In this document: one piece after another, positions 1-64,000 of the stretch
Layout: every line of letters starts with the position of its first letter
How positions within the stretch are numbered: position 1 is the stretch's first letter
Assembly: GCA_014896375.1 (NCBI GenBank)
Contig: JADBKN010000001.1
Location: 274 to 64,273, forward strand
Direction: 5' to 3'
DNA length: 64,000 nucleotides
DNA from: Bacillota bacterium
Lineage (GTDB): Bacteria > Bacillota > Sulfobacillia > RBS10-35 > Bu92
Program-made: the position numbers and the translations under genes
The notes under the pieces: model-generated
The model's database searches: none
What the model saw: only the letters and a program-made list of their open reading frames with translations
Told to the model about the DNA's origin: nothing

Positions 1-3161
<3,161 letters not shown>

Positions 3162-3273
3162 GCGCGCCTCCAACGCGGTCTCCCCGGACCGCGAAAGCCT
3201 GCCTACAAGCCGCCCCTCGCCTGAAGACATGCGATGACACTCCGACATGCCGCTGGCGCGGGGGCGGCTGTTT

Positions 3274-3685
3274 TCACGATCTCTGGCGGGTTCCGTGGAG
3301 ATGGCGGTAGACTCCCCAAGCTCCGCCTGCGAGCGAGAGCACCGGTAGGATCGTCGCCCCAGGAGTCACCCATTCCGTGGCGCTGGGGGTACCTCTCAGG
3401 ACGCCGGATGCAGCAAACGTCCACGTGACCGCCCAAAGGAAGTCGTTGAGAAAGAGCAGGACCGAGAAGACCGGTCGCCGGATCGCCGTCGCCACAACGA
3501 GCTGAGGAACCCTCGCGGCCGGAAACGACAGGACCGGCTGCCCCAGGTGGGCGAATTACGCCGGCCAGCAGGCCGAAGAGGGCGAGGGACGACAAGGGTA
3601 CGCCGGCAGCCACGAGGGCGGAACCCGCGGCCAGAGTGAACCGGATGAAGAGCGACACGTCCATTCCCGGGTCAGGCGGCACCAC
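3274..3685 (-). pseudogene. GtrA-like small membrane protein, frameshifted (two overlapping minus-strand ORF pieces)
   Basis: ORF 3203-3685 (MDVSLFIRFTLAAGSALVAAGVPLSSLALFGLLAG...) and ORF 3274-3495 (...FLNDFLWAVTWTFAASG...) are both hydrophobic. The FLNxxxWTF motif resembles the GtrA family. The pieces lie in different frames, so a frameshift or decay is implied. Confidence 0.3.
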
Positions 3686-4232
3686 GCCGCTTCACCTCGT
3701 GACCGCGCCCGGAATTGCGACTCACCCGGCTGTACAGCTCGAGAAGCTGGGCCAGGCCCCGGCTGGCCTCGTGCTGCCCCGCGACCTTTCTCGCCCCCTC
3801 TCCCAACAAGCGGCGCAACTCAGGATCCCGCGCCAGCCGTAAGACGGCGCCCGCCAGGGCCTTCGTCTCTCCGGGTGGGACCGTGATTCCGCTCTCACCG
3901 TCGCGGACAAGTTCCGGCAGGGCGCCGGCCCGGACGGCGACCACGGGCAGCCCCGCCGCCATGGCCTCCAGCACCACAAGCCCCTGGGTCTCGGCCGGAG
4001 ACGGGAAGAGGAACAGGTCCGCCCGGTGGTATTCCCCGGGCATGGATTCCCACGGCGCGTACCCGAGCAAGCGGACGCGACCGGCGGCGATGTGCGGGGC
4101 GAGTGCCCGCCGGATGGCGCCGGCCATCGGGCCATCCCCGGCAATGCGAGCCCGCAGCCGCGGTTCTTCAGCCAGGGCCGAGGCCAGCGCTTCCCCGAGC
4201 TCCCAGCTCCGCCAGGCCCCTGCCAGCTGCAC
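3672..4232 (-). pseudogene. Glycosyltransferase family 4 (GT-B), C-terminal domain only (N-terminal half absent), likely a gene remnant
   Basis: The 186 aa ORF carries the GT4 C-domain signature (EAMAAGLPVVAVRAGALPELVRDGESGITVPPGE). No room exists for the ~180 aa N-terminal domain because the next gene (regulator, same strand) ends at 4324. GTG start at 4232. Confidence 0.5.
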
Positions 4233-4273
4233 TCACAATGAATCGAGAAAGACCGTAAAAACCCAAAAACTAA

Positions 4274-4302
4274 GCGTTGAAAAAGGCCCTCTAGTTCGGG
4301 CC
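4274..4302 (-). terminator. Rho-independent terminator downstream of the minus-strand regulator gene
   Basis: On the minus strand: AGGCCC-gaactagag-GGGCCT followed by TTTTCAACG. It lies in an AT-rich island between 4233 and 4323. Confidence 0.4.
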
Positions 4303-4323
4303 TCTTGACACAACGGGGCCGGC

Positions 4324-5049
4324 TCAACCGGACTCACGCAAGGCGCTGTCGAGGAACCGACCCAACATCTCGTGCTCGCGCGGTCCCAGGCCCTGGAGGT
4401 CCTTTAGGAAGCGACCCACCAGATCCACCAATTCCACGCTCAGATTTTGGCTCAGCGTCTGGATCACCGTGCCGGTCACGACTGCAACGAAGATGGAAAG
4501 TCGACTCTCGGCCTCCGGGGCCGCGGCCGCCACAAGGCGCTCGACCAGCTGTCGCGTTCGCCCGCCTACCTGCCGGATGTACACGACCAGCAGGCCGAGG
4601 AGGTGGGCGCAAAAGGCAACCCTCGATTCGAGCCGGGGCAGGTTCTGGAGCAGCGTCTCCACAGCCTCGCCTGGGCGCATCTCTTTCACTCGCACGATCA
4701 GTTCTCCTACCTGAGCCCGTATCGAGTCCCACTCCTCGGGTTCGGGGGGCCGCCGGGTGCCCTCGAACAACTTTTCCGCTTCCGGCGTGGGGCTGAAGAC
4801 GATGACCGACCGTCCGCCCTCGCCGCGGTGCAGGGCGTAGTTCCGCCGCACGTAGCCCATTTGTTCCAGGGTCTTCAACATATCGTACGCCGTCCACTTG
4901 CTGACCCCGAGGACGCGGGCGAGGCTCTCATAATGAACCGGCAGATTTGTTCGCCGGTACAGGTCGACCAATTCTTCGAGGAACTGCTTGCGACGGCCGG
5001 TCAAACCCGTTTTGCCCACCGCGGACCACCCCAAAAAACCAAACTTCAC
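4324..5049 (-). CDS. Winged-helix transcriptional regulator (N-terminal wHTH LARVLGVSKWTAYDMLKTLEQMGYVRR), family not assigned
   Basis: 241 aa ORF with an N-terminal HTH and strong GC3 codon bias. GTG start with no SD, so the start is uncertain (an internal GTG about 10 codons downstream is also possible). Confidence 0.65.
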   Translation of the reverse strand: MKFGFLGWSAVGKTGLTGRRKQFLEELVDLYRRTNLPVHYESLARVLGVSKWTAYDMLKTLEQMGYVRRNYALHRGEGGRSVIVFSPTPEAEKLFEGTRRPPEPEEWDSIRAQVGELIVRVKEMRPGEAVETLLQNLPRLESRVAFCAHLLGLLVVYIRQVGGRTRQLVERLVAAAAPEAESRLSIFVAVVTGTVIQTLSQNLSVELVDLVGRFLKDLQGLGPREHEMLGRFLDSALRESG

Positions 5050-5054
5050 GCATT

Positions 5055-5064
5055 CAATATATTG
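5055..5064. promoter_or_regulatory. Perfect 10-bp palindrome CAATATATTG inside a TTGACA-like AT-rich block in the divergent regulator / S9-peptidase promoter region
   Basis: Read directly: cattCAATATATTGtcaacg. It overlaps TTGACA (minus-strand orientation) about 10 bp upstream of the regulator's GTG start. AT-rich in a 72% GC context. Confidence 0.35.
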
Positions 5065-5305
5065 TCAACGACCTGGCGGCGTCAAACCCACGCAGACTAG
5101 CTCCGGTGTGCGGTGTGGGCGCCGGTGCTGGGGTTGGGAAGCGCTCGCGGCGGCCGGGAGCCGCACGAGCCGGCGGCGCAGGAGATCCGCCGCCTGCGGC
5201 CAAACACATGACGGAAACGGGCCATGCCGTTGCGCCTGCGCCCCGCCCGCGCCCCGCCGCCAGCCACGGTCCACGGCCCGATACCCGGAAAGCGAGGTCC
5301 CCCGC

Positions 5306-7393
5306 ATGACCGACCGCCCGCCCTCCGCCTCGCCCGCCCGCCGGCTGGAGGCCGCCGACCTCCTCCGCCTTGTCTTCCTCAGTGACGTGGCCATGCGTCC
5401 GGACGGCCGCCAGGCCGCCCTTGTGCGCACCACCGTCGACGCGGAGGAGAACAAGTACCGCTCGCAGATCTGGGTGGTGGACCTGCCCGACGGCGAGCCG
5501 TGCCCCTTCACCGCGGCCGGCGCCCACCGCGACACGCACCCTCGTTATTCACCGGACGGTGCGCACCTCGCCTTCCTGTCGAACCGCAGCGGCTCGACCC
5601 AGGTCTGGGTGATGCCCACCACCGGAGGCGAGGCCGAAAAGCTGACGAACGTCGACGGCGTGGAGGACTTCGTCTGGAAGGACGCAGACGAGCTCGTCGT
5701 CACCGTGCGCGTGGGCCGCGAGGGGCTGACGGAGCCTGAGCCAAAGGACCCGCCGCCGCCCAAGACGCCGGAGGAGCAGGACCGCCGCTATAACCGCGAT
5801 GTGCGCGTCATCGACCGCGCCTTCTACAAGCTCGACACGGCCGGCTTCTTAGGAGACCGGCGCAGCCACCTCTTCCGTCTGAGCCGCCGTGGCGGGGAAC
5901 TCGTGCCGCTGACGAGCGGCGACTGGGACGACCGCGACGCGGCCGTCTCCCCGGACGGCCGCTGGCTGGCGTTCGTGTCCAAGCGCATGCCGAACGCCGA
6001 CTTCGTCCAGGCAAGCGACGTCTACGTCATGCCCGCGGAGGGCGGCGAGCCGCGCCGCCTCACGAGCGCCGAGGGATATGCCTCCAGCCCGGCCTTCACC
6101 CCGGACGGCCGCCATGTGGCCTTCCTCTGCCGGCGCGCGGAAGGGGAGGGCCGCTTCGACGAAGCCCGCCTCTACCTCGTCCCCGTCGACGGCTCCGCGC
6201 CGCCGCGCTGTGTGACGCCCGGCTTCGACCGTTCCCTTGTGGACGCCTCCATCAGCGACACACGCGGCCACGGCGGCACGGCGGCGCCCGCCTTCGCGCC
6301 GGATGGGCGCACCGCCTTCCTTCTCTCGTCGGACCGCGGCGTGACGCAGATCGTGGCTGTCGATGTGGAAAGCGGTGAGGTGACGCCGCTCTCCTCCCGC
6401 GAGCGTACGGTGTACGACGCCGCCTTCGCCCGGGACGGCCGTAGCTATGTGGCGCTTGCCTCGGACCCTGTCACTCCGAACGACGTGTGGTACGGCGAGC
6501 GCCCGGCGGACGGTGGCGACTCCTTGTCCTCGCCGTGGACGGAACGCCGGCTCACGGAGGTCAACCGCGAGCTCCTCTCGGAAGTGCAGCTGCAGGTGCC
6601 GGAGCGCATCGTCTTCCGCGCCCCGGACGGGCCGGAGGTGGAGGGCTGGATCCTCAAGCCCGTCGGGTTCCGGGAGGGGCAGGCCGAGAAGGTCCCGGCG
6701 GTGCTCGAGGTCCACGGCGGGCCCGAGGCCATGTACACGTCGGCCTTCTTCTTTGAGTTCCAGCTTTTGGCCAACCACGGCTTCGCCGTGATCTTCTCCA
6801 ACCCGCGCGGCTCCGAGGGCTACGGCAAGGCCTTCCGCCAGGCCATTCACCGGGACTGGGGGCGGAAGGACTGGGCCGACGTACAGGCCCTCCTGGACGC
6901 CGCCCTGGAGCGCGGCTTCATCGACCCGAACCGGGTGGGCATCGCCGGCGGCAGCTACGGCGGCTTCATGGTCAACTGGGCCGTGGGCCACAGCGACCGC
7001 TTCCGCGCCGCCGTCTCCATGCGCAGTCTCTCGAATTGGTTCGTCGACTACGGCGCCAGCGACTTCGGCCACCTGCTGGACGACGACCTCTTCGCCGCGC
7101 CCCCGTGGAAGGACCCGGAGGCGTACGCGCGCATGTCGCCGCTCTGGTACGTGGAGAACGTGCGTACCCCGCTGCTCCTCCTCCACGCGGAGGAGGACTA
7201 CCGCTGCCCGGTGGCGCACGCGGAGCAGTTCTTTGCCGCACTCAAGCGCCTGGGGAGGACGGTGCAGCTGGTGCGATACCCCGGGGAGTCGCACGAGATG
7301 TCGCGCAGCGGGAAACCCTGGCACCGCGTCGACCGGCTCCGCCGCATCGTCGGCTGGTTCACGACGCACCTCGCAGCGACGGCCGCGCCGTGA
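5306..7393 (+). CDS. Prolyl oligopeptidase family S9 peptidase (acylaminoacyl-peptidase-like): N-terminal beta-propeller plus C-terminal alpha/beta hydrolase
   Basis: ATG at 5306 after the SD-like GGAAAGCGAGG. TolB-like repeats (SPDGAHLAFLSNRSG, SPDGRWLAFVS, TPDGRHVAFL). Catalytic GGSYGG serine motif, with the D and H in the C-terminal domain. Confidence 0.85.
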   Translation: MTDRPPSASPARRLEAADLLRLVFLSDVAMRPDGRQAALVRTTVDAEENKYRSQIWVVDLPDGEPCPFTAAGAHRDTHPRYSPDGAHLAFLSNRSGSTQVWVMPTTGGEAEKLTNVDGVEDFVWKDADELVVTVRVGREGLTEPEPKDPPPPKTPEEQDRRYNRDVRVIDRAFYKLDTAGFLGDRRSHLFRLSRRGGELVPLTSGDWDDRDAAVSPDGRWLAFVSKRMPNADFVQASDVYVMPAEGGEPRRLTSAEGYASSPAFTPDGRHVAFLCRRAEGEGRFDEARLYLVPVDGSAPPRCVTPGFDRSLVDASISDTRGHGGTAAPAFAPDGRTAFLLSSDRGVTQIVAVDVESGEVTPLSSRERTVYDAAFARDGRSYVALASDPVTPNDVWYGERPADGGDSLSSPWTERRLTEVNRELLSEVQLQVPERIVFRAPDGPEVEGWILKPVGFREGQAEKVPAVLEVHGGPEAMYTSAFFFEFQLLANHGFAVIFSNPRGSEGYGKAFRQAIHRDWGRKDWADVQALLDAALERGFIDPNRVGIAGGSYGGFMVNWAVGHSDRFRAAVSMRSLSNWFVDYGASDFGHLLDDDLFAAPPWKDPEAYARMSPLWYVENVRTPLLLLHAEEDYRCPVAHAEQFFAALKRLGRTVQLVRYPGESHEMSRSGKPWHRVDRLRRIVGWFTTHLAATAAP

Positions 7394-7435
7394 GGGCGAC
7401 GGCGACGCGCGCGGCACGGCGGCGCGGCCCTGGAC

Positions 7436-8068
7436 TCAAGGGTAGAGCCTCGTGTCGCGCGGCTCGGCGGCTGCGCGTCCCGCCGTGCGCTCGCGCAACT
7501 CGGCGACGACCGCTTGCGGGTCGGCGGCGAGGAGGTCGATGAGCACCTCCGCGCGGACGGCTTCCGCATATTCCGCCCCGCGCAGCACGACGCCCGGCAC
7601 GCGTTCCAGCCAAGCCATAACCGCCGGCCAGTCGGGATAGGGGAGCGCGAGGGCGATGACGGCGTGCGGCCGGCGCTCCCGCACCCCGGCGGCGGCCACG
7701 GCCTGGCGCGCGGCGGCGCCGTAGGCGCGGATCAGCCCGCCGCGGCCGAGGAGGGTGCCGCCGAAGTAGCGGACGACGGCGACGCCGGCGTCGCACACAC
7801 CGGCCGCGCGTAACGCCTCCAGGCACGGCGCGCCGGCCGTGGCCGCCGGCTCGCCGTCGTCCGAGGCCCGCTCGAGGCCGCCCGCCAGGCGCAGCGCCCA
7901 GGCGACGTGGCGCGCGTGCGGGTGCTCGGCGCGGATGGCGGCGACGCGCGCGCGCCACGCCGCCTCGTCCGTCGCGGGCTCCGCCACGCCGATGAACACC
8001 GAGCGCCGCTCCTCAAGCCGCGAGGTGCCGCGCCCGGCGAGCGTCCGCAGAAGCCGCGCCCCTTCCAT
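7436..8068 (-). CDS. yigZ: YigZ / IMPACT family protein (UPF0029)
   Basis: VVRYFGGTLLGRGGLIRAYG motif. Start chosen at MEGARLL (ATG at 8066-8068), 211 aa. The longer ORF to 8371 is a GC-rich extension. Confidence 0.75.
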   Translation of the reverse strand: MEGARLLRTLAGRGTSRLEERRSVFIGVAEPATDEAAWRARVAAIRAEHPHARHVAWALRLAGGLERASDDGEPAATAGAPCLEALRAAGVCDAGVAVVRYFGGTLLGRGGLIRAYGAAARQAVAAAGVRERRPHAVIALALPYPDWPAVMAWLERVPGVVLRGAEYAEAVRAEVLIDLLAADPQAVVAELRERTAGRAAAEPRDTRLYP

Positions 8069-8192
8069 CGGCTGCACACCGCTCCTTCCCTGGCGTCCGT
8101 CCGGCTCCTGGCCGCCCTTCGTCGGCCGCGGCCCCCTTCCGGCCGCACGCCGTCCCTGTGGTAGAATGCGTCGCGGTGGGAGGGAAATCCCG

Positions 8193-8984
8193 GTGCTGTC
8201 GGAAGCCGAATCCAGCCGGCAGGCACCGCGTCCCCGGCGCCGGCGCTGGGCCCTTTGGGCGGCAGCGGGGATCCTCTTGGCGGGTACCTGGACGGGCCTC
8301 GTCTTCTGGCAGACGTACGCGCCCCAGGTGAACCAGCTGGAGAGCATCGTCCAGCACCAGGTGCTCGTCAACGGCGGCTCCTACGTGCCGCTGGAGCGCA
8401 TCGCCCCGGAGATGCGCGCGGCCGTCGTGGCCGCCGAGGACAGGACCTTCTACCGCAACTGGGGGGTCTCCTGGACGGGCATCGGCCGCGCGCTGATCGT
8501 GGACATCGTCTCGTTGGAGTACGCGGAAGGCGGCAGCACGATCACCCAACAGCTCGCGCGCGAGACGCTGCTCACGCGGGAGAAGACCCTCCGCCGCAAG
8601 CTCAAGGAAATCGCCCTCGCCGTGATGATCACGCGCACCTACCCCAAGGACAAGATCCTGGAGATGTACCTTAACGCCGTCTACTTCGGCCACGGCGCAT
8701 ACGGTGTGGAGGCGGCCGCGGAAACCTACTTCGCCAAGCCGGCGGCCGCGCTCACCCTGGCACAGAGTGCCCTGCTCGCGGGCGTGCTGCAGGGGCCAAG
8801 CCTCTACGACCCCTTCTGCAACCTCGACGGCGCGCGCGCCCGGGAAAGATACGTGCTGGAGCAGATGGTGGAGACGGGCGCCATCACACCGGAGCAGGGG
8901 GACGCCGCCTGGAACGCGCCGCTCTACCTCATCCCCGGTTCCTGTTTCCCCTCGGCCGGAGGTGCGCAGCGCTCACGCGCGTGA
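8193..8984 (+). CDS. mtgA: Monofunctional biosynthetic peptidoglycan transglycosylase (GT51)
   Basis: EDRTFYRNWGVS, GGSTITQQLAR and RKLKE motifs of GT51, with an N-terminal TM anchor. GTG at 8193 preceded by GGGAGG. An alternative ATG at 8166 is possible. Confidence 0.85.
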   Translation: MLSEAESSRQAPRPRRRRWALWAAAGILLAGTWTGLVFWQTYAPQVNQLESIVQHQVLVNGGSYVPLERIAPEMRAAVVAAEDRTFYRNWGVSWTGIGRALIVDIVSLEYAEGGSTITQQLARETLLTREKTLRRKLKEIALAVMITRTYPKDKILEMYLNAVYFGHGAYGVEAAAETYFAKPAAALTLAQSALLAGVLQGPSLYDPFCNLDGARARERYVLEQMVETGAITPEQGDAAWNAPLYLIPGSCFPSAGGAQRSRA

Positions 8985-10889
8985 CGGCGCATCATCGCCC
9001 TCCTCCAAAGGAGGCGGCAGGCGCTCGGGCGACGGCGTGACGAAGACCGTTCGCTGGTGATCGTAGTGAACCTGCCCGGGACCCGCGCCGCGGATGCGAC
9101 GGACATAGCGCCGCCGTGTATAGTCGACGGGCACGTTGGAGCTCTGGCGCGCGCGGCTGAAGAAGGCCGCGAGCAGCGCCGCCTCTTGCAGCGTGGCGGG
9201 GGGCGGCGGCTCCTCCGGCGGCCAGCCCTCGGGAGGCCGCGCCAGGACGTGCGTGCCGGGGATGTCCTTCGTGTGGAACCACCAGTCGTCCGGCCGGGCG
9301 AAGCGCAACGTGAGCCAGTCGTTCTGGCGGCTATTGCGGCCCACCCAGAGCGTCCAGCCGTCAGACGAGCGGTAGTGGCGCGGCCGGCCGGGCGCGGCGC
9401 CGGGGGACGCGTCCGCGTCCGGTGAGGCGGGCCGCGCGGACGGGGAGCGCCCGTCGACGTCGCCCGCGCCCGCGAGCCCCAACTCCTCCAGGCGCCCCGC
9501 GGCGTCCGCCAGCGCCGCGTCCCAGCGGCGCAGGATCTCCTCCCACGCGTCGCCGGCCGTGGCGGCGTCCAGTGGCGGCAGATTGGCGAGCCTCGCGACG
9601 ACGTCCTCCAACGCGGCCGCCTCCGCCTCCGTGGCCTCGAGGAGCGGCAAGAGCTCCACGCGGCGGCGCTTCGCCTTCTGGTAGCGGCGGAAGTAGCGCT
9701 GCGCGTTCGCCGCCGGGCTGAGGCGCGGGTCCAGGGGCACCGTGCGCGGCGCCTGGTCGCGCGTCCAGTCCGGCAGCACCACCGCCTCCGCCCTGGCGGG
9801 CACCTGGTGGAGGTAGGCGGTGAGCAGCTCACCGAGCAGGCGATATTCCTCAGCCGCGCGCGCCTCCTCCCACTCCGCCCGCTGGCGCTCCCGCTTGCGC
9901 AGCGCGCGTTCCAAAGCGGCGCGCGCGATGCGCAGGAGGCGCGCACGCGCTTCCGTGCGGCGCCGCACGGCCTCCGTCTCGCGCGTCACCGTCTCCAAGA
10001 GGGCCGACGGCGAAGGGAAGAACTCCACCGTCTCCCCCGGCTCCGGCTGGAGATCCAGCGCGGCGAAGGCCGATGTGCGCCCTCCGGCGAGGATCCGGCA
10101 GGGGCGGAACGCCTCGGAGCGCACAGCCGCCAGGCGTTCGGCGAGGATGTCGAGGACGCGGCTCCGCTCTTCGGCCGAAATCGCCTCCCACGAAGCGGAC
10201 GGATCCACGCCGGCGCGACGGGTGACGTCCCGCGCCAGCACGGTGCCGAGCCCGGGCGCGGCGGCCATCACGGCGGAGGCGGCGTCCGCGCCCGTCCGGG
10301 CCACGCCACCGGCGCCGCCGCTTGCGGCCGCCGCGCGCTCCGCCCACGCGCGCCACTCCTCCGGCTCCATTGTCACCACGTCGCGCCAGCCCGAGGGGCG
10401 CGGCGGCCACTCGTACCGCAGCCCGGGCCACACGGGCCGCACGGGGTTGTCGCCCGGCGCCGCTCGCCGCAAGGCGTCGACCACGCGCCCGTCCTCGTCG
10501 ACGAGCACCGCGTTGCTGCGCCGGCCCATCACTTCTACGTAGAGCCACCAGGAGACGGCGCGGCCCAGCTCATCCTGGCCCAAAAAGCGCAGCGCCAGCA
10601 CGCGCTCCAGGCCTTCCATCACGGCATCGGCGAGCTGGGCGCCCACGAGGCGCGCGCGCAAGAGCTGGCAGAAGGCCGGCGGCACCGGCGGATTCGGCCA
10701 TGGCTGGCGCGTGAGGTGAATGCGCGGGCGTTCGGCGGCATCGATGAGCAGCCGCGCTTCGCCGCGCCCGGGAGCGTACAGCTCCAACACGAGACAGCGC
10801 TCTCCCGGCTGGCGGACCTGCTGGACGCGCGCCTCGCGCCAGTCGTGGATCTCGCGGCGGAGGGCGCGAAGGAAGACACCGTCGATCAT
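8973..10889 (-). CDS. rqcH: Ribosome quality control protein RqcH (NFACT / FbpA family, YloA-like)
   Basis: N-terminal NFACT-N (MIDGVFLRALRREI...), coiled-coil middle, C-terminal NFACT-R (DWWFHTKDIPGTHVLARP). Start ATG at 10887-10889. The 3' end overlaps mtgA by 12 bp (convergent). Confidence 0.85.
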   Translation of the reverse strand: MIDGVFLRALRREIHDWREARVQQVRQPGERCLVLELYAPGRGEARLLIDAAERPRIHLTRQPWPNPPVPPAFCQLLRARLVGAQLADAVMEGLERVLALRFLGQDELGRAVSWWLYVEVMGRRSNAVLVDEDGRVVDALRRAAPGDNPVRPVWPGLRYEWPPRPSGWRDVVTMEPEEWRAWAERAAAASGGAGGVARTGADAASAVMAAAPGLGTVLARDVTRRAGVDPSASWEAISAEERSRVLDILAERLAAVRSEAFRPCRILAGGRTSAFAALDLQPEPGETVEFFPSPSALLETVTRETEAVRRRTEARARLLRIARAALERALRKRERQRAEWEEARAAEEYRLLGELLTAYLHQVPARAEAVVLPDWTRDQAPRTVPLDPRLSPAANAQRYFRRYQKAKRRRVELLPLLEATEAEAAALEDVVARLANLPPLDAATAGDAWEEILRRWDAALADAAGRLEELGLAGAGDVDGRSPSARPASPDADASPGAAPGRPRHYRSSDGWTLWVGRNSRQNDWLTLRFARPDDWWFHTKDIPGTHVLARPPEGWPPEEPPPPATLQEAALLAAFFSRARQSSNVPVDYTRRRYVRRIRGAGPGQVHYDHQRTVFVTPSPERLPPPLEEGDDAPSRA

Positions 10890-11029
10890 GCGTCCAATGT
10901 ACCATGCGTCTGCCGCGGCGCGCGGCGGCGTAGTACGATCCAAGGGGCGAGAGACCAGGCGGGGAGACAGGACCCCGGAAAGGACGTGTCGCGCTGCACG
11001 GGCTTCTCCAGGCCGTCGCCGATTGGATC

Positions 11030-11614
11030 GTGCAGGTCGCCGTGCGCTGGGGCTACTGGGGCGTGGCGCTGGAAATGGCGATCGAGAACGCCAACATCCC
11101 CCTGCCCAGCGAGGTCATCCTTCCCTTTGCCGGCTACCTCGTCTTCACCGGAGCCCTGAAGTTCTGGGGAGCCGTGGCGGCCGCCATGGCCGGTGGGCTC
11201 TGCGGCTCGGCCTTCTCCTATGCTCTCGGGTATTTCGGCGGGCGTCCGCTCGTGCTGCGCTACGGGCGCTATGTGCTGCTCAACGCCCACCACCTGGAGC
11301 AGGCGGAGGCGTGGTTCCGCCGTCACGGCGAGGCCGCCGTGTTCTTCGGCCGCCTCCTGCCGGTCGTACGCACCTTCATCTCACTTCCGGCCGGCATCGG
11401 CCGCATGGCCTTCGGACGCTTCCTCCTCTATACGCTGCTCGGTTCCTTGCCGTGGACGACGGCGCTCGTGTGGGCGGGCGTCATCTTGGGGGAACGCTGG
11501 TCGGCGCTGGAAGGCTTCTTCCACCGGCTGGACTACGCCATCGTGGCCGCCGCATTGGTGGCGGCCGTAGTGCTCCTTTGGCGAGGGCGGGGGAGCGACC
11601 GTCCCCGACGGTGA
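11030..11614 (+). CDS. DedA / VTT-domain membrane protein
   Basis: GVALEMAIENANIPLPSEVILPFAGYLVF matches the DedA core. The only in-frame start after the upstream stop (10931) is GTG at 11030. Conserved-looking residues (LHGLLQAVADWI) lie upstream in frame with no start codon, so a non-canonical start or an upstream frameshift is possible. Confidence 0.75.
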   Translation: MQVAVRWGYWGVALEMAIENANIPLPSEVILPFAGYLVFTGALKFWGAVAAAMAGGLCGSAFSYALGYFGGRPLVLRYGRYVLLNAHHLEQAEAWFRRHGEAAVFFGRLLPVVRTFISLPAGIGRMAFGRFLLYTLLGSLPWTTALVWAGVILGERWSALEGFFHRLDYAIVAAALVAAVVLLWRGRGSDRPRR

Positions 11615-11656
11615 CGGAAAGGCGACGGAACGCCGATGGGAACCGGTGTGGGGGAC

Positions 11657-11691
11657 GCGGCGGGCGGCAGTGCCCGCCGCTGTGCTTTGTC
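11657..11691 (+). terminator. Intrinsic terminator after dedA
   Basis: GCGGCGGGC-ggcagt-GCCCGCCGC (9-bp perfect stem) followed by TGTGCTTTGTC. Confidence 0.4.
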
Positions 11692-11763
11692 GGGGTAGAC
11701 GTCCGTGATGGTGAGACTGGCACGACCTGACACTTTAGGCCTACACAATGCAATCGGCTGCTG

Positions 11764-11782
11764 CTATATTAGTGCAAGCGAC
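11764..11782 (+). promoter_or_regulatory. Conserved 19-bp motif CTATATTAGTGCAAGCGAC upstream of wrbA (second near-identical copy at 18839-18857)
   Basis: Direct read. The copy at 18839-18857 is CTATATTAATGCAAGCGAC (18/19 identical) in the doxX / hxlR divergent intergenic. Contains a TATATT -10-like hexamer. Confidence 0.4.
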
Positions 11783-11849
11783 GTCGCCGGGAAAGGTCCC
11801 GTACCCCCATGGGGATGCTATCGGCAAACCATGCGGAGGAGAGCGTTCC

Positions 11850-12488
11850 ATGGGCGATCTCAACCTTGCGATCATCTACTACTCGTCCACCGGCACCATC
11901 CACAGGATGGCCGAAGCCGCGGCGGAGGCGGCGCGCGAGGCGGGGGCGGACGTGCGCCTGCGGATCGTGCAGGAGCTGGCGCCGCCGGAAGCCATCGCGC
12001 GCAACCCCAACTGGAAGAAGTTCCGCGATGAGCATCCCGATCTTCCGGTGGCCACGCTGGAAGACTTGGAATGGGCCGACGCGATCCTCTTCGGTTCGCC
12101 GACCCGCTACGGCAACGTGGCCGCACAGATGAAGCAGTTCCTCGACCAGAGCGGTCCGCTGTGGGCGCAGGGTAAGCTGGCGAACAAGGCGGTGTCGGCG
12201 TTCGCCTCTGCGAGCAACCCGCACGGCGGCCAGGAGACGACGATTCTCGCGCTCTACAACACGATGCACCACTGGGGTGCCATCATCGTCCCGCCGGGCT
12301 ACACCGACCCGACGATCTTCGCGGCGGGCGGCAACCCGTACGGCACGAGCGCCGCGGCCAACGAGACCGGACCCGCCAAGGAGGTCCTCGATGCCGTCCG
12401 CTATCAGGCGAAGCGGCTCGTCGAGGTGGCGCGCTGGCTCAAGGCGGGGCGCGAGGCGGCGCAGCGTGTGCCCGTGGGCAGGGCGTAG
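11850..12488 (+). CDS. wrbA: NAD(P)H:quinone oxidoreductase, WrbA-type flavodoxin-like
   Basis: LAIIYYSSTGTIHRMAEAAAEAAREAGADVRL...GSPTRYGNVAAQMKQFLDQSGPLW is typical WrbA. ATG at 11850 with GGAGGAGAG as SD. Confidence 0.85.
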   Translation: MGDLNLAIIYYSSTGTIHRMAEAAAEAAREAGADVRLRIVQELAPPEAIARNPNWKKFRDEHPDLPVATLEDLEWADAILFGSPTRYGNVAAQMKQFLDQSGPLWAQGKLANKAVSAFASASNPHGGQETTILALYNTMHHWGAIIVPPGYTDPTIFAAGGNPYGTSAAANETGPAKEVLDAVRYQAKRLVEVARWLKAGREAAQRVPVGRA

Positions 12489-12720
12489 CGATCTGAGCTC
12501 GACGGACGGGATCCCGGCGTTCTGAGCGTGGCGCGCTCTTCGCGACCAGCCCCGGCGGGTCGGAGCGCATCGTCGACCGCCGCGCATCCTTTTCATGAAG
12601 GCCCGGACTGCCTACGGCCCGGGCCTAAACATTTCCCTTGCGGACGTCGAACACGGATCCGAGAACGTGCGCGCACGGCCCGGCTGCCGCCGCCCGCGCG
12701 CCGCAGGAGGGGGTCGGGAG

Positions 12721-13500
12721 ATGCTGGCGCAGAGTGGCGCCCGTAGGGGCGACCTGACCACGATCGTCGGCGCTGGAGCTGAGATCCGCGGCACCGTGGC
12801 CTGTCCGGGCCGTGGCCTGATGCGCATTGAAGGTCGCGTGGAAGGCGAGGTCGTCTCCGCCGGCCACGTGGAGGTGGCGGAGTCGGGTGAAGTCGCGGGC
12901 GTGATCCGCGCGCACGACCTCACCGTGTCTGGCGTGGTGCGGGGCGACGTGCACGTCTCGGGACGCTTGGAGCTGCGCGCCACGGCGCGGCTCTTCGGGC
13001 AGCACATCCGGATGCGGTCGCTGGTCGTGGCGGAGGGTGCCGTCTTCCAGGGCCGGTGCGAGATCGTGCGAGGGGCGGGGGATGCGGGAGCCGCGGAGGC
13101 GGCGGAGGCCGAGGGCGCGGCGGAGGCTGCGGCGGCGGCCGCGGCCGTGGGGGCGGCCGGGGCCGCGGACAGCGAGGATGCAGCGGAGGGTGCCGTGGCC
13201 TTCGGGTGGCCCGATCCAGCGGCGGATGGGGACGCCGCCCTAGCCCTGAACCGGGCGCAGGCCGGGGTGCAAAAAGGCCGGCCATCCGCCTTTGGGCTGG
13301 ACCGCGGCGAGGATGGGGACGCGGAGGCAGACGAGGGGCACGCCGAGCTGGAGGATGCGCCGCTTACCGGTGCGGCTCCGGTGGGCCACGACCGGCCGGC
13401 CGGTGCTCCGCGCGCCGCCCGCGGGGCACGCGCGGACACTCTTCGCGGGCCCGCGGCCGTGGACGGGCGCCGCGTGCTCTGGTCGCGGAAGCGGCCGTGA
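12721..13500 (+). CDS. Bactofilin (CcmA-like polymer-forming protein) with a long Ala/Glu/Asp-rich C-terminal tail
   Basis: Bactofilin beta-helical repeats (GAEIRGTV..GRVEGEV..GHVEV..GEVAGVI..LTVSGVVRGDVHVSGRLEL..). ATG at 12721 after GGAGGGGGTCGGGAG. About 130 aa low-complexity tail. Confidence 0.8.
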   Translation: MLAQSGARRGDLTTIVGAGAEIRGTVACPGRGLMRIEGRVEGEVVSAGHVEVAESGEVAGVIRAHDLTVSGVVRGDVHVSGRLELRATARLFGQHIRMRSLVVAEGAVFQGRCEIVRGAGDAGAAEAAEAEGAAEAAAAAAAVGAAGAADSEDAAEGAVAFGWPDPAADGDAALALNRAQAGVQKGRPSAFGLDRGEDGDAEADEGHAELEDAPLTGAAPVGHDRPAGAPRAARGARADTLRGPAAVDGRRVLWSRKRP

Positions 13501-13978
13501 GCCGTAGGCAGCGGGTAAGGCGCGTGCCGGCGCCACATGTGGCGGGCGCGGCAGGGCATGGTGAGCGGCCAGGCCGGCGACTGCGGTAGGCCCGCCGGCT
13601 GGCTGCGGCGCGGGGCGCGGCGGGGGCTTGCGCGTGGGCTTGGGTGCTGCGCGGGGCTGGCTGCGAGCGGGAGGCGGCCCTTTAAGTGCGGATCGGCCGC
13701 TATGGGCCTCGAGGGGCCTTAAACTCGTTGCAGGGGGGCGCTCGTGGAAGTCTAAGGTACCAAAAGCACTCAACGCTCCGGCTCATGCGACGGGCGCGTC
13801 GAAGGGGGTCGTCGCCGCCCCGCGCACCTCGGCCGCCGCGCCGTTCGCGCACACCCACCGCAGCCGCGCCGCAGCTGCGCCCCGCCACGGCGGCCGCGCC
13901 GTCACACCACAGCAGCCGCGCCACGCCAGCCGCGACCTCGACCGCGCCCGCCCAAGCCTCCCGCGCCGCTGCACGCGC

Positions 13979-14085
13979 TCACGCGCCGTCGCGCCGTCCC
14001 GTGCCGTCCCACGCCGTCCCGTTCAGCCCCGTGCCATCCCGTGCGGTCATGTGCCGTCCTCCGTGCGCCGTCACACTTCGTTGAA
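13979..14085. repeat. Degenerate tandem decamer array (~9 copies of CG(T/C)GCCGTCC(C)) in the non-coding region upstream of the apbE operon
   Basis: Read: cgcgccgtcg cgccgtcccg tgccgtccca cgccgtcccg ttcagccccg tgccatcccg tgcggtcatg tgccgtcctc cgtgcgccgt. Upstream (13830-13960) there are CAGCCGCGCC-type simple repeats. Confidence 0.5.
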
Positions 14086-14154
14086 AATTGCCGCGCATGA
14101 TGACGCTCAAATCGAGCGTGCGAACGTCGTGCGCTCGTGCGGAGGTGTCGCCGT

Positions 14155-14472
14155 ATGCCCACGACCGCGCCGGATGCCCCGCGTCCACGACGCGCGCGCC
14201 TGTACCGCTGGTTCGTCACGGCGGCGAGCGTGGTGGCCTTCGCGGGCTTGTCCGTCGACATGGCGGCGTCTGCACCGCCGCCGATGCCGGCCGCCCAGCC
14301 TTCGAGTCCCGGGCAGCTCGCCCCCGGCGGGGGCCTTCCCGACCGGCTCGGTTCCGACTTCGTCCGTCACCGGCGCCACCACTTCCGCGACTTGCCGGGC
14401 GGCCAGAGTGGCTCGCCGTTCCTCGCGCCCGGCCAGCAGGCGCCGGCCTTCGAGCCGACGGGGCCGTCATGA
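14155..14472 (+). CDS. Small membrane-anchored Pro-rich protein of unknown function, translationally coupled to apbE
   Basis: ATG at 14155 with a strong SD GGAGGTG at 8 nt spacing. One TM helix (LYRWFVTAASVVAFAGLSV) then a Pro/Gly-rich tail. Strong GC3 bias. The stop TGA overlaps the apbE ATG (ATGA). Confidence 0.4.
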   Translation: MPTTAPDAPRPRRARLYRWFVTAASVVAFAGLSVDMAASAPPPMPAAQPSSPGQLAPGGGLPDRLGSDFVRHRRHHFRDLPGGQSGSPFLAPGQQAPAFEPTGPS

Positions 14473-15458
14473 TCGCAACCTTCCGCGGTGCCGCGGCCTT
14501 GCCCGGTGTCGCCCTCTACACCTTCGGGGCGATGAACACCGAAGTGCGGGTGCTGGTGGCCGGGTCGCCGGACGATGCAGACCGCGCCGGACGTCTCGTG
14601 CAGACCGTCTTCCAGGCCTACGAAGTGAATCTCAGCCGCTTCCTGCCCTCAAGCGCGCTCACGCGCCTCAATCGAGACGGCGTGTTGGATCACCCACCGC
14701 GGCTGCTGGTGCGGGCGCTCCGTCGTGCGAGAACATGGCAGGCGCGCTTGCCCGGGTGGTTCGATCCCACCGTGCTGCCGGCCCTGGAGCGCGCGGGCTA
14801 CGATCGGTCGTTCGAGACACTGCGGGCGGCCGCCGAGCCAGCGGCGCCGCGTGGAGGTGGGGACGCGCCGCCCGGGGGTGAGGACGAGGATGAGGATGTG
14901 GATGTGGATGAGCATGTGACCTTGAGCGCCGGCGAGTGGCTGTTGGAGGCCGGGCCCCGGCGCGTGCGCCTGGCTCCGGGGGTGCGCGTCGACCTCGGCG
15001 GCATCGGCAAGGGACTGGCCGTGGACGACGCGCTCAAGGCGCTCGCCCGCGCCGGGTTCGCCGATGTGCTCGTGAATGCCGGCGGCGACATGCGCGCATG
15101 CGGCGGCCCGCCGGGGCTCGACGCCTGGCCGGCCGCCGTGCTGCACCCCCTTCTGCCGGGCCGCCCCTTGCGTGAGGTCCGGCTGCGCGACGCCGCTCTC
15201 GCGACCTCCTCCACGCTGAGGCGCCGCTGGGTCCGGCAGGGCGAGATGCGCCATCACCTCATCGATCCGCGCACCGGGCGGCCGGCGGCCTCGCCGTGGG
15301 TGTCGGTTACCGCGTGGGCACCGGATGCGGAGACGGCGGACGCCGCCGCGAAGGCCATGCTCATCGCCGGCCCCGGGGGTGCGGCGCGCGTGGCGGCCTT
15401 GCTTCCAGAAGCGCGGTTCCTCTGCGTGCGGGCGGATGGCGGGGTGGAGGAGTGGTGA
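14469..15458 (+). CDS. apbE: FAD:protein FMN transferase (ApbE family)
   Basis: DLGGIGKG motif, with AGGDMRACGGPPGLDAWPAAVLHP consistent with ApbE. ATG overlaps the upstream stop. Confidence 0.85.
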   Translation: MIATFRGAAALPGVALYTFGAMNTEVRVLVAGSPDDADRAGRLVQTVFQAYEVNLSRFLPSSALTRLNRDGVLDHPPRLLVRALRRARTWQARLPGWFDPTVLPALERAGYDRSFETLRAAAEPAAPRGGGDAPPGGEDEDEDVDVDEHVTLSAGEWLLEAGPRRVRLAPGVRVDLGGIGKGLAVDDALKALARAGFADVLVNAGGDMRACGGPPGLDAWPAAVLHPLLPGRPLREVRLRDAALATSSTLRRRWVRQGEMRHHLIDPRTGRPAASPWVSVTAWAPDAETADAAAKAMLIAGPGGAARVAALLPEARFLCVRADGGVEEW

Positions 15459-15460
15459 AC

Positions 15461-16012
15461 GTGACGCTGCCGCCGGCCCTCTTCAGCAACCAGTTCTTCT
15501 GGTTTGTCACGCGCGCCTCAGGCGTTCTCGCCCTGGCGCTTCTCTTGCTGTCCGCGGTGTGGGGCGTCGCGATTCGGGCCGGGCACTGGGACCGTTGGAT
15601 GGCGCGCTGGGACGTGCAGGATCTGCATCGCTACGTCTCTTGGCTGGCGTGCGGATTCCTCCTGATTCACGTGACGGCGCTGTTGGGCGACCGCTTTGTG
15701 GGCTTCGGCCTGGCGGACCTCCTCGTGCCCTTCCACTCCTCCTACGCCGAGCCTTACACCGGGTTGGGCGTGGTGGCGCTGTATCTTTTGGTGGCGGTCA
15801 TGGTCACGTCGTACCTCACGCGCGCACTGCGCTACCGGCAGTGGCTGGCCTGGCACCGCCTATCGTACGTGGTGGTGCTGCTCGTCCTCCTCCACGCGCT
15901 CGGCACCGGTACCGACCGCTTCAAGTGGTGGATGCTGGCCGTCTGCGCGATCGGGGCCGCGTCGCTGGCGGCGGGCTGGCGCGCGAGGCGCTCTTGGGCC
16001 AAGAAGACGTGA
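15461..16012 (+). CDS. Ferric-reductase-like / MsrQ-like heme-binding transmembrane protein
   Basis: 5 predicted TM helices with conserved His in TM2 and TM4 (LLIHVTALLG, LLVLLHALGTG). GTG start 2-3 nt after the apbE stop, after GGAGGAG. The start could be 15452, 15455 or 15461. Confidence 0.55.
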   Translation: MTLPPALFSNQFFWFVTRASGVLALALLLLSAVWGVAIRAGHWDRWMARWDVQDLHRYVSWLACGFLLIHVTALLGDRFVGFGLADLLVPFHSSYAEPYTGLGVVALYLLVAVMVTSYLTRALRYRQWLAWHRLSYVVVLLVLLHALGTGTDRFKWWMLAVCAIGAASLAAGWRARRSWAKKT

Positions 16013-16025
16013 GCACAGAGCGGAG

Positions 16026-16523
16026 TCACTGGCTGGGACTCGTACCGCGCGCGAAAGCGTAGGACGCCTGCACGATGGTCCAAACCACCTCCAGCTCCTC
16101 CTCGTCCCGCGGTCCGTAGACCATCATGGCCGTGGGCGGCAGCCAACCTCGGCGCGCGACCGGATGCAACTCGCCCCAACCCTTGGCGGCCACCACGCGG
16201 GCTGTGGCTTCGGGCAGCATGAGATGCAGGCTCCCGTCATAGGGCGGGTGCAGGTGGGCAAACTCCCGGCCGATCATGAACGCCTCCGGTGGTCCGGCCG
16301 CCAGCCCCTCATCGAGGATGAAGGCCCGGGCTCCCGGGACGGAGATCCCGCTGGGACCGACGCGCACCCCGGGCAGGGCCCGGGCCTGCTCAAATAGAGC
16401 CTCCTGCAACCAGGGAGGAGCGTTCTGGTCCAGCTGCTGATGGGGGTTCGTCCGGGTGGTCCGCGGCCGTGGACCCCGACGTTCGGGTAAGGACTCGATC
16501 GCCGAGAAGGAAACCGTCATCAC
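16026..16523 (-). CDS. Conserved hypothetical protein (HxxDGSxH motif; possibly the luciferase-like small domain family)
   Basis: 165 aa ORF with strong codon bias. Motif EFAHLHPPYDGSLHLMLP. Family assignment is tentative. Confidence 0.45.
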   Translation of the reverse strand: MMTVSFSAIESLPERRGPRPRTTRTNPHQQLDQNAPPWLQEALFEQARALPGVRVGPSGISVPGARAFILDEGLAAGPPEAFMIGREFAHLHPPYDGSLHLMLPEATARVVAAKGWGELHPVARRGWLPPTAMMVYGPRDEEELEVVWTIVQASYAFARGTSPSQ

Positions 16524-16558
16524 CGAACCTCCGCATCCACTCCACCGCGATATCGGTT

Positions 16559-17209
16559 TCAGTCGCTGGTGACGGCTCGTTCGACGGCCGCCCGCAGCCG
16601 CTCATAGGGGAGAGCGCCAGAAATCCGCCACCGGTTTTGCAAGACCAGGGCGGGTACGGCATAGATTGCCCAGAGCGCCGCCAATTGCCGGTCTGCGGCA
16701 AGTATTTCCCGGGCTTGCGGCCCGTCCATCGTCTCGGCAAAGAGGCCCAGGTCGAAGCCGCACTCCTGGGCGATGTCCAACAAGGTGTCCCGGTCGGCGA
16801 TGTCGCGGCACTCGGTCAAGTGGGCCTGCTGGACGCGCTGGAAATACCGCCCATGTCCCTCGTTGCCCTCCAGGATCTGGGCCGCAGCACACGCGAGGAG
16901 ACCCGGGGTCGAATGGGGGTACGGGAAGGGCCGCTGGGCCATGAGATCGGGGCGAATCCGCCCCTCCTCATCGTCGTGGGCCGCCGCCTGTTGCCAGTGA
17001 CCCAGGATCTCCCGTTTCGCCTCCTCCCGGGAGCCGAACATGCGCACCAGGTCGTCTGGTTCCGGTGCGAGGGCAAACGTGTGGTGGCGCAGGTCGACCT
17101 CCACACCCCGATCCTGCAGCTCCCCAACCAAGCGCTCCAGCCGCGGCGACAGGACATAACACCAGGCGCACAGCACGTCGTGAAAGAAGTCGATCCGTAA
17201 CGTGGCCAT
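16559..17209 (-). CDS. DsbA-family thiol:disulfide oxidoreductase (FrnE / 2-hydroxychromene-2-carboxylate isomerase-like)
   Basis: CxxC motif in DVLCAWCYVLSP, 216 aa. ATG at 17207-17209 preceded by AGGAGG. The upstream part of the ORF to 17458 is not coding. Confidence 0.8.
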   Translation of the reverse strand: MATLRIDFFHDVLCAWCYVLSPRLERLVGELQDRGVEVDLRHHTFALAPEPDDLVRMFGSREEAKREILGHWQQAAAHDDEEGRIRPDLMAQRPFPYPHSTPGLLACAAAQILEGNEGHGRYFQRVQQAHLTECRDIADRDTLLDIAQECGFDLGLFAETMDGPQAREILAADRQLAALWAIYAVPALVLQNRWRISGALPYERLRAAVERAVTSD

Positions 17210-17573
17210 CTCGGTCTGCCTCCTGAACCGGAGCGGTGAGGGTCGCACCGGCGACTCGCTGGCCGCTCGACGCGATGACCACTCATCCGCGGGCAGCCGG
17301 CGCCAGAACTGCGGCCCTCTCTTGAGCCAGCGGCGGCCTGCAGTCGTCTTCTTCCTCCCAGACCGCCTCACCGGTGGTGGGATCCCAACGGGCACCTTCC
17401 AGCGCCCGGGTAAGAGCAGGGCCGAAGGGTTGGAGGGGACGAAGAGCGCCCTCCGCAAGTCGCACCTGTAGCTCCGGCAAGGGTCGAGTCAACCCCCTTT
17501 TCGGGTTGGAAGGTCCCCCTATGCGTGATCCGCCCACGGTGTCACCTGAACCCAATTCCGTCAGAAGCTCCGG

Positions 17574-18368
17574 TCAATCCACGAAAGGCCCGTAGAAGCG
17601 GATGGCCTCATGCTGGCGCGGGCCGGCGATCCACGCCGCGCGCGCCGGATCAACGGCACGCAGCTCCACGGACGGTTCATCCCTCACCACGGCCACCGAC
17701 TGCCGATGGACCAGCTGGTCACCCAGGCTGACCGCGCCCTCCAGCACGTAGAGGATCCCGGTCCAGTCTGCCGGCAGTTCCTCCCGCCAGGTGGCGCCGC
17801 CCGCCCACTGCACGTCCACGTAGCGGATCGGCGTGTGCAACAGCACCGCTCCTCCTTCGCCCCCGATCACGCGCACGCGGCCCCCGGCAAAAGTATGCTC
17901 CGGCACGTCGGCGGCCTCCCGGGCCTCCGCTTCCGGAGACAGGCCCTTGAGACGCCGTGGGAGGTTGACCCAGAGCTGCAAGCCGCGGGTGAGGCGATCA
18001 CCCAACGGATACTCGGAGTGGGTGACGCCTCGCCCGCAGGTGATGCGCATCACGCCGCCGCTGCGGCAGGCGACTTCCAGACCCGTGCTGTCGCGGTGGG
18101 CGAAACCGCCCTGCACCATGTAGGTGATGATCTCGAAGCCGCGGTGCGGGTGTTCGGGAAAGCTGGCGTCCGGTGGCACATGGAAGTCGTCGATGAGGAC
18201 GAAGGGATCCGTCTCCGGCCAGGCGAGGAGGTCGGTCGGAAAGGCACGCGCCATGACGGCGCCGATGCCCTCAGGGGTCCTACGTGCAGGATAGACGTTG
18301 ATCACGAGAGCAGTCCCTCCTCGGCGATCTTGTCCCTGCCGGCGCGACGCATCCGGAACGCTCCGCAT
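17574..18368 (-). CDS. Pirin family protein (bicupin)
   Basis: HPHRGFEI pirin metal-binding motif at about residue 73, two cupin halves. ATG at 18368. An alternative ATG at 18254 is possible. Confidence 0.8.
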   Translation of the reverse strand: MRSVPDASRRQGQDRRGGTALVINVYPARRTPEGIGAVMARAFPTDLLAWPETDPFVLIDDFHVPPDASFPEHPHRGFEIITYMVQGGFAHRDSTGLEVACRSGGVMRITCGRGVTHSEYPLGDRLTRGLQLWVNLPRRLKGLSPEAEAREAADVPEHTFAGGRVRVIGGEGGAVLLHTPIRYVDVQWAGGATWREELPADWTGILYVLEGAVSLGDQLVHRQSVAVVRDEPSVELRAVDPARAAWIAGPRQHEAIRFYGPFVD

Positions 18369-18407
18369 AAGGCGGGCCGTGCGCGCCGCTGCAACCTTGC
18401 CGTCGAC

Positions 18408-18782
18408 TCACCACTTCCAGCTGGGCACGGCCAAGAGCATGACCAGCGCTGCGGCCAGAGCGAAGTTCTTCAGAAAGTTGGCCATCTGGTTGGTCTTGGA
18501 CATCGGATCTTCCTCGACCCAGAAGTTGTGCATCAGGACAGCTGCAGCCACAAGGAACAGCGCCGTGACGCCGATGCCCCACGGCACGAGGAAGCCGAAG
18601 AGGATCGAGACGCCGCCGAAGAGGAGCATAAGTCCGGTCACGACCACGGCGAGCCCAGGCGCCGGCACCTTCTTGTACCGCGTGTACTCGGTCATCATCT
18701 TCAAGTTGGAAAAGTGGTTCACCCCGTTGAACAAGAGATACAGGGCGAGCACCACCCTGGCTACGTCGACCGCGATCTGCAT
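18408..18782 (-). CDS. DoxX family membrane protein
   Basis: 124 aa, 4 TM (LYLLFNGVNHF..., LVAAAVLMHNFW). GGAGGA SD 10 nt before the ATG at 18782. Divergent from hxlR, which is a classic pairing. Confidence 0.8.
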   Translation of the reverse strand: MQIAVDVARVVLALYLLFNGVNHFSNLKMMTEYTRYKKVPAPGLAVVVTGLMLLFGGVSILFGFLVPWGIGVTALFLVAAAVLMHNFWVEEDPMSKTNQMANFLKNFALAAALVMLLAVPSWKW

Positions 18783-18920
18783 CGCCGCCATTCCTCCTTT
18801 AAGGGTTTTGGGTGCGGCGCTCCGGCCGCCCCGTGCTACTATATTAATGCAAGCGACTATGCATGTGCAATTACAGGATATGCGGTGGCCGCACGGGTGA
18901 CGACAGGCGGAGGAGGTACA

Positions 18921-19316
18921 ATGCCTGTAGCAACAAAAACGGAGGCGATGCGGGTGGAAGTGTGCCCGCTGGCACGCACGGCCGCGTTGATCGGCGACGT
19001 CTACGTCCTTCTCATCCTCCGCGACCTGGCCGCCGGGCCGCAGCGGTTCACGTCGCTGGCGCGGTCGGTGGGTGTGAACCCGCGCACGCTCAGCAACCGG
19101 TTGCGGCGCATGGAGAGGGAGGGCCTCGTGGCGCGCCGCCACTACGCTGAGATCCCGCCGCGGGTGGAATACTCCCTGACGGACAAGGGGGAGTCCCTTT
19201 TGCCCATCCTCCACATGATGCGTCTCTGGGGCGAGCAATGGTTGATGGGCGGGACGCCTCGCCGTAAGCGCACGGCGCAGGGCTCCGCGGCGCTCGAAAC
19301 GCCCGCGGGCGCTTAG
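18921..19316 (+). CDS. HxlR-family winged-helix transcriptional regulator
   Basis: CPLARTAALIGDVYVLLILRDLAAGPQRFTSLARSVGVNPRTLSNRLRRMEREGLVARR.YAEIPPRVEYSLTDKG is the canonical HxlR fold. ATG at 18921 after GGAGGAGG. Confidence 0.85.
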   Translation: MPVATKTEAMRVEVCPLARTAALIGDVYVLLILRDLAAGPQRFTSLARSVGVNPRTLSNRLRRMEREGLVARRHYAEIPPRVEYSLTDKGESLLPILHMMRLWGEQWLMGGTPRRKRTAQGSAALETPAGA

Positions 19317-19465
19317 CGGCCTTCTAAGGCGGATGTCGAGCCGGATGTGAGGATCGCCCTGGCTCGGGCGGATCGTGACGGTTCCCGTGCCCCTGGCCGC
19401 CATTGGGCGGAAGGCGTCACGGCGGCGACGGTCGAACATCAACGGCAATCACCAGCCACCGGTGG

Positions 19466-20200
19466 ATGAGGGCGGGGGGAAAGCCGTTGACGACGGCGGA
19501 AGCGCGTGGCGCCGCGGCCGGCGTGGCCGTAGCCGCCCGCGGCGTCTCGAAAGCCTACCACCGAGGCGGGGAGACCATCTGGGCCCTGCGCCGCCTGGAT
19601 CTCGATGTCCCCGAAGGCGCCTTTCTGGCCGTGACCGGCCCTTCCGGCTGCGGCAAGACGACGCTCCTCTCGGTGCTCGGCACGTTGGAGCGGCCCACAT
19701 TCGGCGACGTCTTCATCGACGGGCAACGGGTGACGGGCCTTAGCGAGGACCGGCTGGCCGAGGTGCGCCGTAAGAAGATCGGCTTCGTCTTCCAGACCTT
19801 CTACCTCATCGACTACCTCACGGCACTTGAAAACGTGGCCGTGGCGCTGCGCTTTCAGGGGTTGTCGAAACGGGCGCAGCGGGAGCGGGCGCAGGAGCTT
19901 CTGGAGCTCGTGGGCCTGGGCGACCGCATCCACCACCTGCCGCGGGAACTCTCCGGCGGCCAGCAGCAGCGCGTGGCCATCGCACGGGCGCTGGCGGCGG
20001 AGCCGAAGGTGATCCTCGCCGACGAGCCCACCGGGAACCTGGACCAGTCCTCCACCGCCCAGATCCTGAAAGTCTTCGAAAAGATCCATGCGGCGGGCCA
20101 GACGCTCGTCGTGGTGACGCACGACGCGCGCGTGGCCGACGCGGCCGAGCACCGCCTGCGCCTCCTGGACGGCGCTGTGGTGGACAGCACACTGGAGTAG
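19466..20200 (+). CDS. ABC transporter ATP-binding protein (FtsE/LolD/MacB-ATPase-like)
   Basis: Walker [11 protein letters not shown]-loop, signature [15 protein letters not shown], Walker [13 protein letters not shown]-loop VVVTHD. Start is either ATG at 19466 or TTG at 19487. Confidence 0.85.
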
Positions 20201-20210
20201 GGGGCGGGAC

Positions 20211-21809
20211 GTGCTCTGGGACCTGGGACTTCTCCACGTCCGCCGCCAGCGCCAGCGCCACATGCTGGCCGTCATGAGCGCGGCCGTGGCGATGATCATG
20301 CTGCTCGTCTCCACCGTGCTGTCCCAGGGCACGGTGGCCTGGGTGGCGGGTGCGGAGCGGGCCTTCCTGGGCGGCGATATCCTCGTGCTTCCCCAGGTGC
20401 TGGCCGTGCCGGGCATGCACCCACGAGCGGACGCGCAGTGGCGGTGGACGTCGTGGTCGTGGGACGAGCCGGGTCCGCTCGCCTTCTTCATGCCCTGGAT
20501 CTTCACGCAGGGCGCCGTCGTCCAGCCGGGCGGCTCCGCGCAGCCGGAGAGCGCCGCGCAACCAGGCGGCGCGCCGCTCAAGGCGCTGGAGGCGGAGATC
20601 GCACGCCAGGCGAACGTCCGCGCCATCTACCCCTACTACGCGATGCCGGCCCTCTGGACCGTGAACGGCCGGACGGTGCGCGTGTGGCTGCACGCGCGCG
20701 TCCCGGAACTCGACGCGGCGAGCGGCTGGAACCGCTACCTCTCCGCCGGCCGGCCGCTCTCCGCGGCCGCGGACTTCACGGCGCTCGTCGACGGCTACCG
20801 GCACCGGCTGGAGAGCGACGCGGCGAAGGCGTACGGCTACGACCGCTACAACGGCCGGTGGCTCGTGGCGCCGGACGGGGACCCGACCATCGTGGACTGG
20901 CCCGTGCCGCCTCTGGGCTCCGACATCCGCCTGCAGGTGCCGCGCGCCGGCACGGCCGGCTTCGACTTCACCCGCCTGGAGGACGTGACGCTCACCGTGC
21001 GCGGCCTCTACCAGCTGGAGGACGGCATCTACGACTGGACCACCCACGGCGTCACGAACCAGGGCTACACGCCAGGCATCTACCGCGACCTGAAATGCTC
21101 GCCCTGCATGTGGACGAAGGAACCGGCCGTCTGGTCGACGACGAACATCGAGGTCTCCCTGGCCACGCTGCGCGCCGTGGCGGCGAAAGTCGGCGCGCAC
21201 CTGGAGCCGCAGGCGCTGCTCGTGCAGGTGAAGGATCCGGCGTCTCTCCACCGGACCGTCGACGCGCTGCGGGACGCGCTGCCCGCCACCGTGCTCTCCG
21301 TGCCGGAGATGGCGCAGGAGCACGCGTTGGACTTCATCCCGAGCGTGGCCACGCCCCACGACGATCTGAGCCTCCTGCACCGTGTGGGCATGGATCCGCC
21401 GCCCCTGGACGCGCCGCCGCCCGCGTGGATGCGCTCCACGCTTCTGGGGTTGGGACTGGCCATGACGGCGCTGCTCTTCTTCGCCAACGTCTTCGTCCTT
21501 CTCTACACGCGGCAGAAGGAGTTCGCGACCTTCAGAGTGCTCGGCGCGCGCCGCAGTCAGCTCCTCAGCCTCGTCGCCGCCGAGGTGTTCGCCGTGTCCT
21601 TCGCCGGCGCGGTCTTGGGCGGGCTCGTGATGCTGCCGATGACGTCCTACCAGGTGGGCACGGCGCACGGTTGGACGGCCGTCTTCACGCAATTGGCGTA
21701 CGTGATGGAGCTGGGGTTTGTGGTCTCCCTGGCGAGCGCCACGGCCGGCGTGCTCTTCGGCGTCATCGTCGTCCGCCGCTCGCCGTGGGGGGTGCTGAAG
21801 AGTGACTGA
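20211..21809 (+). CDS. ABC transporter permease, FtsX-like (MacB-type, large extracytoplasmic domain)
   Basis: N-terminal TM, about 400 aa periplasmic domain, C-terminal FtsX 3-TM module ([28 protein letters not shown]). GTG at 20211. Confidence 0.75.
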
Positions 21810-23049
21810 ATGGGAGCTTGCCCTCCGCACCTGGCGGGCCGAGAAGGCGATGAACGTCCTCACCATCCTGCTGACCGCGCTGGGGTTCGCGGTGTATGCG
21901 CTCATGTCGGCCTGGGGTCACCAGGTGCTTTCGCCGGCCGGCATCCGCGCTCAGGCCGTCGCCCTGCCGGCGGACGCTGTCGTCCTGACCCCGCCATGGG
22001 CGCAGGAGGCCGTCCTGCCGGACCTCTCCGTCGAGGCCGTGACGCGCAAGGCCGGCATCGCGGCGACGGTGCGGCAGGCCGCCGCCGCGCTGGCGGTGCC
22101 GGTATTCACGGATGGCGGCACGGTGCGCGCGTGGGGGCTGGACCCCGGCAGCCCGGCAGCTGCGTCGCTGCGCGTTGTCGTGGGTGCGGGCGACCTTTCA
22201 AGCACCTCGGGAGACGTCCTGGTCGCGAAGGATTTCGCTGCAGCGCACGCGCTGGGGGTCGGCTCGCGACTGCGCCTGGCGGCCGTGACCCCCGACCAGC
22301 GCTGGCAGGCGGCCGAATTCCGCGTCGCCGGGATCTACGATCCCAACGGACCTCTGATGGGGTCCGTGGTGCTGTCGAAAGAGGCTCTAAGCCGCCTCAC
22401 GGGCTACACCCGGGACAACGCGCTCTTCCTCTGGGGCGGTCCGGGGTTGCGGGCGGCTCTCCCGGACGCGCTTACCGTTACGCGCGAGCCCGAGTTTCCG
22501 CCGGGCTTCGCGCCCGCCATGACGGTCGATCACTTCCGCGGCGCGCCGATCCCCTTCGGCTTCCTCACGGGCCAGTTCGCTCTGATGCCATCCACGCCGG
22601 CCGCCCAGGTGCAGGCGGTGGTGGCCGCCGCCACCGGCCGCAACCTCACACCGCTGGCGATGGCGCTCTTCGCCCTCATGGGCGTGGCCGTCACGATCCT
22701 CCAGGTGGTGCGCGTGCTCGACGCACAGCGGGTACTGGGGACGTTCAAATCCCTCGGCGAGACGCCGTCGCAGACGATGCGCCGCTACACCATGAGCGGC
22801 GCCTTCAACATGCTTGTGGCCGCCATCCTGGCGCGCGGGCTCTTCGAGCTGGTGGCGGACGTCCTCAATGCGCGGCACGCGAGCCACCTGGCGTTCCACC
22901 CTGGGGTGTATTTCATCTGGCTCTGCGCCGCCGCCCTCTTCGCCTGGTGGGCGGGCAAGGTGCCGGCCATCCTCACCCACACCGCGGCGACGCGCTCGCT
23001 GCTCCTCCGTGCGAACGACTTCGACTGGTTCGCGCTGATCCGGTTTTGA
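21802..23049 (+). CDS. ABC transporter permease, FtsX-like (second copy)
   Basis: GTG at 21802 overlaps the upstream stop (GTGACTGA). Has a C-terminal FtsX-type helix bundle. Confidence 0.7.
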   Translation: MTEWELALRTWRAEKAMNVLTILLTALGFAVYALMSAWGHQVLSPAGIRAQAVALPADAVVLTPPWAQEAVLPDLSVEAVTRKAGIAATVRQAAAALAVPVFTDGGTVRAWGLDPGSPAAASLRVVVGAGDLSSTSGDVLVAKDFAAAHALGVGSRLRLAAVTPDQRWQAAEFRVAGIYDPNGPLMGSVVLSKEALSRLTGYTRDNALFLWGGPGLRAALPDALTVTREPEFPPGFAPAMTVDHFRGAPIPFGFLTGQFALMPSTPAAQVQAVVAAATGRNLTPLAMALFALMGVAVTILQVVRVLDAQRVLGTFKSLGETPSQTMRRYTMSGAFNMLVAAILARGLFELVADVLNARHASHLAFHPGVYFIWLCAAALFAWWAGKVPAILTHTAATRSLLLRANDFDWFALIRF

Positions 23050-23136
23050 GGCGGGAGCGCTGGGGCGGGACCGGTAGGGCAGAGAAGGCGGAAGGATCGG
23101 TCATGCGCCGCAGCGGCGACGGCAAGGCGCATTCCG

Positions 23137-23158
23137 CGCCCTATCGGTATACATAACG
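23137..23158. repeat. ~21-bp motif CCTATCGGTATACATAACGCC, copy 1 of 3 (others at 32879-32900 and 32927-32948), embedded in a ~110-bp element homologous to 32927-33040
   Basis: Direct comparison: CCTATCGGTATACATAACGCC / CCTTATCGGTTGACATAACGCC / CCTTATGGGTTGACATAAGGCC. Downstream blocks are also shared (TGAAGGCGCG..., CTCTGCGGA...GCC). Confidence 0.45.
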
Positions 23159-23435
23159 CCCGGGCGCGTCCGATGAAGGCGCGGAGAGGTAGCGTGGGTT
23201 CGCTCTGCGGACGTTGCGCCACCGCCGGCTAACGCCGGCAATCTCCGCCATCCGATCGCCCTGCGGTGGTGGGGATCCGCCCCCGTCTACCCTCGTCCCG
23301 CGGGTCATACACATCCTGCGGAGACGCACGGTACCGCCGCTTTCCGCCGGCCACCGCGGCGAAAGCGGCGCGCCCCGCGTCCCCCGCGGCCGTGACCACC
23401 ACGGCCGCGCGCACGCAGGGAAGGGCGGGATCTCC

Positions 23436-26171
23436 TTGTCGGACACCCCGGAATGGTATCGCCTCGCTCCGGCCGAAGCGGCCGCGAAACTGGGCACGAG
23501 CCTGGAAGGGGGCCTCTCCACCGCCGAAGCGCGACGCCGCCTCGTCCGCTTCGGCCCGAACGAGCTGCAGGAGCGCCGGCCGCCCTCGCCCCTGGCGATC
23601 CTCCTCGACCAGTTCAAGGACTTCATGGTGCTCGTCCTCGTCGGCGCGACGATCGTCTCCTTCTTCCTCGGCGAGGTGGCGGATTCGATCGCCATCCTCA
23701 TCATCGTGGCGCTGAACGCGATCCTCGGCTTCGTGCAGGAGTACCGCGCGGAGCAGTCGCTGGAGGCGCTCAAGCAGCTGACGGCCCCGGCGGCGCGCGT
23801 GGTGCGCGACGGGCATCCCACGCAGGTGCCCGCCCGGGATGTCGTGCCGGGCGACGTGCTGCTCCTTGAGGCGGGCGACCGCGTGCCGGCGGATGTGCGC
23901 CTCGTGGAGGCGGTCCACCTAGAAGCGGACGAGGCGGCGCTGACGGGGGAGTCCATCCCGGTGCGCAAGCGCGTGGACGCGGACGACCGCCCGGGTCTGC
24001 CGCCCGGGGACCAGCGGGGCATGGCCTTTCAGGGGACGGTCGTGACGCGGGGGCGGGGGCGCGGCGTCGTCGTGGCGACGGGGATGCACACGGAGGTGGG
24101 GCGCATCGCGGGGATGATCCAGGCCGCCGGGCAGCCGGAGACGCCGCTGCAGCGGCGCCTGGAGCAACTGGGGAAGATCCTGGTCCTCGCCTGCCTTCTC
24201 GTGTCGGGGCTGGTGGTGGCCGGGGGCGTGTGGCAGGGGCGGGACCCGTACACGATGTTCTTCACCGGCGTGAGCCTGGCGGTGGCGGCGATTCCCGAAG
24301 GGCTGCCGGCCATCGTGACGATTGCGCTGGCGCTGGGCGTGCAGCGCATGATCCGCGTGAACGCCATCGTGCGGCGCCTGCCGGCCGTGGAGACGTTGGG
24401 CTGCGCCACCGTGATCTGCTCGGACAAGACGGGGACGCTCACCACCAACGCCATGACCGTGCGCGCGCTGTACGCCGACGGCCGCTGGGTGGAGGTCACG
24501 GGGCGCGGGTACCGGCCGGAAGGCGAGCTGCTCGTCGAGGGGAAGGCGATCCGCCCGGCGCCGCGGTCCGCGCTGGGCCTCGCCCTCGTCTGCGGAGCGC
24601 TCTGCAACAACGCTTCCCTGGAGGAGGCGCGCCGGGGGCGGGAGCGCACCTGGGAGGTGCGCGGCGATCCCACCGAGGCCGCACTGCTTGTCGCGGCGGC
24701 GAAGGCAGGGCTCTCTCCCTCGCGGCTCGGCGAACTCCATCCACGCCTCGCCGAGGTGCCGTTCGAATCCGAACGGCGGCGCATGTCGGTGGTGGTGCGG
24801 GGCGAGGAGGGGGCGGTCGTCTTCGTGAAGGGCGCACCCGACGACGTGCTCGACCTCTGCACCCACGTGCGGATGGGGGAACGCCTCCTGCCCATGGACG
24901 CGCACCTGAGGCGGGAGCTGAGGGCGGTGCACGAGGAGATGGCGGGACGCGCCATGCGCGTGCTGGGGCTGGCCATGCGCTCCTGGTCCGGCGCGGTGAG
25001 GGAGGACCTGCGCGCCGAGGAGGTGGAGCGCGACCTCGTCTTTCTCGGCTTCGCCGGCATGATCGACCCGCCCCGGGCGGAGGTGCGGGACGCCATCGCC
25101 GAGTGCCACCGCGCGGGCCTGCGCGCCGTGATGATCACCGGAGACCACGCGCGCACGGCGGAGGCGATCGCCCGCGAGCTGCACATGCTGCCCCCGGGCG
25201 GGCGCGTCCTGACCGGCGCCCAGCTCGACGCCATGGACGATGCCGAGCTCGCCGCGGCGGTGGCCGACACGTATGTTTTCGCCCGCGTGTCGCCGGCGCA
25301 CAAACTGCGTATCGTCAGGGCCTTCCAGGCGCGCGGCGAGGTGGTGGCGATGACGGGCGACGGCGTGAACGACGCCCCGGCCGTCAAAGAGGCCGACATC
25401 GGCGTAGCCATGGGGCGCAGCGGGACCGACGTGACCAAAGAGGCGTCCGACATGATCCTCACCGACGACAACTTCGCCACCATCGTGGCGGCCATCCGCG
25501 AGGGGCGCGCGATCTACGACAACATCCGCAAATTCATCCGCTACCTCCTCTCGTGCAACACGGGCGAGATCCTGCTCATGGTCCTGGCCACACTCCTTGA
25601 GACGCCCTTGCCGCTCCTGCCGATCCAGATGCTGCTCGTGAACCTGGTCACGGACGGCCTGCCGGCCCTGGCGCTCGGGGTCGACCCTCCGGACCGCGAC
25701 GTGATGTGCCGCCGGCCGCGCGACCCGCGCGAGGGCGTCTTCGCGCGCGGTTTGGCGCGGCTCATCGCCGTGCGCGGCGTGATCATCGGCGTGGCCAGCC
25801 TCTACGTGTTCCTCTTGGCGCTGAGCGTGACGGGCCACGTGGACCTCGCGCGGACGATGGCCATGGCGACCCTCTGCGTCTCCCAGCTCTTCCACTCCTT
25901 CGACGCGCGCTCGGAGTACAAGAGCCTCTGGCAGGTCGGGATCTTCACGAACCCGGCGCTGATCGCGGCGGCGCTCGTCTCTTTCGCGGCGCTTTGCGCG
26001 GTGATCTACCTCCCGGTCCTGCAACCGGCCTTCCACAGCGTGCCGCTGGGCTGGGGGGAGTGGGTGATCGTCGGCGGCACCTCCCTGGCGGGGGCGCTGC
26101 TCGCCGGATGCTACAACCTCGCGCGCGCCATCTGGCACCGGCGCGCTGTGGTGCTGCGCCAGCGGGGCTGA
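23436..26171 (+). CDS. P-type ATPase, type IIA (SERCA-like cation / Ca2+ transporter)
   Basis: TGES, DKTGTLT (phosphorylation site CSDKTGTLTTN), TGDHARTA, GDGVNDAPA motifs, about 10 TM. TTG start at 23436 (SDTPEWYRL...) after GGAAGGG. ATG-less N-terminus otherwise. Confidence 0.9.
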   Translation: MSDTPEWYRLAPAEAAAKLGTSLEGGLSTAEARRRLVRFGPNELQERRPPSPLAILLDQFKDFMVLVLVGATIVSFFLGEVADSIAILIIVALNAILGFVQEYRAEQSLEALKQLTAPAARVVRDGHPTQVPARDVVPGDVLLLEAGDRVPADVRLVEAVHLEADEAALTGESIPVRKRVDADDRPGLPPGDQRGMAFQGTVVTRGRGRGVVVATGMHTEVGRIAGMIQAAGQPETPLQRRLEQLGKILVLACLLVSGLVVAGGVWQGRDPYTMFFTGVSLAVAAIPEGLPAIVTIALALGVQRMIRVNAIVRRLPAVETLGCATVICSDKTGTLTTNAMTVRALYADGRWVEVTGRGYRPEGELLVEGKAIRPAPRSALGLALVCGALCNNASLEEARRGRERTWEVRGDPTEAALLVAAAKAGLSPSRLGELHPRLAEVPFESERRRMSVVVRGEEGAVVFVKGAPDDVLDLCTHVRMGERLLPMDAHLRRELRAVHEEMAGRAMRVLGLAMRSWSGAVREDLRAEEVERDLVFLGFAGMIDPPRAEVRDAIAECHRAGLRAVMITGDHARTAEAIARELHMLPPGGRVLTGAQLDAMDDAELAAAVADTYVFARVSPAHKLRIVRAFQARGEVVAMTGDGVNDAPAVKEADIGVAMGRSGTDVTKEASDMILTDDNFATIVAAIREGRAIYDNIRKFIRYLLSCNTGEILLMVLATLLETPLPLLPIQMLLVNLVTDGLPALALGVDPPDRDVMCRRPRDPREGVFARGLARLIAVRGVIIGVASLYVFLLALSVTGHVDLARTMAMATLCVSQLFHSFDARSEYKSLWQVGIFTNPALIAAALVSFAALCAVIYLPVLQPAFHSVPLGWGEWVIVGGTSLAGALLAGCYNLARAIWHRRAVVLRQRG

Positions 26172-26200
26172 GGGGCGCCGCGCGCCGCGCCGGGCGCCCG

Positions 26201-27142
26201 ATGTACAATGGGGGCATGCCGAGCATCGACGTGCCCGCAGGAACCGCGCATTACGTCACCGGCGCCCTGGACCCGGCCGCGGCGGGCGCGCAGGGCCCCG
26301 TCCTCGTGGCCCTACACGGAGCCGGGGCGTCCCACCGCGCGTTCGGCCACATGGCGTATTCCCTGGGGCAGGCATGGCCCGTCATCGTGCCGGATCTGCC
26401 CGGCCACGGCCGTTCCTCGCCGTTACCCGGAGAGGTGACGATTCCCGCTCTGGCCGGATGGGTCGAGGACTTTTGGACCGCCCTCTGCGCCTCCTGGGGA
26501 CGGCGACCTCCGCTCGTGCTCCTCGGCCACTCGATGGGCGGCGCCGTGGCCATCGAGTACGGGCTGACGCGGCAGGAGGGCCTGCTGGCGCCCGCCGGCC
26601 TGGTGCTGGTAGCCACGGGCGGGCGGTTGCGCGTGCGGCCGGATTTCCTCGCAGCGCTGGCGGAGGGGCGGTATCCGGAGGAGCTGCTGGAGGCGGTGGC
26701 GGGGCTGGGCGCGGCGGGCACGGGCGCAGGGCCGGCGGGCGCGGGTACGGGTGGGGGCGCGGCGCCCGCGGCCGCGGGCGCGGCGGAGGCCTTCGCCGCG
26801 CGCGTGGTCGCGCGCCCTGGCGGCGCGGGCGTCGACGCGCCGCCGGAGGTGACCTACCGTGACCTTCTCGCCTGCGACGCCTTCGACCGCCTGGCCGACC
26901 TGCCCCGCCTCCGCGTGCCCACGCTCGTCATCCAGGGGGACCGTGACCTTATGACGCCGCTTAAGTACGGGCAGCGACTGGCGGAAGCCATTCCCGGCGC
27001 GCGCCTCGTCGTGGTGGAGGAGGCGGGCCACCTTGTGCACGCGCAGCGTCCCGGCCCGGTGAACCGCGCCGTGCGGGCGTTTCTTGAGGAACTGGCGGCC
27101 GGTCTCGCGCCGGACGGCACGCAGCCGGGCGTATCCGGCTGA
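26201..27142 (+). CDS. Alpha/beta-fold hydrolase
   Basis: GHSMGG nucleophile elbow, with Asp and His in the C-terminal part (QGDRDLM...AGHLVH). Gly/Ala-rich insert in the middle. ATG at 26201 or 26216. A TACAAT hexamer overlaps the start region. Confidence 0.75.
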   Translation: MYNGGMPSIDVPAGTAHYVTGALDPAAAGAQGPVLVALHGAGASHRAFGHMAYSLGQAWPVIVPDLPGHGRSSPLPGEVTIPALAGWVEDFWTALCASWGRRPPLVLLGHSMGGAVAIEYGLTRQEGLLAPAGLVLVATGGRLRVRPDFLAALAEGRYPEELLEAVAGLGAAGTGAGPAGAGTGGGAAPAAAGAAEAFAARVVARPGGAGVDAPPEVTYRDLLACDAFDRLADLPRLRVPTLVIQGDRDLMTPLKYGQRLAEAIPGARLVVVEEAGHLVHAQRPGPVNRAVRAFLEELAAGLAPDGTQPGVSG

Positions 27143-27196
27143 CCGCGCGCAGAAGCCCGGCCGGCACCGGCCGGAAGCGGATGGAGGGAGCCCCGG

Positions 27197-28072
27197 GTGG
27201 ATCTGGCGTTCATCAAGATGGAGGGCGCGGGCAACGACTACGTCTACGTCGACGGCGTCGGGCGGCCGCTGCCGGACCTCGACTGGCCGGAGGTGGCGCG
27301 GCGCGTCTCCGACCGCCGCTTCGGCGTGGGCAGTGACGGCCTCATTCTCATCGCCCGCGGGGAACGCGCGCCGTTCCGCATGATCATGTTCAATGCGGAC
27401 GGCAGCCGTGGGGAGATGTGCGGCAACGGCATGCGCTGCCTGGCCTTCTACGTGCACGCCGCCGGCTATACGGCGGCGCCCGAGTTCGAGGTGGAGACGG
27501 ACGGCGGGCCCGTGCGCGTGGCCATCCTGGAGAGCGGCCGCCGCCGCGGCCGCGTGCGCGTGGACATGGGCCCGCCGCGTCTGGAGCCGGAGCGCATCCC
27601 CACCACGCTGCCCGGTACGCCGGTCGTGGGCGCGCCTCTGGAGGTGGACGGCCGCACGGTGCGCGTCGCGGCGGTGTCGATGGGGAACCCTCATTGCGTC
27701 GTGTTCTTGGACGAAAACCATTTCGGCGCGCCGCTGGACGGACTGGACCTTGAGGCCATCGGCCCGCTCTTTGAGCACCACCCCGCCTTCCCGCAGCGCG
27801 TGAACACGGAGTTCGTCGAGGTCGAGGGGCCTGACCGCCTTCGCATGCGCGTCTGGGAACGCGGCTCCGGGGAGACCTGGGCCTGCGGCACGGGCGCCTG
27901 CGCGGCGCTCGTGGCGGCGGCACTGACGGGGCGGAGCGGCCGCCGCGCGCGGGTGGGCGTGCGCGGCGGGGAGCTGGAGGTGGAGTGGGCCGCAGGCGGC
28001 CACGTGTTCCTGAGCGGCCCGGCCGTCGAAGTGTTCCGCGGCACGTTCCCTGTGGAGGAGGAAAGGGTTTGA
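27197..28072 (+). CDS. dapF: Diaminopimelate epimerase
   Basis: FIKMEGAGNDYVYVD N-terminus, both catalytic Cys (MCGNGMRC..., CGTGACAA). GTG at 27197 after GGAGGGA. Confidence 0.9.
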   Translation: MDLAFIKMEGAGNDYVYVDGVGRPLPDLDWPEVARRVSDRRFGVGSDGLILIARGERAPFRMIMFNADGSRGEMCGNGMRCLAFYVHAAGYTAAPEFEVETDGGPVRVAILESGRRRGRVRVDMGPPRLEPERIPTTLPGTPVVGAPLEVDGRTVRVAAVSMGNPHCVVFLDENHFGAPLDGLDLEAIGPLFEHHPAFPQRVNTEFVEVEGPDRLRMRVWERGSGETWACGTGACAALVAAALTGRSGRRARVGVRGGELEVEWAAGGHVFLSGPAVEVFRGTFPVEEERV

Positions 28073-29241
28073 CGCGATTCGCGCGCGCCGAGCGGTTGCA
28101 GAAGATCCCGCCGTATCTCTTCGCGGAGCTCGACCGGCGCATCGCCGCGAAGCGGGCGGCCGGCGTGGACGTCATCAGCCTGGGTGTGGGAGATCCCGAC
28201 CGGCCCACCCCGCCGCATATCGTGGAGCGCCTCGCCCGGGAGGCGGCACGGCCCGAGTGGCACCGCTACCCCTCCTATGTCGGCGCACCGGAGTTCCGCC
28301 GCGCCGCCGCACGCTGGCTGGAGCGGAACTACGGCGTGCAGGTGGATCCGGACCGTGAGGTGGTGGCGCTCATCGGCTCCAAGGAGGGGCTGGCGCACCT
28401 CTGCTGGGCGCTCGTCAACCCCGGCGACGCGGTGCTGGTGCCGGATCCCGGCTACCCGGTGTACCGGACGCAAGCCGTCTTCGCGGGTGGTGAGCCGGTG
28501 GAGCTGCCGCTGCGCGCGGAGCGCGGCTTCCTTCCCGACCTGGCGGCCGTGCCGGAGACGGTGGCGAGGCGGGCGAGGCTGCTTTTCCTCAACTACCCGA
28601 ACAATCCGACCGGGGCCACGGCGACGGCGGCGGACTTCGCGGAGTGGGTCGCCTTCGCGCGGCGCCACGGCATCGCCTTCGCGCACGATGCCGCGTACGT
28701 GGACCTCGCCCTGGACGGCGGCCGCGCGCCCATCGCTCTCCAGGCGCCCGGCGCGAAGGACGTGACGATCGAGTTCTTCTCGCTGTCCAAGCCGTACAAC
28801 ATGACGGGCTGGCGCCTGGGCTTCGCCGCCGGCAACGCGGAGCTCGTGCAGGCTCTCGCGACGGTGAAGGAGAATACGGACAGCGGCCAGTTCACCGCCC
28901 TCCAGATGGCTGGCGTGGAAGCGCTCGAGAACACTCCGGAGGCCTTCCTGGAAGAGATGCGCGCCCTCTACCGGCGTCGTCTGGAGAAGGCCGCGGCGGC
29001 GCTGAGGGAGGCCGGCTTCGATGCACGCCGGCCGCGCGCCACATTCTACCTCTGGGTGCCGGTGCCGGCGGGGTACACGGCGGAGCAGGTGGCGGAGCGC
29101 ATGCTGGAGGAGGCGGGCGTGGTGGTGAGCCCCGGCACGGCCTACGGGCGGCACGGAGCGGGCTACATCCGCCTCTCCCTCACACTGCCGGACGAGCGTC
29201 TGGATGAGGCGCTGGACCGCATCCGCCGGCTCAAGTTCTGA
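28069..29241 (+). CDS. dapL: LL-diaminopimelate aminotransferase (DapL-type class I aminotransferase)
   Basis: PLP-lysine motif FSLSKPYNMTGWRLGF. TTG start overlaps the dapF stop (TTGA), after GGAGGAGG. Operon context with dapF. Confidence 0.85.
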   Translation: MTRFARAERLQKIPPYLFAELDRRIAAKRAAGVDVISLGVGDPDRPTPPHIVERLAREAARPEWHRYPSYVGAPEFRRAAARWLERNYGVQVDPDREVVALIGSKEGLAHLCWALVNPGDAVLVPDPGYPVYRTQAVFAGGEPVELPLRAERGFLPDLAAVPETVARRARLLFLNYPNNPTGATATAADFAEWVAFARRHGIAFAHDAAYVDLALDGGRAPIALQAPGAKDVTIEFFSLSKPYNMTGWRLGFAAGNAELVQALATVKENTDSGQFTALQMAGVEALENTPEAFLEEMRALYRRRLEKAAAALREAGFDARRPRATFYLWVPVPAGYTAEQVAERMLEEAGVVVSPGTAYGRHGAGYIRLSLTLPDERLDEALDRIRRLKF

Positions 29242-29246
29242 ACGCG

Positions 29247-29687
29247 ATGGAAAGCCTCAGGGACGAAGCCTTCCGCCTGGATGAGGCCGTGCGCGCGGCC
29301 CTGCGCGCGGCGCTCGGGGAGCGCCTCGTGGCTGCGGCCGTGTGGGGAAGCCGCGCCACGGGAAGCGCGCGCGCCGATTCCGACGTGAATGTCGTCGCCC
29401 TGGCGGCCCCCCTGCCCGAGGAGGCCGAGGAGCGGCGCGCGCTCGTGCGCGCGGCGCGGCGCCGCTTTCTCTGGGATGCCGGGCTGCGGCTCTCGCTCAC
29501 GCTGCTCACGCCGGAGGAGCTGGCGCTGCGCGCGGGCTCTTCGGATCCCCTCGTGCTCGGCCTCGCCCAGGGCCACCGCGTGGTGGAGGGCGCCGCGGCA
29601 CCCTTTGCCGAGGCGCTGGGAGCCGTGGCGGGCGCCTACCGCTGGGACGAGGAGCTCAGAGCATGGACCTGGCGCGCGCCTTCCTAG
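29247..29687 (+). CDS. Minimal nucleotidyltransferase (MNT, MntA-like antitoxin of a HEPN/MNT pair)
   Basis: GSRATGSARADSDVNV = GS-x9-DxD polymerase-beta-superfamily motif. 146 aa. Overlaps the downstream HEPN gene by 25 nt. Confidence 0.75.
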   Translation: MESLRDEAFRLDEAVRAALRAALGERLVAAAVWGSRATGSARADSDVNVVALAAPLPEEAEERRALVRAARRRFLWDAGLRLSLTLLTPEELALRAGSSDPLVLGLAQGHRVVEGAAAPFAEALGAVAGAYRWDEELRAWTWRAPS

Positions 29688-30271
29688 CCACGGCGCGGGA
29701 TGACCTGCGCGCCGCCCGGGTTCTCCTCGCGGAGGAGCTCTGGGCCGCGTCCTGCTTCTTCAGCCAGCAGGCGGCGGAGAAGGCGGCGAAGGCCTGGCTC
29801 TGCGCCGCCGGCGTGGCGCCGCCGCGCTCGCATTACGTGAGCGCGGTGCTGTCGCGGCTGCTGCGGGGGCGCGGGGAGACCGGCGCCGGGGCGGGGGGCG
29901 CCGGGGCGGGTGGCGCTGGGGTGGCGGGCGCGGGCGGCGCCCCGGGGGCGGTTGGCGCGGCCGTGGTGGGCGAGGCGGGGGCGGCCGCCGGGGCTGCGGG
30001 CGCGGCGCGCGCGGCGAGGAGAGCGGGCGCGGGCGCGGCCGGCGCGGAGGAGAGAGCTGGGCCGGCGCGCGGGGCCCGCGCGGCGGAGCGGCGCCTGGTC
30101 GAGCTCCTCGACGAGCTGGAGGAGTACGTCACCGAGGCCCGCTACCCGGAGCGCGGCGCGGGGGGCTACCTCTCGCCGTACGGCCGCCTGGGGCGGCGAC
30201 GCGCCGAGGAGGCGACCGCCCTCGCCGAGGAGGCGGTCCGCTTCGTGGAGGAGAATCTCCTTGAGAGGTGA
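29663..30271 (+). CDS. HEPN-domain protein (HepT-like toxin partner) with a ~75 aa Gly/Ala-rich low-complexity insertion
   Basis: N-terminal HEPN helices (ARDDLRAARVLLAEELWAASCFFSQQAAEKAAKAWL..PRSHYVSAVLSRL) and a C-terminal helix (EYVTEARYPER). The insert is encoded by the GGCGCCGGGGCGGGG-type tandem repeats at 29875-30060. Confidence 0.7.
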   Translation: MDLARAFLATARDDLRAARVLLAEELWAASCFFSQQAAEKAAKAWLCAAGVAPPRSHYVSAVLSRLLRGRGETGAGAGGAGAGGAGVAGAGGAPGAVGAAVVGEAGAAAGAAGAARAARRAGAGAAGAEERAGPARGARAAERRLVELLDELEEYVTEARYPERGAGGYLSPYGRLGRRRAEEATALAEEAVRFVEENLLER

Positions 30272-30277
30272 CGCGCT

Positions 30278-31069
30278 GTGAAACAGTACCTCGACCTCTG
30301 CCGCCACATTCTGGAGCACGGCGTGGAGACGCGGGACCGCACGGGCGTCGGCACGCTGAGCGTCTTCGGCTACCAGATGCGCTTCGACCTCGCCGAGGGG
30401 TTTCCGCTCCTCACGACGAAGCGGCTCTTCGTCAAGGGCATCATCCACGAGCTCCTCTGGTTCATCCGCGGCGACACGAACGTGAGGTACCTGCAAGAAC
30501 ACGGCGTGCACATCTGGGACCCCTGGGCGGACGAGAACGGCGACCTCGGCCCCGTCTACGGCAAGCAATGGCGCCGCTGGGCGGGTCCGGACGGTCCCGT
30601 CGACCAGCTCCGCAACGTCATCGAGGAGATCCGCCGCGACCCGCACTCCCGGAGGCTCGTCGTCACGGCCTGGAACCCGGCGGAGGTGCCGTCGATGGCG
30701 CTGCCGCCCTGCCATACGCTCTTCCAGTTCTACGTGCGCAACGGCCGGCTGAGCTGCATGCTCTACCAGCGGAGTGCCGACGTGTTCCTGGGCCTGCCCT
30801 TCAACATCGCCAGCTACGCCCTGCTGACGATGATGGTGGCGCAGGTGACGGGATACCAGCCGGGAGAGTTCATCCACACGCTGGGCGACGCCCACATCTA
30901 CCTCAACCACTTCGACCAGGTCCGGCTGCAGCTCACGCGCGAGCCGCGCCCGCTCCCGCAGATGCGCCTCAATCCGGCGGTGCGCGACCTCTTCGCCTTC
31001 CGCTACGAGGACTTCGAGCTCGTGGGCTACGACCCGCACCCGCCCATCCGCGGCGAGGTGGCCGTTTGA
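30278..31069 (+). CDS. thyA: Thymidylate synthase
   Basis: Full ThyA signature ([15 protein letters not shown]..., PCH active site [13 protein letters not shown]). GTG at 30278. Confidence 0.95.
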
Positions 31070-31584
31070 TCACCATCGTGGCCGCCGTGGACGAGGACGG
31101 CGTGATCGGCGCGGGCGGGCGCCTTCCCTGGCACCTGCCGGCCGACCTGCGCCGCTTTCGGGAGCTCACGGAGGGGCACGTGGTGGTGATGGGGCGGAAG
31201 ACCTACGAATCGATCGGGCGGCCGCTGCCGCGGCGCACGAACATCGTGCTGACGCGGAATCCCCGCTACCCGGCGCCCGGCTGCCTCGTCCTCACCGATC
31301 CTGCGGACGTGGCCCCCTTCGCCGCGCGGGATGAGGTGTTCGTGATCGGCGGGCGCGAGATCTTCGACCTCTTTTTGCCCGTGGCCGACCGTATCCACCT
31401 CACCGTGGTCCACGGGCGCTTCCCCGGGGACACGCGCTTTCCTCTTGAGGCGCTGCGCGCCTTCCGTCGCACGCGCCGCGAGCGGCACGCGCGCGACGAG
31501 CGGAATCCCTACGACTACACCTTCGAGCAATACGACCGACCCGCTGAGCCATACGACCCACCCGCAGCCGGGACAGGGAGATGA
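31066..31584 (+). CDS. folA: Dihydrofolate reductase
   Basis: [15 protein letters not shown]...[16 protein letters not shown]...[15 protein letters not shown] start overlaps the thyA stop (TTGA). Classic thyA-folA pair. Confidence 0.9.
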
Positions 31585-31590
31585 ACGCGC

Positions 31591-32715
31591 TTGACACCGA
31601 TCGAACCGACCGTTGTGATGCAGCGTCTCCAGGCGCTGGCGGGGCGCGACCTGTACGTGCACCTGGAGACGACGACCGGCGCCTACACGAAGGGTGCCTT
31701 CGGGGCGTTTCTGCGCAATGGGCGCATCCGCTTTCTGGACGGGCGCGTTACGGGGCGCGGCCCGTTCCGCGTGGGGCTGCGCCTCGCGGACGGCTGGCTC
31801 TACGCCGAGGGCTTGACGCATTGGGACGTCGACGAGGACGGGCGGCTGCTGCTCGCGGGCCACGATGACGAGGGCCGGCTCACGGTGGCGCTGGAGCTCA
31901 GCCCGGAGCCCTTCCCCGCGGCGTGGGGCGCGGGGCCGGCGCTGGGCGTGGGGGCGGCGCAGGGCGCGAGGGCGTTGGAGCCCGGCGCACACGGCGCTGG
32001 CGGCGCGGAGGCGTTGGAGCGGCGCGTGCCCGGCGCTGGCGGCGCGGAGGCGGCGCTTGTCCGCGGCCCCCTCGTCGTCGTCCTCGCCCACCCGGACGAT
32101 GAGTCCTTCGCGTGCGGCGGCGTCATGGCGCTGCACGCGGCGGCGGGCGCGCCGGTGACCTACGTCTGCGCCACGCGCGGCGAGATGGGCCGCAACATGG
32201 GCCGGCCTCCCCTCGCCACGCGGGAGACGCTGGCATCCCTTCGGGAGCGCGAGCTCGTCGCCGCCTGCGCGGCGCTGGGCGTGCACGACGTGCGCTTTTT
32301 GGGGCTCTGGGACAAGACTGTGGAGTTCGTCGACCGCGAGGCGTTGGTGGAGGCCGTGCGCGCAATCCTGCTGGAGATGGAGCCGGTGCGTCTCATCACG
32401 TTCCATCCCCGCTTCGGCGGGCACCCGGATCACGAGGCGGTGGGGGCGGCAGCTCTTGAGGCCGTGCGCCGGCTGCCGGCAGAGCGGCGGCCGGTGGTCT
32501 GGTGCCCCATCGTGCCGGCGGCCGAGGGCGATGCCGGCCTGCCGGTGGAGACGGTGGACATCCGTGCCGTCGGTGAGCGGAAGATGGCGGCGCTCCGGGC
32601 GCACCGCTCCCAGACGGCGAACTGGGAGGCGCGCGCCGAGGCGGACCCGGAACTGCGCGCGCGTATGGAGAGGATGCGTTCGGAAGAGCGGTTCTGGGTG
32701 TATGCGGTGGAGTGA
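31591..32715 (+). CDS. Fusion protein: YojF-like (DUF1806) N-terminal domain plus PIG-L / LmbE-family N-acetylglucosaminyl deacetylase (BshB2-like)
   Basis: The N-terminal ~110 aa (LYVHLETTTGAYTKGAFGAFLRNGRIRFLDGRVTGRGPFRVGL) matches YojF as recalled. The C-terminal domain has the AHPDDE / PIG-L motif. The two are linked by a duplicated Gly/Ala segment (GAHGAGGAEALERR / VPGAGGAEAALVRG). In Bacillus yojF and bshB2 are adjacent but separate genes. Confidence 0.65.
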   Translation: MTPIEPTVVMQRLQALAGRDLYVHLETTTGAYTKGAFGAFLRNGRIRFLDGRVTGRGPFRVGLRLADGWLYAEGLTHWDVDEDGRLLLAGHDDEGRLTVALELSPEPFPAAWGAGPALGVGAAQGARALEPGAHGAGGAEALERRVPGAGGAEAALVRGPLVVVLAHPDDESFACGGVMALHAAAGAPVTYVCATRGEMGRNMGRPPLATRETLASLRERELVAACAALGVHDVRFLGLWDKTVEFVDREALVEAVRAILLEMEPVRLITFHPRFGGHPDHEAVGAAALEAVRRLPAERRPVVWCPIVPAAEGDAGLPVETVDIRAVGERKMAALRAHRSQTANWEARAEADPELRARMERMRSEERFWVYAVE

Positions 32716-32878
32716 GCGGCGAGGGAGGGGCGGCGCGGCGCCGGGCGGTGGTGTGGCGGCAACACCTGCCGCTCGGGGGGCGCGCCATGCGGTGCCGGCC
32801 GCCGGCAGGCGGGCGTGGGGCGCGGGGTACGCGGTGCGGGGGCTGCCGTGGCTTGGCGGGTGTGAGGCGTGGAGTGCA

Positions 32879-32948
32879 CCTTATCGGTTGACATAACGCC
32901 AAATGGTGGGGTCGTAAGGTCGATGGGACGCCTTATGGGTTGACATAA
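32879..32948. repeat. Two tandem copies of the TATCGGTTGACATAACGCC-like motif (the second is an inverted repeat CCTTATG-n6-CATAAGG), 48 bp apart
   Basis: Direct read of the 32716-33300 intergenic region; see the feature at 23137. Confidence 0.45.
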
Positions 32949-33119
32949 GGCCGGCGACCCGGGGGTGACGCCCAAGTGAAGGCGCGACTTGCGCCTTACC
33001 CTCTGCGGAAACGCCGTTGAGCCGACGGTGGAGGCGCAAAGAGTGCCTAATTCCTCGCAGTGGTGGGTGCGGTAGAGGTGCCGGGTACGTCCAGGGTATC
33101 GCGCCGTAGAGAGACGCGG

Positions 33120-33148
33120 GCCGTGACCGCGCCTCTTTTTTCCTTTGC
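33120..33148 (+). terminator. Hairpin plus T6 tract (possible terminator of an unannotated short transcript)
   Basis: GCGGG-ccgtgac-CGCGCC followed by TCTTTTTTCC, about 430 nt downstream of the nearest upstream gene. Confidence 0.3.
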
Positions 33149-33240
33149 TTGCTCGCTTTCCCGCTCGGTTTCCCTCGCTGAGTGAGACCTCTCTTGGAAG
33201 CGGATCCGCCACCCGCGGTGCTCTCCGATGCGTGGCGGCA

Positions 33241-33296
33241 TTGACCTCACCCGAACATGTGTTCTATACTGCAATCGAACACACGTTCGACGGAGG
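33241..33296 (+). promoter_or_regulatory. SOS promoter: TTGACC-N18-TATACT with two Gram-positive-type LexA (Cheo/DinR) boxes
   Basis: Box 1 CGAACATGTGTTCT at 33253-33266 overlaps the spacer. Box 2 CGAACACACGTTCG at 33283-33296 lies just downstream of the -10. Both fit GAAC-N4-GTTC. Confidence 0.65.
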
Positions 33297-33303
33297 TTGC
33301 CCC

Positions 33304-34641
33304 ATGGGACAGGCGGAACAGGCGCCCAAGGAGCGGGTCGGGTACTTCGCGCTCGCCGGCTTTTTCGCGCAGGTGGAGCGGGTCGAACGCGGCGGAGAGG
33401 CGCCGGTGGTCGTCATCCGGGACGGCCGCGTCCTCGATCGCGACGCTGCCGCGAAGGAGGCCGGCGTGCGCTTGGGGCAGGCGGAAGTCGAGGCCCGCCA
33501 AGCCTGTCCCCGTGCCCGGTTCATTCCTTATGTGGCCGCTCGCTACCGCGCCGCGGCCGATCAGGTCATGGCGGCGGCGTACGCCCTTTCGCCCGTGCTG
33601 GAACCGGATGGCGAGGCGGCGGGTTGGTTCGAGCTCGGCCGCAATCAGAGCCCGGAAGAAGTCGTGGAGAGCCTGTCCGCCGCTCTGATCCCACGGTGGG
33701 GAATCCGCCTGCTGACCGGTTTCGGCCCCAACCCGTGGACGGCGCAGTTGGCCGCGCTCCGCTTGGCTTCGCCGGCCAACCCCTTTCCGGTGGTGGCGGC
33801 CGCCTCGGCCGCAGACGCCCTGGCGCCGCTGCCTGTGGCCGTACTGGATCGCGTCCTGCCAGGCATCTCACCGCGGTTGCAAGCACTGGGACTCCACACC
33901 CTGGGGCAGGTGGCGGCCGTGCCGCCTCCGGAACTGCGGCGTGCCTTGGGGGAGCCGGCGCTGGCCGCTCAAGGCTACAGCCGCGGCGAGGACGGCCGCC
34001 GCGTGCGGCCGCTCTGGCCGCGCGCGGCCGTCGTAGAGGCGGTGGACTTCTCAAGCCCCCTCTCCAACCTGGAAACCGTCTCCCACACGCTGGACCGCCT
34101 GGCCGCCGCGCTCGCCCGCAGGCTGAGGGACAAGGGCCAGGCCGGGCGTCAGGTGGCGCTGGAGGTTCTCACGGAGGACGGGCGGGCGCGCCGCGCGGAG
34201 CGCCGCTTCACCCGGCCGCGGGCAGATGCGGCCGTGGCCCAGGTCCTTCACTTTCTCTGGGCGGGAGAGCTGTGGCCGGAACTGGCGCGCGGCTCGCGGG
34301 GGGCGCTGCGGATCGTCCGGCTGGCGGCGTCTGTCTCGGACCTCTGCGAGCGACCGTGGGCCCAGGTCGGGCTATGGCAGGAGCCCTCCGCGGCGGAACG
34401 CACCCTGAGTGCGGGAGGGAGAGTGGCGGCCGAGCGGGAGGCTGCGCGGCCGGAGGGACTGCCTTCGGTGGACCGGCGCAAGCTCCCCCAGGTGGTGCAG
34501 GAGCTCCGTGCGCGCTTCCCTTCCGCGCATGTGGGCTTCGGTGCCCCGGAGGCGGCCGACTGGCGCGAGGAGCGGCTGGCGTTCTGGGATCCCCTCCGCT
34601 GGACGACGCAGTCGCACGGTGCCGGCCGGTCCTCTCGATGA
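33304..34641 (+). CDS. imuB: ImuB-like catalytically inactive Y-family DNA polymerase
   Basis: Aligns with the DinB N-terminus, but the catalytic DMD and SLDE acidic residues are replaced (YFALAG; EPDGEAAGWFEL). ATG at 33304 after GGAGG. LexA boxes lie upstream, with dnaE2 downstream. Confidence 0.75.
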   Translation: MGQAEQAPKERVGYFALAGFFAQVERVERGGEAPVVVIRDGRVLDRDAAAKEAGVRLGQAEVEARQACPRARFIPYVAARYRAAADQVMAAAYALSPVLEPDGEAAGWFELGRNQSPEEVVESLSAALIPRWGIRLLTGFGPNPWTAQLAALRLASPANPFPVVAAASAADALAPLPVAVLDRVLPGISPRLQALGLHTLGQVAAVPPPELRRALGEPALAAQGYSRGEDGRRVRPLWPRAAVVEAVDFSSPLSNLETVSHTLDRLAAALARRLRDKGQAGRQVALEVLTEDGRARRAERRFTRPRADAAVAQVLHFLWAGELWPELARGSRGALRIVRLAASVSDLCERPWAQVGLWQEPSAAERTLSAGGRVAAEREAARPEGLPSVDRRKLPQVVQELRARFPSAHVGFGAPEAADWREERLAFWDPLRWTTQSHGAGRSSR

Positions 34642-34699
34642 CGCCGCCCGCTCCCCCCGCTGCGCATGAAAGCGCCGCGGAGGGGAGGGTGCGCCGGCG

Positions 34700-34990
34700 A
34701 TGAAACGCGTCCGCCGGGAGGTCGAGGTGCGTCTCTCGCCTGAGGGCGTTCCGGTCGCGTACCGGGACCGCGGCCGCTGGCGGGAGATCGAAGCCGTCGT
34801 CGACTGCTGGTTCGAAGTCCTCCCCTGGTGGCCGGGGCGGGAGGCGGAGATGGCGGGAGGGCGGTTCGCCGAGGCGCTGGAAGTGGCGATGTACCGCGTC
34901 CTCTTGGAGGGCGGCGGCCTGGTGGAGCTGGAACGCTGTCCCGCGCGGGGCGGGGAGGCCCGCTGGCGCCTCTATCGGGTGTACGACTGA
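34700..34990 (+). CDS. Hypothetical protein (96 aa) in the imuB-dnaE2 cassette
   Basis: ATG after GGGGAGGG. Codon bias consistent with coding. No recognisable domain. Confidence 0.5.
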   Translation: MKRVRREVEVRLSPEGVPVAYRDRGRWREIEAVVDCWFEVLPWWPGREAEMAGGRFAEALEVAMYRVLLEGGGLVELERCPARGGEARWRLYRVYD

Positions 34991-35104
34991 CCCGCATTCA
35001 CGCGCTGACCGGCCTCTTCGCGCCCGTTTCCGACCTTTTCGCACGCTTCCCGACCTTCGTGGGCGGGGAACACTAGGCGAAACCCCGTTCGCAGGAGGAG
35101 GCGT

Positions 35105-35548
35105 GTGATGATGTGGTCTCGACGCTCACGGCCGGACGCGGCCCAGCGCAATCGCGCGGGCCTGGACTTCATGCAGGCGGACGCCGACCGCCGGACGCCG
35201 GTTCCGCCCGGCGAGGCGGATTTCGTCAACGTGGAGAACATGCGCCGCGAGCTGTTCCCGCAGGAGTTTCCGGAGGGGCCCTACGGAGCGCCGCCGGACG
35301 CCGTTGAGGCCGGTGGTTCGCCGGAGCTGGCCGCGCTCGACGGCGTCTTCGCTGGCGCCCTGGAAAGCGGGAGAGCCGGCGGCGGTTCATTCCCTGGGAT
35401 GGAGGTGGGGGGCGGCACGGCGCCAGCGGAGGACAGCGGGGGAGGCGAAGATGGTGGGGATGGAGATGAGGGCGGCGACGAGGACGCCGTCGACGATGAC
35501 GATCCGTTCGATCCCCGCATGATCTTCTTCTTCGACGGCGCCGGATGA
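35105..35548 (+). CDS. Hypothetical highly acidic, largely disordered protein (147 aa) ending in DPFDPRMIFFFDGAG, immediately upstream of dnaE2
   Basis: Strong SD GGAGGAGG 7-8 nt before ATGATG. Stop 3 nt before the dnaE2 ATG. Asp/Glu/Gly-rich. Confidence 0.5.
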   Translation: MMMWSRRSRPDAAQRNRAGLDFMQADADRRTPVPPGEADFVNVENMRRELFPQEFPEGPYGAPPDAVEAGGSPELAALDGVFAGALESGRAGGGSFPGMEVGGGTAPAEDSGGGEDGGDGDEGGDEDAVDDDDPFDPRMIFFFDGAG

Positions 35549-35551
35549 GCC

Positions 35552-38500
35552 ATGACCCACGGGAGCCCGTTCGTCCACCTGCACTGCCATTCTCCGTATT
35601 CCTTTCTGGACGGCGCCAGCCGCATCCGCACGCTGGTCCGTCGCGCGGCGGAACTGGGCCAGCCGGCCCTCGCGCTGACGGATCGCGACAACCTCTGCGG
35701 CGCCGTGGAGTTCGTGGAGGAGGCGGAGCGCGCCGGCATCCGCCCCATTCTGGGTGCGGAGGTCACGCTGGAGCCGCTGGCGGATGCAGGGGGAGGGGCG
35801 GGGGCGAAGGCAGGGGCGAGGGAAGGGGCGGGGGTGAAGGCACGGGCGAGGACAGGGGCGAGGACAGAGGCGAAGGCAGCGGCGGATCCCGGCTATCCCC
35901 TCGTGCTGTTGGCGGCGGGGCCGCACGGTTACCGGCAGCTGAGCCGGCTCATCACGCGCGCGCACCTTGAGAGGCCGCGGGGGCGGCCGCGCGCGAGCCT
36001 CACCGCCCTGGAGGAGGCGGCGGGCGCCAGCCGCGGCGAGCTCCTCGCGCTCACCGGCGGCCGCGCGTCGGAGATCCCCGCCCGGCTCCTGGCGGGGGAC
36101 CTCGACGGCGCCCGGGCGGCGCTGGAGCGGCTCGTCGGCATCCTGGGCCGGCCGCAGGTGGCGGTGGAGCTCGTCAACCCGTTCTTTCCAGGCGGGCGCC
36201 GGCTGTTGCGCCTCCTCGCGGAGCTGGCGGAGCGGGCGGGCGTGGCGCTGGTGGCGGCCAACGATGTGCGCTACGCGGACCGTTCGGCCTACATGGTCCA
36301 CGACCTCCTCTGCTGCGTGCGCGCGGGGGTGGACGTGTCCACGCCGCACCCTTGGCGGCCGCTGAACGCCGAGCAGGATCTGAAGAGCGCGGAGGCGATG
36401 GCGGCCGCGTTCGCGCCGTACGTGGAGGCCGTGGCGGAGGCCGGGCGCTGGGCGGAGCGCTGCGGCCCGGCCCTGGAGTTGGGCGTGGACCGCCACCCGG
36501 AGTTTCCCCTGCCGGAGGGCGTCGACGCCAACGAATACCTGCGGCGGCTCGTGTACGAGGGTGCGCGGCGGCGCTACGGCCGCGTGGGCCCGGCAGAGCG
36601 GGAGCGTCTGGAGCATGAGTTGGACATCATCGCCCGGCTCGGCTTCGCCGGCTACTTCCTCCTCGTCTGGGACGTGGCGCAGTTCGCCGCGCGGCGCGGC
36701 ATCCGCTTCGCGGGGCGCGGCTCCGCCGCCGATTCGGCCGTCGCCTACTGCCTCGGTATCACGAACGTGGACGCCATCCGGCGCGGGCTGCTCTTTGAAC
36801 GCTTCCTCAGCGTCGAGCGCGCGGAGAAGCCCGACATCGACATCGACTTCGACGCGCGGCGGCGCGACGAAGTCACGGCGTACGTCTACGAGCGCTACGG
36901 CCGCCGGCACGTGGCGAACGTGGCCGCCTTCCAGACGTTCCGCGGCCGCTCGGCGCTGCGCGACCTCGGCAAGGCGCTGCGCTTGCCGGCGGAGGAGATC
37001 GACCGCTTCGCCAAGCGCGTGCCCTACTTCGTGGCGGCCGACAACCTCGCCGAGGCCTTCGACAAGGTCCCGGAGCTGCGGGAGAGCGGCCTGGACCAGC
37101 GGAAGTTCGGCCTGCTCTTGCAGGCGGCGGCCGCCGTGGCCGGGTTTCCGCGCCACCTGAGCACGCACGTCGGCGGGGTGGTGATCACAAGGGAGCCGGT
37201 GGAGGAGATCCTCCCCGTGCAGATGGCCGCGAAGGGTGTGCCGATCCTGCAGGCGGACCGCGACGGCGTGGAGGCGCTGGGGCTGGTCAAGCTGGACCTG
37301 CTCTCCCTGCGCACCTTCTCCGCCGTGGAGCAGGCTGTGCGCGCCATCGTGGAGGAGGACGAGGACTTCGACTACGACCGCATTCCGCAGGGGGACCGCG
37401 CCACGTTCGAGATGCTCAACGAGGGCCGCACGATCGGCGTCTTCCAGCTGGAGAGCCCGGCGCAGCGGGCGCTGCAGGCACGCCTGGGGGCGGAGCGGTT
37501 CGAGGACATCGTCGCGAGTGTGGCCATCATCCGGCCGGGGCCCATCAAGGGCAACATGGTGGAGCCGTACATCCGCCGGCGCCGCGGGGAGGAGCCGGTC
37601 CGCTACCTGCACCCCGCGCTGGAGCCCATCCTCCGCAAGACGTACGGCGTCGTGCTCTTCCAGGAGCAGGTGATCGACATCGCGCACGCGGTGGCGGGAT
37701 TCACGCCGGGAGAGGCGGACCGTCTCCGCCGCACGATGAGCCACGCCCGCTCCCAGGAGGAGATGGCGGAGATCGGGCGCCTCTTTGTGCGCAAGGCGGC
37801 GGCGCGCGGCGTGCCGGAGGAGACGGCGGCGGCCATCTTCCAGTGCCTGGCGGGCTACGCCAGCTACGGCTTCAACGAGGCCCACGCGGCGGCGTTCGCG
37901 GACACGGCGTACCGAACGGCGTACCTTGTGCGGCACCATCCCGCGGCCTTCTTCGCCGGGATCCTCTCCAGCCAGCCGATGGGCTACTACCCCCTGCATA
38001 CGGTGGTGGCCGACGCGCGCGCGCGCGGCGTGGAGGTGCGGCCTCCGGATGTGCGCTCAAGTCTCCCGGAGTGCACCGTGGAGGACGGCGGAACCGCTAT
38101 CCGGCTGGGGCTGGCGCTGTTGGCGGGGCTTTCGCGGCGCACCCAGGAGCGGATCGCGATGGCGCGCGCGGAGCGCCCGTACGCGGGCGTGCTGGATTTT
38201 CTCGCGCGGGCGGCGCCGTCGCGGGACGAGGCCGAGGCGCTCGCGCTCTCGGGGGCGCTCGACGGCCTCGTGCAGGGGCGGCGGCGGGCGCTGCTCTGGG
38301 CGCTGCCGGAGGCATACCGGCGGCTGGAGGCGAGGGCGGCGTTGCCCATCGAGGAGGCGGCGCGCGCGGCGGGGGCTGCGGCCGCCGGTACGGCGGGGAA
38401 CGCGGCCGCCGGTACGGCGGTAGCGGCTGCGGCCGAGGTGGGCGACCCGCCGGACCTTCTTCCGGCCCTGCCGGAATTCACCCCCGAGGAGCGCGTCGTC

Positions 38501-38932
38501 CACGAGTGGCGATGTCTCGGCTTCGCGCTGACCGCGCACCCCATGGCCTTCTGGCGCGAGCGCCTCCGCCGGCGCGGTTTCCTCACCAGCCGCGAGGCGG
38601 CGCAGGCGGCGGCGGGGTCGCGCGTGAGGGTGGCCGGCCTGCCCGTGCGGCCCCATCGCCCTCCCACGCGAAGCGGGCGCATCGTCGTCTACGTTTCGCT
38701 GGAGGACGAGTTCGGCCTCACCGATGTCGTCATCCTCGAAGAGTTGTACCAGCGGGAGGGCGGCGTGCTGTTCGGCGAGCGCCTGCCGCCTGTGGCGGTG
38801 GAGGGCGTCGTGGAGCGCCGCGGTCGCGGCGTTCAGGTGCGCGCGGAGCGCGTGGCGCCGCTCGGCCGCACGCGGGGTGCGGGAGCGGCGGGGCGGGTGC
38901 CGGCGCGCCCCGCGCCCGGGCGGCGCCGGTAG
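35552..38932 (+). CDS. dnaE2: Error-prone DNA polymerase III alpha-like subunit DnaE2 (ImuC)
   Basis: N-terminal PHP domain (HLHCHSPYSFLDGAS), pol III alpha core (GRGSAADSAVAYCLGIT, FERFLSVERAEKPDIDIDF). 1126 aa. Low-complexity insertion in the PHP domain (GGGAGAKAGAREGAGVKARARTGARTEAKA). Confidence 0.9.
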   Translation: MTHGSPFVHLHCHSPYSFLDGASRIRTLVRRAAELGQPALALTDRDNLCGAVEFVEEAERAGIRPILGAEVTLEPLADAGGGAGAKAGAREGAGVKARARTGARTEAKAAADPGYPLVLLAAGPHGYRQLSRLITRAHLERPRGRPRASLTALEEAAGASRGELLALTGGRASEIPARLLAGDLDGARAALERLVGILGRPQVAVELVNPFFPGGRRLLRLLAELAERAGVALVAANDVRYADRSAYMVHDLLCCVRAGVDVSTPHPWRPLNAEQDLKSAEAMAAAFAPYVEAVAEAGRWAERCGPALELGVDRHPEFPLPEGVDANEYLRRLVYEGARRRYGRVGPAERERLEHELDIIARLGFAGYFLLVWDVAQFAARRGIRFAGRGSAADSAVAYCLGITNVDAIRRGLLFERFLSVERAEKPDIDIDFDARRRDEVTAYVYERYGRRHVANVAAFQTFRGRSALRDLGKALRLPAEEIDRFAKRVPYFVAADNLAEAFDKVPELRESGLDQRKFGLLLQAAAAVAGFPRHLSTHVGGVVITREPVEEILPVQMAAKGVPILQADRDGVEALGLVKLDLLSLRTFSAVEQAVRAIVEEDEDFDYDRIPQGDRATFEMLNEGRTIGVFQLESPAQRALQARLGAERFEDIVASVAIIRPGPIKGNMVEPYIRRRRGEEPVRYLHPALEPILRKTYGVVLFQEQVIDIAHAVAGFTPGEADRLRRTMSHARSQEEMAEIGRLFVRKAAARGVPEETAAAIFQCLAGYASYGFNEAHAAAFADTAYRTAYLVRHHPAAFFAGILSSQPMGYYPLHTVVADARARGVEVRPPDVRSSLPECTVEDGGTAIRLGLALLAGLSRRTQERIAMARAERPYAGVLDFLARAAPSRDEAEALALSGALDGLVQGRRRALLWALPEAYRRLEARAALPIEEAARAAGAAAAGTAGNAAAGTAVAAAAEVGDPPDLLPALPEFTPEERVVHEWRCLGFALTAHPMAFWRERLRRRGFLTSREAAQAAAGSRVRVAGLPVRPHRPPTRSGRIVVYVSLEDEFGLTDVVILEELYQREGGVLFGERLPPVAVEGVVERRGRGVQVRAERVAPLGRTRGAGAAGRVPARPAPGRRR

Positions 38933-39016
38933 CGGCGGCGCGGACGGCGGCCGCCCGCCGCCCTGGACGCGGGCCGCCTCCGGCCGCATAGTTCTTTCCA
39001 GAGAGGAGCGGTACCC

Positions 39017-40588
39017 ATGGCGTCGGTGCCCCGTCCCGGCCGCCCGCCGGACCCGGAGGAGTGGCGCGGGAGGAGGGTCGCCGTGGTCGGCCTCGGCATC
39101 AGCAACCTGGCGCTCGTCCGCTTCCTCCGGCGGCACGGCGCCGCCGTGGAGGTGCGCGACCAGCAATCGCCGGAGGCCCTGGGCGGGCGTCTGCGGGAAG
39201 CGATGGAGTGGGGCGCGGCGGCGCGCGTGGGCGAGGGCTACCTTGAGGGGCTCGACGCCTTCGACGCGGTCTTTCTCACGCCCGGCATGCGCAAGGACTT
39301 GCCGGAGATCGCCGCCCTGCACGCCAAGGGCGTGCCCGTCTCCAGCGAGGTGGGGCTCTTCATGCGCTACTGCCGCGCGCCCATCGTGGGTGTGACGGGC
39401 AGCGCCGGCAAAACGACGACGACGACGCTCACCGGCCGCCTCTTCGCCGCCGCTCATCCGCGGACGTACGTGGGGGGGAACATCGGCCGGCCGCTCGTGG
39501 AGCTGGTCGAGGACATCCCACCGGACGCCTGGGTGGTACTGGAGCTCTCCAGTTTCCAGCTGGAGCTCGTCGAGTCGAGCCCCAACCTCGCCGCCGTGCT
39601 GAACCTGCGCCCGAACCACCTCGACGTCCACCCCTCGATGGACGCGTACCGCGCCGCCAAGCAGCGCATCTACCGCTTCCAGGGTCCGGGGGACTGGTGC
39701 GTCTTCAACGCGGACGACGACGCCACCTGGCCCTGGCACGCCGAGGCCCCGGGCCGTGTGGCGGCCTTCTCGACGGCGCAGCCGGTGGAATGCGGCACCT
39801 GGCTCGCAGGCCCGCGGGCGGAGGCCGTGGTGCTCACGAACCTCTTGCCCGTGCGGGCGGCCGCGGAGGGCGCGCCTCTGCCGGGCGGCACGCGGGAGCT
39901 CCTGCGCGCGGCCGACATCCGCCTCCCCGGCGCGCACAACCGCGCGAACGTGCTGGCCGCCGTCTCCCTGGCCGTGCTCGGCGGCGTGCCGGACGCGGCC
40001 GTCGCGCCCGTGGTGCGGGAGTTCCACGGCGTGCCGCACCGCCTGGAGACGGTGGCGGAAGTCGGCGGCGTGCTCTTCGTGAACGACTCCATCGCCACCT
40101 CGCCGGACCGCAGCATCGCCGCGCTGGAGACGTTCGAGCGGCCGGTCGTGCTGATCGCCGGCGGGTATGACAAGGGCCTCGACTTTCGTGAATGGGCGGA
40201 GGTGGTGCGGCGGCGCGCGCGCGCCGTGGTGCTGGTGGGGAAGGCGGCCGGGAAGCTCGCGGAGGCGCTGGAGGCGGCCGCGGGGCGCGCGGCCGGCGGC
40301 ACCGCGGTCGGCGGCGCCGCGGCGGCCGGCGAAGGCGCGGGCGCGGCCCAAGCCGCAAGCGGCGGCGCCGGTGGCGGACCCTTCGTGGAGCGCGCGGCCA
40401 CGTTTGAGGAGGCCGTCTGGCGCGCCGCCGCCGCAGCGAGGCCGGGTGACATCGTCCTGCTCTCCCCGGCCTGCGCGAGCTACGACATGTTCCGCAACTT
40501 CGAGGAGCGCGGCGCGGCCTTCCGGGAAATCGTGCGCCGGTGGGCGGCGCGCGCGGCCGGCGCGGCCGATGCGACCGGCCGCGCGTGA
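39017..40588 (+). CDS. murD: UDP-N-acetylmuramoyl-L-alanine--D-glutamate ligase
   Basis: VAVVGLGISNLALVRFL Rossmann N-domain, GVTGSAGKTTTT, ELSSFQLE. C-terminal domain with a Gly/Ala-rich insert and a ~40 aa extension. Confidence 0.85.
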   Translation: MASVPRPGRPPDPEEWRGRRVAVVGLGISNLALVRFLRRHGAAVEVRDQQSPEALGGRLREAMEWGAAARVGEGYLEGLDAFDAVFLTPGMRKDLPEIAALHAKGVPVSSEVGLFMRYCRAPIVGVTGSAGKTTTTTLTGRLFAAAHPRTYVGGNIGRPLVELVEDIPPDAWVVLELSSFQLELVESSPNLAAVLNLRPNHLDVHPSMDAYRAAKQRIYRFQGPGDWCVFNADDDATWPWHAEAPGRVAAFSTAQPVECGTWLAGPRAEAVVLTNLLPVRAAAEGAPLPGGTRELLRAADIRLPGAHNRANVLAAVSLAVLGGVPDAAVAPVVREFHGVPHRLETVAEVGGVLFVNDSIATSPDRSIAALETFERPVVLIAGGYDKGLDFREWAEVVRRRARAVVLVGKAAGKLAEALEAAAGRAAGGTAVGGAAAAGEGAGAAQAASGGAGGGPFVERAATFEEAVWRAAAAARPGDIVLLSPACASYDMFRNFEERGAAFREIVRRWAARAAGAADATGRA

Positions 40589-40643
40589 AGTCGCGCGTGA
40601 ACTCGACCGCGGCGGGTGATGCTAGTCGGCGGAGGGACGCCGC

Positions 40644-42458
40644 TTGCCAGAGATCCTCACGACCGCCCGCGCGGAACGTCACGACGGCTGGATTGTGCGC
40701 CACCCCGGCAACGAGGAACTCTTCAGAGCCGTCGCCTGGTCGCTCGCCGGCCTGCGGCGCGGCTGGCCCGTGCACCTGCACGCCGAGGGCCTGCGCGGCA
40801 CGGGCAAGACGACCATCCTGCGCGCGGCGCGGGCGCTCCTGCCCACCATCCGCCGCGTCCGCGGCTGCCTTTACAACTGTGACCCGGACGCGCCCCACTG
40901 CCCGGACCATCGCGGCCTTTCGCGGGAGGAGCTGGCGGCGCTGGGCGAGGAGCGTGTGCCGGCGCCGTTTCTCGAGATCTCGCCCTCGGCCAAGATCGGC
41001 ACCGTGGTGGGCAGCATCGACCTCGCCCGCGTGCTCGACCGCTCCCGCCCCGAGGCGCACCTCCTGCCGGGCACGCTCGCGCAGGCGCACCGCGGCGTCG
41101 TCTTCATCGACGAGATCAACCGCCTGGCGGATGTGGCGCCGGAGCTCGCCGACGCCCTCCTCGATGTCATGGGCACGAAGCCCGGCCGGCTGCAGATCGA
41201 GGAGACGGGCCTGCCGAAGGTGGTGCTGCCGGTGAGCGTCACCGTGTGGGCGGCCTCGAACCCGGACGAGGATCCGGGGCCGCTCGCCGACGTGCGCCGC
41301 CAGCTGGCCGACCGCTTCGACCTGGTTGTGGCGATGAGCCGGCCGGCGACCGTCGAGGCCGTCAAGCGCATCCTGCAGGTGCGGGCGCCGACGGGCAGCT
41401 GGGGAGTGGGGGGCGCGGGCGAGCCCGCCAGGGAGGGCGCCGCCGCCGGCGGCGGCGCCCCGCTTGAGCCCCCGGGCACGCCGGCGCCCGCCGCTCATCC
41501 CGAGAGTGCGGCGGGCGTGGCCGCCGGCACCTCCCCCTGGCGCGAGGCGGAGGCGGACACCGGCGCGGCCTGGCCGGATGTGGATGAGATCCTGCGCGAT
41601 TTCCTCGCGAGCACGTACATCCGCTTTCAGCTGGAAAGCTTGCGCGCTGTGGAGGCGTGGCAGGCCGTCGCGCGCCTCGCGGCGGCATGCCGGCGCAGTT
41701 CGCGCGTGAGCGCCGAGGACCTCCTGCGCACGGCGGCTCCGGTGCTGCGTCACCGCGTCGATCCGCAAACGCTGGGTGAGATCCTCGCCTACGCGCGGGA
41801 CCAGCTGGCCGGCGACCATGCGCCCGGACGGGTGGCCTTCGGGGCCGAGCTCACTCCGGCCGGGATGGCCGCGGCGGCGGAGGCGGCGGAGGCAGCCGCG
41901 CGCCGGGAGACGGGTGCGCCGGGCGCCCGCGCGGCGGCCGCGGGGATGGGGCCGCTCGGCGAGCCCGCCGGCGGTGCGCCGGCTGCCTCCGGAGAAGTCG
42001 ATGGGGTGGGGCGGGACGCCTCCGCGGGCGTGGGCGCGGGCGCGGCCAGCCAGGCGCGCCACAACCCGGGCTGCGGCACGAGCCCGCACGCCGCCGGCAG
42101 CCCCGGCAGCCGACCGGCGGGCGGCGCCCACGGGCGGACAGCCCGCGCGCCCGCGCCGGACGACGGCCAGGGCGTGCGCTGGTCGCGCCTCTTTGAAGGC
42201 ATCCGCCAGGCCTGGCAGGGCCGCCGCACGGCCGGTCCCGAGGGCGCGGCCGCGAGCGGCGGCGGGTCCGCGGGCGAAGCCGGCGCCCCCGGCCCCGCCG
42301 GCGGCGGCGTCACCGGCGGCGCTTCCGGCGGCGCGCGTGCGCGCGGCGGCGTCGCCGATCCGCGCGACGTGGAGGCCGTCGCCCCCTCGCGGCCCGCCCG
42401 TCCGCTCGTCGACTGGCCGGGCGGCTCCATTTGGAGACCGGAAGCGCGTGACGACTGA
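40644..42458 (+). CDS. ChlI/BchI-type AAA+ ATPase (Mg-chelatase subunit I-like) with a ~250 aa disordered Gly/Ala/Pro-rich C-terminal tail
   Basis: Walker A GLRGTGKTT, Walker B VVFIDEINRL, ChlI-specific Cys-rich insert CLYNCDPDAPHCPDH, sensor and Arg-finger region ASNPDEDPGPLADVRRQLADRFDL, C-terminal helical lid (VLRHRVDP). TTG start at 40644 after GGAGGG. Confidence 0.8.
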   Translation: MPEILTTARAERHDGWIVRHPGNEELFRAVAWSLAGLRRGWPVHLHAEGLRGTGKTTILRAARALLPTIRRVRGCLYNCDPDAPHCPDHRGLSREELAALGEERVPAPFLEISPSAKIGTVVGSIDLARVLDRSRPEAHLLPGTLAQAHRGVVFIDEINRLADVAPELADALLDVMGTKPGRLQIEETGLPKVVLPVSVTVWAASNPDEDPGPLADVRRQLADRFDLVVAMSRPATVEAVKRILQVRAPTGSWGVGGAGEPAREGAAAGGGAPLEPPGTPAPAAHPESAAGVAAGTSPWREAEADTGAAWPDVDEILRDFLASTYIRFQLESLRAVEAWQAVARLAAACRRSSRVSAEDLLRTAAPVLRHRVDPQTLGEILAYARDQLAGDHAPGRVAFGAELTPAGMAAAAEAAEAAARRETGAPGARAAAAGMGPLGEPAGGAPAASGEVDGVGRDASAGVGAGAASQARHNPGCGTSPHAAGSPGSRPAGGAHGRTARAPAPDDGQGVRWSRLFEGIRQAWQGRRTAGPEGAAASGGGSAGEAGAPGPAGGGVTGGASGGARARGGVADPRDVEAVAPSRPARPLVDWPGGSIWRPEARDD

Positions 42459-44208
42459 CCTCTTCGGCGCCGAGGCCGTCGAAGCCCTGCGCCTGCGCCG
42501 CCGCCTGCCGGGCTTCGACGCCGACGTGCGCGAGCTCGCGCGCACGCTGGCCGCCGGCCGCGGCGGACGCCTCGGCGAGAGCGCCGTCGTGAGCCCCTGT
42601 GTGCATCTCCTCGACGCGCGCCGGCCGGACGAGGTGACGGTCGTCCAGAACCGCGACGCCGGCCAGGTCTTCTACGGCCGCCAGCGCCCGCGGGAAGTCG
42701 TGCACATCGACATCTTCCACGAGGTGGGCGAAGTCGACCACCGCCGGGCGGCCGCCTGCCTGCGGGCGGCCGACCGCGCCTGGCGCCTCGACCACGGCGA
42801 GGCGGCACCGGATCTCCTCGACTTCGTGGACATCCAGACGGGCACGGGCGGCGGGCGCGTGACCGGGTCGCTCACCCACGGCCGGCGGTCCACGGTGCGC
42901 CTGGCCCACCTCAACCACGTCCACCTGGCGGCGCTGCTCCCCGGGGAGGCGCGCTCGCTCGTGCCCTACCTTGTGGCGGCCGTGGAGCGCGCGATCGCCG
43001 CCCAGGGCCTAGAGGTGCGCGCCGTCGCACGCGTGCGGCACCGCCTCGCACCCGAGGGCGCGGCCGGCCAAGACGACCTCGCCCCCTACGCCGACGTCAC
43101 CGACACCCTGCTTCGCCAGGGGGTGCAGCGGCGCGGAGCCCCGTGGGAGGAGGAGCTCTTCTCCATGGCGGTGGGCGCGGCGCGCGCGGCCGGCGGCGCT
43201 CAGGCGGCCGCCGCGGCCTTCGACCGCCTGGCGCAGGGGCCGCGCCTTTTGGAGCTGGTCCACGGGCGGCCTTGGGACGCCGTGGCCGCACCCGGCTTCG
43301 ACCGCGCCATGCTCGACCGCTGGATGCAGGAGGGGTGGGTGGCGCGCCGCGGCGACCGGCTGGAGCTCACCGAGGAGGGGCGCGCGCTGCGCCGCTTCCT
43401 CCAGCTGCACCTGAGCGAGGTCGACGCAGCCTTGCGCGCGGCCGCGCGGCGCATCCAGGGCGCGCGCAAGGTGGGCCGGCGCGCGTGGGAGCGGGCCGGC
43501 CGCGGCCCCCGTGCGCGCGTGGAGCGGCTGCTCGCCGCCGAACCCTGGAGTGAGCTGGCAGTGGCGGAGACGGTGGCGGCGGCCGCGCGCCGCGCGCCGG
43601 GCGCGCCGCGCGTGGAGGCGGGCGACCTTCACGTGCGCCGCCGCGAGCAGCTGCGCCCCTTAGACCTGGTCCTCCTCATCGATGCGAGCGCGTCCATGGC
43701 GGGCGCGCGCATCCGCGCGGCCCAGGATCTGGTGCGCCACCTCCTCGCCACGAGCCGCGACCGCGTTGCCGTGATCAGCTTCCAGGACCGCGAGGCGCAG
43801 CTGCAGGTGCCGCTGACGCGCAATTACGCCTCGGTGGAGCGCGGGCTGCGTGCCGTGCGCCCGAGCGGCCTCACGCCGCTCGCCACGGCGCTGGAGACGG
43901 CGCGCGCCTACCTCGCCGCCGCGCGGCCGCGCCGCCCGCTCCTCCTCCTCATCACGGACGGCATCCCCACCGTCTCGCGCTCCCCCCTCGGACCCCTGGA
44001 AGATGCGCTGCAGGCGGCCGACGAGGTCGCGCGCGCGCGCCTGCCCTTCAGCTGCGTGGGGCTGGAGCCGAACCGCGGCTACCTGGCGGAGCTGGCGCGG
44101 CGCGCGGGCGGGACGCTGTACGTCGTCGAGGAGCTGCATGAAGCCACGCTGATCGAGATCGCGCAACGGGAGCAGCGCCGCCACCGGCCGCGGAGCCGCA
44201 CGGTGTGA
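42448..44208 (+). CDS. VWA-domain protein (ChlD-like C-terminus) with a novel N-terminal region and a central winged-helix-like segment
   Basis: The C-terminal VWA has a MIDAS motif (DLVLLIDASASMAG, TPLATAL, LLLLITDG). The middle wHTH-like segment is DRLELTEEGRALRRFLQ. GTG start overlaps the ChlI-like stop (GTGA). Confidence 0.75.
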   Translation: MTTDLFGAEAVEALRLRRRLPGFDADVRELARTLAAGRGGRLGESAVVSPCVHLLDARRPDEVTVVQNRDAGQVFYGRQRPREVVHIDIFHEVGEVDHRRAAACLRAADRAWRLDHGEAAPDLLDFVDIQTGTGGGRVTGSLTHGRRSTVRLAHLNHVHLAALLPGEARSLVPYLVAAVERAIAAQGLEVRAVARVRHRLAPEGAAGQDDLAPYADVTDTLLRQGVQRRGAPWEEELFSMAVGAARAAGGAQAAAAAFDRLAQGPRLLELVHGRPWDAVAAPGFDRAMLDRWMQEGWVARRGDRLELTEEGRALRRFLQLHLSEVDAALRAAARRIQGARKVGRRAWERAGRGPRARVERLLAAEPWSELAVAETVAAAARRAPGAPRVEAGDLHVRRREQLRPLDLVLLIDASASMAGARIRAAQDLVRHLLATSRDRVAVISFQDREAQLQVPLTRNYASVERGLRAVRPSGLTPLATALETARAYLAAARPRRPLLLLITDGIPTVSRSPLGPLEDALQAADEVARARLPFSCVGLEPNRGYLAELARRAGGTLYVVEELHEATLIEIAQREQRRHRPRSRTV

Positions 44209-44317
44209 GCGCCGGCCGCGGGGGCGCCCGCGGCCCCGCCTTCCGGCTCCCCCCGTCCCGCACCCCGCGACAGGATCCGGGGCGCCGCCCGCGAAGTGTC
44301 GAAGCGGGGGTGCGGCC

Positions 44318-44695
44318 TTGACCTGGTACCTCGTCGTGTTCCTGCTCTTCGCCCTGGGTGTGGCCGTCTTCGCGGCCCAGAACGGCCAGACGGTCGATGT
44401 GCGGCTTCTCATGTGGAGGATGAACACCACGCTCGCGGTGGTGGTGCTGGGCGCGGCCTTCGCAGGGGCGGTGATCACCGCGTCCATCGGCGCCGTGGCC
44501 CAGTTGCGCCTGAGGTGGCGGCTTTTGCGCGCGGAGAACGAGCTGCGCACGCTGCGCCAGGCGGTGGCCCACGCGGGCGTGCCGGGGGCCACCTCTCCGG
44601 AGGAGGCGGCCGGCGGCCGAACCCTCCGGACCGAGGTGCCGCCCCCGCCGGCGGGCGAGGAACCGCCCTTGGGAACGGGGTCGCCGGAGCGTTGA
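44318..44695 (+). CDS. LapA-domain (DUF1049) small membrane protein
   Basis: YLVVFLLFALGVAVFAAQNGQTVDVRL.....LAVVVLGAAFAG is typical of LapA_dom. TTG start. Its stop overlaps the recJ TTG start. Confidence 0.5.
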   Translation: MTWYLVVFLLFALGVAVFAAQNGQTVDVRLLMWRMNTTLAVVVLGAAFAGAVITASIGAVAQLRLRWRLLRAENELRTLRQAVAHAGVPGATSPEEAAGGRTLRTEVPPPPAGEEPPLGTGSPER

Positions 44696-46986
44696 GCGGC
44701 GCGGTGGAGAGCGGCCTCTCGCTGGCGGGCCGGCGCTGGACGATCGCGCCGGCCGATCCGGCCGCCGCCGCGGCCATCGTGCGGGAGCTGGGGCTGCCGC
44801 GGCCGCTGGCGCAATGCCTGGCCGCGCGCGGTTTCGACGCCGCTTCGGCGGAGCGCTGGCTGGGCTGCGCGGAGGAGGATTTCGTCCACGACCCCGCCCG
44901 CCTTGCCGGGCTCCCGGAGGCGGTTGCGGAGGCGGAGCGCGCGCTCGCCGAGGACCGGCACATCCGCATCTTCGGCGACTACGACGCCGACGGCGTGACG
45001 GCGGCCGCCATCCTCATGGAAAACCTCGCGGCCGTGGGCGCCTCGGTGGACGTGCGCCTGCCCGAGCGCGACCGCGGCTACGGCCTGCAGCCGGCCGACG
45101 TGGACCGGGCCGCCGCCGACGGCGCGGGTCTTCTCATCGCCGTCGACAACGGCGTGCGCGCCTTCGAGGCGGCGGAGCGCGCGGCGGAGCTCGGCCTGCC
45201 GCTCGTCATCCTCGACCACCACCGTCCGGAGGCGGAGCTGCCGCGCGCCGCGGCCGTCGTCAACCCGCACCGCGCGGACGACGGCTACCCGTTCAAGGAG
45301 CTGTGCGGCGCCGGCCTCGCCCTCAAGTTCGCGCAGCTGCTGCAGGGCATGGACGCGGACGCTCCCTGGCGGCGGAGTCTCGATCTCGCCGCCGTGGGCA
45401 CGGTGGGCGACGTGGTACCGCTTGTGGACGAGAACCGCTGGATCGTGCGCGCGGGGCTGCGGCTCCTCGGGGAGTCGCCGCGGCCGGGCCTGGCCGCGCT
45501 GCTGGAGGTGGGCGGCGCCCGCCGGCCGGCCGGCGCTCACGAGCTCGCGTATGTGGTGGCGCCGCGGCTGAACGCCGCCGGCCGCCTGGGAGACCCGGTG
45601 CCCGCGCTGGCCTGCGTACTGGCCGAGGGGCCGCAGGCGCGGGACCTGGCGCTGCAGCTGGACGCGGCCAACCGCCGGCGCCAGGCGCTGGAGCGCGCGG
45701 CGCTGGAGGAGGCGCGCGCGCTCGCGGCCGGGTGGCCGAAAGAGGAGCCGGTCATCGTCCTCGGCTCGCCGTCCTGGCATCCCGGAGTGGTGGGGCTCGT
45801 GGCGGGGCGGCTGGCGCGGGAGCGCCACCGGCCCGTGCTGCTCGCGGCCGTGGAGGGAGAACGCGCGCGCGGCTCCGGCCGCAGCATCCCGGCCTTCGAC
45901 CTGCATGCCGCGCTGGAGGCCTGCCGCCGCCACTTCGAGGCCTTCGGCGGGCACCGCCAGGCGGCCGGCTTCATGCTGCCCGCCGCGGCCCTTGCGGCGC
46001 TGCGCCGCGACGTCAATGAGCACGCGCGCGCGGTGCTGTCCCCGGAGGACCTCGTGCCGGAGCTCGTCGTGGACGCTCGGCTGGAACTGCACGAGGTCGA
46101 CGACGCGCTCTGCGAGGCGCTCTCCCTCCTTGAACCGTTCGGCGCCGGCAACCCGCGGCCGAGGTTTCTCGTGCCGGACGTCTCCCTTGAGGTGCGGACC
46201 GCCGGGCGCGAGGGCGAGCACGCGCTCCTCGCCTGCTACAACGCGCGCGGCGCGCGCCTCGAGGGCGTGGCCTTCGGCTTCGGGCGCGCGCTGGCCAGCG
46301 CGGCCGAGGGCCGGTGGCGCCTCGTGGCGGTGCCGGAGCTCGACGAGTGGAACGGCGCGGCGCGCGTGCGCTTGCGGGTGGAGGACGCGGCCGCGGCGGC
46401 CCCGGCGGACCTGTCCGCGGCCAGGGAGACCGCGGCGGCGCGCGACGAGGCGCCGTCCGCCGCGACGGGCTTCCGGGCCCGCGCTGCGACGGGCTTCCCG
46501 GCCGGCGCTGCGAACGGGATGGCCGGGGCGCGCACCGGCGCCGCGGCGCGCGCCGCGCTCCTCGAGCGGCTGGCGGAGCGCGTGCGCGAGCGCCACCCGG
46601 ACCGTGACCGCCTCGCGCGCCTCTACAGTGCCTGCCGCCGCGCGGCCGCCGGCGGGGTGCCGGCCCTGCCGGCGGATCCCTTCCGCTTGGCCGCACGGCT
46701 GCAGGAGGCCGGCGCGGGCGCCGTCACACCGGAAGAGGCGGACCTGGCGCTGCGCGTCTTCGCCGACCTCGGCCTCGCCGTGCGCCTGCGGAAGGGCGCG
46801 GATGACGTGTGGTGGTGGAGCCCGCCGCCGGAGGGCAAGCTCGACCTGCGGGCCAGCGCCGCCTTCCGCGAAGGCGAGGCCCTGCGGGCGCGGCTCGCGG
46901 CGTTGCACTCGTGGCTGGAGGCGGACGAGGCGGTCTGGCAGGAGGCCGTGGCGCAGCTTGAGGCCGCGCTGGAGGCGGGAGCGTGA
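44692..46986 (+). CDS. recJ: Single-stranded-DNA-specific exonuclease RecJ
   Basis: DHH motifs (IRIFGDYDADGVTAAAIL, LLIAVDNG, VILDHH), DHHA1 domain, C-terminal OB region. TTG start at 44692 (TTGA overlap with the upstream stop). Confidence 0.9.
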   Translation: MSGAVESGLSLAGRRWTIAPADPAAAAAIVRELGLPRPLAQCLAARGFDAASAERWLGCAEEDFVHDPARLAGLPEAVAEAERALAEDRHIRIFGDYDADGVTAAAILMENLAAVGASVDVRLPERDRGYGLQPADVDRAAADGAGLLIAVDNGVRAFEAAERAAELGLPLVILDHHRPEAELPRAAAVVNPHRADDGYPFKELCGAGLALKFAQLLQGMDADAPWRRSLDLAAVGTVGDVVPLVDENRWIVRAGLRLLGESPRPGLAALLEVGGARRPAGAHELAYVVAPRLNAAGRLGDPVPALACVLAEGPQARDLALQLDAANRRRQALERAALEEARALAAGWPKEEPVIVLGSPSWHPGVVGLVAGRLARERHRPVLLAAVEGERARGSGRSIPAFDLHAALEACRRHFEAFGGHRQAAGFMLPAAALAALRRDVNEHARAVLSPEDLVPELVVDARLELHEVDDALCEALSLLEPFGAGNPRPRFLVPDVSLEVRTAGREGEHALLACYNARGARLEGVAFGFGRALASAAEGRWRLVAVPELDEWNGAARVRLRVEDAAAAAPADLSAARETAAARDEAPSAATGFRARAATGFPAGAANGMAGARTGAAARAALLERLAERVRERHPDRDRLARLYSACRRAAAGGVPALPADPFRLAARLQEAGAGAVTPEEADLALRVFADLGLAVRLRKGADDVWWWSPPPEGKLDLRASAAFREGEALRARLAALHSWLEADEAVWQEAVAQLEAALEAGA

Positions 46987-47477
46987 CGAGGATCCGGGAG
47001 ATCAAGCACCGCTTTCAGGGGCCGACGTCGATCTTCGAGGGCACGGTGGTGGAGCGCGCCGAGGGCCGGCTCGTCTACCGCTTCGACATGACGTCGCCGG
47101 CGACGGTCGGCGGCCTGCTGCTGCCCGCAGATGGCCGCACATACGGCTTCTTTTGGGAGGACCGGCCGTACAACGCCTACGTCTGGGTCGACGCCGCGGG
47201 ACAGCCGCTCGCGCTCTACTTCAACGTCAGCGACCGCACACGCATCACACCTTGGGAGGTGGAGTGGCGCGATCTGGTCGTCGACGTGCTCGTGCCCGTT
47301 AAAACGGATGCGGAGGGCGCATGGACCTTTGCAGCGCCGCGTGTCCTGGACCGCGAGGAGTTGCCGCCGCGGCTGGACCCGAAGCTGCGCGAATACATCG
47401 ATCGTGCGGTGGAGGAGATCCTCAACAGTTGGCCCGCCGTGGCGGAGGAGGCGCGCACCTTACTGCGGAGGCTCTGA
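46983..47477 (+). CDS. Hypothetical protein, DUF402-like
   Basis: 164 aa. GTG start overlaps the recJ stop (GTGA). It occupies the position where apt sits in the Bacillus recJ-apt-relA arrangement. Confidence 0.5.
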   Translation: MTRIREIKHRFQGPTSIFEGTVVERAEGRLVYRFDMTSPATVGGLLLPADGRTYGFFWEDRPYNAYVWVDAAGQPLALYFNVSDRTRITPWEVEWRDLVVDVLVPVKTDAEGAWTFAAPRVLDREELPPRLDPKLREYIDRAVEEILNSWPAVAEEARTLLRRL

Positions 47478-48353
47478 CGCGGCCGGCGAGGCCGCGCCTC
47501 CCGTGCCCGCGGCGGCCGCGCCCGCGGCGCGCGGGGCCGTGCTGCCGGTTCCCCCTGCCGCCGCGCGGGCGCGCCGCCGGCGCCAGGCGAAGGCCGCGGC
47601 CGCGAGCGCCAGGGCGGCGGCGGCGAGGCCGGCCGCGGCGGCCGGGTGCGCGCTCCAGAAGGGCGCCGGGCGCGCGCGGATCGTGAGGAGCGAGCCCTGC
47701 GCCACATCGCGGGCGGTGAGCACGACGACGCGCGTGTCGCCCAGCGGCTGCGGCGGCGCCGGGAAGAGGCCGATGCCGTCCAGCCGCGCGCGCCCCTGTG
47801 GCGCCAGCACGGCCAGGGTGAGCACGGGTTGCAGCGCCGGCCGCAGCCAGTCCACCGTGCGCGCGGCCGGCAGCGTCCACGTGAGTGTCACGGCCGCGCG
47901 GCCGCCGGGCGGGAGGTCGAGTGCGACGCGCGCGCCGCGGTTCTCTCCGGGCAGGGCGGCCGCGGCTTCGAGGTCGACGGCCGCCGGGCCGCCCGCCCCG
48001 CCGCCCGATCCGCCACCGGACCCTCCGCCTGCGGTCTCCTCCACGGTGGCGCGCACTTCCTCTGCGGCCGCCGGCACCGGCAGCGTCACGGCCGTCACCC
48101 GTGCCTCGCCGGCGTTCGCGAAGACGGCGCGGTCGTACACCTGCCACCCGCCGCCCGAAGGGAGGAAGACGAGCGTCTCCTCGGCGATGACGAGCCCCGG
48201 CGGCGCGCCCGCGCCTCCGGCGGCGAGGGCCGCGGGCGCGGCCGCGGCGGCCAGCATCGCCGCCAGCGCCGCCAGCGCCAAGGCCGCGCCGCGCCGCACC
48301 GCCGCGCGCCGCCGCGCCCCCCCGGCGCCCCGCGCCGCCCCCGTGCGCCTCAT
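47460..48353 (-). CDS. Hypothetical exported protein with signal peptide, Gly/Ser linker and C-terminal membrane anchor, translationally coupled to ccmF
   Basis: The ATG overlaps the ccmF stop (ATGA on the minus strand). N-terminal signal-like LALAALAAMLAAAAAPAALAAGG. C-terminal TM LAAAALALAAAAFAW followed by an RRRR tail. Confidence 0.5.
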   Translation of the reverse strand: MRRTGAARGAGGARRRAAVRRGAALALAALAAMLAAAAAPAALAAGGAGAPPGLVIAEETLVFLPSGGGWQVYDRAVFANAGEARVTAVTLPVPAAAEEVRATVEETAGGGSGGGSGGGAGGPAAVDLEAAAALPGENRGARVALDLPPGGRAAVTLTWTLPAARTVDWLRPALQPVLTLAVLAPQGRARLDGIGLFPAPPQPLGDTRVVVLTARDVAQGSLLTIRARPAPFWSAHPAAAAGLAAAALALAAAAFAWRRRRARAAAGGTGSTAPRAAGAAAAGTGGAASPAASEPPQ

Positions 48354-50569
48354 CGCGCGCCCTCCCGCACCGCCGCGGCCTCGCCCGCCCGCAACTCCTG
48401 CGCCCGCCGCCGCAGGCGCGCCTCCAGCTCCGCCAACGCGTCCGGCTCCCCGTCCAAGGCCGCCCCGCTCCCCGACGCGAGGAGCGTCCGCGCGCTGTCC
48501 GCGTATTCGGCGCGCAGCGCGGCGTAGTCCGCGGCGGCCACCTTGCCCGTGCGGTAGTCGTATTCCAGCTCCGCCCAGTCCGCGAGGAGGCGCGCCGCCT
48601 CGCCCAGCCGCCGTTCCCGGCCGCGCGGCCAAAGGGAGAAGGCCGTCGCGAGGATGAGGAGCGCACCGCCGCCCCAGATCCAATCCACCATCGGGTTCAC
48701 GTAGATCTTGAACCCGGCGCGCCGCTCGTCCGGCTCGAAGCCCGCCAGGACCACGTACAGGTCGCGCGTGAAGCCGCGGTCGATGGCGATCTCCGTGTAC
48801 GGCGCCTGGCCTTCGGCGTCGTTCGAGGCGAACTGCGAGGGAAGGAGCGTCGCCACCAGCCGGCCGCCGCGCAGCACGTCCACGCGCGCCTGCGTGCGCG
48901 CCCCGTACGGGGAAACCTCGCGCGACATGCCGTTGAAGACGAAATCGTAGCCGGCCACCGTGACGCCCTCGCCGATGCCGAGCCCCACCGTGGCCGTCCG
49001 CTGGAAGGCGGTGGAACCGATGACGCCCATGGCGATCAGCGCCACCGCCAGGTGGACGAGGTAACCGCCGTAGCGCCGCGGGTGGCGCGCGAAGAGGCGC
49101 GCGACGGCCGAAGTCCACGGCTCGCCCGTCATCTGGCGCCGCGCCAAAGCGGCCAGGGCGATGTCATAGAGCACGGCCGCCATCGCGAGGGCCGCGAAGC
49201 CGAAGCCGAGCACCGTGCCGAGCGACCCCACCCCGGCCGCCGCGAGCGCCACGGCCAGCGACGCGCCGGCCACAAGCGGCACGAGGAGGTGCTCCCGCAC
49301 CTGGCGCCAGCTGGCCCGCCGCCAGCCGAGGAGCGGGCCCACGCCCATGAGGAAGAAGACGAGCGCGAAGAGCGGCGCCGTCGTGCGCGTGAAGTAGGGC
49401 GCGCCCACCGTGAGCGTCTCGCCCCAGAGCGGCGAGACGAGCGGCAGGAGCGTCCCGAAGAGCACTGTCAGCGCGAGGGAGAGGAAGACGACGTTGTTGA
49501 CGAGGAACGAGCCTTCCTTCGAGACGTAGGAGTCCAGCGGCCGCTCATCCCGCAGAAGGTGGGCGCGCGTGCCGCCGAGCCAGAGCAGCGCCGCCGTGAC
49601 GAGGCCGATGTATGCGAGGAACCACGCGCCGATGGGCGACTGCGCGAAGGCGTGGACGCTCGTCACAAGGCCGCTGCGCGTGAGGAACGTGCCGAGGATG
49701 GTGAGGAGGTAGGTGGCGCACACGAGGGCCACGTTCCAGGCCTTGAGCATGCCGCGCTTCTCCTGCACGATGCTGGAGTGCAGGTAGGCCGTGGCCGTGA
49801 GCCACGGCATCAGCGCCGCGTTCTCCACCGGGTCGAAGGCCCAGTAGCCGCCCCAGCCGAGCACGTGATAGGACCAGTTCGCGCCCATGAGGATGCCGGC
49901 GGAGAGCAGCGCCCACGCCGCGAGCGCCCAGCGCCGCGTGACGCGGATCCAGGCGTGGCCCGTCTGGCGCGCGAGGAGCCCGGCCACGGCGAAGGCGAAG
50001 GGCGCGGCCAGCCCCACGAAGCCCGAGTAGAGCCCCAGCGGGTGGAGCAGCATCGACGGGTCGCGCAGCAGGCGGTTGAGCCCGGCGCCGTCCGCCGGCG
50101 CCTGCGGGAGGAGCCGGAAGGGCGGGGCGGCGACGGCGATGAGCAGGGCGAAGAAGAAGGCGATGGAAAGCAGCACGCCCAGCGCGTACGGGACGAGAGC
50201 CCCCGCCTCGCGGCCGCGCGGCGGCCGCCAGGCGATGGCTGCCGTGAGCAGGGAGAGGAAGAGCAGCCAGAGGAGGAGAGAACCCTCCTGGCCGCCCCAG
50301 AAGGCGCCGATGCGGTAGACGAGCGGCGTGGCGCGGCTCGAGTGGGCGGCCACGTAGGCGAACTCGAAGCGGTTGCCGGCGAGCGCGGCCACGAGCAGCG
50401 CGCTCGCGCCGGCCACGGCGACGAGCAGCACGGAGGCCGCACGCCTGGCCCACCGCAAGGCGCGTGCCTCCCCGCGCGGCGCGAGCAGGAAGGCCAGCGC
50501 CGATCCCGCGCCGGAGGCCGCGGCCGCGACGATCACGAGACCTGCGCCGAGCCAGGACCAGAGCTGCAT
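48350..50569 (-). CDS. ccmF: Cytochrome c-type biogenesis protein CcmF / NrfE (system I heme lyase component)
   Basis: WWD domain GANWSYHVLGWGGYWAFDPVENAALMPW. About 15 TM, 739 aa with a ~100 aa C-terminal extension. Confidence 0.85.
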   Translation of the reverse strand: MQLWSWLGAGLVIVAAAASGAGSALAFLLAPRGEARALRWARRAASVLLVAVAGASALLVAALAGNRFEFAYVAAHSSRATPLVYRIGAFWGGQEGSLLLWLLFLSLLTAAIAWRPPRGREAGALVPYALGVLLSIAFFFALLIAVAAPPFRLLPQAPADGAGLNRLLRDPSMLLHPLGLYSGFVGLAAPFAFAVAGLLARQTGHAWIRVTRRWALAAWALLSAGILMGANWSYHVLGWGGYWAFDPVENAALMPWLTATAYLHSSIVQEKRGMLKAWNVALVCATYLLTILGTFLTRSGLVTSVHAFAQSPIGAWFLAYIGLVTAALLWLGGTRAHLLRDERPLDSYVSKEGSFLVNNVVFLSLALTVLFGTLLPLVSPLWGETLTVGAPYFTRTTAPLFALVFFLMGVGPLLGWRRASWRQVREHLLVPLVAGASLAVALAAAGVGSLGTVLGFGFAALAMAAVLYDIALAALARRQMTGEPWTSAVARLFARHPRRYGGYLVHLAVALIAMGVIGSTAFQRTATVGLGIGEGVTVAGYDFVFNGMSREVSPYGARTQARVDVLRGGRLVATLLPSQFASNDAEGQAPYTEIAIDRGFTRDLYVVLAGFEPDERRAGFKIYVNPMVDWIWGGGALLILATAFSLWPRGRERRLGEAARLLADWAELEYDYRTGKVAAADYAALRAEYADSARTLLASGSGAALDGEPDALAELEARLRRRAQELRAGEAAAVREGAR

Positions 50570-50600
50570 CGCCCGCGCCTCCCTCCGTCCCTCGATTCCG

Positions 50601-51065
50601 TCAGATGAACTCTTTCAGCTCCGGGGGCAGCTCGTCCGCCTCAGGCCCGGGCGATGGCGCGTCCGCGTTTCCGTTGCGGCTGCGGGCGCGGAGCCAGCGC
50701 GCGGCGAGCGCGCCGCCGAGGGCGAGGAAGGCGGCCGGCAGGAGCCAGACGGCGGCGAGCCAGCCGCGCGAAGGCGGGGCGGCGAGGATCCAGTCGCCGT
50801 ACTCGGCGCGGAAGTGGTCGAGGATGGCGGCGTCGCCGCGGCCCTCGTCCACGAGCCGCGCGATCTCCTGCCGCATCTCCAAGGAGACGGAGCTGTCCGA
50901 TTGCGCCACCGTCTGCCCGTCGCACACCGGGCAGCGCAGCTCGGCGGCCAGCCGCTCCACGCGGTCGGCCGGCGACGGCGGCGTCACGGCCGCAGCCGCG
51001 ACGAGCGCGATGAGCACGGCGAGCGCCGCGGCCGCCGCCAGCACGCCGGTCGAAGGTCGGCGCAT
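50601..51065 (-). CDS. ccmH: Cytochrome c-type biogenesis protein CcmH / NrfF
   Basis: LRCPVCDGQTVAQSDSSVSLEMRQEIARLVDEGRGDAAILDHFRAEYGDWIL is the canonical CcmH CxxC region. N-terminal signal/anchor. Start at the ATG (M6 of the ORF). GTG at 51080 is an alternative. Confidence 0.8.
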   Translation of the reverse strand: MRRPSTGVLAAAAALAVLIALVAAAAVTPPSPADRVERLAAELRCPVCDGQTVAQSDSSVSLEMRQEIARLVDEGRGDAAILDHFRAEYGDWILAAPPSRGWLAAVWLLPAAFLALGGALAARWLRARSRNGNADAPSPGPEADELPPELKEFI

Positions 51066-51120
51066 CACGGCTGCAGCCACCCCCGGCCACTACCAAACCA
51101 CACGGCTCCGGGAGGCGCAA

Positions 51121-51960
51121 CTACACGTCCCGCCGCGCGCGCCGGAGGACGGCGAGGAGGTCGGCGTGAAGGGCCGGGTTGGCGGCGACGATCGTCCGCT
51201 GGTCGAGGCGGAAGGGTTCCCCGGATGCAGTGGTCACGACGCCCCCGGCCTCCTCCACCATGAGCTGTCCGGCCGCCATGTCCCATGGGGAGAGGTGGAT
51301 GTCCCAGCAGCCGCTGAGCCGCCCGGCGGCCACGTAGGCCAGGTGCGTGGCCGCCGAGCCGAGCACGCGCACGTTGCGGCAGACGCGCACCACCTCCATG
51401 ATGGCCGCGCCGTTCGCCTCCCGTTCCTGCGGCGTGCTCGGCAGCGAGGCGCCGAGGAGCGCCTCCGGCAGGGGGCGCGCGTCCACCCGCAGCCGCCGCG
51501 CCGGCCCGCGGCCCCGGCGCAGGTGGCAACCGCCGCCGCGCACGGCCCAGAAGAGCTCGTCCGCGTTGGGGTCATAAAAGACGCCCAGCACCGGCCGCCC
51601 GCGCTCAAGGAGGGCGACCGCCGTGCCGAAGTGGGGGAGCGTGTGGACGAAATTGGCAGTGCCGTCGACCGGGTCGACGACCCACACGGCCTCCGCGCTG
51701 CGCCAGTCGCCGGCCGCCGTCCAGCCGCCCTCCTCGCCCAGGATGGGGATGCCGGTCGGCGCGAGGCGCCGGCGCAAGACCTCCTCCGCCGCCTCGTCGA
51801 GCGCCGTGACGAGATCCCGCGGGTTCGCCTTCGTGCGCACGTCCAGTTCGCCGTCGCCGGCCGCGGCCGCCGCCCGGCGCCGGGCCGCGGCCTCGCGCCC
51901 GGCGGCGCGCGCCGCGTCCACGGCCCGGGCGAGCAAGTCATCCATGGAAGCGGAAGTCAT
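51121..51960 (-). CDS. suhB: Inositol monophosphatase family protein (SuhB/ImpA-like)
   Basis: WVVDPVDGTANFVHTLPHFG and WDMAAG motifs. ATG at 51960. Confidence 0.85.
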   Translation of the reverse strand: MTSASMDDLLARAVDAARAAGREAAARRRAAAAAGDGELDVRTKANPRDLVTALDEAAEEVLRRRLAPTGIPILGEEGGWTAAGDWRSAEAVWVVDPVDGTANFVHTLPHFGTAVALLERGRPVLGVFYDPNADELFWAVRGGGCHLRRGRGPARRLRVDARPLPEALLGASLPSTPQEREANGAAIMEVVRVCRNVRVLGSAATHLAYVAAGRLSGCWDIHLSPWDMAAGQLMVEEAGGVVTTASGEPFRLDQRTIVAANPALHADLLAVLRRARRDV

Positions 51961-51994
51961 CGCGCGTTCGCCCCTTCGAATCGTCGCGGCCGCC

Positions 51995-52020
51995 CCTGCC
52001 GGACGTACAATGCTATAATC
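51995..52020 (+). promoter_or_regulatory. Putative relA promoter with extended -10 (TGCTATAAT)
   Basis: acgTACAATGCTATAATcagcattaaaattt about 60 nt upstream of the relA ATG. AT-rich discriminator region. Confidence 0.35.
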
Positions 52021-52080
52021 AGCATTAAAATTTCATGCGGGAGAACCGCCGTCCACGGCGCGCAACGGAGGTGAGCGGCG

Positions 52081-54240
52081 ATGACGGTCGTCGAGCTCGA
52101 AGACCGGGTGGCGCGGTACCAGCGCAACGCCGACCGCGACCTGATCGACCGCGCTTACCATTTTAGCCGTCGCGCGCACGAGGGCCAAAAGCGCCGCTCC
52201 GGCGAGGCGTACATCGAGCACCCGCTCGCCGTGGCCGGCATCCTCGCGGAGCTGGAGTTGGACGACGTCACCATCGCAGCGGCGCTCCTGCACGACGTGG
52301 TCGAGGACACGACCGTCACCATTGAGGACGTGCGCCGCGAATTCGGCGAGGAAGTCGCGGAGCTCGTCGACGGCGTCACGAAGCTTGAGCGCCTCTCCTT
52401 CCGCTCCCACGCGGAGGAGCAGGCGGAGAACGTCCGCAAGATGTTCCTCGCCATGGCGCGGGACATCCGCGTCATCCTCATCAAGCTGGCGGACCGCCTC
52501 CACAACATGCGCACGCTCGCGGCCATGCCGCGGGACAAGCAGATGAAGACGGCCCAGCAGACGCTGGAGATCTACGCCCCCCTGGCCGCGCGCTTGGGGA
52601 TTTTTCGTATCAAGTGGGAGCTGGAAGACCTCGCGCTGCGCTACCTGAAGCCGGAGGTCTACCGGGACCTGGCGCGGCGCATCCCGCAGAAGCGGGCGGA
52701 GCGGGAAGCGTACGCGCAGGTGATCATCCAGGCGCTGCGGGAGAAGCTCGACGAGGCCGGCATCGAGGCGGAGATCGACGGCCGCGCCAAGCACTTCTAC
52801 AGCATTTACAACAAGATGCAGAAGGGGCGCGACCTCGCGGAGATCTACGACCTCGTCGCGGTGCGCGTCATCGTCAACGACATCCGCGACTGCTACGCCG
52901 TCCTCGGCATCGTGCACGCCATGTGGAAGCCGCTCCCCGGGCGCTTCAAGGACTACATCGCCACGCCCAAGCAGAACATGTACCAGAGCCTGCACACCAC
53001 GGTGATCGGCCCCCAGGGGGAGCCGTTCGAGATCCAGATCCGCACGTGGGAGATGCACCGCACGGCGGAGTACGGCATCGCGGCGCACTGGCGGTACAAG
53101 GACGGCAAGACCGATCCCGACTTCGACAAGAAGCTGGCCTGGCTGCGCGAGGTCCTCGAGTGGCAGCGGGAGACGAAGGACGCCACCGAGTTCATGGAAG
53201 GGCTGAAGATCGACCTCTTCTCCGACGAGGTCTTCGTCTTCACGCCGCGCGGGGACGTCATCGGCCTGCCGGCCGGCGCCGGCCCGCTGGACTTCGCCTA
53301 CCGCATCCACACGGAGATCGGCCACCGCTGCGTGGGGGCGCGCGTCAACGGCCGCATCGTCCCCTTGGACACGGTGCTGCAGAACGGCGACATCGTCGAG
53401 ATCATCACGCAGCCGAACGGCCAGCCGTCCCTGGACTGGCTGGGCATCGTGAAGACCTCGACGGCCAAAAACCGCATCCGCCAGTGGTTCAAGCGCGCGC
53501 GCCGGGAGGAGAACCTGGAGCGCGGCCGGGAGCTCGTGCAGAAGGAGCTGCGTCGCGTGGGCCTCAACCCGGCCCAGGTCTGGAAGGACGAGTGGCTGGA
53601 GGAGGCGCGCAAGAAGCTCAACGTGCAGTCGGTCGACGACATGCTCATCGCCGTGGGGTACGGCGGCATCGGCGCGGCGCAGGTGGCCGCGAGGATCAAG
53701 GAGTGCCATCGCCGCGAGGAGCTGGCGGCTGCGCCGCTGGAGGCCCTCCAGCCGCAGAAGAAGTCCGAGTGGGGCAAGCCCTCGGGCGGCGTGCGCGTGA
53801 AGGGCATCGACAACGTGCTCGTGCGCTTCCCGCGCTGCTGCAACCCCGTCCCCGGCGACAGCATCGTCGGCTACATCACGCAGGGAAGGGGCGTGTCGAT
53901 CCACCACGCCGCCTGCCCCAACGTCAACGAGCACCTGCGCCACCCGGACCGCCTCATCGAGGTCACGTGGGACGAGGTGGACGCCTCCTACTACCCTGTG
54001 GAGCTAGCCATCGTGGGCATCGACCGGCCGGGCCTGCTCTCGGACGTGGCGCAGGTCATCAGCGAGATCCGCGTCAACATCCTCTCCGCCTCCGCGCGCA
54101 GCAAGCACGACGGCACGGCCGTGATCGACGTCGTCCTCGCGGTGCGCGACCTCGACCAGCTCGACTACATCCGCCGGCGCCTCATGAAGATCCACGACGT
54201 CCACTCCGTAGAGCGCGCGGCCCACCGGGTGGCGCGCTGA
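52081..54240 (+). CDS. relA: Bifunctional (p)ppGpp synthetase/hydrolase RelA/SpoT (Rel)
   Basis: HD hydrolase domain ([31 protein letters not shown]), synthetase domain, TGS, ACT. 719 aa. Confidence 0.95.
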
Positions 54241-54689
54241 TGCGGGCCGTCGTGCAGCGCTGCTCCCGGGCGGAGCTGCGCGTGGGCGGGGAGCGGCGCG
54301 CGTCCCTGGGCCGCGGCTTCGTGGTGCTGGTGGGCGTCGCCGCGGAGGACACGGAAGATGATGCCGACTACATCGCCGAGAAGGTGGCGAACCTCCGTGT
54401 ATTCGAGGACGCGGAGGGGAAGATGAACCTGTCGCTGCTCGATGTGCAGGGCGCGGCGCTCGTCGTCTCGCAGTTCACGCTCCTCGGGGACGCGCGGCGG
54501 GGGAGGCGCCCCTCGTTCATCGCGGCGGCCGCTGGGGAGGCGGCGCGCGCGCTCTATGAGCGAGTGGCGGCAAGGCTCGGGGAGATGGGCGTCCCGGTGC
54601 AGACGGGCGTGTTCGGCGCGCACATGGAGGTCGAGCTCGTCAACGACGGCCCGGTGACGATCCTCCTCGACAGCCGCAAGACGTTCTGA
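54240..54689 (+). CDS. dtd: D-aminoacyl-tRNA deacylase
   Basis: MRAVVQRC..., SQFTL motif, NDGPVTI. The ATG overlaps the relA stop (TGATG). The relA-dtd order matches Bacillus. Confidence 0.9.
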
Positions 54690-54738
54690 GCCCGGCCGCG
54701 CCAAGGCGGCGCCGCCGGAACGGGGATGGAGGGTCGGC

Positions 54739-55455
54739 ATGTACCCGTGGATCGTGCTGGTCGTCACCGTCGTGTTCTTTGTGCAGGTGGCGCGCCAGGC
54801 GAGGGCCTCGCGCTCTCGCCACTCGCTCTTCTGGGCCGTCTCCCTCGCCATGGCGTCGCTTGCCACGGCGGCGTACATTCTGGCCGCCGGCACCGGAGAC
54901 GCCTGGGCGTTTCGCGTCTACTACGCCCTCGGCGCCGTGGCCATGGCGGCCTACATGGGGCTCGGCAGCCTGCACCTCCACTGGCGGCGCCGTTCCTTGC
55001 GCGCCCCTGCGGCGGTGACGGGATGCGTGGTGGCGGCGTCCGTCGTGGGCGCCGGGCTCACCTTCGCCCTCCCGGTGGACGCGGCCCGGCTGGCGGCGCT
55101 GGAGGGCGGGCCCGGCACAGGCGTGATCTCCCATGAGGGATGGCTCGGTGCCGTTTGGCTCATCGACCTCATCCTGCTCAACACGTTCGGCGTGGCCGCG
55201 ATGGTGCTCGTGGCGCTCGCGTCCGTCTTCCGCGCGTACACCGCCGGCGCTCCCTCCGGCCTCGCCTGGGGGAACGGGCTCATCGCGGCGGGCGGCGTGC
55301 TTCTGGGCGCCGCCGGGACGGCGGCACGGCTCGGCTTCCCCGGCGCCTTCTGGCTCGTCATGTCGCTCGGTTGGATCGTCGTCTACGGTGGGTTCCGCCT
55401 CGTCGACGCCACCCTCGCGAAGGAGAGGAGCGGGGCGGGCGCGGCGGCCGGCTGA
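54739..55455 (+). CDS. Hypothetical integral membrane protein (about 7 TM)
   Basis: 238 aa hydrophobic ORF with codon bias. No recognisable family. Confidence 0.5.
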   Translation: MYPWIVLVVTVVFFVQVARQARASRSRHSLFWAVSLAMASLATAAYILAAGTGDAWAFRVYYALGAVAMAAYMGLGSLHLHWRRRSLRAPAAVTGCVVAASVVGAGLTFALPVDAARLAALEGGPGTGVISHEGWLGAVWLIDLILLNTFGVAAMVLVALASVFRAYTAGAPSGLAWGNGLIAAGGVLLGAAGTAARLGFPGAFWLVMSLGWIVVYGGFRLVDATLAKERSGAGAAAG

Positions 55456-55550
55456 ACAGGGCGGGTGCGGCGGCCGGCTGGCCGCCGCGCCGCGGCGCCG
55501 TCCGGTCGCCGTGCGGTCCGCCCCGTCCCGCGGCTGGGCCGCGGCCGCCG

Positions 55551-55757
55551 TCAGGAGTTCTTGTACTGCGGCTCCTCCTGCTGGATCTGCTGCAGGCGGG
55601 ACTCCATCCGCTGCACGATCTCCTTCATCTGCTGCGCAGCCTCCTGGTAGAGCTGCTTGGCCGCCTTGTTCTGCGTGTCCAGCGCGAACGTCTCCAGGTT
55701 CGCCTGGGCGGACTTCAAGCTGGCGATCGTCTGTTGAACCTTCGTTCCGACCGTCAT
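55551..55757 (-). CDS. DUF1657 family small protein (sporulation-associated in Bacilli)
   Basis: MTVGTKVQQTIASLKSAQANLETFALDTQNKAAKQLYQEAAQQMKEIVQRME, 68 aa. ATG preceded by GGGGAGGTGA. Confidence 0.65.
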   Translation of the reverse strand: MTVGTKVQQTIASLKSAQANLETFALDTQNKAAKQLYQEAAQQMKEIVQRMESRLQQIQQEEPQYKNS

Positions 55758-55892
55758 GACCTCACCTCCCCGTGGACAGCATGGTCCGCGGCGCAAGCGC
55801 CGATGTGTCGCACAATCTGGCCGTCGTCCCGGACTTTGGCACTCATGCGGCCCTCCGGCCGGGGAACTGTAAAGGCCGGGAGTTGACCGGCG

Positions 55893-56843
55893 TTGACCTT
55901 CTGGGACCGCGTCTTCTTCGAGTCCCCATCTTTGCCGCTTCAGGGGTTCGTGATCCGCGCGGTCATCTCGTACCTTTGGCTTCTCATGATGGCGCGGCTC
56001 ATGGGGCAGCGCATGCTGGGCCGGCTCACGATGTTCGACCTCGTCGTGGCCATCGCCGTGGGCCAGATCGCGGCCTCTCCGAACACGACGCCGCAGTTCA
56101 GCCTCGTGGTGAACATGCTCGGCATCACCGTGTGGTCCCTCATGCACATCACGATCAGCCGCCTCACCACGCGCTTCCCCGCCTGGCGGCGCGTCTTCGC
56201 CGGGGAGCCGATCGTCGTCATGCGCGACGGCCGGGTGCTGGAGCGCAACATGGCGCGGGCCGCGCTCACCTTCGACGACCTCATGGAGGAGCTGCGCCAA
56301 CGGAACGTGCCGAAGCTGACGGATGTCGAGTTCGCCGTCTTCGAGCCGAGCGGCAAGATCAGCGTCGTGCAGAAGGCGGACCGCAAGCCGCTCACGCCCA
56401 AAGACCTCGGCCTGCCCGTGAGCCTCGAGGGCATGCCGATGATCGTCATCCTGCAGGGCCGCGTGCTGGACGACGCCCTGCGGGAGGCGGGGCGCACGCG
56501 CGAGTGGCTCGACGCCAAGCTCGCGGAGTACGGCGTGGGCGACATCCGCGATGTCGTCGTGGCTCAGGTGGACACGGAGGGCAACCTGTACCTGGACCTG
56601 CGCGAGGACACGGCGCCGCAGCCGCAGAGCACGGTGAAGCCGTCCACCCTCGCCACGTTGCGCAAGGCGGCCGCGGACCTGAAGACGTTCTCCCTTGAGA
56701 CGGATGACGATGCCGCCGCGGCGATGTACCGGGAGCTCGCGAACCAGCTCGACGCGATGGTCGAGCGCCTGGAGCCGCACCTCAGCCCGCCCGCGGAGCC
56801 GCCGGCCCGGGGCCCGGAAACGAGGGATGAGCATGGGCGTTAG
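55893..56843 (+). CDS. YetF-like membrane protein (DUF421) with a C-terminal DUF1657-like domain
   Basis: N-terminal TMs, DUF421 core (PIVVMRDGRVLERNMARAALTFDDLMEELRQRNV), C-terminal segment TLATLRKAAADLKTFSLETDDDAAAAMYRELANQLDAMVERLE similar to the neighbouring DUF1657 protein. TTG start. Confidence 0.7.
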   Translation: MTFWDRVFFESPSLPLQGFVIRAVISYLWLLMMARLMGQRMLGRLTMFDLVVAIAVGQIAASPNTTPQFSLVVNMLGITVWSLMHITISRLTTRFPAWRRVFAGEPIVVMRDGRVLERNMARAALTFDDLMEELRQRNVPKLTDVEFAVFEPSGKISVVQKADRKPLTPKDLGLPVSLEGMPMIVILQGRVLDDALREAGRTREWLDAKLAEYGVGDIRDVVVAQVDTEGNLYLDLREDTAPQPQSTVKPSTLATLRKAAADLKTFSLETDDDAAAAMYRELANQLDAMVERLEPHLSPPAEPPARGPETRDEHGR

Positions 56844-57225
56844 GCGCCTGCGGCCACGGAGGACCGTCTTCCGCCTGCTCGCCGTCGTCCTGGTCGCGCT
56901 CATTCTCACGAGCGGCTGCCAGCTCGGGCCCGTCTTCCGCCACTACTCCGGCGACCGCACGACGGCCGTCATCCTCGCCGTGACGCACGCCGTGGAACGC
57001 GGGGATTGGGCCGGCGCGCACCGGCAGTACCGCGAGCTCTCCAAGATCTGGAGCACCCACGACCGGCGCGTTCTTCTCGAGGCGACGTTCCAGGGCCGGG
57101 ACATTTTCGAGAGCCTGCTGGAAGTGTTGGAGGAGGCCATTCTACAGAAGGACAAGCGCCAGGCGCTCTACACGCTGAGGGAGCTGAAGGCGGCGCGCCG
57201 GGACCTTGGCCCGGCGCTGCCGTAG
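56833..57225 (+). CDS. DUF4363-like lipoprotein
   Basis: Lipobox LTSGC, 130 aa. Overlaps the stop of the YetF-like gene. DUF421 and DUF4363 genes are commonly adjacent. Confidence 0.6.
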   Translation: MGVRRLRPRRTVFRLLAVVLVALILTSGCQLGPVFRHYSGDRTTAVILAVTHAVERGDWAGAHRQYRELSKIWSTHDRRVLLEATFQGRDIFESLLEVLEEAILQKDKRQALYTLRELKAARRDLGPALP

Positions 57226-57229
57226 GGGC

Positions 57230-57470
57230 TCCACGGTGCCGGCTTCAGCAGCAGGGCGATGGGCCCCGTCGGGCGGGGCGAGGGACCTCGGCGCCGGGCG
57301 CCTCGCGGCCGGGGTATCGCCGGGCGGCCGTTCCATGGCGTCGCGCCTCGAGGCCGGGGTGGCGCCGGTCGCCGTTCCATTGCGGCCGGGACGAGCGGCC
57401 GCGTATACTAGTGGGCGAATTCGCCAGGCGCCGCGCCGGTCGGCGCTTTCTGGTTTTTGGGGGTGCCGCC
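57230..57470 (+). promoter_or_regulatory. Putative T-box / attenuator leader of the hisS-aspS operon
   Basis: Two consecutive hairpins (GGCGAATTCGCC perfect palindrome; GCGCCG-cgccggt-CGGCGC) followed by TTTCTGGTTTTT immediately before the hisS RBS. An imperfect T-box-like sequence AGTGGGCGAATTCGCCAGG is present. Bacillus hisS-aspS is T-box regulated. Confidence 0.3.
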
Positions 57471-58751
57471 TTGCTCACCTCGAGGCCGCGGGGCACGGCC
57501 GACATCGTCCCGCCGGACACCGCGCGCTGGCAGTGGCTGGAGTCCCTCGCGCGGGATGTCTGCCGCGTCTACGGCTACTTCGAGATCCGCACACCCACCT
57601 TCGAACACTCGGAGCTCTTCCACCGCGGCGTGGGCGACACCTCGGACATCGTGGAGAAGGAGACGTACACGTTCGAGGACCGCGGCAAGCGCAGCCTCAC
57701 GCTCCGCCCGGAGGGCACGGCCAGCGTGGTGCGCGCCTACCTGGAGAACGGCCTGCACAACCGTCCGCAGCCCGTGAAGCTCTACTACCTCTCCCTGCCC
57801 ATCTTCCGGTACGAGAAGCCTCAGGCCGGACGGCTGCGGGAGCATCACCAGTTCGGCGTGGAGGCCCTGGGCAGCGACGACCCGCACCTTGACGCGGAGG
57901 TCATCGCGCTGTCGCTGGACTTCGTCCGGCGGGCCGGCCTCACGCAGTTGGACCTGAGACTCAACAGCATCGGCTGCCCGGCCTGCCGGCCGCGTTACCG
58001 CGAGGTGCTGGTGGAGTACTACCGCGGCCATACCGGCGAGATGTGCGCGGACTGCCGCCGCCGGCTGGAGCGCAACCCGCTGCGTCTCCTGGACTGCAAG
58101 ACGGATCGCGCGCTGGCCGCCGCGGCGCCGCGCTCGCTGGACTTCCTCTGTGAGGCCTGCCGCGCGCACTTCGACGGCTTGAAAGCGGCGCTTGAGGAGC
58201 TGGGCATCGGCTACACCGTGGATCCCACCCTGGTGCGCGGCCTCGACTACTACACGCGCACCGTCTTCGAGTTCACGCACGGCGCCCTGGGCGCCCAGAA
58301 CGCGCTCTTCGGAGGCGGGCGCTACGACGGCCTGGCGGAGACCCTCGGCGGCCCACGCGTGCCCGGCGTGGGCTTCGGGCTGGGCATGGAGCGGCTGCTA
58401 GGCGCGCTCGCGGGGGAGGGGCGCCTCCCGGAGGCGGAGACGGGCGTGACGGCGTTCGTCATCGCCGCGGACGGAGCGCGCGCGCGCGCCCTGCCGCTCG
58501 TGCAGCGGCTGCGCGCGGCCGGCGTGGCCGCCGACATGGACTTCCTCGACCGCAGCTTCCGCGCGCAGTTCAAGGCGGCCGCGCGCTACCCGGCGCACTT
58601 CGCCGTCATCCTGGGCGAGGCGGAGCTGGCGGCGGGAGCGGCGGCCGTTAAGGACCTGGAGCGCGGAGTCCAGGAGACGGTGCCCCTCGACGATCTGGCG
58701 GAATACCTGCGCCGGCGCGCACCGCGGAGCGGTCCGCAGGCCGGCGCTTAG
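57471..58751 (+). CDS. hisS: Histidine--tRNA ligase
   Basis: Class II motifs (YFEIRTPTFEHSELF, DIVEKETYTFEDRGKRSLTLRPEGTA, GGGRYDGL). TTG start after GGGGGTG. 426 aa. Confidence 0.9.
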   Translation: MLTSRPRGTADIVPPDTARWQWLESLARDVCRVYGYFEIRTPTFEHSELFHRGVGDTSDIVEKETYTFEDRGKRSLTLRPEGTASVVRAYLENGLHNRPQPVKLYYLSLPIFRYEKPQAGRLREHHQFGVEALGSDDPHLDAEVIALSLDFVRRAGLTQLDLRLNSIGCPACRPRYREVLVEYYRGHTGEMCADCRRRLERNPLRLLDCKTDRALAAAAPRSLDFLCEACRAHFDGLKAALEELGIGYTVDPTLVRGLDYYTRTVFEFTHGALGAQNALFGGGRYDGLAETLGGPRVPGVGFGLGMERLLGALAGEGRLPEAETGVTAFVIAADGARARALPLVQRLRAAGVAADMDFLDRSFRAQFKAAARYPAHFAVILGEAELAAGAAAVKDLERGVQETVPLDDLAEYLRRRAPRSGPQAGA

Positions 58752-58765
58752 GCGGAGGAACGCGG

Positions 58766-60580
<1,815 letters not shown>

Positions 60581-60654
60581 GGCGGCGCTGCCGGGAGCCG
60601 CCGCGGCGGCCGCGGCCGCGCCGCCATCCGCGGCTGCACGGCGCATGGCGGTGC

Positions 60655-60915
60655 CGTACAATGGAGCAAGATAGAGCGCGCCCCCCCGGAGCGCACCCTG
60701 CTGTGTGCGTGACGGAGCCGATGTTTGTTTTGAACCAACACCAAAACAAAGGGAGCCTGGACTCCGCCCGGAGCGGGCAGGCCGCGGAGCACGGCGGAAG
60801 CCTTCAACCGGCGGGAGGGCACCCACCTGCCAGGGGCAGGTTTGAAACCATCGGCGCACGGCACGGTGGGGTTGGATTCACGCGAACGCGCCCGCGAGGG
60901 CGCGTTTCGTGCTAC
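60655..60915 (+). ncRNA. Candidate 6S RNA (ssrS / bsrA-like) or other structured sRNA downstream of aspS
   Basis: TACAAT -10 at about 60654. 5'/3' complementarity (5' CCGATG with 3' CATCGG; 5' GAGCGCGCCC with 3' GGGCGCG). AT-rich hairpin TTGTTTTG-n10-CAAAACAA. Terminal hairpin ACGCGCCC-gcga-GGGCGCGT plus TTTCGTG. In B. subtilis the 6S-1 RNA gene lies directly downstream of aspS. Confidence 0.35.
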
Positions 60916-60925
60916 AAAGGGAAGC

Positions 60926-62224
60926 ATGAGGCGTTACTGGGCCCTCTTCATCCCACTCTCGATCTCGGACATGATCATGATCTCGGCCGGGCCCATCCTG
61001 GCTGCCGGTCTGAGCCGCCTCGACCGCCCGGAGATCTCCCTTGCGGCCTATGGCGTGGCGGAGAGCGTCGCGATCCTCTTTGAGAGCCCGATCATCATGC
61101 TCCTGCACGCCACGACGGCCCTGGCGCGCAGCCGCGCCGCCTTCCGCTCGCTCTTCCGGCACATGCTGGTGCTCGATGCGCTCTTGACGGCGATGACGCT
61201 CGCCTTCGCCTTCATCGACCCGCTCTACCGCCTCTTGTTCCGCACCGCCCTCGGGCTTCCGGAAGAGGTGGCGGCGGCGGCCCGCCCCGCCTTCCAGGCG
61301 ATGGTGCTCTGGCCTGCGGCCATCGGCTGGCGGCGCGTCTTCCAGGGGGCGCTCATCCGGCAGCGGCGCACGGCGCCCGTGGCGTGGGCCAGCTTCGGCC
61401 GCCTCGCGGCGCTGGCCGCGGTGACGGCGGCGGGCGTGGCGCTGCGCGCCGACGGGGCGACGCTGGCCGGCGTGGCGCTGGGGCTCAGCGTCATCGTGGA
61501 GGCGGCGCTCGTCACGGCGTTCGCGCGGCCGGCCATCGCGGCGGAGTGGGAGGAGGAGCCCGGCCGGCCCATCCCCTGGCGCGAGTTCGCCTCCCTCTAC
61601 TGGCCCCTCGCCATGACCAGCATCCTCGTCTTTGTCGGCAAGCCCCTCCTGAGCTCCGGGCTCGCGCGCACGGCCGACGCGCCCCAGGCGCTGGCCCTCT
61701 GGCCCGTCGTCTGGACGAGCACGCTGCTCCTCGCGAACGGCACGCGCATGGTGCAGCAGATCAGCATCACGCAGGTCGAGGGGCCGCGGAGCCTTCGAGA
61801 GGTGGGGCGCTTCGCGTGGAGCGTGGCCGCCGCGTTCGGCGCGCTGCTTCTCATCGTCGCCTGGACGCCGCTCGCGGACGCGTACCTCGCCGGCGCCGTG
61901 GGCCTGCCGGCGGGCCTTTTGCCGCCGGCGGAGCGCGCGCTGCGCATCCTCTGCGCGCTGCCGCTCCTCGTGGCGGCGGAGAACTGGCTGCAGGCGCACC
62001 TCGTGCGCAGCGGGCTCAGCCGGCCGGTGAACACAGGCGCCCTCATCAACGTGGCCGCCACCATGGTGCCGCTCTTCGCTCTCGCACGTTCCTGGCGCGG
62101 GCCGGGGGCCGAGCTGGCGGCATGGTGCGTGCTGGCGGGCTACATGGCGGAGCTGGCGTGGCTCTTCGCGCGCACGCGGCCGGTGGTGCGGCGGCTCTGC
62201 GGCGCGGCGAGCGCAACGGCGTGA
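60926..62224 (+). CDS. MOP/MATE-superfamily membrane transporter (polysaccharide / lipid-II flippase-like or MATE efflux, 12 TM)
   Basis: 432 aa with 12 hydrophobic segments. ATG at 60926 (MRRYWALFIPL...). The specific family cannot be resolved by eye. Confidence 0.65.
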   Translation: MRRYWALFIPLSISDMIMISAGPILAAGLSRLDRPEISLAAYGVAESVAILFESPIIMLLHATTALARSRAAFRSLFRHMLVLDALLTAMTLAFAFIDPLYRLLFRTALGLPEEVAAAARPAFQAMVLWPAAIGWRRVFQGALIRQRRTAPVAWASFGRLAALAAVTAAGVALRADGATLAGVALGLSVIVEAALVTAFARPAIAAEWEEEPGRPIPWREFASLYWPLAMTSILVFVGKPLLSSGLARTADAPQALALWPVVWTSTLLLANGTRMVQQISITQVEGPRSLREVGRFAWSVAAAFGALLLIVAWTPLADAYLAGAVGLPAGLLPPAERALRILCALPLLVAAENWLQAHLVRSGLSRPVNTGALINVAATMVPLFALARSWRGPGAELAAWCVLAGYMAELAWLFARTRPVVRRLCGAASATA

Positions 62225-62252
62225 GGCGCGCGGAAAGGAGCAAGGCGACCCC

Positions 62253-63143
62253 ATGACGGACGGCGGAACGGCGCCGGTGGCGATCCAAGGCGACCGCGGC
62301 TGCAACTCGGAGGCCGCAGCGCGCCGGGCGTTCGGCGAGGCGGTGGAGATCCTCACCTGCCGCACGCTCCAGGACGTGTTCGAGGAGCTCGCGGCTGGGC
62401 ACGCGGCGTTCGCCGTGGTGCCCGTGGAAAATTCCACGGCCGGCAGCGTGGTCGACACGTACGACCTTCTTTGGGAGCACTCGCCGGCGGTCGTGGGGGA
62501 GGTCGTGCTCCGCGTGCGGCACGCGCTCATGGCCCTACCGGGGGTGCGGCTGGAGGAGGTGCGGCGCGTCGTCTCCCACCCGCAGGCGCTGGCGCAGTGC
62601 CGCCGCTTCCTGCGGGCGCTCGGCGCGGAGGCGGTGCCGGCCTGGGACACGGCCGGCAGCGCGCGGTGGATCGCGGAGCGGGGCGAGCGCGACGCGGCCG
62701 CGCTCGCGCCGCCGCTGGCGGCGGCCATCCATGGTCTCGAGGTCCTGGCGGACGGCGTGGAGGACGCGCCGGGGAACGCGACGCGCTTCCTCGTCCTGGC
62801 GCGGGCGGACGGCGCGGGAGGCGGCGCCGGTGCATGGGGCGGAGCCGGCGCCGCGGGCGGCGCCAAGACGACGGTCGGCTTCGTCACCGAGCACCGCCCC
62901 GGCGCCCTGTACGAGGCGCTCGGGTCCTTCGCGCGCCACGGGCTGAACCTCACAAAGATCGAATCCCGCCCGGACCCCGCCCACCCCTGGCATTTCCGCT
63001 TCTTCGCGGACGTGGCCGGCGACGCGCAAAAGTCTCCGCTGCGCGAGGCGCTCGCCGAGCTGCGCGCCGCCTGCCGCGAGGTCCGCGTCTTCGGCAGCTA
63101 CGCGGCCTGGCCTGAAGATCAGGGCCCCGCCGCCACCACCTGA
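62253..63143 (+). CDS. pheA: Prephenate dehydratase (PDT domain plus ACT domain)
   Basis: PDT domain (VAIQGDRGCNSEAA..., VPVENSTAGSV), ACT domain with the ESRP motif (LTKIESRPDPAHPWHFRFFADV). Gly/Ala-rich insert between the domains. Confidence 0.9.
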   Translation: MTDGGTAPVAIQGDRGCNSEAAARRAFGEAVEILTCRTLQDVFEELAAGHAAFAVVPVENSTAGSVVDTYDLLWEHSPAVVGEVVLRVRHALMALPGVRLEEVRRVVSHPQALAQCRRFLRALGAEAVPAWDTAGSARWIAERGERDAAALAPPLAAAIHGLEVLADGVEDAPGNATRFLVLARADGAGGGAGAWGGAGAAGGAKTTVGFVTEHRPGALYEALGSFARHGLNLTKIESRPDPAHPWHFRFFADVAGDAQKSPLREALAELRAACREVRVFGSYAAWPEDQGPAATT

Positions 63144-64000
63144 GGGCTCGGGCGGTAGGTGTCGATGCCGAGGTCGCGGATTTCGTCGCCCTCCGGACGG
63201 TGGATGATGAGCCAGCTGTGCACGGTCACGCCGTCCTGACCGGCCGCGACCGTCTTACGGATGCCGCTCGGCAGGTCCGGGTCCGTCGTGAACTCCACCG
63301 TCTTCGGGTAGGTGGCGAGGATCTCGTGGCGCCACGTCACCTGGGGCGGTCGCTCGGCGCCGTAGATGGCGATCGTCAGCTTGCGGTCCTCCGCCGCCGC
63401 GCGGATGAGCACGGGCGCTTGGGTGTCGTTGCGGAAGCGGAAGTCGAGGCCGTACGTATCGGTGACGGTCGCGTCCTGCCCGGGCGGCAGGTAGGGCACG
63501 GTGAGCCCGTGCGCGTGGCGCTCCACCACCTCGAGATCGGCGAGGACGACGGCGTTGTAGAGCGTCGAGGCGCCCTGGCAGACGCCGCCGCCGATGGACG
63601 GGACGATGCGCGCTCCCACGAACATGCGCCCCATGCCGAAGCCGTTCGCCCGCGTGTATGGCCCCACCGTGCGGTTGTAGGAGAAGATCGCGCCGGGCGG
63701 CACGACCGTGCCGTTCAGCCGGCGCGCCGCGAGGGCGATGTTGTCGGCCTGACTGGGGGTCGCGTGGGAGAAGTCCGTCGTGTAGGCGCCCATGAGGTAG
63801 GAAAGGCCGAGTTCCTGGAGGCGCTGGCTCAAGGCCGTGTCGTCCGGGATGAAGACGCCGTGCGCCTCGGCCGCCCCGGCCGCGCCGCTGCCGGAGCCGG
63901 CGGCCGCGCCCGCGGCCGATCCCGGCCCGGGCGCCGCGGCAGCCGGCCCGCCGGCGCCCGCGCCCGGCGCGGACGGCGCCCGCGCGGCGCGGTCGACGGC
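63119..64000 (-). CDS. VanW family protein (5' end beyond the window; reading frame is open to the edge)
   Basis: VanW domain (NIALAARRLNGTVVPPGAIFSYNRTVGPYTRANGF...GGGVCQGASTLYNAV). The ORF-track 'M' at 63832 is a TTG inside a frame that stays open to position ~64000. Confidence 0.75.
   Translation of the reverse strand, partial: AVDRAARAPSAPGAGAGGPAAAAPGPGSAAGAAAGSGSGAAGAAEAHGVFIPDDTALSQRLQELGLSYLMGAYTTDFSHATPSQADNIALAARRLNGTVVPPGAIFSYNRTVGPYTRANGFGMGRMFVGARIVPSIGGGVCQGASTLYNAVVLADLEVVERHAHGLTVPYLPPGQDATVTDTYGLDFRFRNDTQAPVLIRAAAEDRKLTIAIYGAERPPQVTWRHEILATYPKTVEFTTDPDLPSGIRKTVAAGQDGVTVHSWLIIHRPEGDEIRDLGIDTYRPSPQVVAAGP

Follow-up and report, generated by a model that had tools for sequence, protein, structure and literature searches.

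A 24-bp repeat shared by the wrbA promoter and the doxX/hxlR intergenic region of a Bacillota genome as a probable operator of an HxlR/DUF24-family regulator

Several regulators of the MarR/DUF24 family, also known as the HxlR family, provide a frame for the locus described here. In Bacillus subtilis, YodB acts on azoR1, yodC, spx and catDE through an operator, the YodB box, of the form TACT-N7-AGTA (PMC8063818). QsrR of Staphylococcus aureus is a YodB-family repressor whose single essential N-terminal cysteine, Cys5, is S-alkylated by quinones, and its regulon comprises quinone reductases, a nitroreductase and dioxygenases; quinone reductases are found in the regulons of both QsrR and YodB, and both proteins sense through an N-terminal cysteine (PMC6798810). 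Paired and autoregulatory arrangements are also documented: the catDE promoter of B. subtilis has two boxes for the DUF24 repressor CatR (PMC6212828), and the HypR box occurs both at the target gene and at the regulator's own promoter, in the latter case downstream, at +24 to +39, with autorepression (PMC3351151).

We analyzed a stretch of 64,000 nucleotides from a Bacillota bacterium (GCA_014896375.1, JADBKN010000001.1:274-64273), hereafter the window, in which an earlier note had pointed to a near-identical 19-bp motif upstream of wrbA and in the region between the divergent genes doxX and hxlR. Both copies are present on the + strand (CTATATTAGTGCAAGCGAC at 11764-11782 and CTATATTAATGCAAGCGAC at 18839-18857) and are the only matches in 64 kb when up to three mismatches are allowed, while 100 dinucleotide shuffles yielded none. 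Their identity runs 5 bp further on the upstream side, which extends the motif to a 24-bp repeat, TGCTRCTATATTARTGCAAGCGAC, whose copies on the wrbA promoter (TGCTGCTATATTAGTGCAAGCGAC, 11759-11782) and in the 129-bp doxX/hxlR intergenic region (TGCTACTATATTAATGCAAGCGAC, 18834-18857) agree at 22 of 24 positions. Both mismatches are purine transitions (consensus TGCT[G/A]CTATATTA[G/A]TGCAAGCGAC), and the third-ranking match on either strand of the whole window reaches 15/24. Since the window has a G+C content of about 72% and contains only three 8-mers made entirely of A and T, so AT-rich a repeat is far from what chance would give.

The first copy lies ahead of wrbA (11850-12488, + strand, ATG at 11850), which encodes a type IV NAD(P)H:quinone oxidoreductase with FMN_red and Flavodoxin domains that passes the equivalog cut-offs of TIGR01755 (171 bits, cut-off 132.5) and NF002999. 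Its promoter (11742-11770) is read as TACACA and TATATT separated by 17 nt, with a TG before the -10 element (extended -10), and a terminator-like hairpin at 11657-11680, upstream of this promoter, parts it from the VTT/DedA gene. A single candidate operator unit, CTAT-ATTAGTG-CAAG (11764-11778), has its core TGCAAG at 11773-11778, and transcription is predicted to start within or directly past that core.

The second copy lies between hxlR (18921-19316, + strand; start annotated by NCBI at M10, 18948) and doxX (18408-18791, - strand), the leading gene of a divergent operon. Genes for a pirin (18368-17574), a DsbA-like protein (17458-16559) and a PF17648-domain protein (16523-16026) follow doxX on its strand, separated by 39, 115 and 35 bp; all three (16026-18368) are probably transcribed together with it, to judge by this layout, and it is only by such co-transcription that the pirin and dsbA-like genes would enter the regulon in which they had been provisionally placed. 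For the ABC/FtsX transporter genes, proposed as members at the same time, we found no evidence: they have no motif of their own, and a terminator scan from hxlR to the ABC genes gave no call either way. Unit A, CTAT-ATTAATG-CAAG (18839-18853, + strand), overlaps the hxlR-direction -10, for which the candidates are TGcTACTAT (18834-18842), read by eye with no -35 element and no call in the consensus promoter scan, and TATATT (18840-18845). Unit B, CTAT-GCATGTG-CAAT (18857-18871, + strand), stands 18 bp further on. The earlier note had described imperfect inverted repeats at this place, but the pairing TTAATGCA...TGCAATTA needs a 1-nt shift, and the sequence makes better sense as a second unit placed head to tail, an arrangement kept at five of five loci. 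A tentative doxX promoter on the - strand (18841-18870; TTGCAC at 18870-18865, 18 nt, TAATAT at 18846-18841), read from the sequence, is weak (3/6 and 4/6) and uncalled in the consensus scan; units A and B span it entirely. The sites overlap the -10/+1 regions of wrbA and hxlR in addition to the tentative doxX promoter; YodB/QsrR-type repressors likewise have operators on the promoters of genes for quinone or electrophile detoxification and of their own genes.

Homologues of HxlR at 65-72% identity retain the divergent DoxX partner, and in loci of this group the doxX/hxlR interval again contains the core CTAT-N5-TGCAAG. The intergenic regions of L009, L014, L058 and L037 contain, oriented as in the window, CTATAT(A)AATGCAAG or CTATAGAACTGCAAC, and the first three of these, which are mutually related, so that the loci are not fully independent, add an upstream unit CTATCC/CTATCA...CAAG. 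L039 contains GTATGCAAGC together with the palindrome TACTTG-N7-CAAGTA, and L017 and L018 a perfect 17-bp palindrome, ACTTGCAA-C-TTGCAAGT; the full palindromes of the more distant HxlR loci, CTTG-N7-CAAG and ACTTGCAA-N-TTGCAAGT, lie directly upstream of hxlR and have the 4-7-4 layout of the YodB box. Operators of YodB/QsrR-type repressors are palindromes with short arms about 7 bp apart, to which a dimer binds in two successive major grooves. The 4-7-4 spacing (CTAT-N7-CAAG) is present here, with a full palindrome in L039, L017 and L018 only; at the window sites just the right arm and the outer positions show symmetry. Other palindromes visible at the window sites (TGCA-N8-TGCA, TGC-N12-GCA and TACT-N11-AGTA) vary in spacing among loci, and the 4-7-4 unit was preferred to them. 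Unbiased Gibbs sampling recovered the same alignment of units. In five of five hxlR-upstream regions, CAAG has a same-strand partner C[AG]A[GCT] exactly 18 bp away, none of the five loci shows a partner at another distance between 8 and 30, and the maximum over all spacings never exceeded three loci in 2000 shuffles. Conservation has its limits: L001, L008 and L007 (HxlR 68-72% identical) present a CTAT-N7-CAAC unit alone or an unrelated palindrome, and the Thermaerobacter-type locus L004 (61% identity, different neighbours) has TGCA-rich repeats and lacks the unit. A relaxed-pattern match in L015 (CTATACCAATGCAAG) falls within an ORF and was taken as chance.

A weight matrix built from eight units, all from the hxlR regions of other organisms, was scored over some 128,000 positions of the window. 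It ranked the hxlR site first (18837, 27.5 bits) and the wrbA site second (11762, 21.9 bits); the next match stood at 16 bits, and unit B came fifth. An exact-pattern scan with GYKRCTATATWARTGCAAGY over 185,579 species genomes, a set that excludes the source MAG, returned 21 matches, about two-thirds of them within long ORFs, against a chance expectation in the tens (596 Gb x 2 / (4^14 x 2^6), or about 70). Among the matches outside ORFs, one falls between DoxX and HxlR (L058) and another, in Alkalibacterium sp. MB6 (L055), lies 55 bp ahead of a WrbA homologue with 54% identity. The latter promoter, TTGACA-17-TACTAT, has a sigma-70-type -10 element (TAnnnT) suitably spaced from the start codon, as does that of wrbA in the window with its additional TG, and the motif begins inside this -10. 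No related genes were found at the intergenic matches L043 (HSP20 neighbour), L052 and L044. The match in L045 lies 52 bp upstream of a gene for an NmrA-like NAD(P)H-binding protein, an observation that is suggestive but unproven. Control of wrbA is not conserved among near relatives, since TGAAAG replaces TGCAAG, leaving a degenerate site, in the closest orthologue (L063/L064; 87% identity, same synteny), and the motif is absent from the next two (L065 and L066; 73-75% identity).

The protein encoded by hxlR, 122 or 131 aa long, contains an HxlR-type winged helix-turn-helix domain (PF01638, 88 bits, cut-off 20.8), and its relatives in the PDB are 7kd3, HxlR (7bze), HypR (4a5m) and YodB (5hs7). 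Cys15 and Pro16 form a CP motif that is invariant in 17 homologues and supplies the conserved N-terminal cysteine where helix alpha1 begins; Cys15 is the sole cysteine of the protein. The closest relatives are uncharacterised MAG proteins, and a metagenome protein scan found just four at 54% identity or above. Recognition helices with RLRR or RLHR tend to go with CAAG or CAAC, a correlation that is suggestive and not clean, as L037 has both arms.

Taken together, these comparisons lead us to regard the repeat as probably the operator of the HxlR/DUF24 regulator whose gene is hxlR (18921-19316); this protein has one cysteine and is related to YodB, QsrR and CatR. The earlier proposal of a candidate operator for the adjacent HxlR, linking wrbA to doxX/hxlR, is well supported by the conserved core, the second rank of the wrbA site in a matrix built from other genomes, and the Alkalibacterium wrbA promoter.

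It is unlikely, in our estimation, that the repeat instead serves a different regulator, redox-responsive or other, encoded elsewhere, with the adjacent HxlR binding unit B alone or some other sequence. The tie between protein and DNA is indirect; at wrbA the 3' end of the repeat runs into a conserved palindrome, GCGACGTCGC (AAGCGACGTCGCTT in L063), which could be the site of another factor; and no HxlR gene is found within 8 kb at the Alkalibacterium wrbA locus, which bears a palindrome of its own, GTATCTC-N6-GAGATAC. However, the motif follows hxlR across loci where the other neighbours vary (SelA, cytochrome c, hydantoinase, PNPOx plus flavin reductase), the same half-site occurs in palindromic form immediately ahead of distant HxlR genes, and the window contains a single HxlR gene. 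A CcpA cre site (WTGNAANCGNWNNCW) was rejected: ATGCAAGCG fits its left half by eye, and the right half fails at three positions at both window sites.

The presence of TATATT with an upstream TG in both copies, where a -10 is expected, and the resemblance of each unit's left arm to a -10 element could also mean that the repeat is promoter sequence only, that is, a -10, a discriminator and an initial transcribed region favoured by RNA polymerase or an alternative sigma factor, without any repressor. We hold this to be quite improbable. The -35 regions of the two sites are unrelated (TACACA and GCGCTC), on which ground an alternative sigma factor was rejected, and TGCAAG does not follow the AT-rich, promoter-like spots seen elsewhere in the window (5056 and 52015-52031); on both counts the motif is not a general promoter variant, the possibility that had been raised against an operator. 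Moreover, neither the upstream unit of L009, L014 and L058 nor the palindrome of L039 resembles a -10, and promoter function leaves the 18-bp phasing of CAAG unexplained.

Recent intragenomic copying or gene conversion of a promoter fragment, its extra identity being functionless, has very little probability in our view. It would fit an identity of 22/24, above what operator constraint normally gives, and the flanks TGCT and CGAC, which are common to the two sites of this genome and not kept at other loci; operator constraint does not account for these eight bases, and copying would account for them at most. On the other hand, the likeness ends abruptly at 24 bp, mobile-element features are absent, and most of the wrbA version is ancestral, L063 having TGCTATATTAtTGaAAGCGAC, while the hxlR version is ancestral in its own lineage (L009, L014), so that the likeness of the two sites reflects convergence on a single consensus. 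That the two copies form an RNA leader element common to both genes, for instance a riboswitch or the target of an sRNA, is scarcely credible, and this reading was rejected, given that Rfam 15 covariance models found no match at E<=1 over 11000-20000. Transcription probably includes the 3' part of the repeat, but at most about ten transcribed bases are common to 5' UTRs that are otherwise unrelated.

If the repeat is an HxlR operator, the recognised unit would be about 15-19 bp long, (T/G)(A/G)CTAT-N5-TGCAAG(Y), a half-degenerate palindrome with CTTG-N7-CAAG or ACTTGCAA-N-TTGCAAGT as parent form, in which the right arm TGCAAG would have been retained and the left arm turned into CTAT(AT), serving also as a -10. 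The CTAT arm may be conserved merely in that second capacity. Two head-to-tail units 18 bp apart (18839-18871) cover the hxlR-direction -10/+1 and the tentative doxX-direction -35 to -10, and a single unit covers the -10/+1 of wrbA. With RNA polymerase occluded by bound dimers, doxX-pirin-dsbA-PF17648, wrbA and hxlR itself would be repressed. Repressors of the YodB/QsrR type lose their hold on DNA when quinones, diamide or electrophiles modify the cysteine. If the analogy with QsrR and YodB applies, modification of the invariant N-terminal Cys15 would release the repressor here, either as S-alkylation, with quinones or other electrophiles as agents, or as S-thiolation; a YodB-type intersubunit disulfide is ruled out by the absence of a second cysteine. 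Binding of HxlR to the site, repression and the sensed signal are all inferred, and a quinone or electrophile is suggested as the signal by analogy. The unit shows the same asymmetry throughout, CTAT on one side and TGCAAG on the other, which is unusual for a homodimeric winged-helix protein and counts against this scheme. We would give only an outside chance to a bolder reading, in which asymmetry and 18-bp phasing reflect an HxlR/DUF24 binding mode not yet described, with cooperative tandem dimers or a tetramer, a -10 hexamer in place of one half-site, its bases being read by repressor and sigma factor alike, and a DoxX-linked HxlR subfamily whose regulon, wrbA included, extends across Bacillota from high-GC uncultured lineages to Alkalibacterium. 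The operator reading itself offers a testable site and a minimal regulon (doxX-pirin-dsbA-PF17648, hxlR and wrbA) for an HxlR subfamily that is uncharacterised and, in uncultured Bacillota, consistently has DoxX as its partner. The pattern CTAT-N5-TGCAAG, with an 18-bp step between tandem units, also supplies a rule usable for regulon annotation in metagenome-assembled genomes.

Among known systems, the best NCBIfam matches are to the redox-responsive MarR/HxlR-like regulators RrpA and RrpB of Campylobacter (NF047367 and NF047364), of which the protein is not a member, since its 73 and 61 bits are far under the cut-offs of 175 and 185. HypR (YybR; 4a5m, E = 1.6e-14), with its conserved Cys14, differs as an activator of hypO with a 7-2-7 palindromic box, GTATCAAAATTGATAC, and a two-cysteine disulfide switch. 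Similarity to YodB (5hs7, E = 2.7e-11) and QsrR (4hqm, E = 8e-7) is at the level of the family and does not establish orthology. With YodB the protein shares an N-terminal sensing-type cysteine in a CP motif, and the YodB operator has the same geometry, 4-bp arms 7 bp apart, on the promoters of quinone and azo reductases, where it is repressive. However, the arms differ (CTAT/CTTG...CAAG here, TACT...AGTA for YodB), the present units lack symmetry and stand in tandem with an 18-bp step, a single cysteine makes the Cys6-Cys101' disulfide of YodB impossible, and DoxX, pirin, DsbA and WrbA take the place of AzoR1 and YodC as proposed targets. CatR provides a precedent for paired units, and catD, the first gene of catDE, encodes a DoxX-like membrane oxidoreductase; unlike hxlR and doxX, catR does not adjoin catDE, whose main enzyme is a catechol dioxygenase and which is also under YodB and Fur control. 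QsrR, whose operator is GTATA-N5-TATAC and for which we know of no reported DoxX partner, is in spite of its low sequence similarity the best mechanistic analogue for a one-cysteine protein. The view of thiol-based quinone and electrophile sensing is unchanged by this case, which fits the YodB/QsrR/CatR paradigm and is most likely an ordinary, so far uncharacterised example of a well-known stress switch.

A 24-bp repeat, one copy of which lies upstream of wrbA and the other between the divergent doxX and hxlR genes, is probably the operator of the adjacent HxlR regulator. The two near-identical 19-mers described in the earlier note are present on the + strand (CTATATTAGTGCAAGCGAC at 11764-11782 and CTATATTAATGCAAGCGAC at 18839-18857). 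Because identity runs 5 bp further upstream, the full repeat is 24 bp long rather than 19: TGCT[G/A]CTATATTA[G/A]TGCAAGCGAC, at 11759-11782 and 18834-18857, with 22/24 positions identical. No further match to the 19-mer occurs in the 64-kb window at up to 3 mismatches, none appears in 100 dinucleotide-preserving shuffles, and the second-best 24-mer match anywhere in the window reaches 15/24. The window has a G+C content of about 72% and only three octamers made entirely of A and T, one of them within the repeat. Sequence comparison finds no similarity between the two sites beyond the 24 bp, and the wrbA and hxlR 5' UTRs are unrelated.

The hxlR-side copy falls within the 129-bp gap that separates doxX (18791-18408, minus strand) from hxlR (18921-19316; PF01638, 88 bits). 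Genes for a pirin (18368-17574), a DsbA-like protein (17458-16559) and a PF17648-domain protein (16523-16026) follow doxX on the minus strand, and ABC, FtsX and MacB-type genes and a P-type ATPase gene lie downstream of hxlR. Tested for both the domain and the cysteine motif of the HxlR family, the regulator carries each: its sole cysteine, C15, is part of a CP motif that 17 homologues all retain. Among solved structures it is closest to 7kd3, B. subtilis HxlR, HypR/YybR and YodB, QsrR being more distant. NCBI starts the protein (MBE3589210.1) at M10, at 18948, giving 122 aa; the ORF permits a start at 18921 after GGAGGAGGT, and homologue N-termini differ in length. The small PF17648 ('Luciferase' domain) protein accompanies the DoxX/HxlR pair on the doxX side in the window (16026-16523, minus strand) and on the hxlR side, after a glyoxalase, in locus L007 from another genome (6812-7273); it may be a recurring, uncharacterised member of a stress module. 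Between the two motif sites lie an ApbE flavin transferase gene (14088-15458) and a ferric-reductase-like transmembrane gene (15296-16012), a pair that suggests an extracytoplasmic flavoprotein or electron-transfer module; since the two ORFs as called share about 160 bp, one of their start codons is uncertain.

Similar elements precede hxlR in other genomes. Where the HxlR is 65-72% identical, the divergent doxX is retained although the remaining neighbours vary: hydantoinases (L001, L008), glyoxalase and PF17648 (L007), SelA (L009, L014) or cytochrome c (L037), and the pair is also found in L058, a Clostridiales locus. In L039, PNPOx and flavin reductase take the place of DoxX. The intergenic motif reads GTGGCTATATAAATGCAAGCC in L009, GTGACTATATAAATGCAAGTG in L014 and L058, ATATGCAAGTTGCTATAGAACTGCAAC in L037, and AGTATGCAAGCTACTTGTAATCGTCAAGTAAC plus TATGATGCGTGCAAGG in L039, always in the same orientation relative to hxlR, and a Gibbs sampler run on the raw intergenic sequences alone returned the identical alignment. 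The motif matches best in two JGI loci, L009 (124-1653) and L014 (872-2320), and both carry selA (selenocysteine synthase) after doxX in the same direction, a gene one would not expect next to a quinone-stress gene.

In more distant HxlR loci the conserved half becomes fully palindromic (TACTTG-N7-CAAGTA in L039; ACTTGCAA-C-TTGCAAGT in L017 and L018), and for this reason we read the unit, from its sequence, as a putative 4-7-4 element, CTAT-N7-CAAG, with the core CTAT-N5-TGCAAG. This geometry equals that of the YodB box, TACT-N7-AGTA (PMC8063818). The right arm would have been retained and the left arm would have degenerated towards, or been captured by, the -10 hexamer. The asymmetry of the conserved unit is unusual for a homodimer and lies outside what the operator model explains. 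Upstream of another distant HxlR homologue (L020, ~2900-2990), we observed a tandem array, TTCATAATTTATAATTCATAATTCATAATTCATAATTGATAC, with heptamer-like ATAATTC repeats.

Every hxlR-upstream region of the group contains two head-to-tail units, offset by exactly 18 bp. In the window, CTAT-ATTAATG-CAAG (18839-18853) is joined by the linker cga to CTAT-GCATGTG-CAAT (18857-18871). The corresponding pairs are CTAT-CCTATTG-CAAG, tga, CTAT-ATAAATG-CAAG in L058; CTAT-CCTATTT-CAAG, tga, CTAT-ATAAATG-CAAG in L014; CTAT-CATATTG-CGAG, tgg, CTAT-ATAAATG-CAAG in L009; GTAA-TGATATG-CAAG, ttg, CTAT-AGAACTG-CAAC in L037; and CATA-CAGTATG-CAAG, cta, CTTG-TAATCGT-CAAG in L039. We tested the spacing on the window's hxlR-side region, L009, L014, L037 and L039, leaving out L058 because it is nearly identical to L014; as L009 and L014 are related, these loci are not fully independent. 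All 5 loci place a C[AG]A[GCT] match at +/-18 from a CAAG, both on one strand, and at the other spacings across the range 8-30 the count is 0/5; no spacing gathered more than 3 loci in any of 2000 dinucleotide shuffles. The imperfect inverted repeat that the earlier note had seen downstream of the hxlR site is better described as this second tandem unit. Within the family, the catDE promoter offers a precedent for such pairing, with two CatR boxes (PMC6212828).

On the + strand of the divergent region, TGcTACTAT/TATATT forms an extended -10 without a recognisable -35, which is why a strict scan missed the hxlR-direction promoter. In the doxX direction, TTGCAC, 18 nt and TAATAT make up a weak, tentative promoter recognised by eye only. 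The 33 bp of 18839-18871 would span both.

The proposed second target, wrbA (11850-12488), encodes a type IV NAD(P)H:quinone oxidoreductase (TIGR01755, 171 bits against a cut-off of 132.5; NF002999 is also passed) and starts 68 bp downstream of its site. A terminator-like hairpin (11657-11680) separates wrbA from the co-oriented VTT/DedA gene upstream, so wrbA is served by a promoter of its own, TACACA-17-TATATT with TG before the -10. The wrbA unit spans the -10 hexamer and the expected start; unlike the paired hxlR regions, wrbA sites carry one unit only. A perfect palindrome, GCGACGTCGC (11779-11788), stands directly 3' of the unit and could be a second regulator's site or a feature of the transcript 5' end. 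In L063, the closest wrbA orthologue locus, it extends to 14 bp (AAGCGACGTCGCTT, ~680-695), with a second TTGAAAGC placed 16 bp after the first. A block around the -35, GACACTTTAGGnCTACACA (11727-11747), is conserved in L063/L064, and the -35/-10 spacer is wholly different. In L065, another wrbA locus, the promoter is flanked by GACACTA ... TAGTGTC. The bactofilin gene downstream (12595-13500) contains 9-bp-periodic GC-rich repeats (GCGGCGGAGGC..., 13074-13201) encoding a low-complexity Ala/Gly/Glu-rich tail, which dominate the window's direct-repeat families.

A weight matrix built from eight units, all from hxlR-upstream regions of other organisms, gives its highest score among ~128,000 window positions to the hxlR site (27.5 bits), followed by the wrbA site (21.9 bits); the next in line, at 16 bits, are AT-rich noise, and a uniform background leaves the ranking unchanged. 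Scanning 185,579 species genomes with GYKRCTATATWARTGCAAGY gave 21 matches, on the order of chance expectation and mostly within long ORFs. One lies between DoxX and HxlR (L058), and another in the low-GC lactic acid bacterium Alkalibacterium sp. MB6 (L055), where it falls on the TTGACA-17-TACTAT promoter of a gene whose product is a WrbA homologue with 54% identity; by a rough estimate, the probability of a correctly oriented chance match less than 100 bp from a wrbA start is ~1e-3 over the whole set. A further version of the matrix adds L055. In the closest orthologue (L063/L064), which is 87% identical and has the VTT-wrbA-bactofilin gene order of the window, the sequence is TGCTATATTATTGAAAGCGACGTCGCTT; AAAG stands in place of CAAG, elsewhere the best-conserved part. 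No HxlR orthologue from the L063 assembly is among the top HxlR matches, which fits loss of the regulator or, equally, an incomplete MAG. At 73-75% identity (L065, L066), wrbA promoters are unrelated. The L055 wrbA leader contains a palindrome, GTATCTC-GAAATA-GAGATAC (7066-7088), which starts from the G of CAAG and has ends similar to the HypR box GTATC...GATAC (PMC3351151); it may be another operator or form a hairpin in the leader. An exact pattern, GTGACTATATAAGTGCAAGTA, also occurs in an Anaerolineaceae MAG, outside Bacillota (L045, 2457-2476), 52 bp upstream of an NmrA-like NAD(P)H-binding protein gene, with no HxlR gene in the 8-kb locus.

Both window sites share TGCT (left) and CGAC (right) flanks, eight positions that vary in other loci and that the operator model leaves unexplained. 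GCGAC at wrbA is part of the palindrome conserved between the window and L063; at hxlR, the CGAC bases are the 3-nt linker and the first C of the second unit. The shared flanks may reflect a flank preference of this protein, another factor that acts at wrbA, or conversion over a short stretch. Binding by a regulator other than the adjacent HxlR is unlikely, though the best placed of the alternatives. Somewhat less probable is a promoter element and nothing else: the -35 regions of the two sites are unrelated, TGCAAG is absent from other AT-rich, promoter-like spots in the window, and the 18-bp phasing also speaks against it. We consider a neutral copy or conversion quite improbable, as it accounts for the flanks only. 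An RNA element is scarcely credible, with no Rfam match at E<=1 in 11000-20000 and only ~10 shared transcribed bases.

If HxlR does bind these sites, its reduced dimers would occupy the single unit at wrbA and both of the phased units between doxX and hxlR. Judging from their position, they would block the -10/+1 regions and thereby repress transcription of wrbA, hxlR and the doxX operon. Because the candidate operator overlaps the -10, the protein is unlikely to act as an activator in the way that HypR and HxlR do. By analogy with QsrR Cys5 and YodB Cys6 (PMC6798810, PMC8063818), modification of Cys15 by an electrophile or oxidant would release the repressor. QsrR-like S-alkylation, S-thiolation or a Cys15-Cys15' disulfide are plausible chemistries; a single cysteine precludes a YodB-type Cys6-Cys101' switch.

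The window HxlR would act as the DUF24/HxlR thiol-switch repressors of the YodB/QsrR/CatR class do. Its similarity to characterised members is at family level only, so it is an orthologue of none of them. It scores below both the RrpA and RrpB family cut-offs, and the published YodB and HypR boxes differ in sequence from the candidate operator. Two details of what is plausibly an ordinary regulatory site of the known HxlR/DUF24 type are mildly interesting: the units pair head to tail at a strict 18 bp, and the left arm doubles as the -10.

Follow-up and report, generated by a model that had tools for sequence, protein, structure and literature searches.

A short, partly dyad-symmetric intergenic box, present three times in 64 kb of a high-GC Bacillota genome, as a putative protein-binding site

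A box of 21-22 nt, CC(T)TATSGGTWKACATAASGCC, occurs three times in the 64-kb stretch of DNA analysed here (the window), always on the + strand and always between genes. What is observed is a box at three positions, with sharp boundaries, with no -10 element and with no RNA fold common to the copies. The best reading is that this is a short cis-acting, partly dyad-symmetric DNA element and a putative protein-binding site, to which we assign a probability of about 0.35. We infer both that a protein binds the box and that the downstream units are regulated through this binding. The copies are these:

23140-23160, + strand: box copy 1, CCTATCGGTATACATAACGCC
32879-32900, + strand: box copy 2, CCTTATCGGTTGACATAACGCC
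32931-32952, + strand: box copy 3, CCTTATGGGTTGACATAAGGCC

The GC content of the window is 72% and the box is AT-rich against that background, so that three near-identical copies are far beyond chance. The 19-mer TATCGGTTGACATAACGCC, allowed up to 3 mismatches, has exactly 3 matches on the + strand of the window, at 23142, 32882 and 32934, with an expectation of 0.00 from 100 dinucleotide shuffles, and a fourth copy was not found in the window even at up to 5 mismatches. Pairwise identity among the copies is 86-91% over 22 nt. Three copies are too few for a reliable model of the box, and the count covers the 64-kb window. All three have the same orientation as the units downstream of them. Copy 1 lies 91 nt past the stop codon of a MacB/FtsX permease gene and 276 nt ahead of the TTG start of a P-type ATPase gene. 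Copy 3 starts 52 bp after copy 2 and the centres of the two are likewise 52 bp apart, about five helical turns. The preliminary description of this DNA had recognized three core copies and had placed them upstream of the ATPase and of the SOS promoter of imuB, and on both counts it was right. Its coordinates for copy 2 (32879-32900) were also right, but those given for copy 1 (23137-23158) and copy 3 (32927-32948) were off by 3-4 nt. The resemblance of the core to a TTGACA -35 hexamer, which it had pointed out, is exact in copies 2 and 3; copy 1, however, has TATACA instead (4/6 positions) and is one T shorter.

How far does the similarity reach? The repeated element had been described as about 110 bp long, but when the two complete spacers are aligned locally (Smith-Waterman), the alignment covers no more than 25 bp, around the core. 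When the core is removed, the best alignment of the flanks is a bare 10-mer, TGAAGGCGCG, with a score of 10 that was reached by 293 of 300 shuffles. This word follows the core by 14 nt at copy 1 and by 25 nt at copy 3. A second word, CTCTGCGGA, had contributed to the proposed alignment of the flanks of copies 1 and 3; its spacing differs between the two regions (29 nt vs 24 nt), and the alignment does not hold up. Both words are at chance level for DNA of 72% GC, and at that composition the GGCGC/GCGCC hairpins that had been cited in support of the element are uninformative. When the three copies are set in register without gaps, 5 of the 56 columns downstream are identical, which is about background, while upstream the figure is 9 of 45 against about 4.5 expected. 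An AGG fixed 14 nt ahead of TAT in all three copies forms a weak upstream extension and is the sole addition to the core. BLAST of both spacers against the window returned GC-rich noise plus the box and nothing else. The repeated unit is thus about 22 bp long, perhaps up to about 36 bp, with sharp boundaries, and a length of about 110 bp is excluded. On proper alignment there is no similarity past the 21-bp core, so that of the claim that this is a duplicated structured element rather than a chance hexamer match, the repeat of about 22 bp stands; the structured element does not, as the similarity ends at the core and the folds differ. A 52-bp tandem duplication as the source of copies 2 and 3 was rejected as well, the 30 nt after each core being unrelated. 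Because identity is about 90% inside the box and at background outside it, and because uniform neutral decay leaves no sharp edge, the sequence comparison points to constraint on the 22 bp themselves and against neutral decay of a duplicated segment.

Two other repeats in the window are of a different kind. A GC-rich short-period repeat with a 9-nt periodicity lies near 13.1 kb (13074-13201), and GC-rich units of 30-36 nt (GGGGCGAAGGCAGGGGCG-like) lie near 35.8 kb (35769-35884), just inside the start of the dnaE2 ORF.

The surroundings of copy 1 are given below; genes were identified by GC3-guided ORF calling and Pfam, and the leader by folding against shuffles.

19403-20200, + strand: ABC ATPase
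20211-23049, + strand: two FtsX/MacB permeases
23161-23435, + strand: strongly structured 275-nt leader of the ATPase gene, directly 3' of copy 1
23436-26171, + strand: YloB-like calcium-type P-type ATPase (Pfam: Cation_ATPase_N, E1-E2_ATPase, Cation_ATPase_C)
26216-27142, + strand: alpha/beta hydrolase
Between the hydrolase and yojF-bshB2, + strand: dapF, a class I/II aminotransferase, a nucleotidyltransferase-like/HEPN pair, then thyA and folA

Logan contigs from run SRR24392716 agree with the window at every base, and the gene call in one of them confirms the start of the ATPase gene. The leader has a minimum free energy of -158.7 kcal/mol, with z values of -3.8 and -4.2; for comparison, 20 control segments of the same length have a mean z of -0.55 (sd 1.0, minimum -2.5). 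Its terminal helix pairs 23271-23282 with 23424-23435 and adjoins the TTG start. The 275 nt have no match in Rfam. On the basis of these folding calculations we regard this segment as a candidate cis-regulatory leader.

No close orthologue of the ATPase gene or of the permease gene upstream of it was retrieved, and the box is absent upstream of four ATPase homologues (about 61-65% identity). In one homologous locus, L057, which also has ABC/MacB genes upstream, TATCCGTATACA at about 2955-2966 matches copy 1 at 11 of 12 positions, 45 nt before the start codon. This match was reached by 10 of 500 shuffles and was one of 12 comparisons, and it is not significant. It sits inside a GGAG...CTCC palindrome beside the ribosome-binding site. 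Two further loci, L058 (about 1765-1790) and L059 (about 2860-2885), have in common a leader hairpin that lies some 60 nt ahead of the ATPase starts and shows a compensatory change (GAGTAAGGTTGG-N7-CCAACC vs GAGTATGGTTGT-N7-ACAACC), followed by a conserved CAGAGGTGAA ribosome-binding site. In this clade of ATPases the hairpin may represent a conserved element of the leader.

Copies 2 and 3 lie in a different setting, a long non-coding stretch ahead of an SOS operon:

31591-32715, + strand: DUF1806(yojF)-PIG-L(bshB2) fusion in one 374-aa ORF (Pfam)
32716-33235: non-coding stretch of about 520 bp from the bshB2 stop to the imuB SOS promoter, holding copies 2 and 3 and a terminator
33108-33141, + strand: intrinsic terminator, AGAGAGA-CGCGG-gccgtga-CCGCG-CCTC plus TTTTTT
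33241-33306, + strand: imuB SOS promoter, TTGACC at 33241, an 18-nt spacer and TATACT at 33265
33304-34641, + strand: imuB, then DUF6504 and dnaE2

On the + strand, the 64-kb window has a single T6 run, the one in this terminator, which starts about 150 nt past copies 2 and 3. From its position, transcription through the spacer would stop before the LexA-controlled promoter. The SOS promoter is outside the repeat, with the terminator between them; its LexA boxes are at 33252-33264 and 33276-33289, and the imuB ATG is at 33304. The LexA (SOS) box, CGAAC-N4-GTTCG, is absent from the repeated box, the true LexA boxes being 300 bp downstream, past the terminator. After the terminator, a pyrimidine-rich stretch (33143-33182, + strand) contains a tandem 12-mer, CTCGCTTTCCCG / CTCGGTTTCCCT.

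The lineage is poorly sampled, with four non-self ImuB homologues at E<1e-20. The promoter of imuB-DUF6504-dnaE2 is conserved in the four lineages examined (window, 33241-33306; L026, 484-551; L027, 567-637; L028, 345-400), each time with a LexA box between the -35 and -10 elements and a second one downstream. In L026, the closest available relative (80% ImuB identity), the coding flanks align well, and between the stop codon of bshB2 and the SOS promoter there are 47 nt vs about 520 nt in the window. These 47 nt have no significant similarity to the extra DNA of the window, and they contain neither the box nor a terminator. The box is absent from all the imuB loci L026-L029, of which the last three are more distant. 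Since the SOS promoter is conserved in relatives and the box is not, the box did not belong to the ancestral control region of imuB. We also searched 185,579 species-representative genomes, the JGI metagenomes and IMG/VR, a set that does not include the source MAG, with a degenerate pattern to which all three copies conform. The scans returned 23 single matches among the genomes, 25 among the metagenomes and 1 in IMG/VR, and the genome and metagenome matches inspected were all in unrelated contigs of 22-60% GC, at chance level. Among the relatives and collections scanned, the box is therefore not conserved beyond this organism.

The features that suggest a site for a protein are internal to the box. 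It consists of half-sites, CSTTATS, separated by 6 bp and related by a partial dyad symmetry. TAT is kept in 6 of 6 half-sites and TTAT in 5 of 6. The arrangement TTAT-N8-ATAA, with at most one mismatch, has 4 sites in 64 kb vs 0.28 expected, and three of the four are the boxes. The inverted repeat that had been noted in copy 3 is real and extends to 8 bp rather than 7 (GCCTTATG-N6-CATAAGGC, 32930-32951). In both its length of about 20 bp and its CSTTATS-N6-SATAASG partial inverted half-sites, the box is like generic winged-helix or TetR/MarR-type operators with a 7-6-7 dyad, and like them it is intergenic and upstream of units, with two sites (copies 2 and 3, at 52 bp) in helical phase. It differs from such operators in that the symmetry is imperfect in two of the three copies, the full 8-bp dyad being present in copy 3 only, and in that conservation is no lower in the 6-bp spacer, GGTWKA, than in the arms, something that a simple dimer site would not call for.

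We propose that a sequence-specific DNA-binding protein of this lineage may recognize the box as an operator or activator site. One box stands directly ahead of the long, structured leader of the ATPase gene. The other two, about five helical turns apart and so on the same face of the helix, head a short, terminator-bounded non-coding stretch that is present in this lineage and missing from the closest available relative. The box may also overlap an unconventional promoter. The nearest helix-turn-helix gene, and the sole one nearby, is on the minus strand at 4324-5049, 18 kb away. To our knowledge, no operator consensus among those for LexA, CtsR, HrcA/CIRCE, Fur/PerR/Zur, cre, TnrA, BirA, PhoP, ArsR/SmtB, CopY, CsoR, PadR, FNR and IscR fits all three copies, and neither do the parS, dif, Ter and IHF sites that we know of. 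For the XerD arm of the Firmicute dif site, which we take to be TTATGTAAACT, the minus strand of the box (TTATGTCAACC or TTATGTATACC) matches at 9 of 11 positions. The box nevertheless differs from dif: no copy has a XerC arm 6 bp away, there are three copies and not one, and the TTAT and ATAA arms point outward, not inward. Recognition by a protein is the best remaining explanation because the RNA, simple-promoter and mobile-element readings discussed below each fail a defining test. A shared operator, among the roles suggested in the preliminary description, is the sole survivor and would be the most viable.

The main rival to a binding site is a promoter read by a non-housekeeping sigma factor. 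Here the box would be a promoter core (a -35-type element together with its flanks, or else the site that an alternative sigma factor recognizes) and would drive the ATPase leader and a terminated transcript of about 190 nt. We consider this possible, if unlikely. The hexamer TTGACA is perfect in copies 2 and 3, a closed helical domain begins directly 3' of the box in both downstream regions, one of which terminates strongly, and the 386-nt spacer upstream of the ATPase contains no other recognizable promoter. Against this, and unlike a sigma-70 -35 element, the box has no -10 partner: neither a promoter scan nor a relaxed scan found a sigma-70 -10 element 15-19 nt after TTGACA/TATACA on either strand in any copy. 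The same scans do detect the true SOS promoter at 33241. TANNNT occurs at 15-19 nt in none of the copies, the nearest being TAAGGT at 21 nt in copy 2 only, and copy 1 has TATACA. The conserved 8 nt on each side of the hexamer are also unlike sigma-70 recognition. The promoter role that had been put forward thus failed for want of a -10 element on either strand. As for other sigma factors, we know of no consensus among those for sigma E, K, G, F, D, H, B and 54 that fits all three copies. The regulation of yloB-type ATPases is itself unresolved, and promoters of yloB genes elsewhere are sporulation-specific and have no recognizable canonical sigma site (PMC12999246), which makes an alternative-sigma promoter somewhat more plausible.

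Two explanations give the box no specific regulatory role, and we regard each as distinctly unlikely. The first takes it for a REP-type repeat, short, dispersed and confined to the species, that spreads in intergenic DNA. Like REP/BIME sequences the box is short, intergenic and species-specific, with one palindromic copy. It occurs about once per 21 kb and only between genes, neither the relatives nor any other genome scanned has it, lineage-specific DNA surrounds copies 2 and 3, and copy 3 is a palindrome capable of forming a hairpin. However, the palindrome does not extend to copies 1 and 2, in which 4-5 of 7 positions pair and the fold is a different one, all copies have a single orientation, and neither a RAYT nor a transposase was found among the window proteins scanned with Pfam. 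Moreover, what is extra at the imuB locus amounts to about 470 bp of unique DNA rather than an insertion of 22 bp. The suggestion of a REP/MITE-like repeat consequently fails on the palindrome in copies 1 and 2, on terminal inverted repeats, which were not found in or around 32690-33260, and on unit-length repeats. A MITE would be a unit of about 100-500 bp; the similarity extends over only about 25 bp and there is no target-site duplication. A CRISPR mini-array, with repeats of at least 23 nt at constant spacing, was rejected too: the repeat is 22 nt, the spacings are 52 and 63 bp, the latter leading to a third unit that is 64% identical, and Pfam detected no cas domains in the window. Nor did the 525-bp stretch prove to be mobile DNA by origin, as it has no plasmid or phage relatives; BLAST against plasmid and phage collections returned nothing beyond one 43-nt GC-rich match.

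In the second, the box is a functionless remnant of small local duplications or of templated repair in fast-changing spacers. The bshB2-imuB spacer is clearly rearranged relative to the closest relative, and a 19-nt near-repeat of the 3' end of bshB2 (32696-32714 vs 32858-32876, 79% identical) lies just before copy 2, which suggests local duplication or rearrangement in the spacer. The lack of conservation beyond this organism would also be expected of a remnant. On the other hand, the remaining copy is 9.7 kb away and has the same sharp boundaries, while neutral duplicates are expected to carry similar flanks.

A further scenario assigns the box a wider role. It would be recognized by a regulator or alternative sigma factor particular to this lineage, through which the YloB-type ATPase is controlled together with a newly acquired, short, terminator-bounded gene (for a small RNA or a micro-peptide) just upstream of the SOS mutasome operon. 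We hold this to be quite improbable. If true, it would open a first way, through a cis element, into how yloB-type ATPases are regulated.

The box might instead act as RNA: it could be a hairpin or processing signal when transcription reads through it, or it could make up the 5' portion of a leader or small RNA. Any such read-through would have every copy on its sense strand, copy 3 folds into a stem of 8 bp, and the regions downstream are structured, the ATPase leader with a z of -3.8. Yet the three copies with 15-nt flanks adopt three different minimum free energy folds (z of -0.43, -0.36 and -1.23), no better than shuffles, the two positions at which copies 2 and 3 differ do not form a pair, and the downstream regions cannot be aligned. 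Rfam searches at E up to 10 over 22900-23600 and 32650-33300 returned noise only. With no family matches and no fold common to the copies, the proposed role as a small structured RNA or leader is very improbable. The sole gathering-threshold Rfam match in the window is 6S RNA (RF00013, 85 bits), at 60692-60876 on the + strand, downstream of aspS.

Coding readings were rejected. On the minus strand each copy includes an ATG and encodes [R/P]YV[N/Y][R/P]-stop, in ORFs that have neither a ribosome-binding site nor a Pfam match, and this common C-terminal peptide is an automatic result of the common DNA. On the + strand, small ORFs (MKAR... at both loci) have different frames across the common words.

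Finally, the idea that the copies are direct-repeat attachment sites around a 9.7-kb mobile island is effectively refuted: 23161-32878 is flanked by co-oriented copies, but the segment consists of housekeeping genes (ATPase, hydrolase, dapF, aminotransferase, thyA, folA, yojF-bshB2) with no integrase, the adjacency of bshB2 and imuB is conserved in the relative, and GC content is unchanged across the segment.

Overall, judging from the DNA itself, the finding is ordinary in kind, and a docking site for a DNA-binding protein is the most likely explanation. As it stands it means very little, the box being short, intergenic and private to one species, an uncultured high-GC Bacillota represented by a MAG. 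It is modestly useful in drawing attention to two features. One is the unusually structured leader, without annotation, that it heads in front of the YloB-like calcium ATPase gene; the other is the lineage-specific non-coding insertion by which a strong terminator comes to lie between a housekeeping operon and the LexA-controlled imuB-dnaE2 mutasome operon.

Follow-up and report, generated by a model that had tools for sequence, protein, structure and literature searches.

A putative LexA-repressed mutagenesis operon of the split-ImuB type in a Bacillota bacterium contains an additional acidic gene upstream of dnaE2

The 64-kb stretch of Bacillota DNA analyzed here (GCA_014896375.1, contig JADBKN010000001.1; in the following referred to as the window) harbors a promoter and four consecutive genes on the forward (+) strand. 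The cassette comprises a sigma-70-type promoter (33241-33270), two LexA (SOS) boxes (33252-33265 and 33276-33289), a gene for a Y-family polymerase homologue of 445 amino acids (imuY, encoding iPolY; 33304-34641), orf96 with 96 amino acids (34700-34990), the acidic orf147 with 147 amino acids (35105-35548) and dnaE2, which encodes a C-family error-prone polymerase of 1126 amino acids (35552-38932). All elements named in the original prediction for this locus are present at these positions. The small genes had also been described as tightly packed, which is correct for the orf147/dnaE2 junction with its 3 nt and does not hold for the gaps of 58 nt between iPolY and orf96 and of 114 nt between orf96 and orf147. 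The gene order is kept in three related lineages (L002, L005 and L006) and, without orf147, also in the more distant relative L008. Purifying selection and a coding GC3 signature were detected for iPolY, orf96 and orf147.

The promoter is composed of TTGACC (33241-33246), an 18-nt spacer and TATACT (33265-33270), matches the consensus at 10 of 12 positions and is the sole promoter-like site within 32700-39300, where 0.1 sites are expected from shuffled sequences. A sequence scan found no terminator inside the cassette. Box 1 (CGAACATGTGTTCT), which deviates from CGAACN4GTTCG at one position, is located within the promoter spacer and abuts the -10 element, and box 2 (CGAACACACGTTCG), a perfect match, follows just 3' of the -10 element; the earlier description of two boxes bracketing the promoter has to be corrected in this respect. 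Counted across the whole window, the number of SOS-box matches (4 found versus 2.8 expected) is not above chance. TTGACC and the paired boxes recur in the same layout in L002, L005 and L006, with box 1 at the same place, and L008 has only one SOS box, at the position of box 1. The presence of two boxes of the CGAACN4GTTCG type on the only promoter and their conservation in three lineages argue for LexA-type regulation, as originally proposed, and point to SOS (LexA/RecA) control of the cassette. As far as can be judged from the sequence, LexA would occupy both operators, which overlap with the only promoter, and DNA damage would lead to the formation of a RecA filament, self-cleavage of LexA and transcription of the operon as one unit.

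The Y-family protein is recognized by the Pfam models IMS and IMS_C, and an alignment to a Pol IV structure (PDB 7yll) confirmed the expected replacement of its catalytic acidic residues: all four carboxylates are changed to alanine, with ALA in place of DMD and GEAA in place of SIDE. Relatives with 80 to 38% identity occur in the same operon, and the dN/dS value in comparison with L002 is 0.16. At residues 354-358 (34363-34377) iPolY contains the sequence QVGLW, with Q354 and W358 invariant across five iPolY sequences. This motif resembles the QLxLF/W type of beta-clamp motif, and we assume that it is a putative clamp-binding site. The C-terminal region (amino acids ~392-432, 34477-34599) aligns with published strings for the RecA-N-terminus-like motif (…VVQELRARFPSAHVGFG) and the conserved tail (DWREERLAFWDPLR) of the iPolYs of Thermaerobacter, Kyrpidia and Syntrophothermus, and this region additionally aligns with ADHRPE..W of canonical ImuB1. 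In this region 15 positions are invariant in five orthologues, namely R392, V397, L401, R402, P406, G411, W420 and R421 as well as E422, R424, L425, W428, D429, P430 and R432. Judging from homologous systems and models in the literature, this protein of 445 amino acids would be unable to polymerise and would serve as a scaffold, which also bears the predicted clamp-type motif and the conserved tail.

For orf96, the original prediction had suggested a basic protein that might substitute for ImuA. The protein is not basic (pI 6.4, 17 acidic and 17 basic residues), and we rejected a role as ImuA replacement, as orf96 corresponds to the second part of an ImuB divided into two genes, the detached C-terminal domain ImuB-C, which is represented by Pfam DUF6504 (26.4 bits compared to a cutoff of 24.2). 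The same cutoff is passed by the orthologues of L006, L008 and P0006, a member of the L002 lineage, and the gene directly follows iPolY in L002, L005, L006 and L008. The AlphaFold2 model is all-beta with six strands (pLDDT 81.9), W89 and R93 are invariant among the orthologues, and the dN/dS value is 0.14; members of the ImuB-C superfamily have been described as mostly beta, with a Trp and basic residues conserved at the C-terminus (PMC3765255). The model has no fold match in the PDB, which is consistent with the published statement of a novel fold. Profile comparisons of orf96 with the C-termini of three canonical or fused ImuB proteins (hhalign, hmmsearch) were no better than those with shuffled sequences, and these three ImuBs do not match DUF6504 either. 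Therefore, the assignment is based on the Pfam family, the shared gene context and the published iterated searches, which had been needed to link solo ImuB-C to fused ImuB (PMC3765255). In AlphaFold models published for the ImuA-ImuB-DnaE2 complex of mycobacteria, the PHP domain of DnaE2 is contacted mainly by the ImuB C-terminal domain, and by analogy the predicted beta-barrel of orf96 may make the same contact here.

The best NCBIfam match of DnaE2 is the error-prone DNA polymerase model NF004225, with a score of 919 bits just below the cutoff of 939, and Pfam identifies domains of the PHP, Pol3 alpha, finger and HHH type. In an alignment with Taq Pol III alpha, PDIDIDF is found opposite PDIDTDF; the protein has kept the palm aspartates as well as the PHP motif HLHCHS. 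With its palm aspartates intact, DnaE2 would carry out error-prone synthesis as in the homologous published systems.

The original prediction also stated that ImuA is absent, and indeed imuA was found neither in the operon nor in the 64-kb window. A tblastn search with actinobacterial ImuA' against the window produced only matches with E>0.8, and neither a RecA-type Walker A motif nor an ImuA' or RecA homologue was found in the window. ImuB is not fused: the Y-family ORF ends at 34641, and ImuB-C is read in a different frame from 34700 onward. With no ImuA/ImuA' gene and a separate ImuB-C, the cassette is distinct from the canonical ImuA–ImuB–DnaE2 system. Regarded originally as an unusual architecture, it belongs to a published type (PMC3765255, PMC6511836, PMC8072749, PMC12926913). 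Solo ImuB-C next to an inactive DinB and DnaE2 was described in 2013 (PMC3765255), operons with the order iPolY, ImuB-C and DnaE2 were tabulated in 2019 for Kyrpidia, Thermaerobacter, Syntrophothermus, Alicyclobacillus, Deinococcus and others in a survey that detected no imuA in the genomes carrying them (PMC6511836), the imuY-imuB-C-dnaE2 arrangement was reviewed together with genetic evidence in 2021 (PMC8072749), and the cassette type was classified as DnaE2X module in 2026 (PMC12926913). The window cassette shares with this split-ImuB type the dead scaffold, the RecA-N-terminus-like motif, the separate ImuB-C, DnaE2 and, judging by its LexA boxes, SOS control. It has been proposed that RecA replaces ImuA in these operons, based on the RecA-N-terminus-like motif (PMC6511836, PMC12926913). 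This motif is retained in the iPolY of the window, so that RecA could stand in for the absent ImuA by way of the scaffold here as well.

The only new feature of the cassette, conserved in a few related bacteria, is orf147. It is a genuine gene that evolves under purifying selection (dN/dS 0.36, in-frame GC3 0.80); the start annotated by NCBI is one codon later, which results in 146 amino acids. The protein is strongly acidic (pI 4.05) and predicted to be disordered without a folded domain (AlphaFold2 pLDDT 54.8, pTM 0.13), it has no match in Pfam, NCBIfam, PHROGs, PADLOC or the PDB, and the YolD and UmuD (S24) models of Pfam and NCBIfam gave no match at E<=1. Homologues are located between imuB-C and dnaE2 in L002, L005 and L006, and a fifth homologue is found on a 1.4-kb contig that also bears an ImuB-C homologue. 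As the stop codon lies 3 nt before the ATG of dnaE2, both genes are probably translationally coupled; the spacer is 3-6 nt long in all four loci, the window included. The homologues have invariant terminal motifs and a variable acidic linker of ~15 to 80 residues, which is almost lost in L006. The N-terminal module RNRAGLDF…DFVNVENMRxELFPQEFPEGPYGAP (35147-35290) is invariant in the tail-bearing homologues. A profile search against 1.84 billion representatives detected its core DFxNVEN…EFPEGPYGAP also in ~17 small hypothetical proteins of Bacillota, in unrelated gene contexts and often 5' of a gene for an M20 peptidase. The C-terminal tail (PFDPRMIFFFDGA, 35504-35542) contains FFFDG, which all five cassette-linked homologues share without change and which is missing from homologues in other contexts. 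Synonymous positions in the FFFDGA tail vary (GGC/GGG, GCC/GCG), which indicates that selection acts on the tail peptide. By eye, RMIFF / PLFFF in the orf147 tail and QVGLW in iPolY both look QLxLF-like and are candidate clamp peptides. The gene is absent from the cassette of L008 and no gene is listed at this place in four published Firmicute operons; therefore, orf147 cannot be essential for this type of mutasome.

Taken as a whole, the region very likely is a mutagenesis operon of four genes that is repressed by LexA and belongs to the split-ImuB type (imuY/iPolY–imuB-C–dnaE2, DnaE2X module), with orf147 as the additional gene. It could be argued that an ordinary fused imuB only looks split into iPolY and orf96 owing to an assembly error or a frameshift and that a normal imuA is located elsewhere in the genome, as the two ORFs are in different frames 58 nt apart and the window represents 64 kb of the genome. 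We consider this highly improbable, because at least five lineages, each assembled independently, and also complete genomes in the literature show the two genes separated in this way, with a start codon and ribosome-binding site of its own for the second gene, and the published survey of such genomes did not find imuA. With regard to the fourth gene, orf147 probably is an accessory or regulatory subunit. Its sequence tentatively suggests, as one possibility, a lineage-specific accessory or regulatory subunit that consists of two short linear motifs. In such a subunit, the [ML]xFFFDGA peptide would dock on a component of the mutasome or in the cleft of the beta-clamp, and the EFPEGPYGAP module, which also occurs in small proteins outside of mutasome loci, would bind a more general cellular partner. 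A more specific version, in which orf147 is a true fourth subunit of the ImuA-less mutasome, is rather unlikely: as a disordered tether it would bind the DnaE2 PHP/ImuB-C interface or the beta-clamp by FFFDGA, take over part of the job of the extended ImuA loop and recruit a general partner by EFPEGPYGAP.

SOS mutagenesis is often controlled by proteolysis and by small inhibitory subunits, and orf147 might likewise act as a negative regulator, either as an acidic DNA mimic or competitor that holds DnaE2 or the scaffold inactive, or by a C-terminal tail that serves as a degron of the Lon/Clp type and makes orf147 short-lived. The acidic, disordered character of the protein and its aromatic, hydrophobic C-terminal peptide would fit such a function, but the searches of Pfam, NCBIfam, PHROGs, PADLOC and the PDB revealed no similarity to known DNA mimics or regulators, and the variable length of the linker argues against a defined DNA-mimic surface, so that we regard a negative regulator as unlikely. 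It is also conceivable, if somewhat doubtful, that orf147 is a passenger, that is, a copy of a widespread small Bacillota gene of the EFPEGPYGAP family that inserted between imuB-C and dnaE2 in a single clade, is co-transcribed and has no role in translesion synthesis. This would explain why the family with the N-terminal motif is mostly found outside of mutasome loci, why the gene is absent from L008 and not listed in the tabulated Firmicute operons, and why its dN/dS value exceeds the 0.14-0.16 of the neighboring genes. However, orf147 keeps its position across lineages in which iPolY identity has fallen to 50%, the new invariant C-terminal tail is only present in cassette-linked copies, and the short junction with dnaE2 is retained at every one of the four loci, which speaks against a passenger.

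The cassette adds one member to the published class of ImuA-less, RecA-dependent mutasomes, a class of interest because DnaE2 systems are drivers of mutation after DNA damage and of evolving drug resistance. If orf147 binds to the complex, split-ImuB mutasomes can gain extra subunits of the linear-motif type, and a first functional handle on the EFPEGPYGAP family of small proteins would be available; should it act as a true fourth subunit, this would also show what an uncharacterised group of small Bacillota proteins does. Without such binding, the locus would be an ordinary one.

A comparison with known systems places the cassette close to the imuY–imuB-C–dnaE2 operon of Deinococcus, with which it has in common the dead Y-family scaffold, an ImuB-C of ~80-96 amino acids, DnaE2, the absence of imuA and SOS control. 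Genetic work on Deinococcus deserti and D. ficus showed that UV mutagenesis requires imuY and dnaE2 and that RecA/LexA controls both genes (PMC8072749). The ImuB-C of Deinococcus sp. KNUC1210 is named DUF6504 by NCBI in a locus with lexA, a Y-family polymerase and dnaE, and orf96 belongs to the same Pfam family. In contrast to the window cassette, which has LexA boxes only, the Deinococcus operon includes lexA; furthermore, no homologue of orf147 lies between its imuB-C and dnaE2 genes, and its DnaE2 lacks the PHP His motif that is kept in the window. The canonical ImuA(ImuA')–ImuB–DnaE2 systems of Mycobacterium, Caulobacter and Pseudomonas, and also of L009 and L019, likewise have a dead scaffold with clamp and RecA-N-terminus-like motifs, ImuB-C, DnaE2 and SOS control, whereas in the window ImuA is missing, ImuB is split into two genes and DnaE2 is divergent, just below the NCBIfam error-prone cutoff. 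UmuD', YqjX/YolD and YhjD (PMC12926913), to which orf147, with no folded domain, has no detectable sequence relation, are small subunits that contact the polymerase through disordered peptides and provide a conceptual precedent for orf147. The operons of the Firmicutes Kyrpidia tusciae, Thermaerobacter marianensis, Syntrophothermus lipocalidus and Alicyclobacillus acidocaldarius agree with the window in gene order and phylum (PMC6511836, PMC12926913). The RecA-N-terminus-like motif and the …RE.RL.FWDP.R tail of Firmicute iPolYs align with the scaffold of the window, and none of the four tabulated entries lists lexA in the operon, as is the case here. For these four genomes, no gene separates ImuB-C from DnaE2 in the published table, whereas the window and three related lineages, and probably a fourth, carry a conserved acidic gene at this position.

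The four genes of the cassette lie on the forward strand of a window with a G+C content of 72%, and the genes and sites of the original prediction were confirmed with small corrections. In detail, a Y-family polymerase homologue of 445 aa (33304-34641) is followed by orf96 (96 aa, 34700-34990), orf147 (147 aa, 35105-35548; annotated by NCBI as 146 aa from the next ATG) and the C-family polymerase gene dnaE2 (1126 aa, 35552-38932). The intergenic gaps are 58, 114 and 3 nt long, and no terminator-like site was found in them. A sigma-70-like promoter, TTGACC-N18-TATACT (33241-33270), is the sole such site between 32700 and 39300 (0.1 in shuffles), and an intrinsic terminator with a T run (33115-33131) ends the preceding unit upstream of the cassette. 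Two LexA-type boxes, CGAACATGTGTTCT at 33252-33265 and CGAACACACGTTCG at 33276-33289, are located on the cassette promoter. Across the whole window four such boxes were found and 2.8 were expected, which is not above chance; three other lineages keep the promoter-borne pair and a fourth has one box, and it is this conservation that is the real evidence for SOS control of the cassette. A further LexA-like box, CGAAACCCCGTTCG at 35078-35091, was considered as an internal operator shortly before the ribosome-binding site of orf147 and rejected: it carries one mismatch, is not conserved in the related four-gene loci L002, L005 and L006, and does not exceed what chance would give.

Upstream of the SOS promoter, about 525 nt (32716-33240) are free of genes; the counterpart gap in L002 is 114 nt. 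Within it, a 22-nt sequence, CCTTATnGGTTGACATAAnGCC, is directly repeated (32879-32900 and 32931-32952), and both copies form imperfect palindromes around TTGACA. The following ~180 nt, which end in the terminator at 33115-33131, fold moderately well (z = -2.3). The stretch could encode a small RNA or serve as a regulated leader; Rfam gave no match for it. Elsewhere in the window, a 6S RNA (SsrS) gene was identified at 60692-60876 (+) with Rfam RF00013 (85 bits, gathering score 46). The ORF preceding the gene-free stretch (31591-32715, +, 374 aa) consists of two segments joined by an Ala/Gly-rich linker, one placed like the DUF1806 gene of L002 and the other a PIG-L/deacetylase-like C-terminal part. 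In L002 the counterparts are encoded separately (110 and 217 aa); in the window the genes may have fused, or the ORF may have been called from too far upstream.

The first gene of the cassette had been predicted to encode an inactive Y-family scaffold, and this was borne out. The protein matches Pfam IMS and IMS_C, and an alignment to the Pol IV structure 7yll shows ALA in place of DMD and GEAA in place of SIDE, so that all four catalytic carboxylates are lost. This protein, referred to as iPolY, was compared in an alignment of five orthologues, in which a Q(V/A)xLW element and a …V..LR.RFP…VGF segment are conserved and a DWRE.RL.FWDP.R tail is invariant. The Q(V/A)xLW element resembles a clamp-binding peptide and is a putative contact of this kind. 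A scan of genome contigs with the single iPolY sequence returned no relatives, and the scan with the alignment yielded three loci, none of them informative: a duplicate of L006, a palindromic chimera (L016) and an active DinB-type gene (L017). On the MAG contig L016 (JAHHQG010000053.1, 5060-7300) the iPolY gene is duplicated in inverted orientation, with an identical 300-aa stretch on each strand around ~6350, which looks like an assembly chimera.

For the dnaE2 product, the best NCBIfam model is the error-prone polymerase with 919 bits, just below the cutoff of 939, and both the palm motif PDIDIDF and the PHP motif HLHCHS are retained. Its PHP domain contains an additional low-complexity insert of ~25-30 aa rich in Ala, Gly, Lys and Arg (aa ~76-112, window ~35777-35890), which is encoded by purine-rich repetitive DNA and is missing in the orthologues of L002, L006, Deinococcus and L008, a more distant relative.

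A role of orf96 as a substitute for ImuA was not borne out; by its DUF6504 match, the protein is assigned as a detached C-terminal domain of ImuB (ImuB-C). It exceeds the gathering score of this Pfam family, as do three of five orthologues scanned. The AF2 model is all-beta with six strands (pLDDT 81.9), and Foldseek found no fold match in the PDB, in agreement with the description of ImuB-C as a beta-barrel of novel fold (PMC12926913). A tblastn search of 7.3 Gb of plasmid sequence gave one weak match (E=0.6) in a Deinococcus locus, where the matched gene is annotated by NCBI as a DUF6504 family protein and adjoins a Y-family polymerase gene, with a gene for an S24-family (LexA-type) peptidase upstream and dnaE downstream. 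Comparisons of orf96 with the C-termini of three fused ImuBs, using hhalign and hmmsearch with shuffled controls, did not reach significance, and these three proteins have no DUF6504 match. Therefore, the link from orf96 to fused ImuB rests on published iterative searches (PMC3765255) and on context. A frameshift artefact splitting imuB was rejected, since the split is kept across assemblies and in published genomes.

The second small gene, orf147, is lineage-restricted. A word-indexed search of 5.8 billion proteins retrieved it from the source MAG and three other clusters only (46-48% identity), and a further version of 83 aa turned up when 1.84 billion representatives were searched with a profile. 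It is located between imuB-C and dnaE2 in all four loci read (the window, L002, L005 and L006). Two further proteins, the fifth homologue P0004 and P0007, which is homologous to ImuB-C, each come from a single 1444-nt contig in Logan assemblies, taken to be one and the same contig. L008 lacks orf147, and its imuB-C stop codon overlaps the start of dnaE2. No counterpart was found in the Deinococcus gap, tblastn against plasmids gave no match, and a metagenome scan with the orf147 alignment recovered one tail-less homologue only, in an unrelated context. Likewise, Table S4 of the 2019 survey lists nothing between ImuB-C and DnaE2 in four Firmicute genomes (PMC6511836). Unnamed genes do intervene in Conexibacter woesei, presumably ADB52663, whose accession number that table passes over, and in Deinococcus grandis, presumably DEIGR_310078, a locus tag likewise missing from the published listing (PMC8072749).

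Its sequence features mark orf147 as a real gene: there is a strong ribosome-binding site (AGGAGGAGG), in-frame GC3 is 0.80-0.88 with a GC2 of ~0.5, and dN/dS relative to L002 is 0.36, against values of 0.16 and 0.14 in the neighbouring genes. The product is acidic (pI 4.05) and predicted to be disordered (AF2 pLDDT 54.8, pTM 0.13). Conservation among the homologues is concentrated at both ends, an N-terminal module (RNRAGLDF…DFVNVENMR.ELFPQEFPEGPYGAP) and a C-terminal tail ((PFDPRM)[ILV]FFFDGA), joined by an acidic linker of widely varying length. Neither orf147 nor its relatives matched anything in Pfam, NCBIfam, PHROGs, PADLOC or PDB; a YolD-like N-terminal arm (RNRAGLDF versus DRGxIKW) was discarded as a by-eye resemblance with no model match. 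About 17 hypothetical Bacillota proteins of small size (44-90 aa) share the N-terminal core; they lack the tail and occur in unrelated contexts. In three loci (L012, L013, L018) such tail-less genes of the EFPEGPYGAP family, for which Pfam and NCBIfam hold no model, are found immediately upstream of an M20 peptidase gene, and the gene call of one representative joins it to an N-terminal part of 300 aa, which is BioD-like by eye.

The spacer between orf147 and dnaE2 is preserved at 3-6 nt in the four loci, and in three of them both genes share one frame, separated by the stop and one or two codons (window 35546-35554; L002 8376-8387; L005 2898-2906). This arrangement would be compatible with stop-codon readthrough fusing orf147 to DnaE2, but L006 is out of frame, the stop in L005 is TAA, and no fused protein was found among the 1.84 billion representatives. 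Hence readthrough is not supported, and the shared frame probably reflects translational coupling. The tail FFFDGA also resembles the PHP motif YSFLDGA of DnaE2, 20 codons downstream.

From the sequence features, LexA would repress the cassette promoter via its two operators, and DNA damage would derepress the operon. In the resulting complex, whose contacts are inferred from published models and genetics, the dead Y-family scaffold would bind the clamp and RecA, and ImuB-C would bind DnaE2, which would perform lesion synthesis. orf147 cannot be a core component since related operons work without it, and may rather play an accessory or regulatory role as a subunit composed of linear motifs. 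The restriction of the tail to cassette-linked copies, together with the preserved junction, points to a mutasome-specific contact and to synthesis coupled with DnaE2, and the presence of the N-terminal module in proteins encoded elsewhere in the genome suggests a general binding partner. As candidate functions of the tail, we consider binding to the clamp as a non-canonical peptide, binding to the PHP/ImuB-C interface and action as a degron.

The claim of an SOS-controlled cassette with a dead scaffold and no ImuA holds, but orf96 had been misassigned and the degree of novelty was overstated. What remains new, and of modest interest, is the conserved, lineage-restricted and disordered orf147, which is absent from the papers cited here on such cassettes. 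A different variant is present on the Thermomicrobium roseum megaplasmid (L020, 1712-7177), in the order RecA-family gene (Pfam RecA, 357 aa), reduced Y-family protein with a C-terminus like ImuB-C by eye, and DnaE2; the latter is the closest plasmid-borne relative of the window DnaE2 (38% identity). ImuB-C was named by Aravind et al. (2013; PMC3765255), who already noted that it also occurs alone, encoded in operons together with DnaE2 and an inactive DinB. In the 2019 survey, imuA was found nowhere in genomes with an iPolY->ImuB-C->DnaE2 operon, RecA was proposed to bind a retained RecA-NT-like motif, and Table S4 lists this operon in Kyrpidia, Thermaerobacter, Syntrophothermus, Alicyclobacillus, two Deinococcus species, Dehalogenimonas and Conexibacter (PMC6511836). 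The iPolY of the window aligns with the motif and tail strings published there and with ADHRPE..W of canonical ImuB1. A 2026 survey names this arrangement the DnaE2X module and treats iPolY and ImuB-C as a split ImuB (PMC12926913). Furthermore, UV-induced mutagenesis in Deinococcus deserti and D. ficus needs the homologous imuY and dnaE2, which are controlled by RecA/LexA (PMC8072749). In the light of these operons and the Deinococcus genetics, the cassette adds a member to a class that is already known and has been validated in part.
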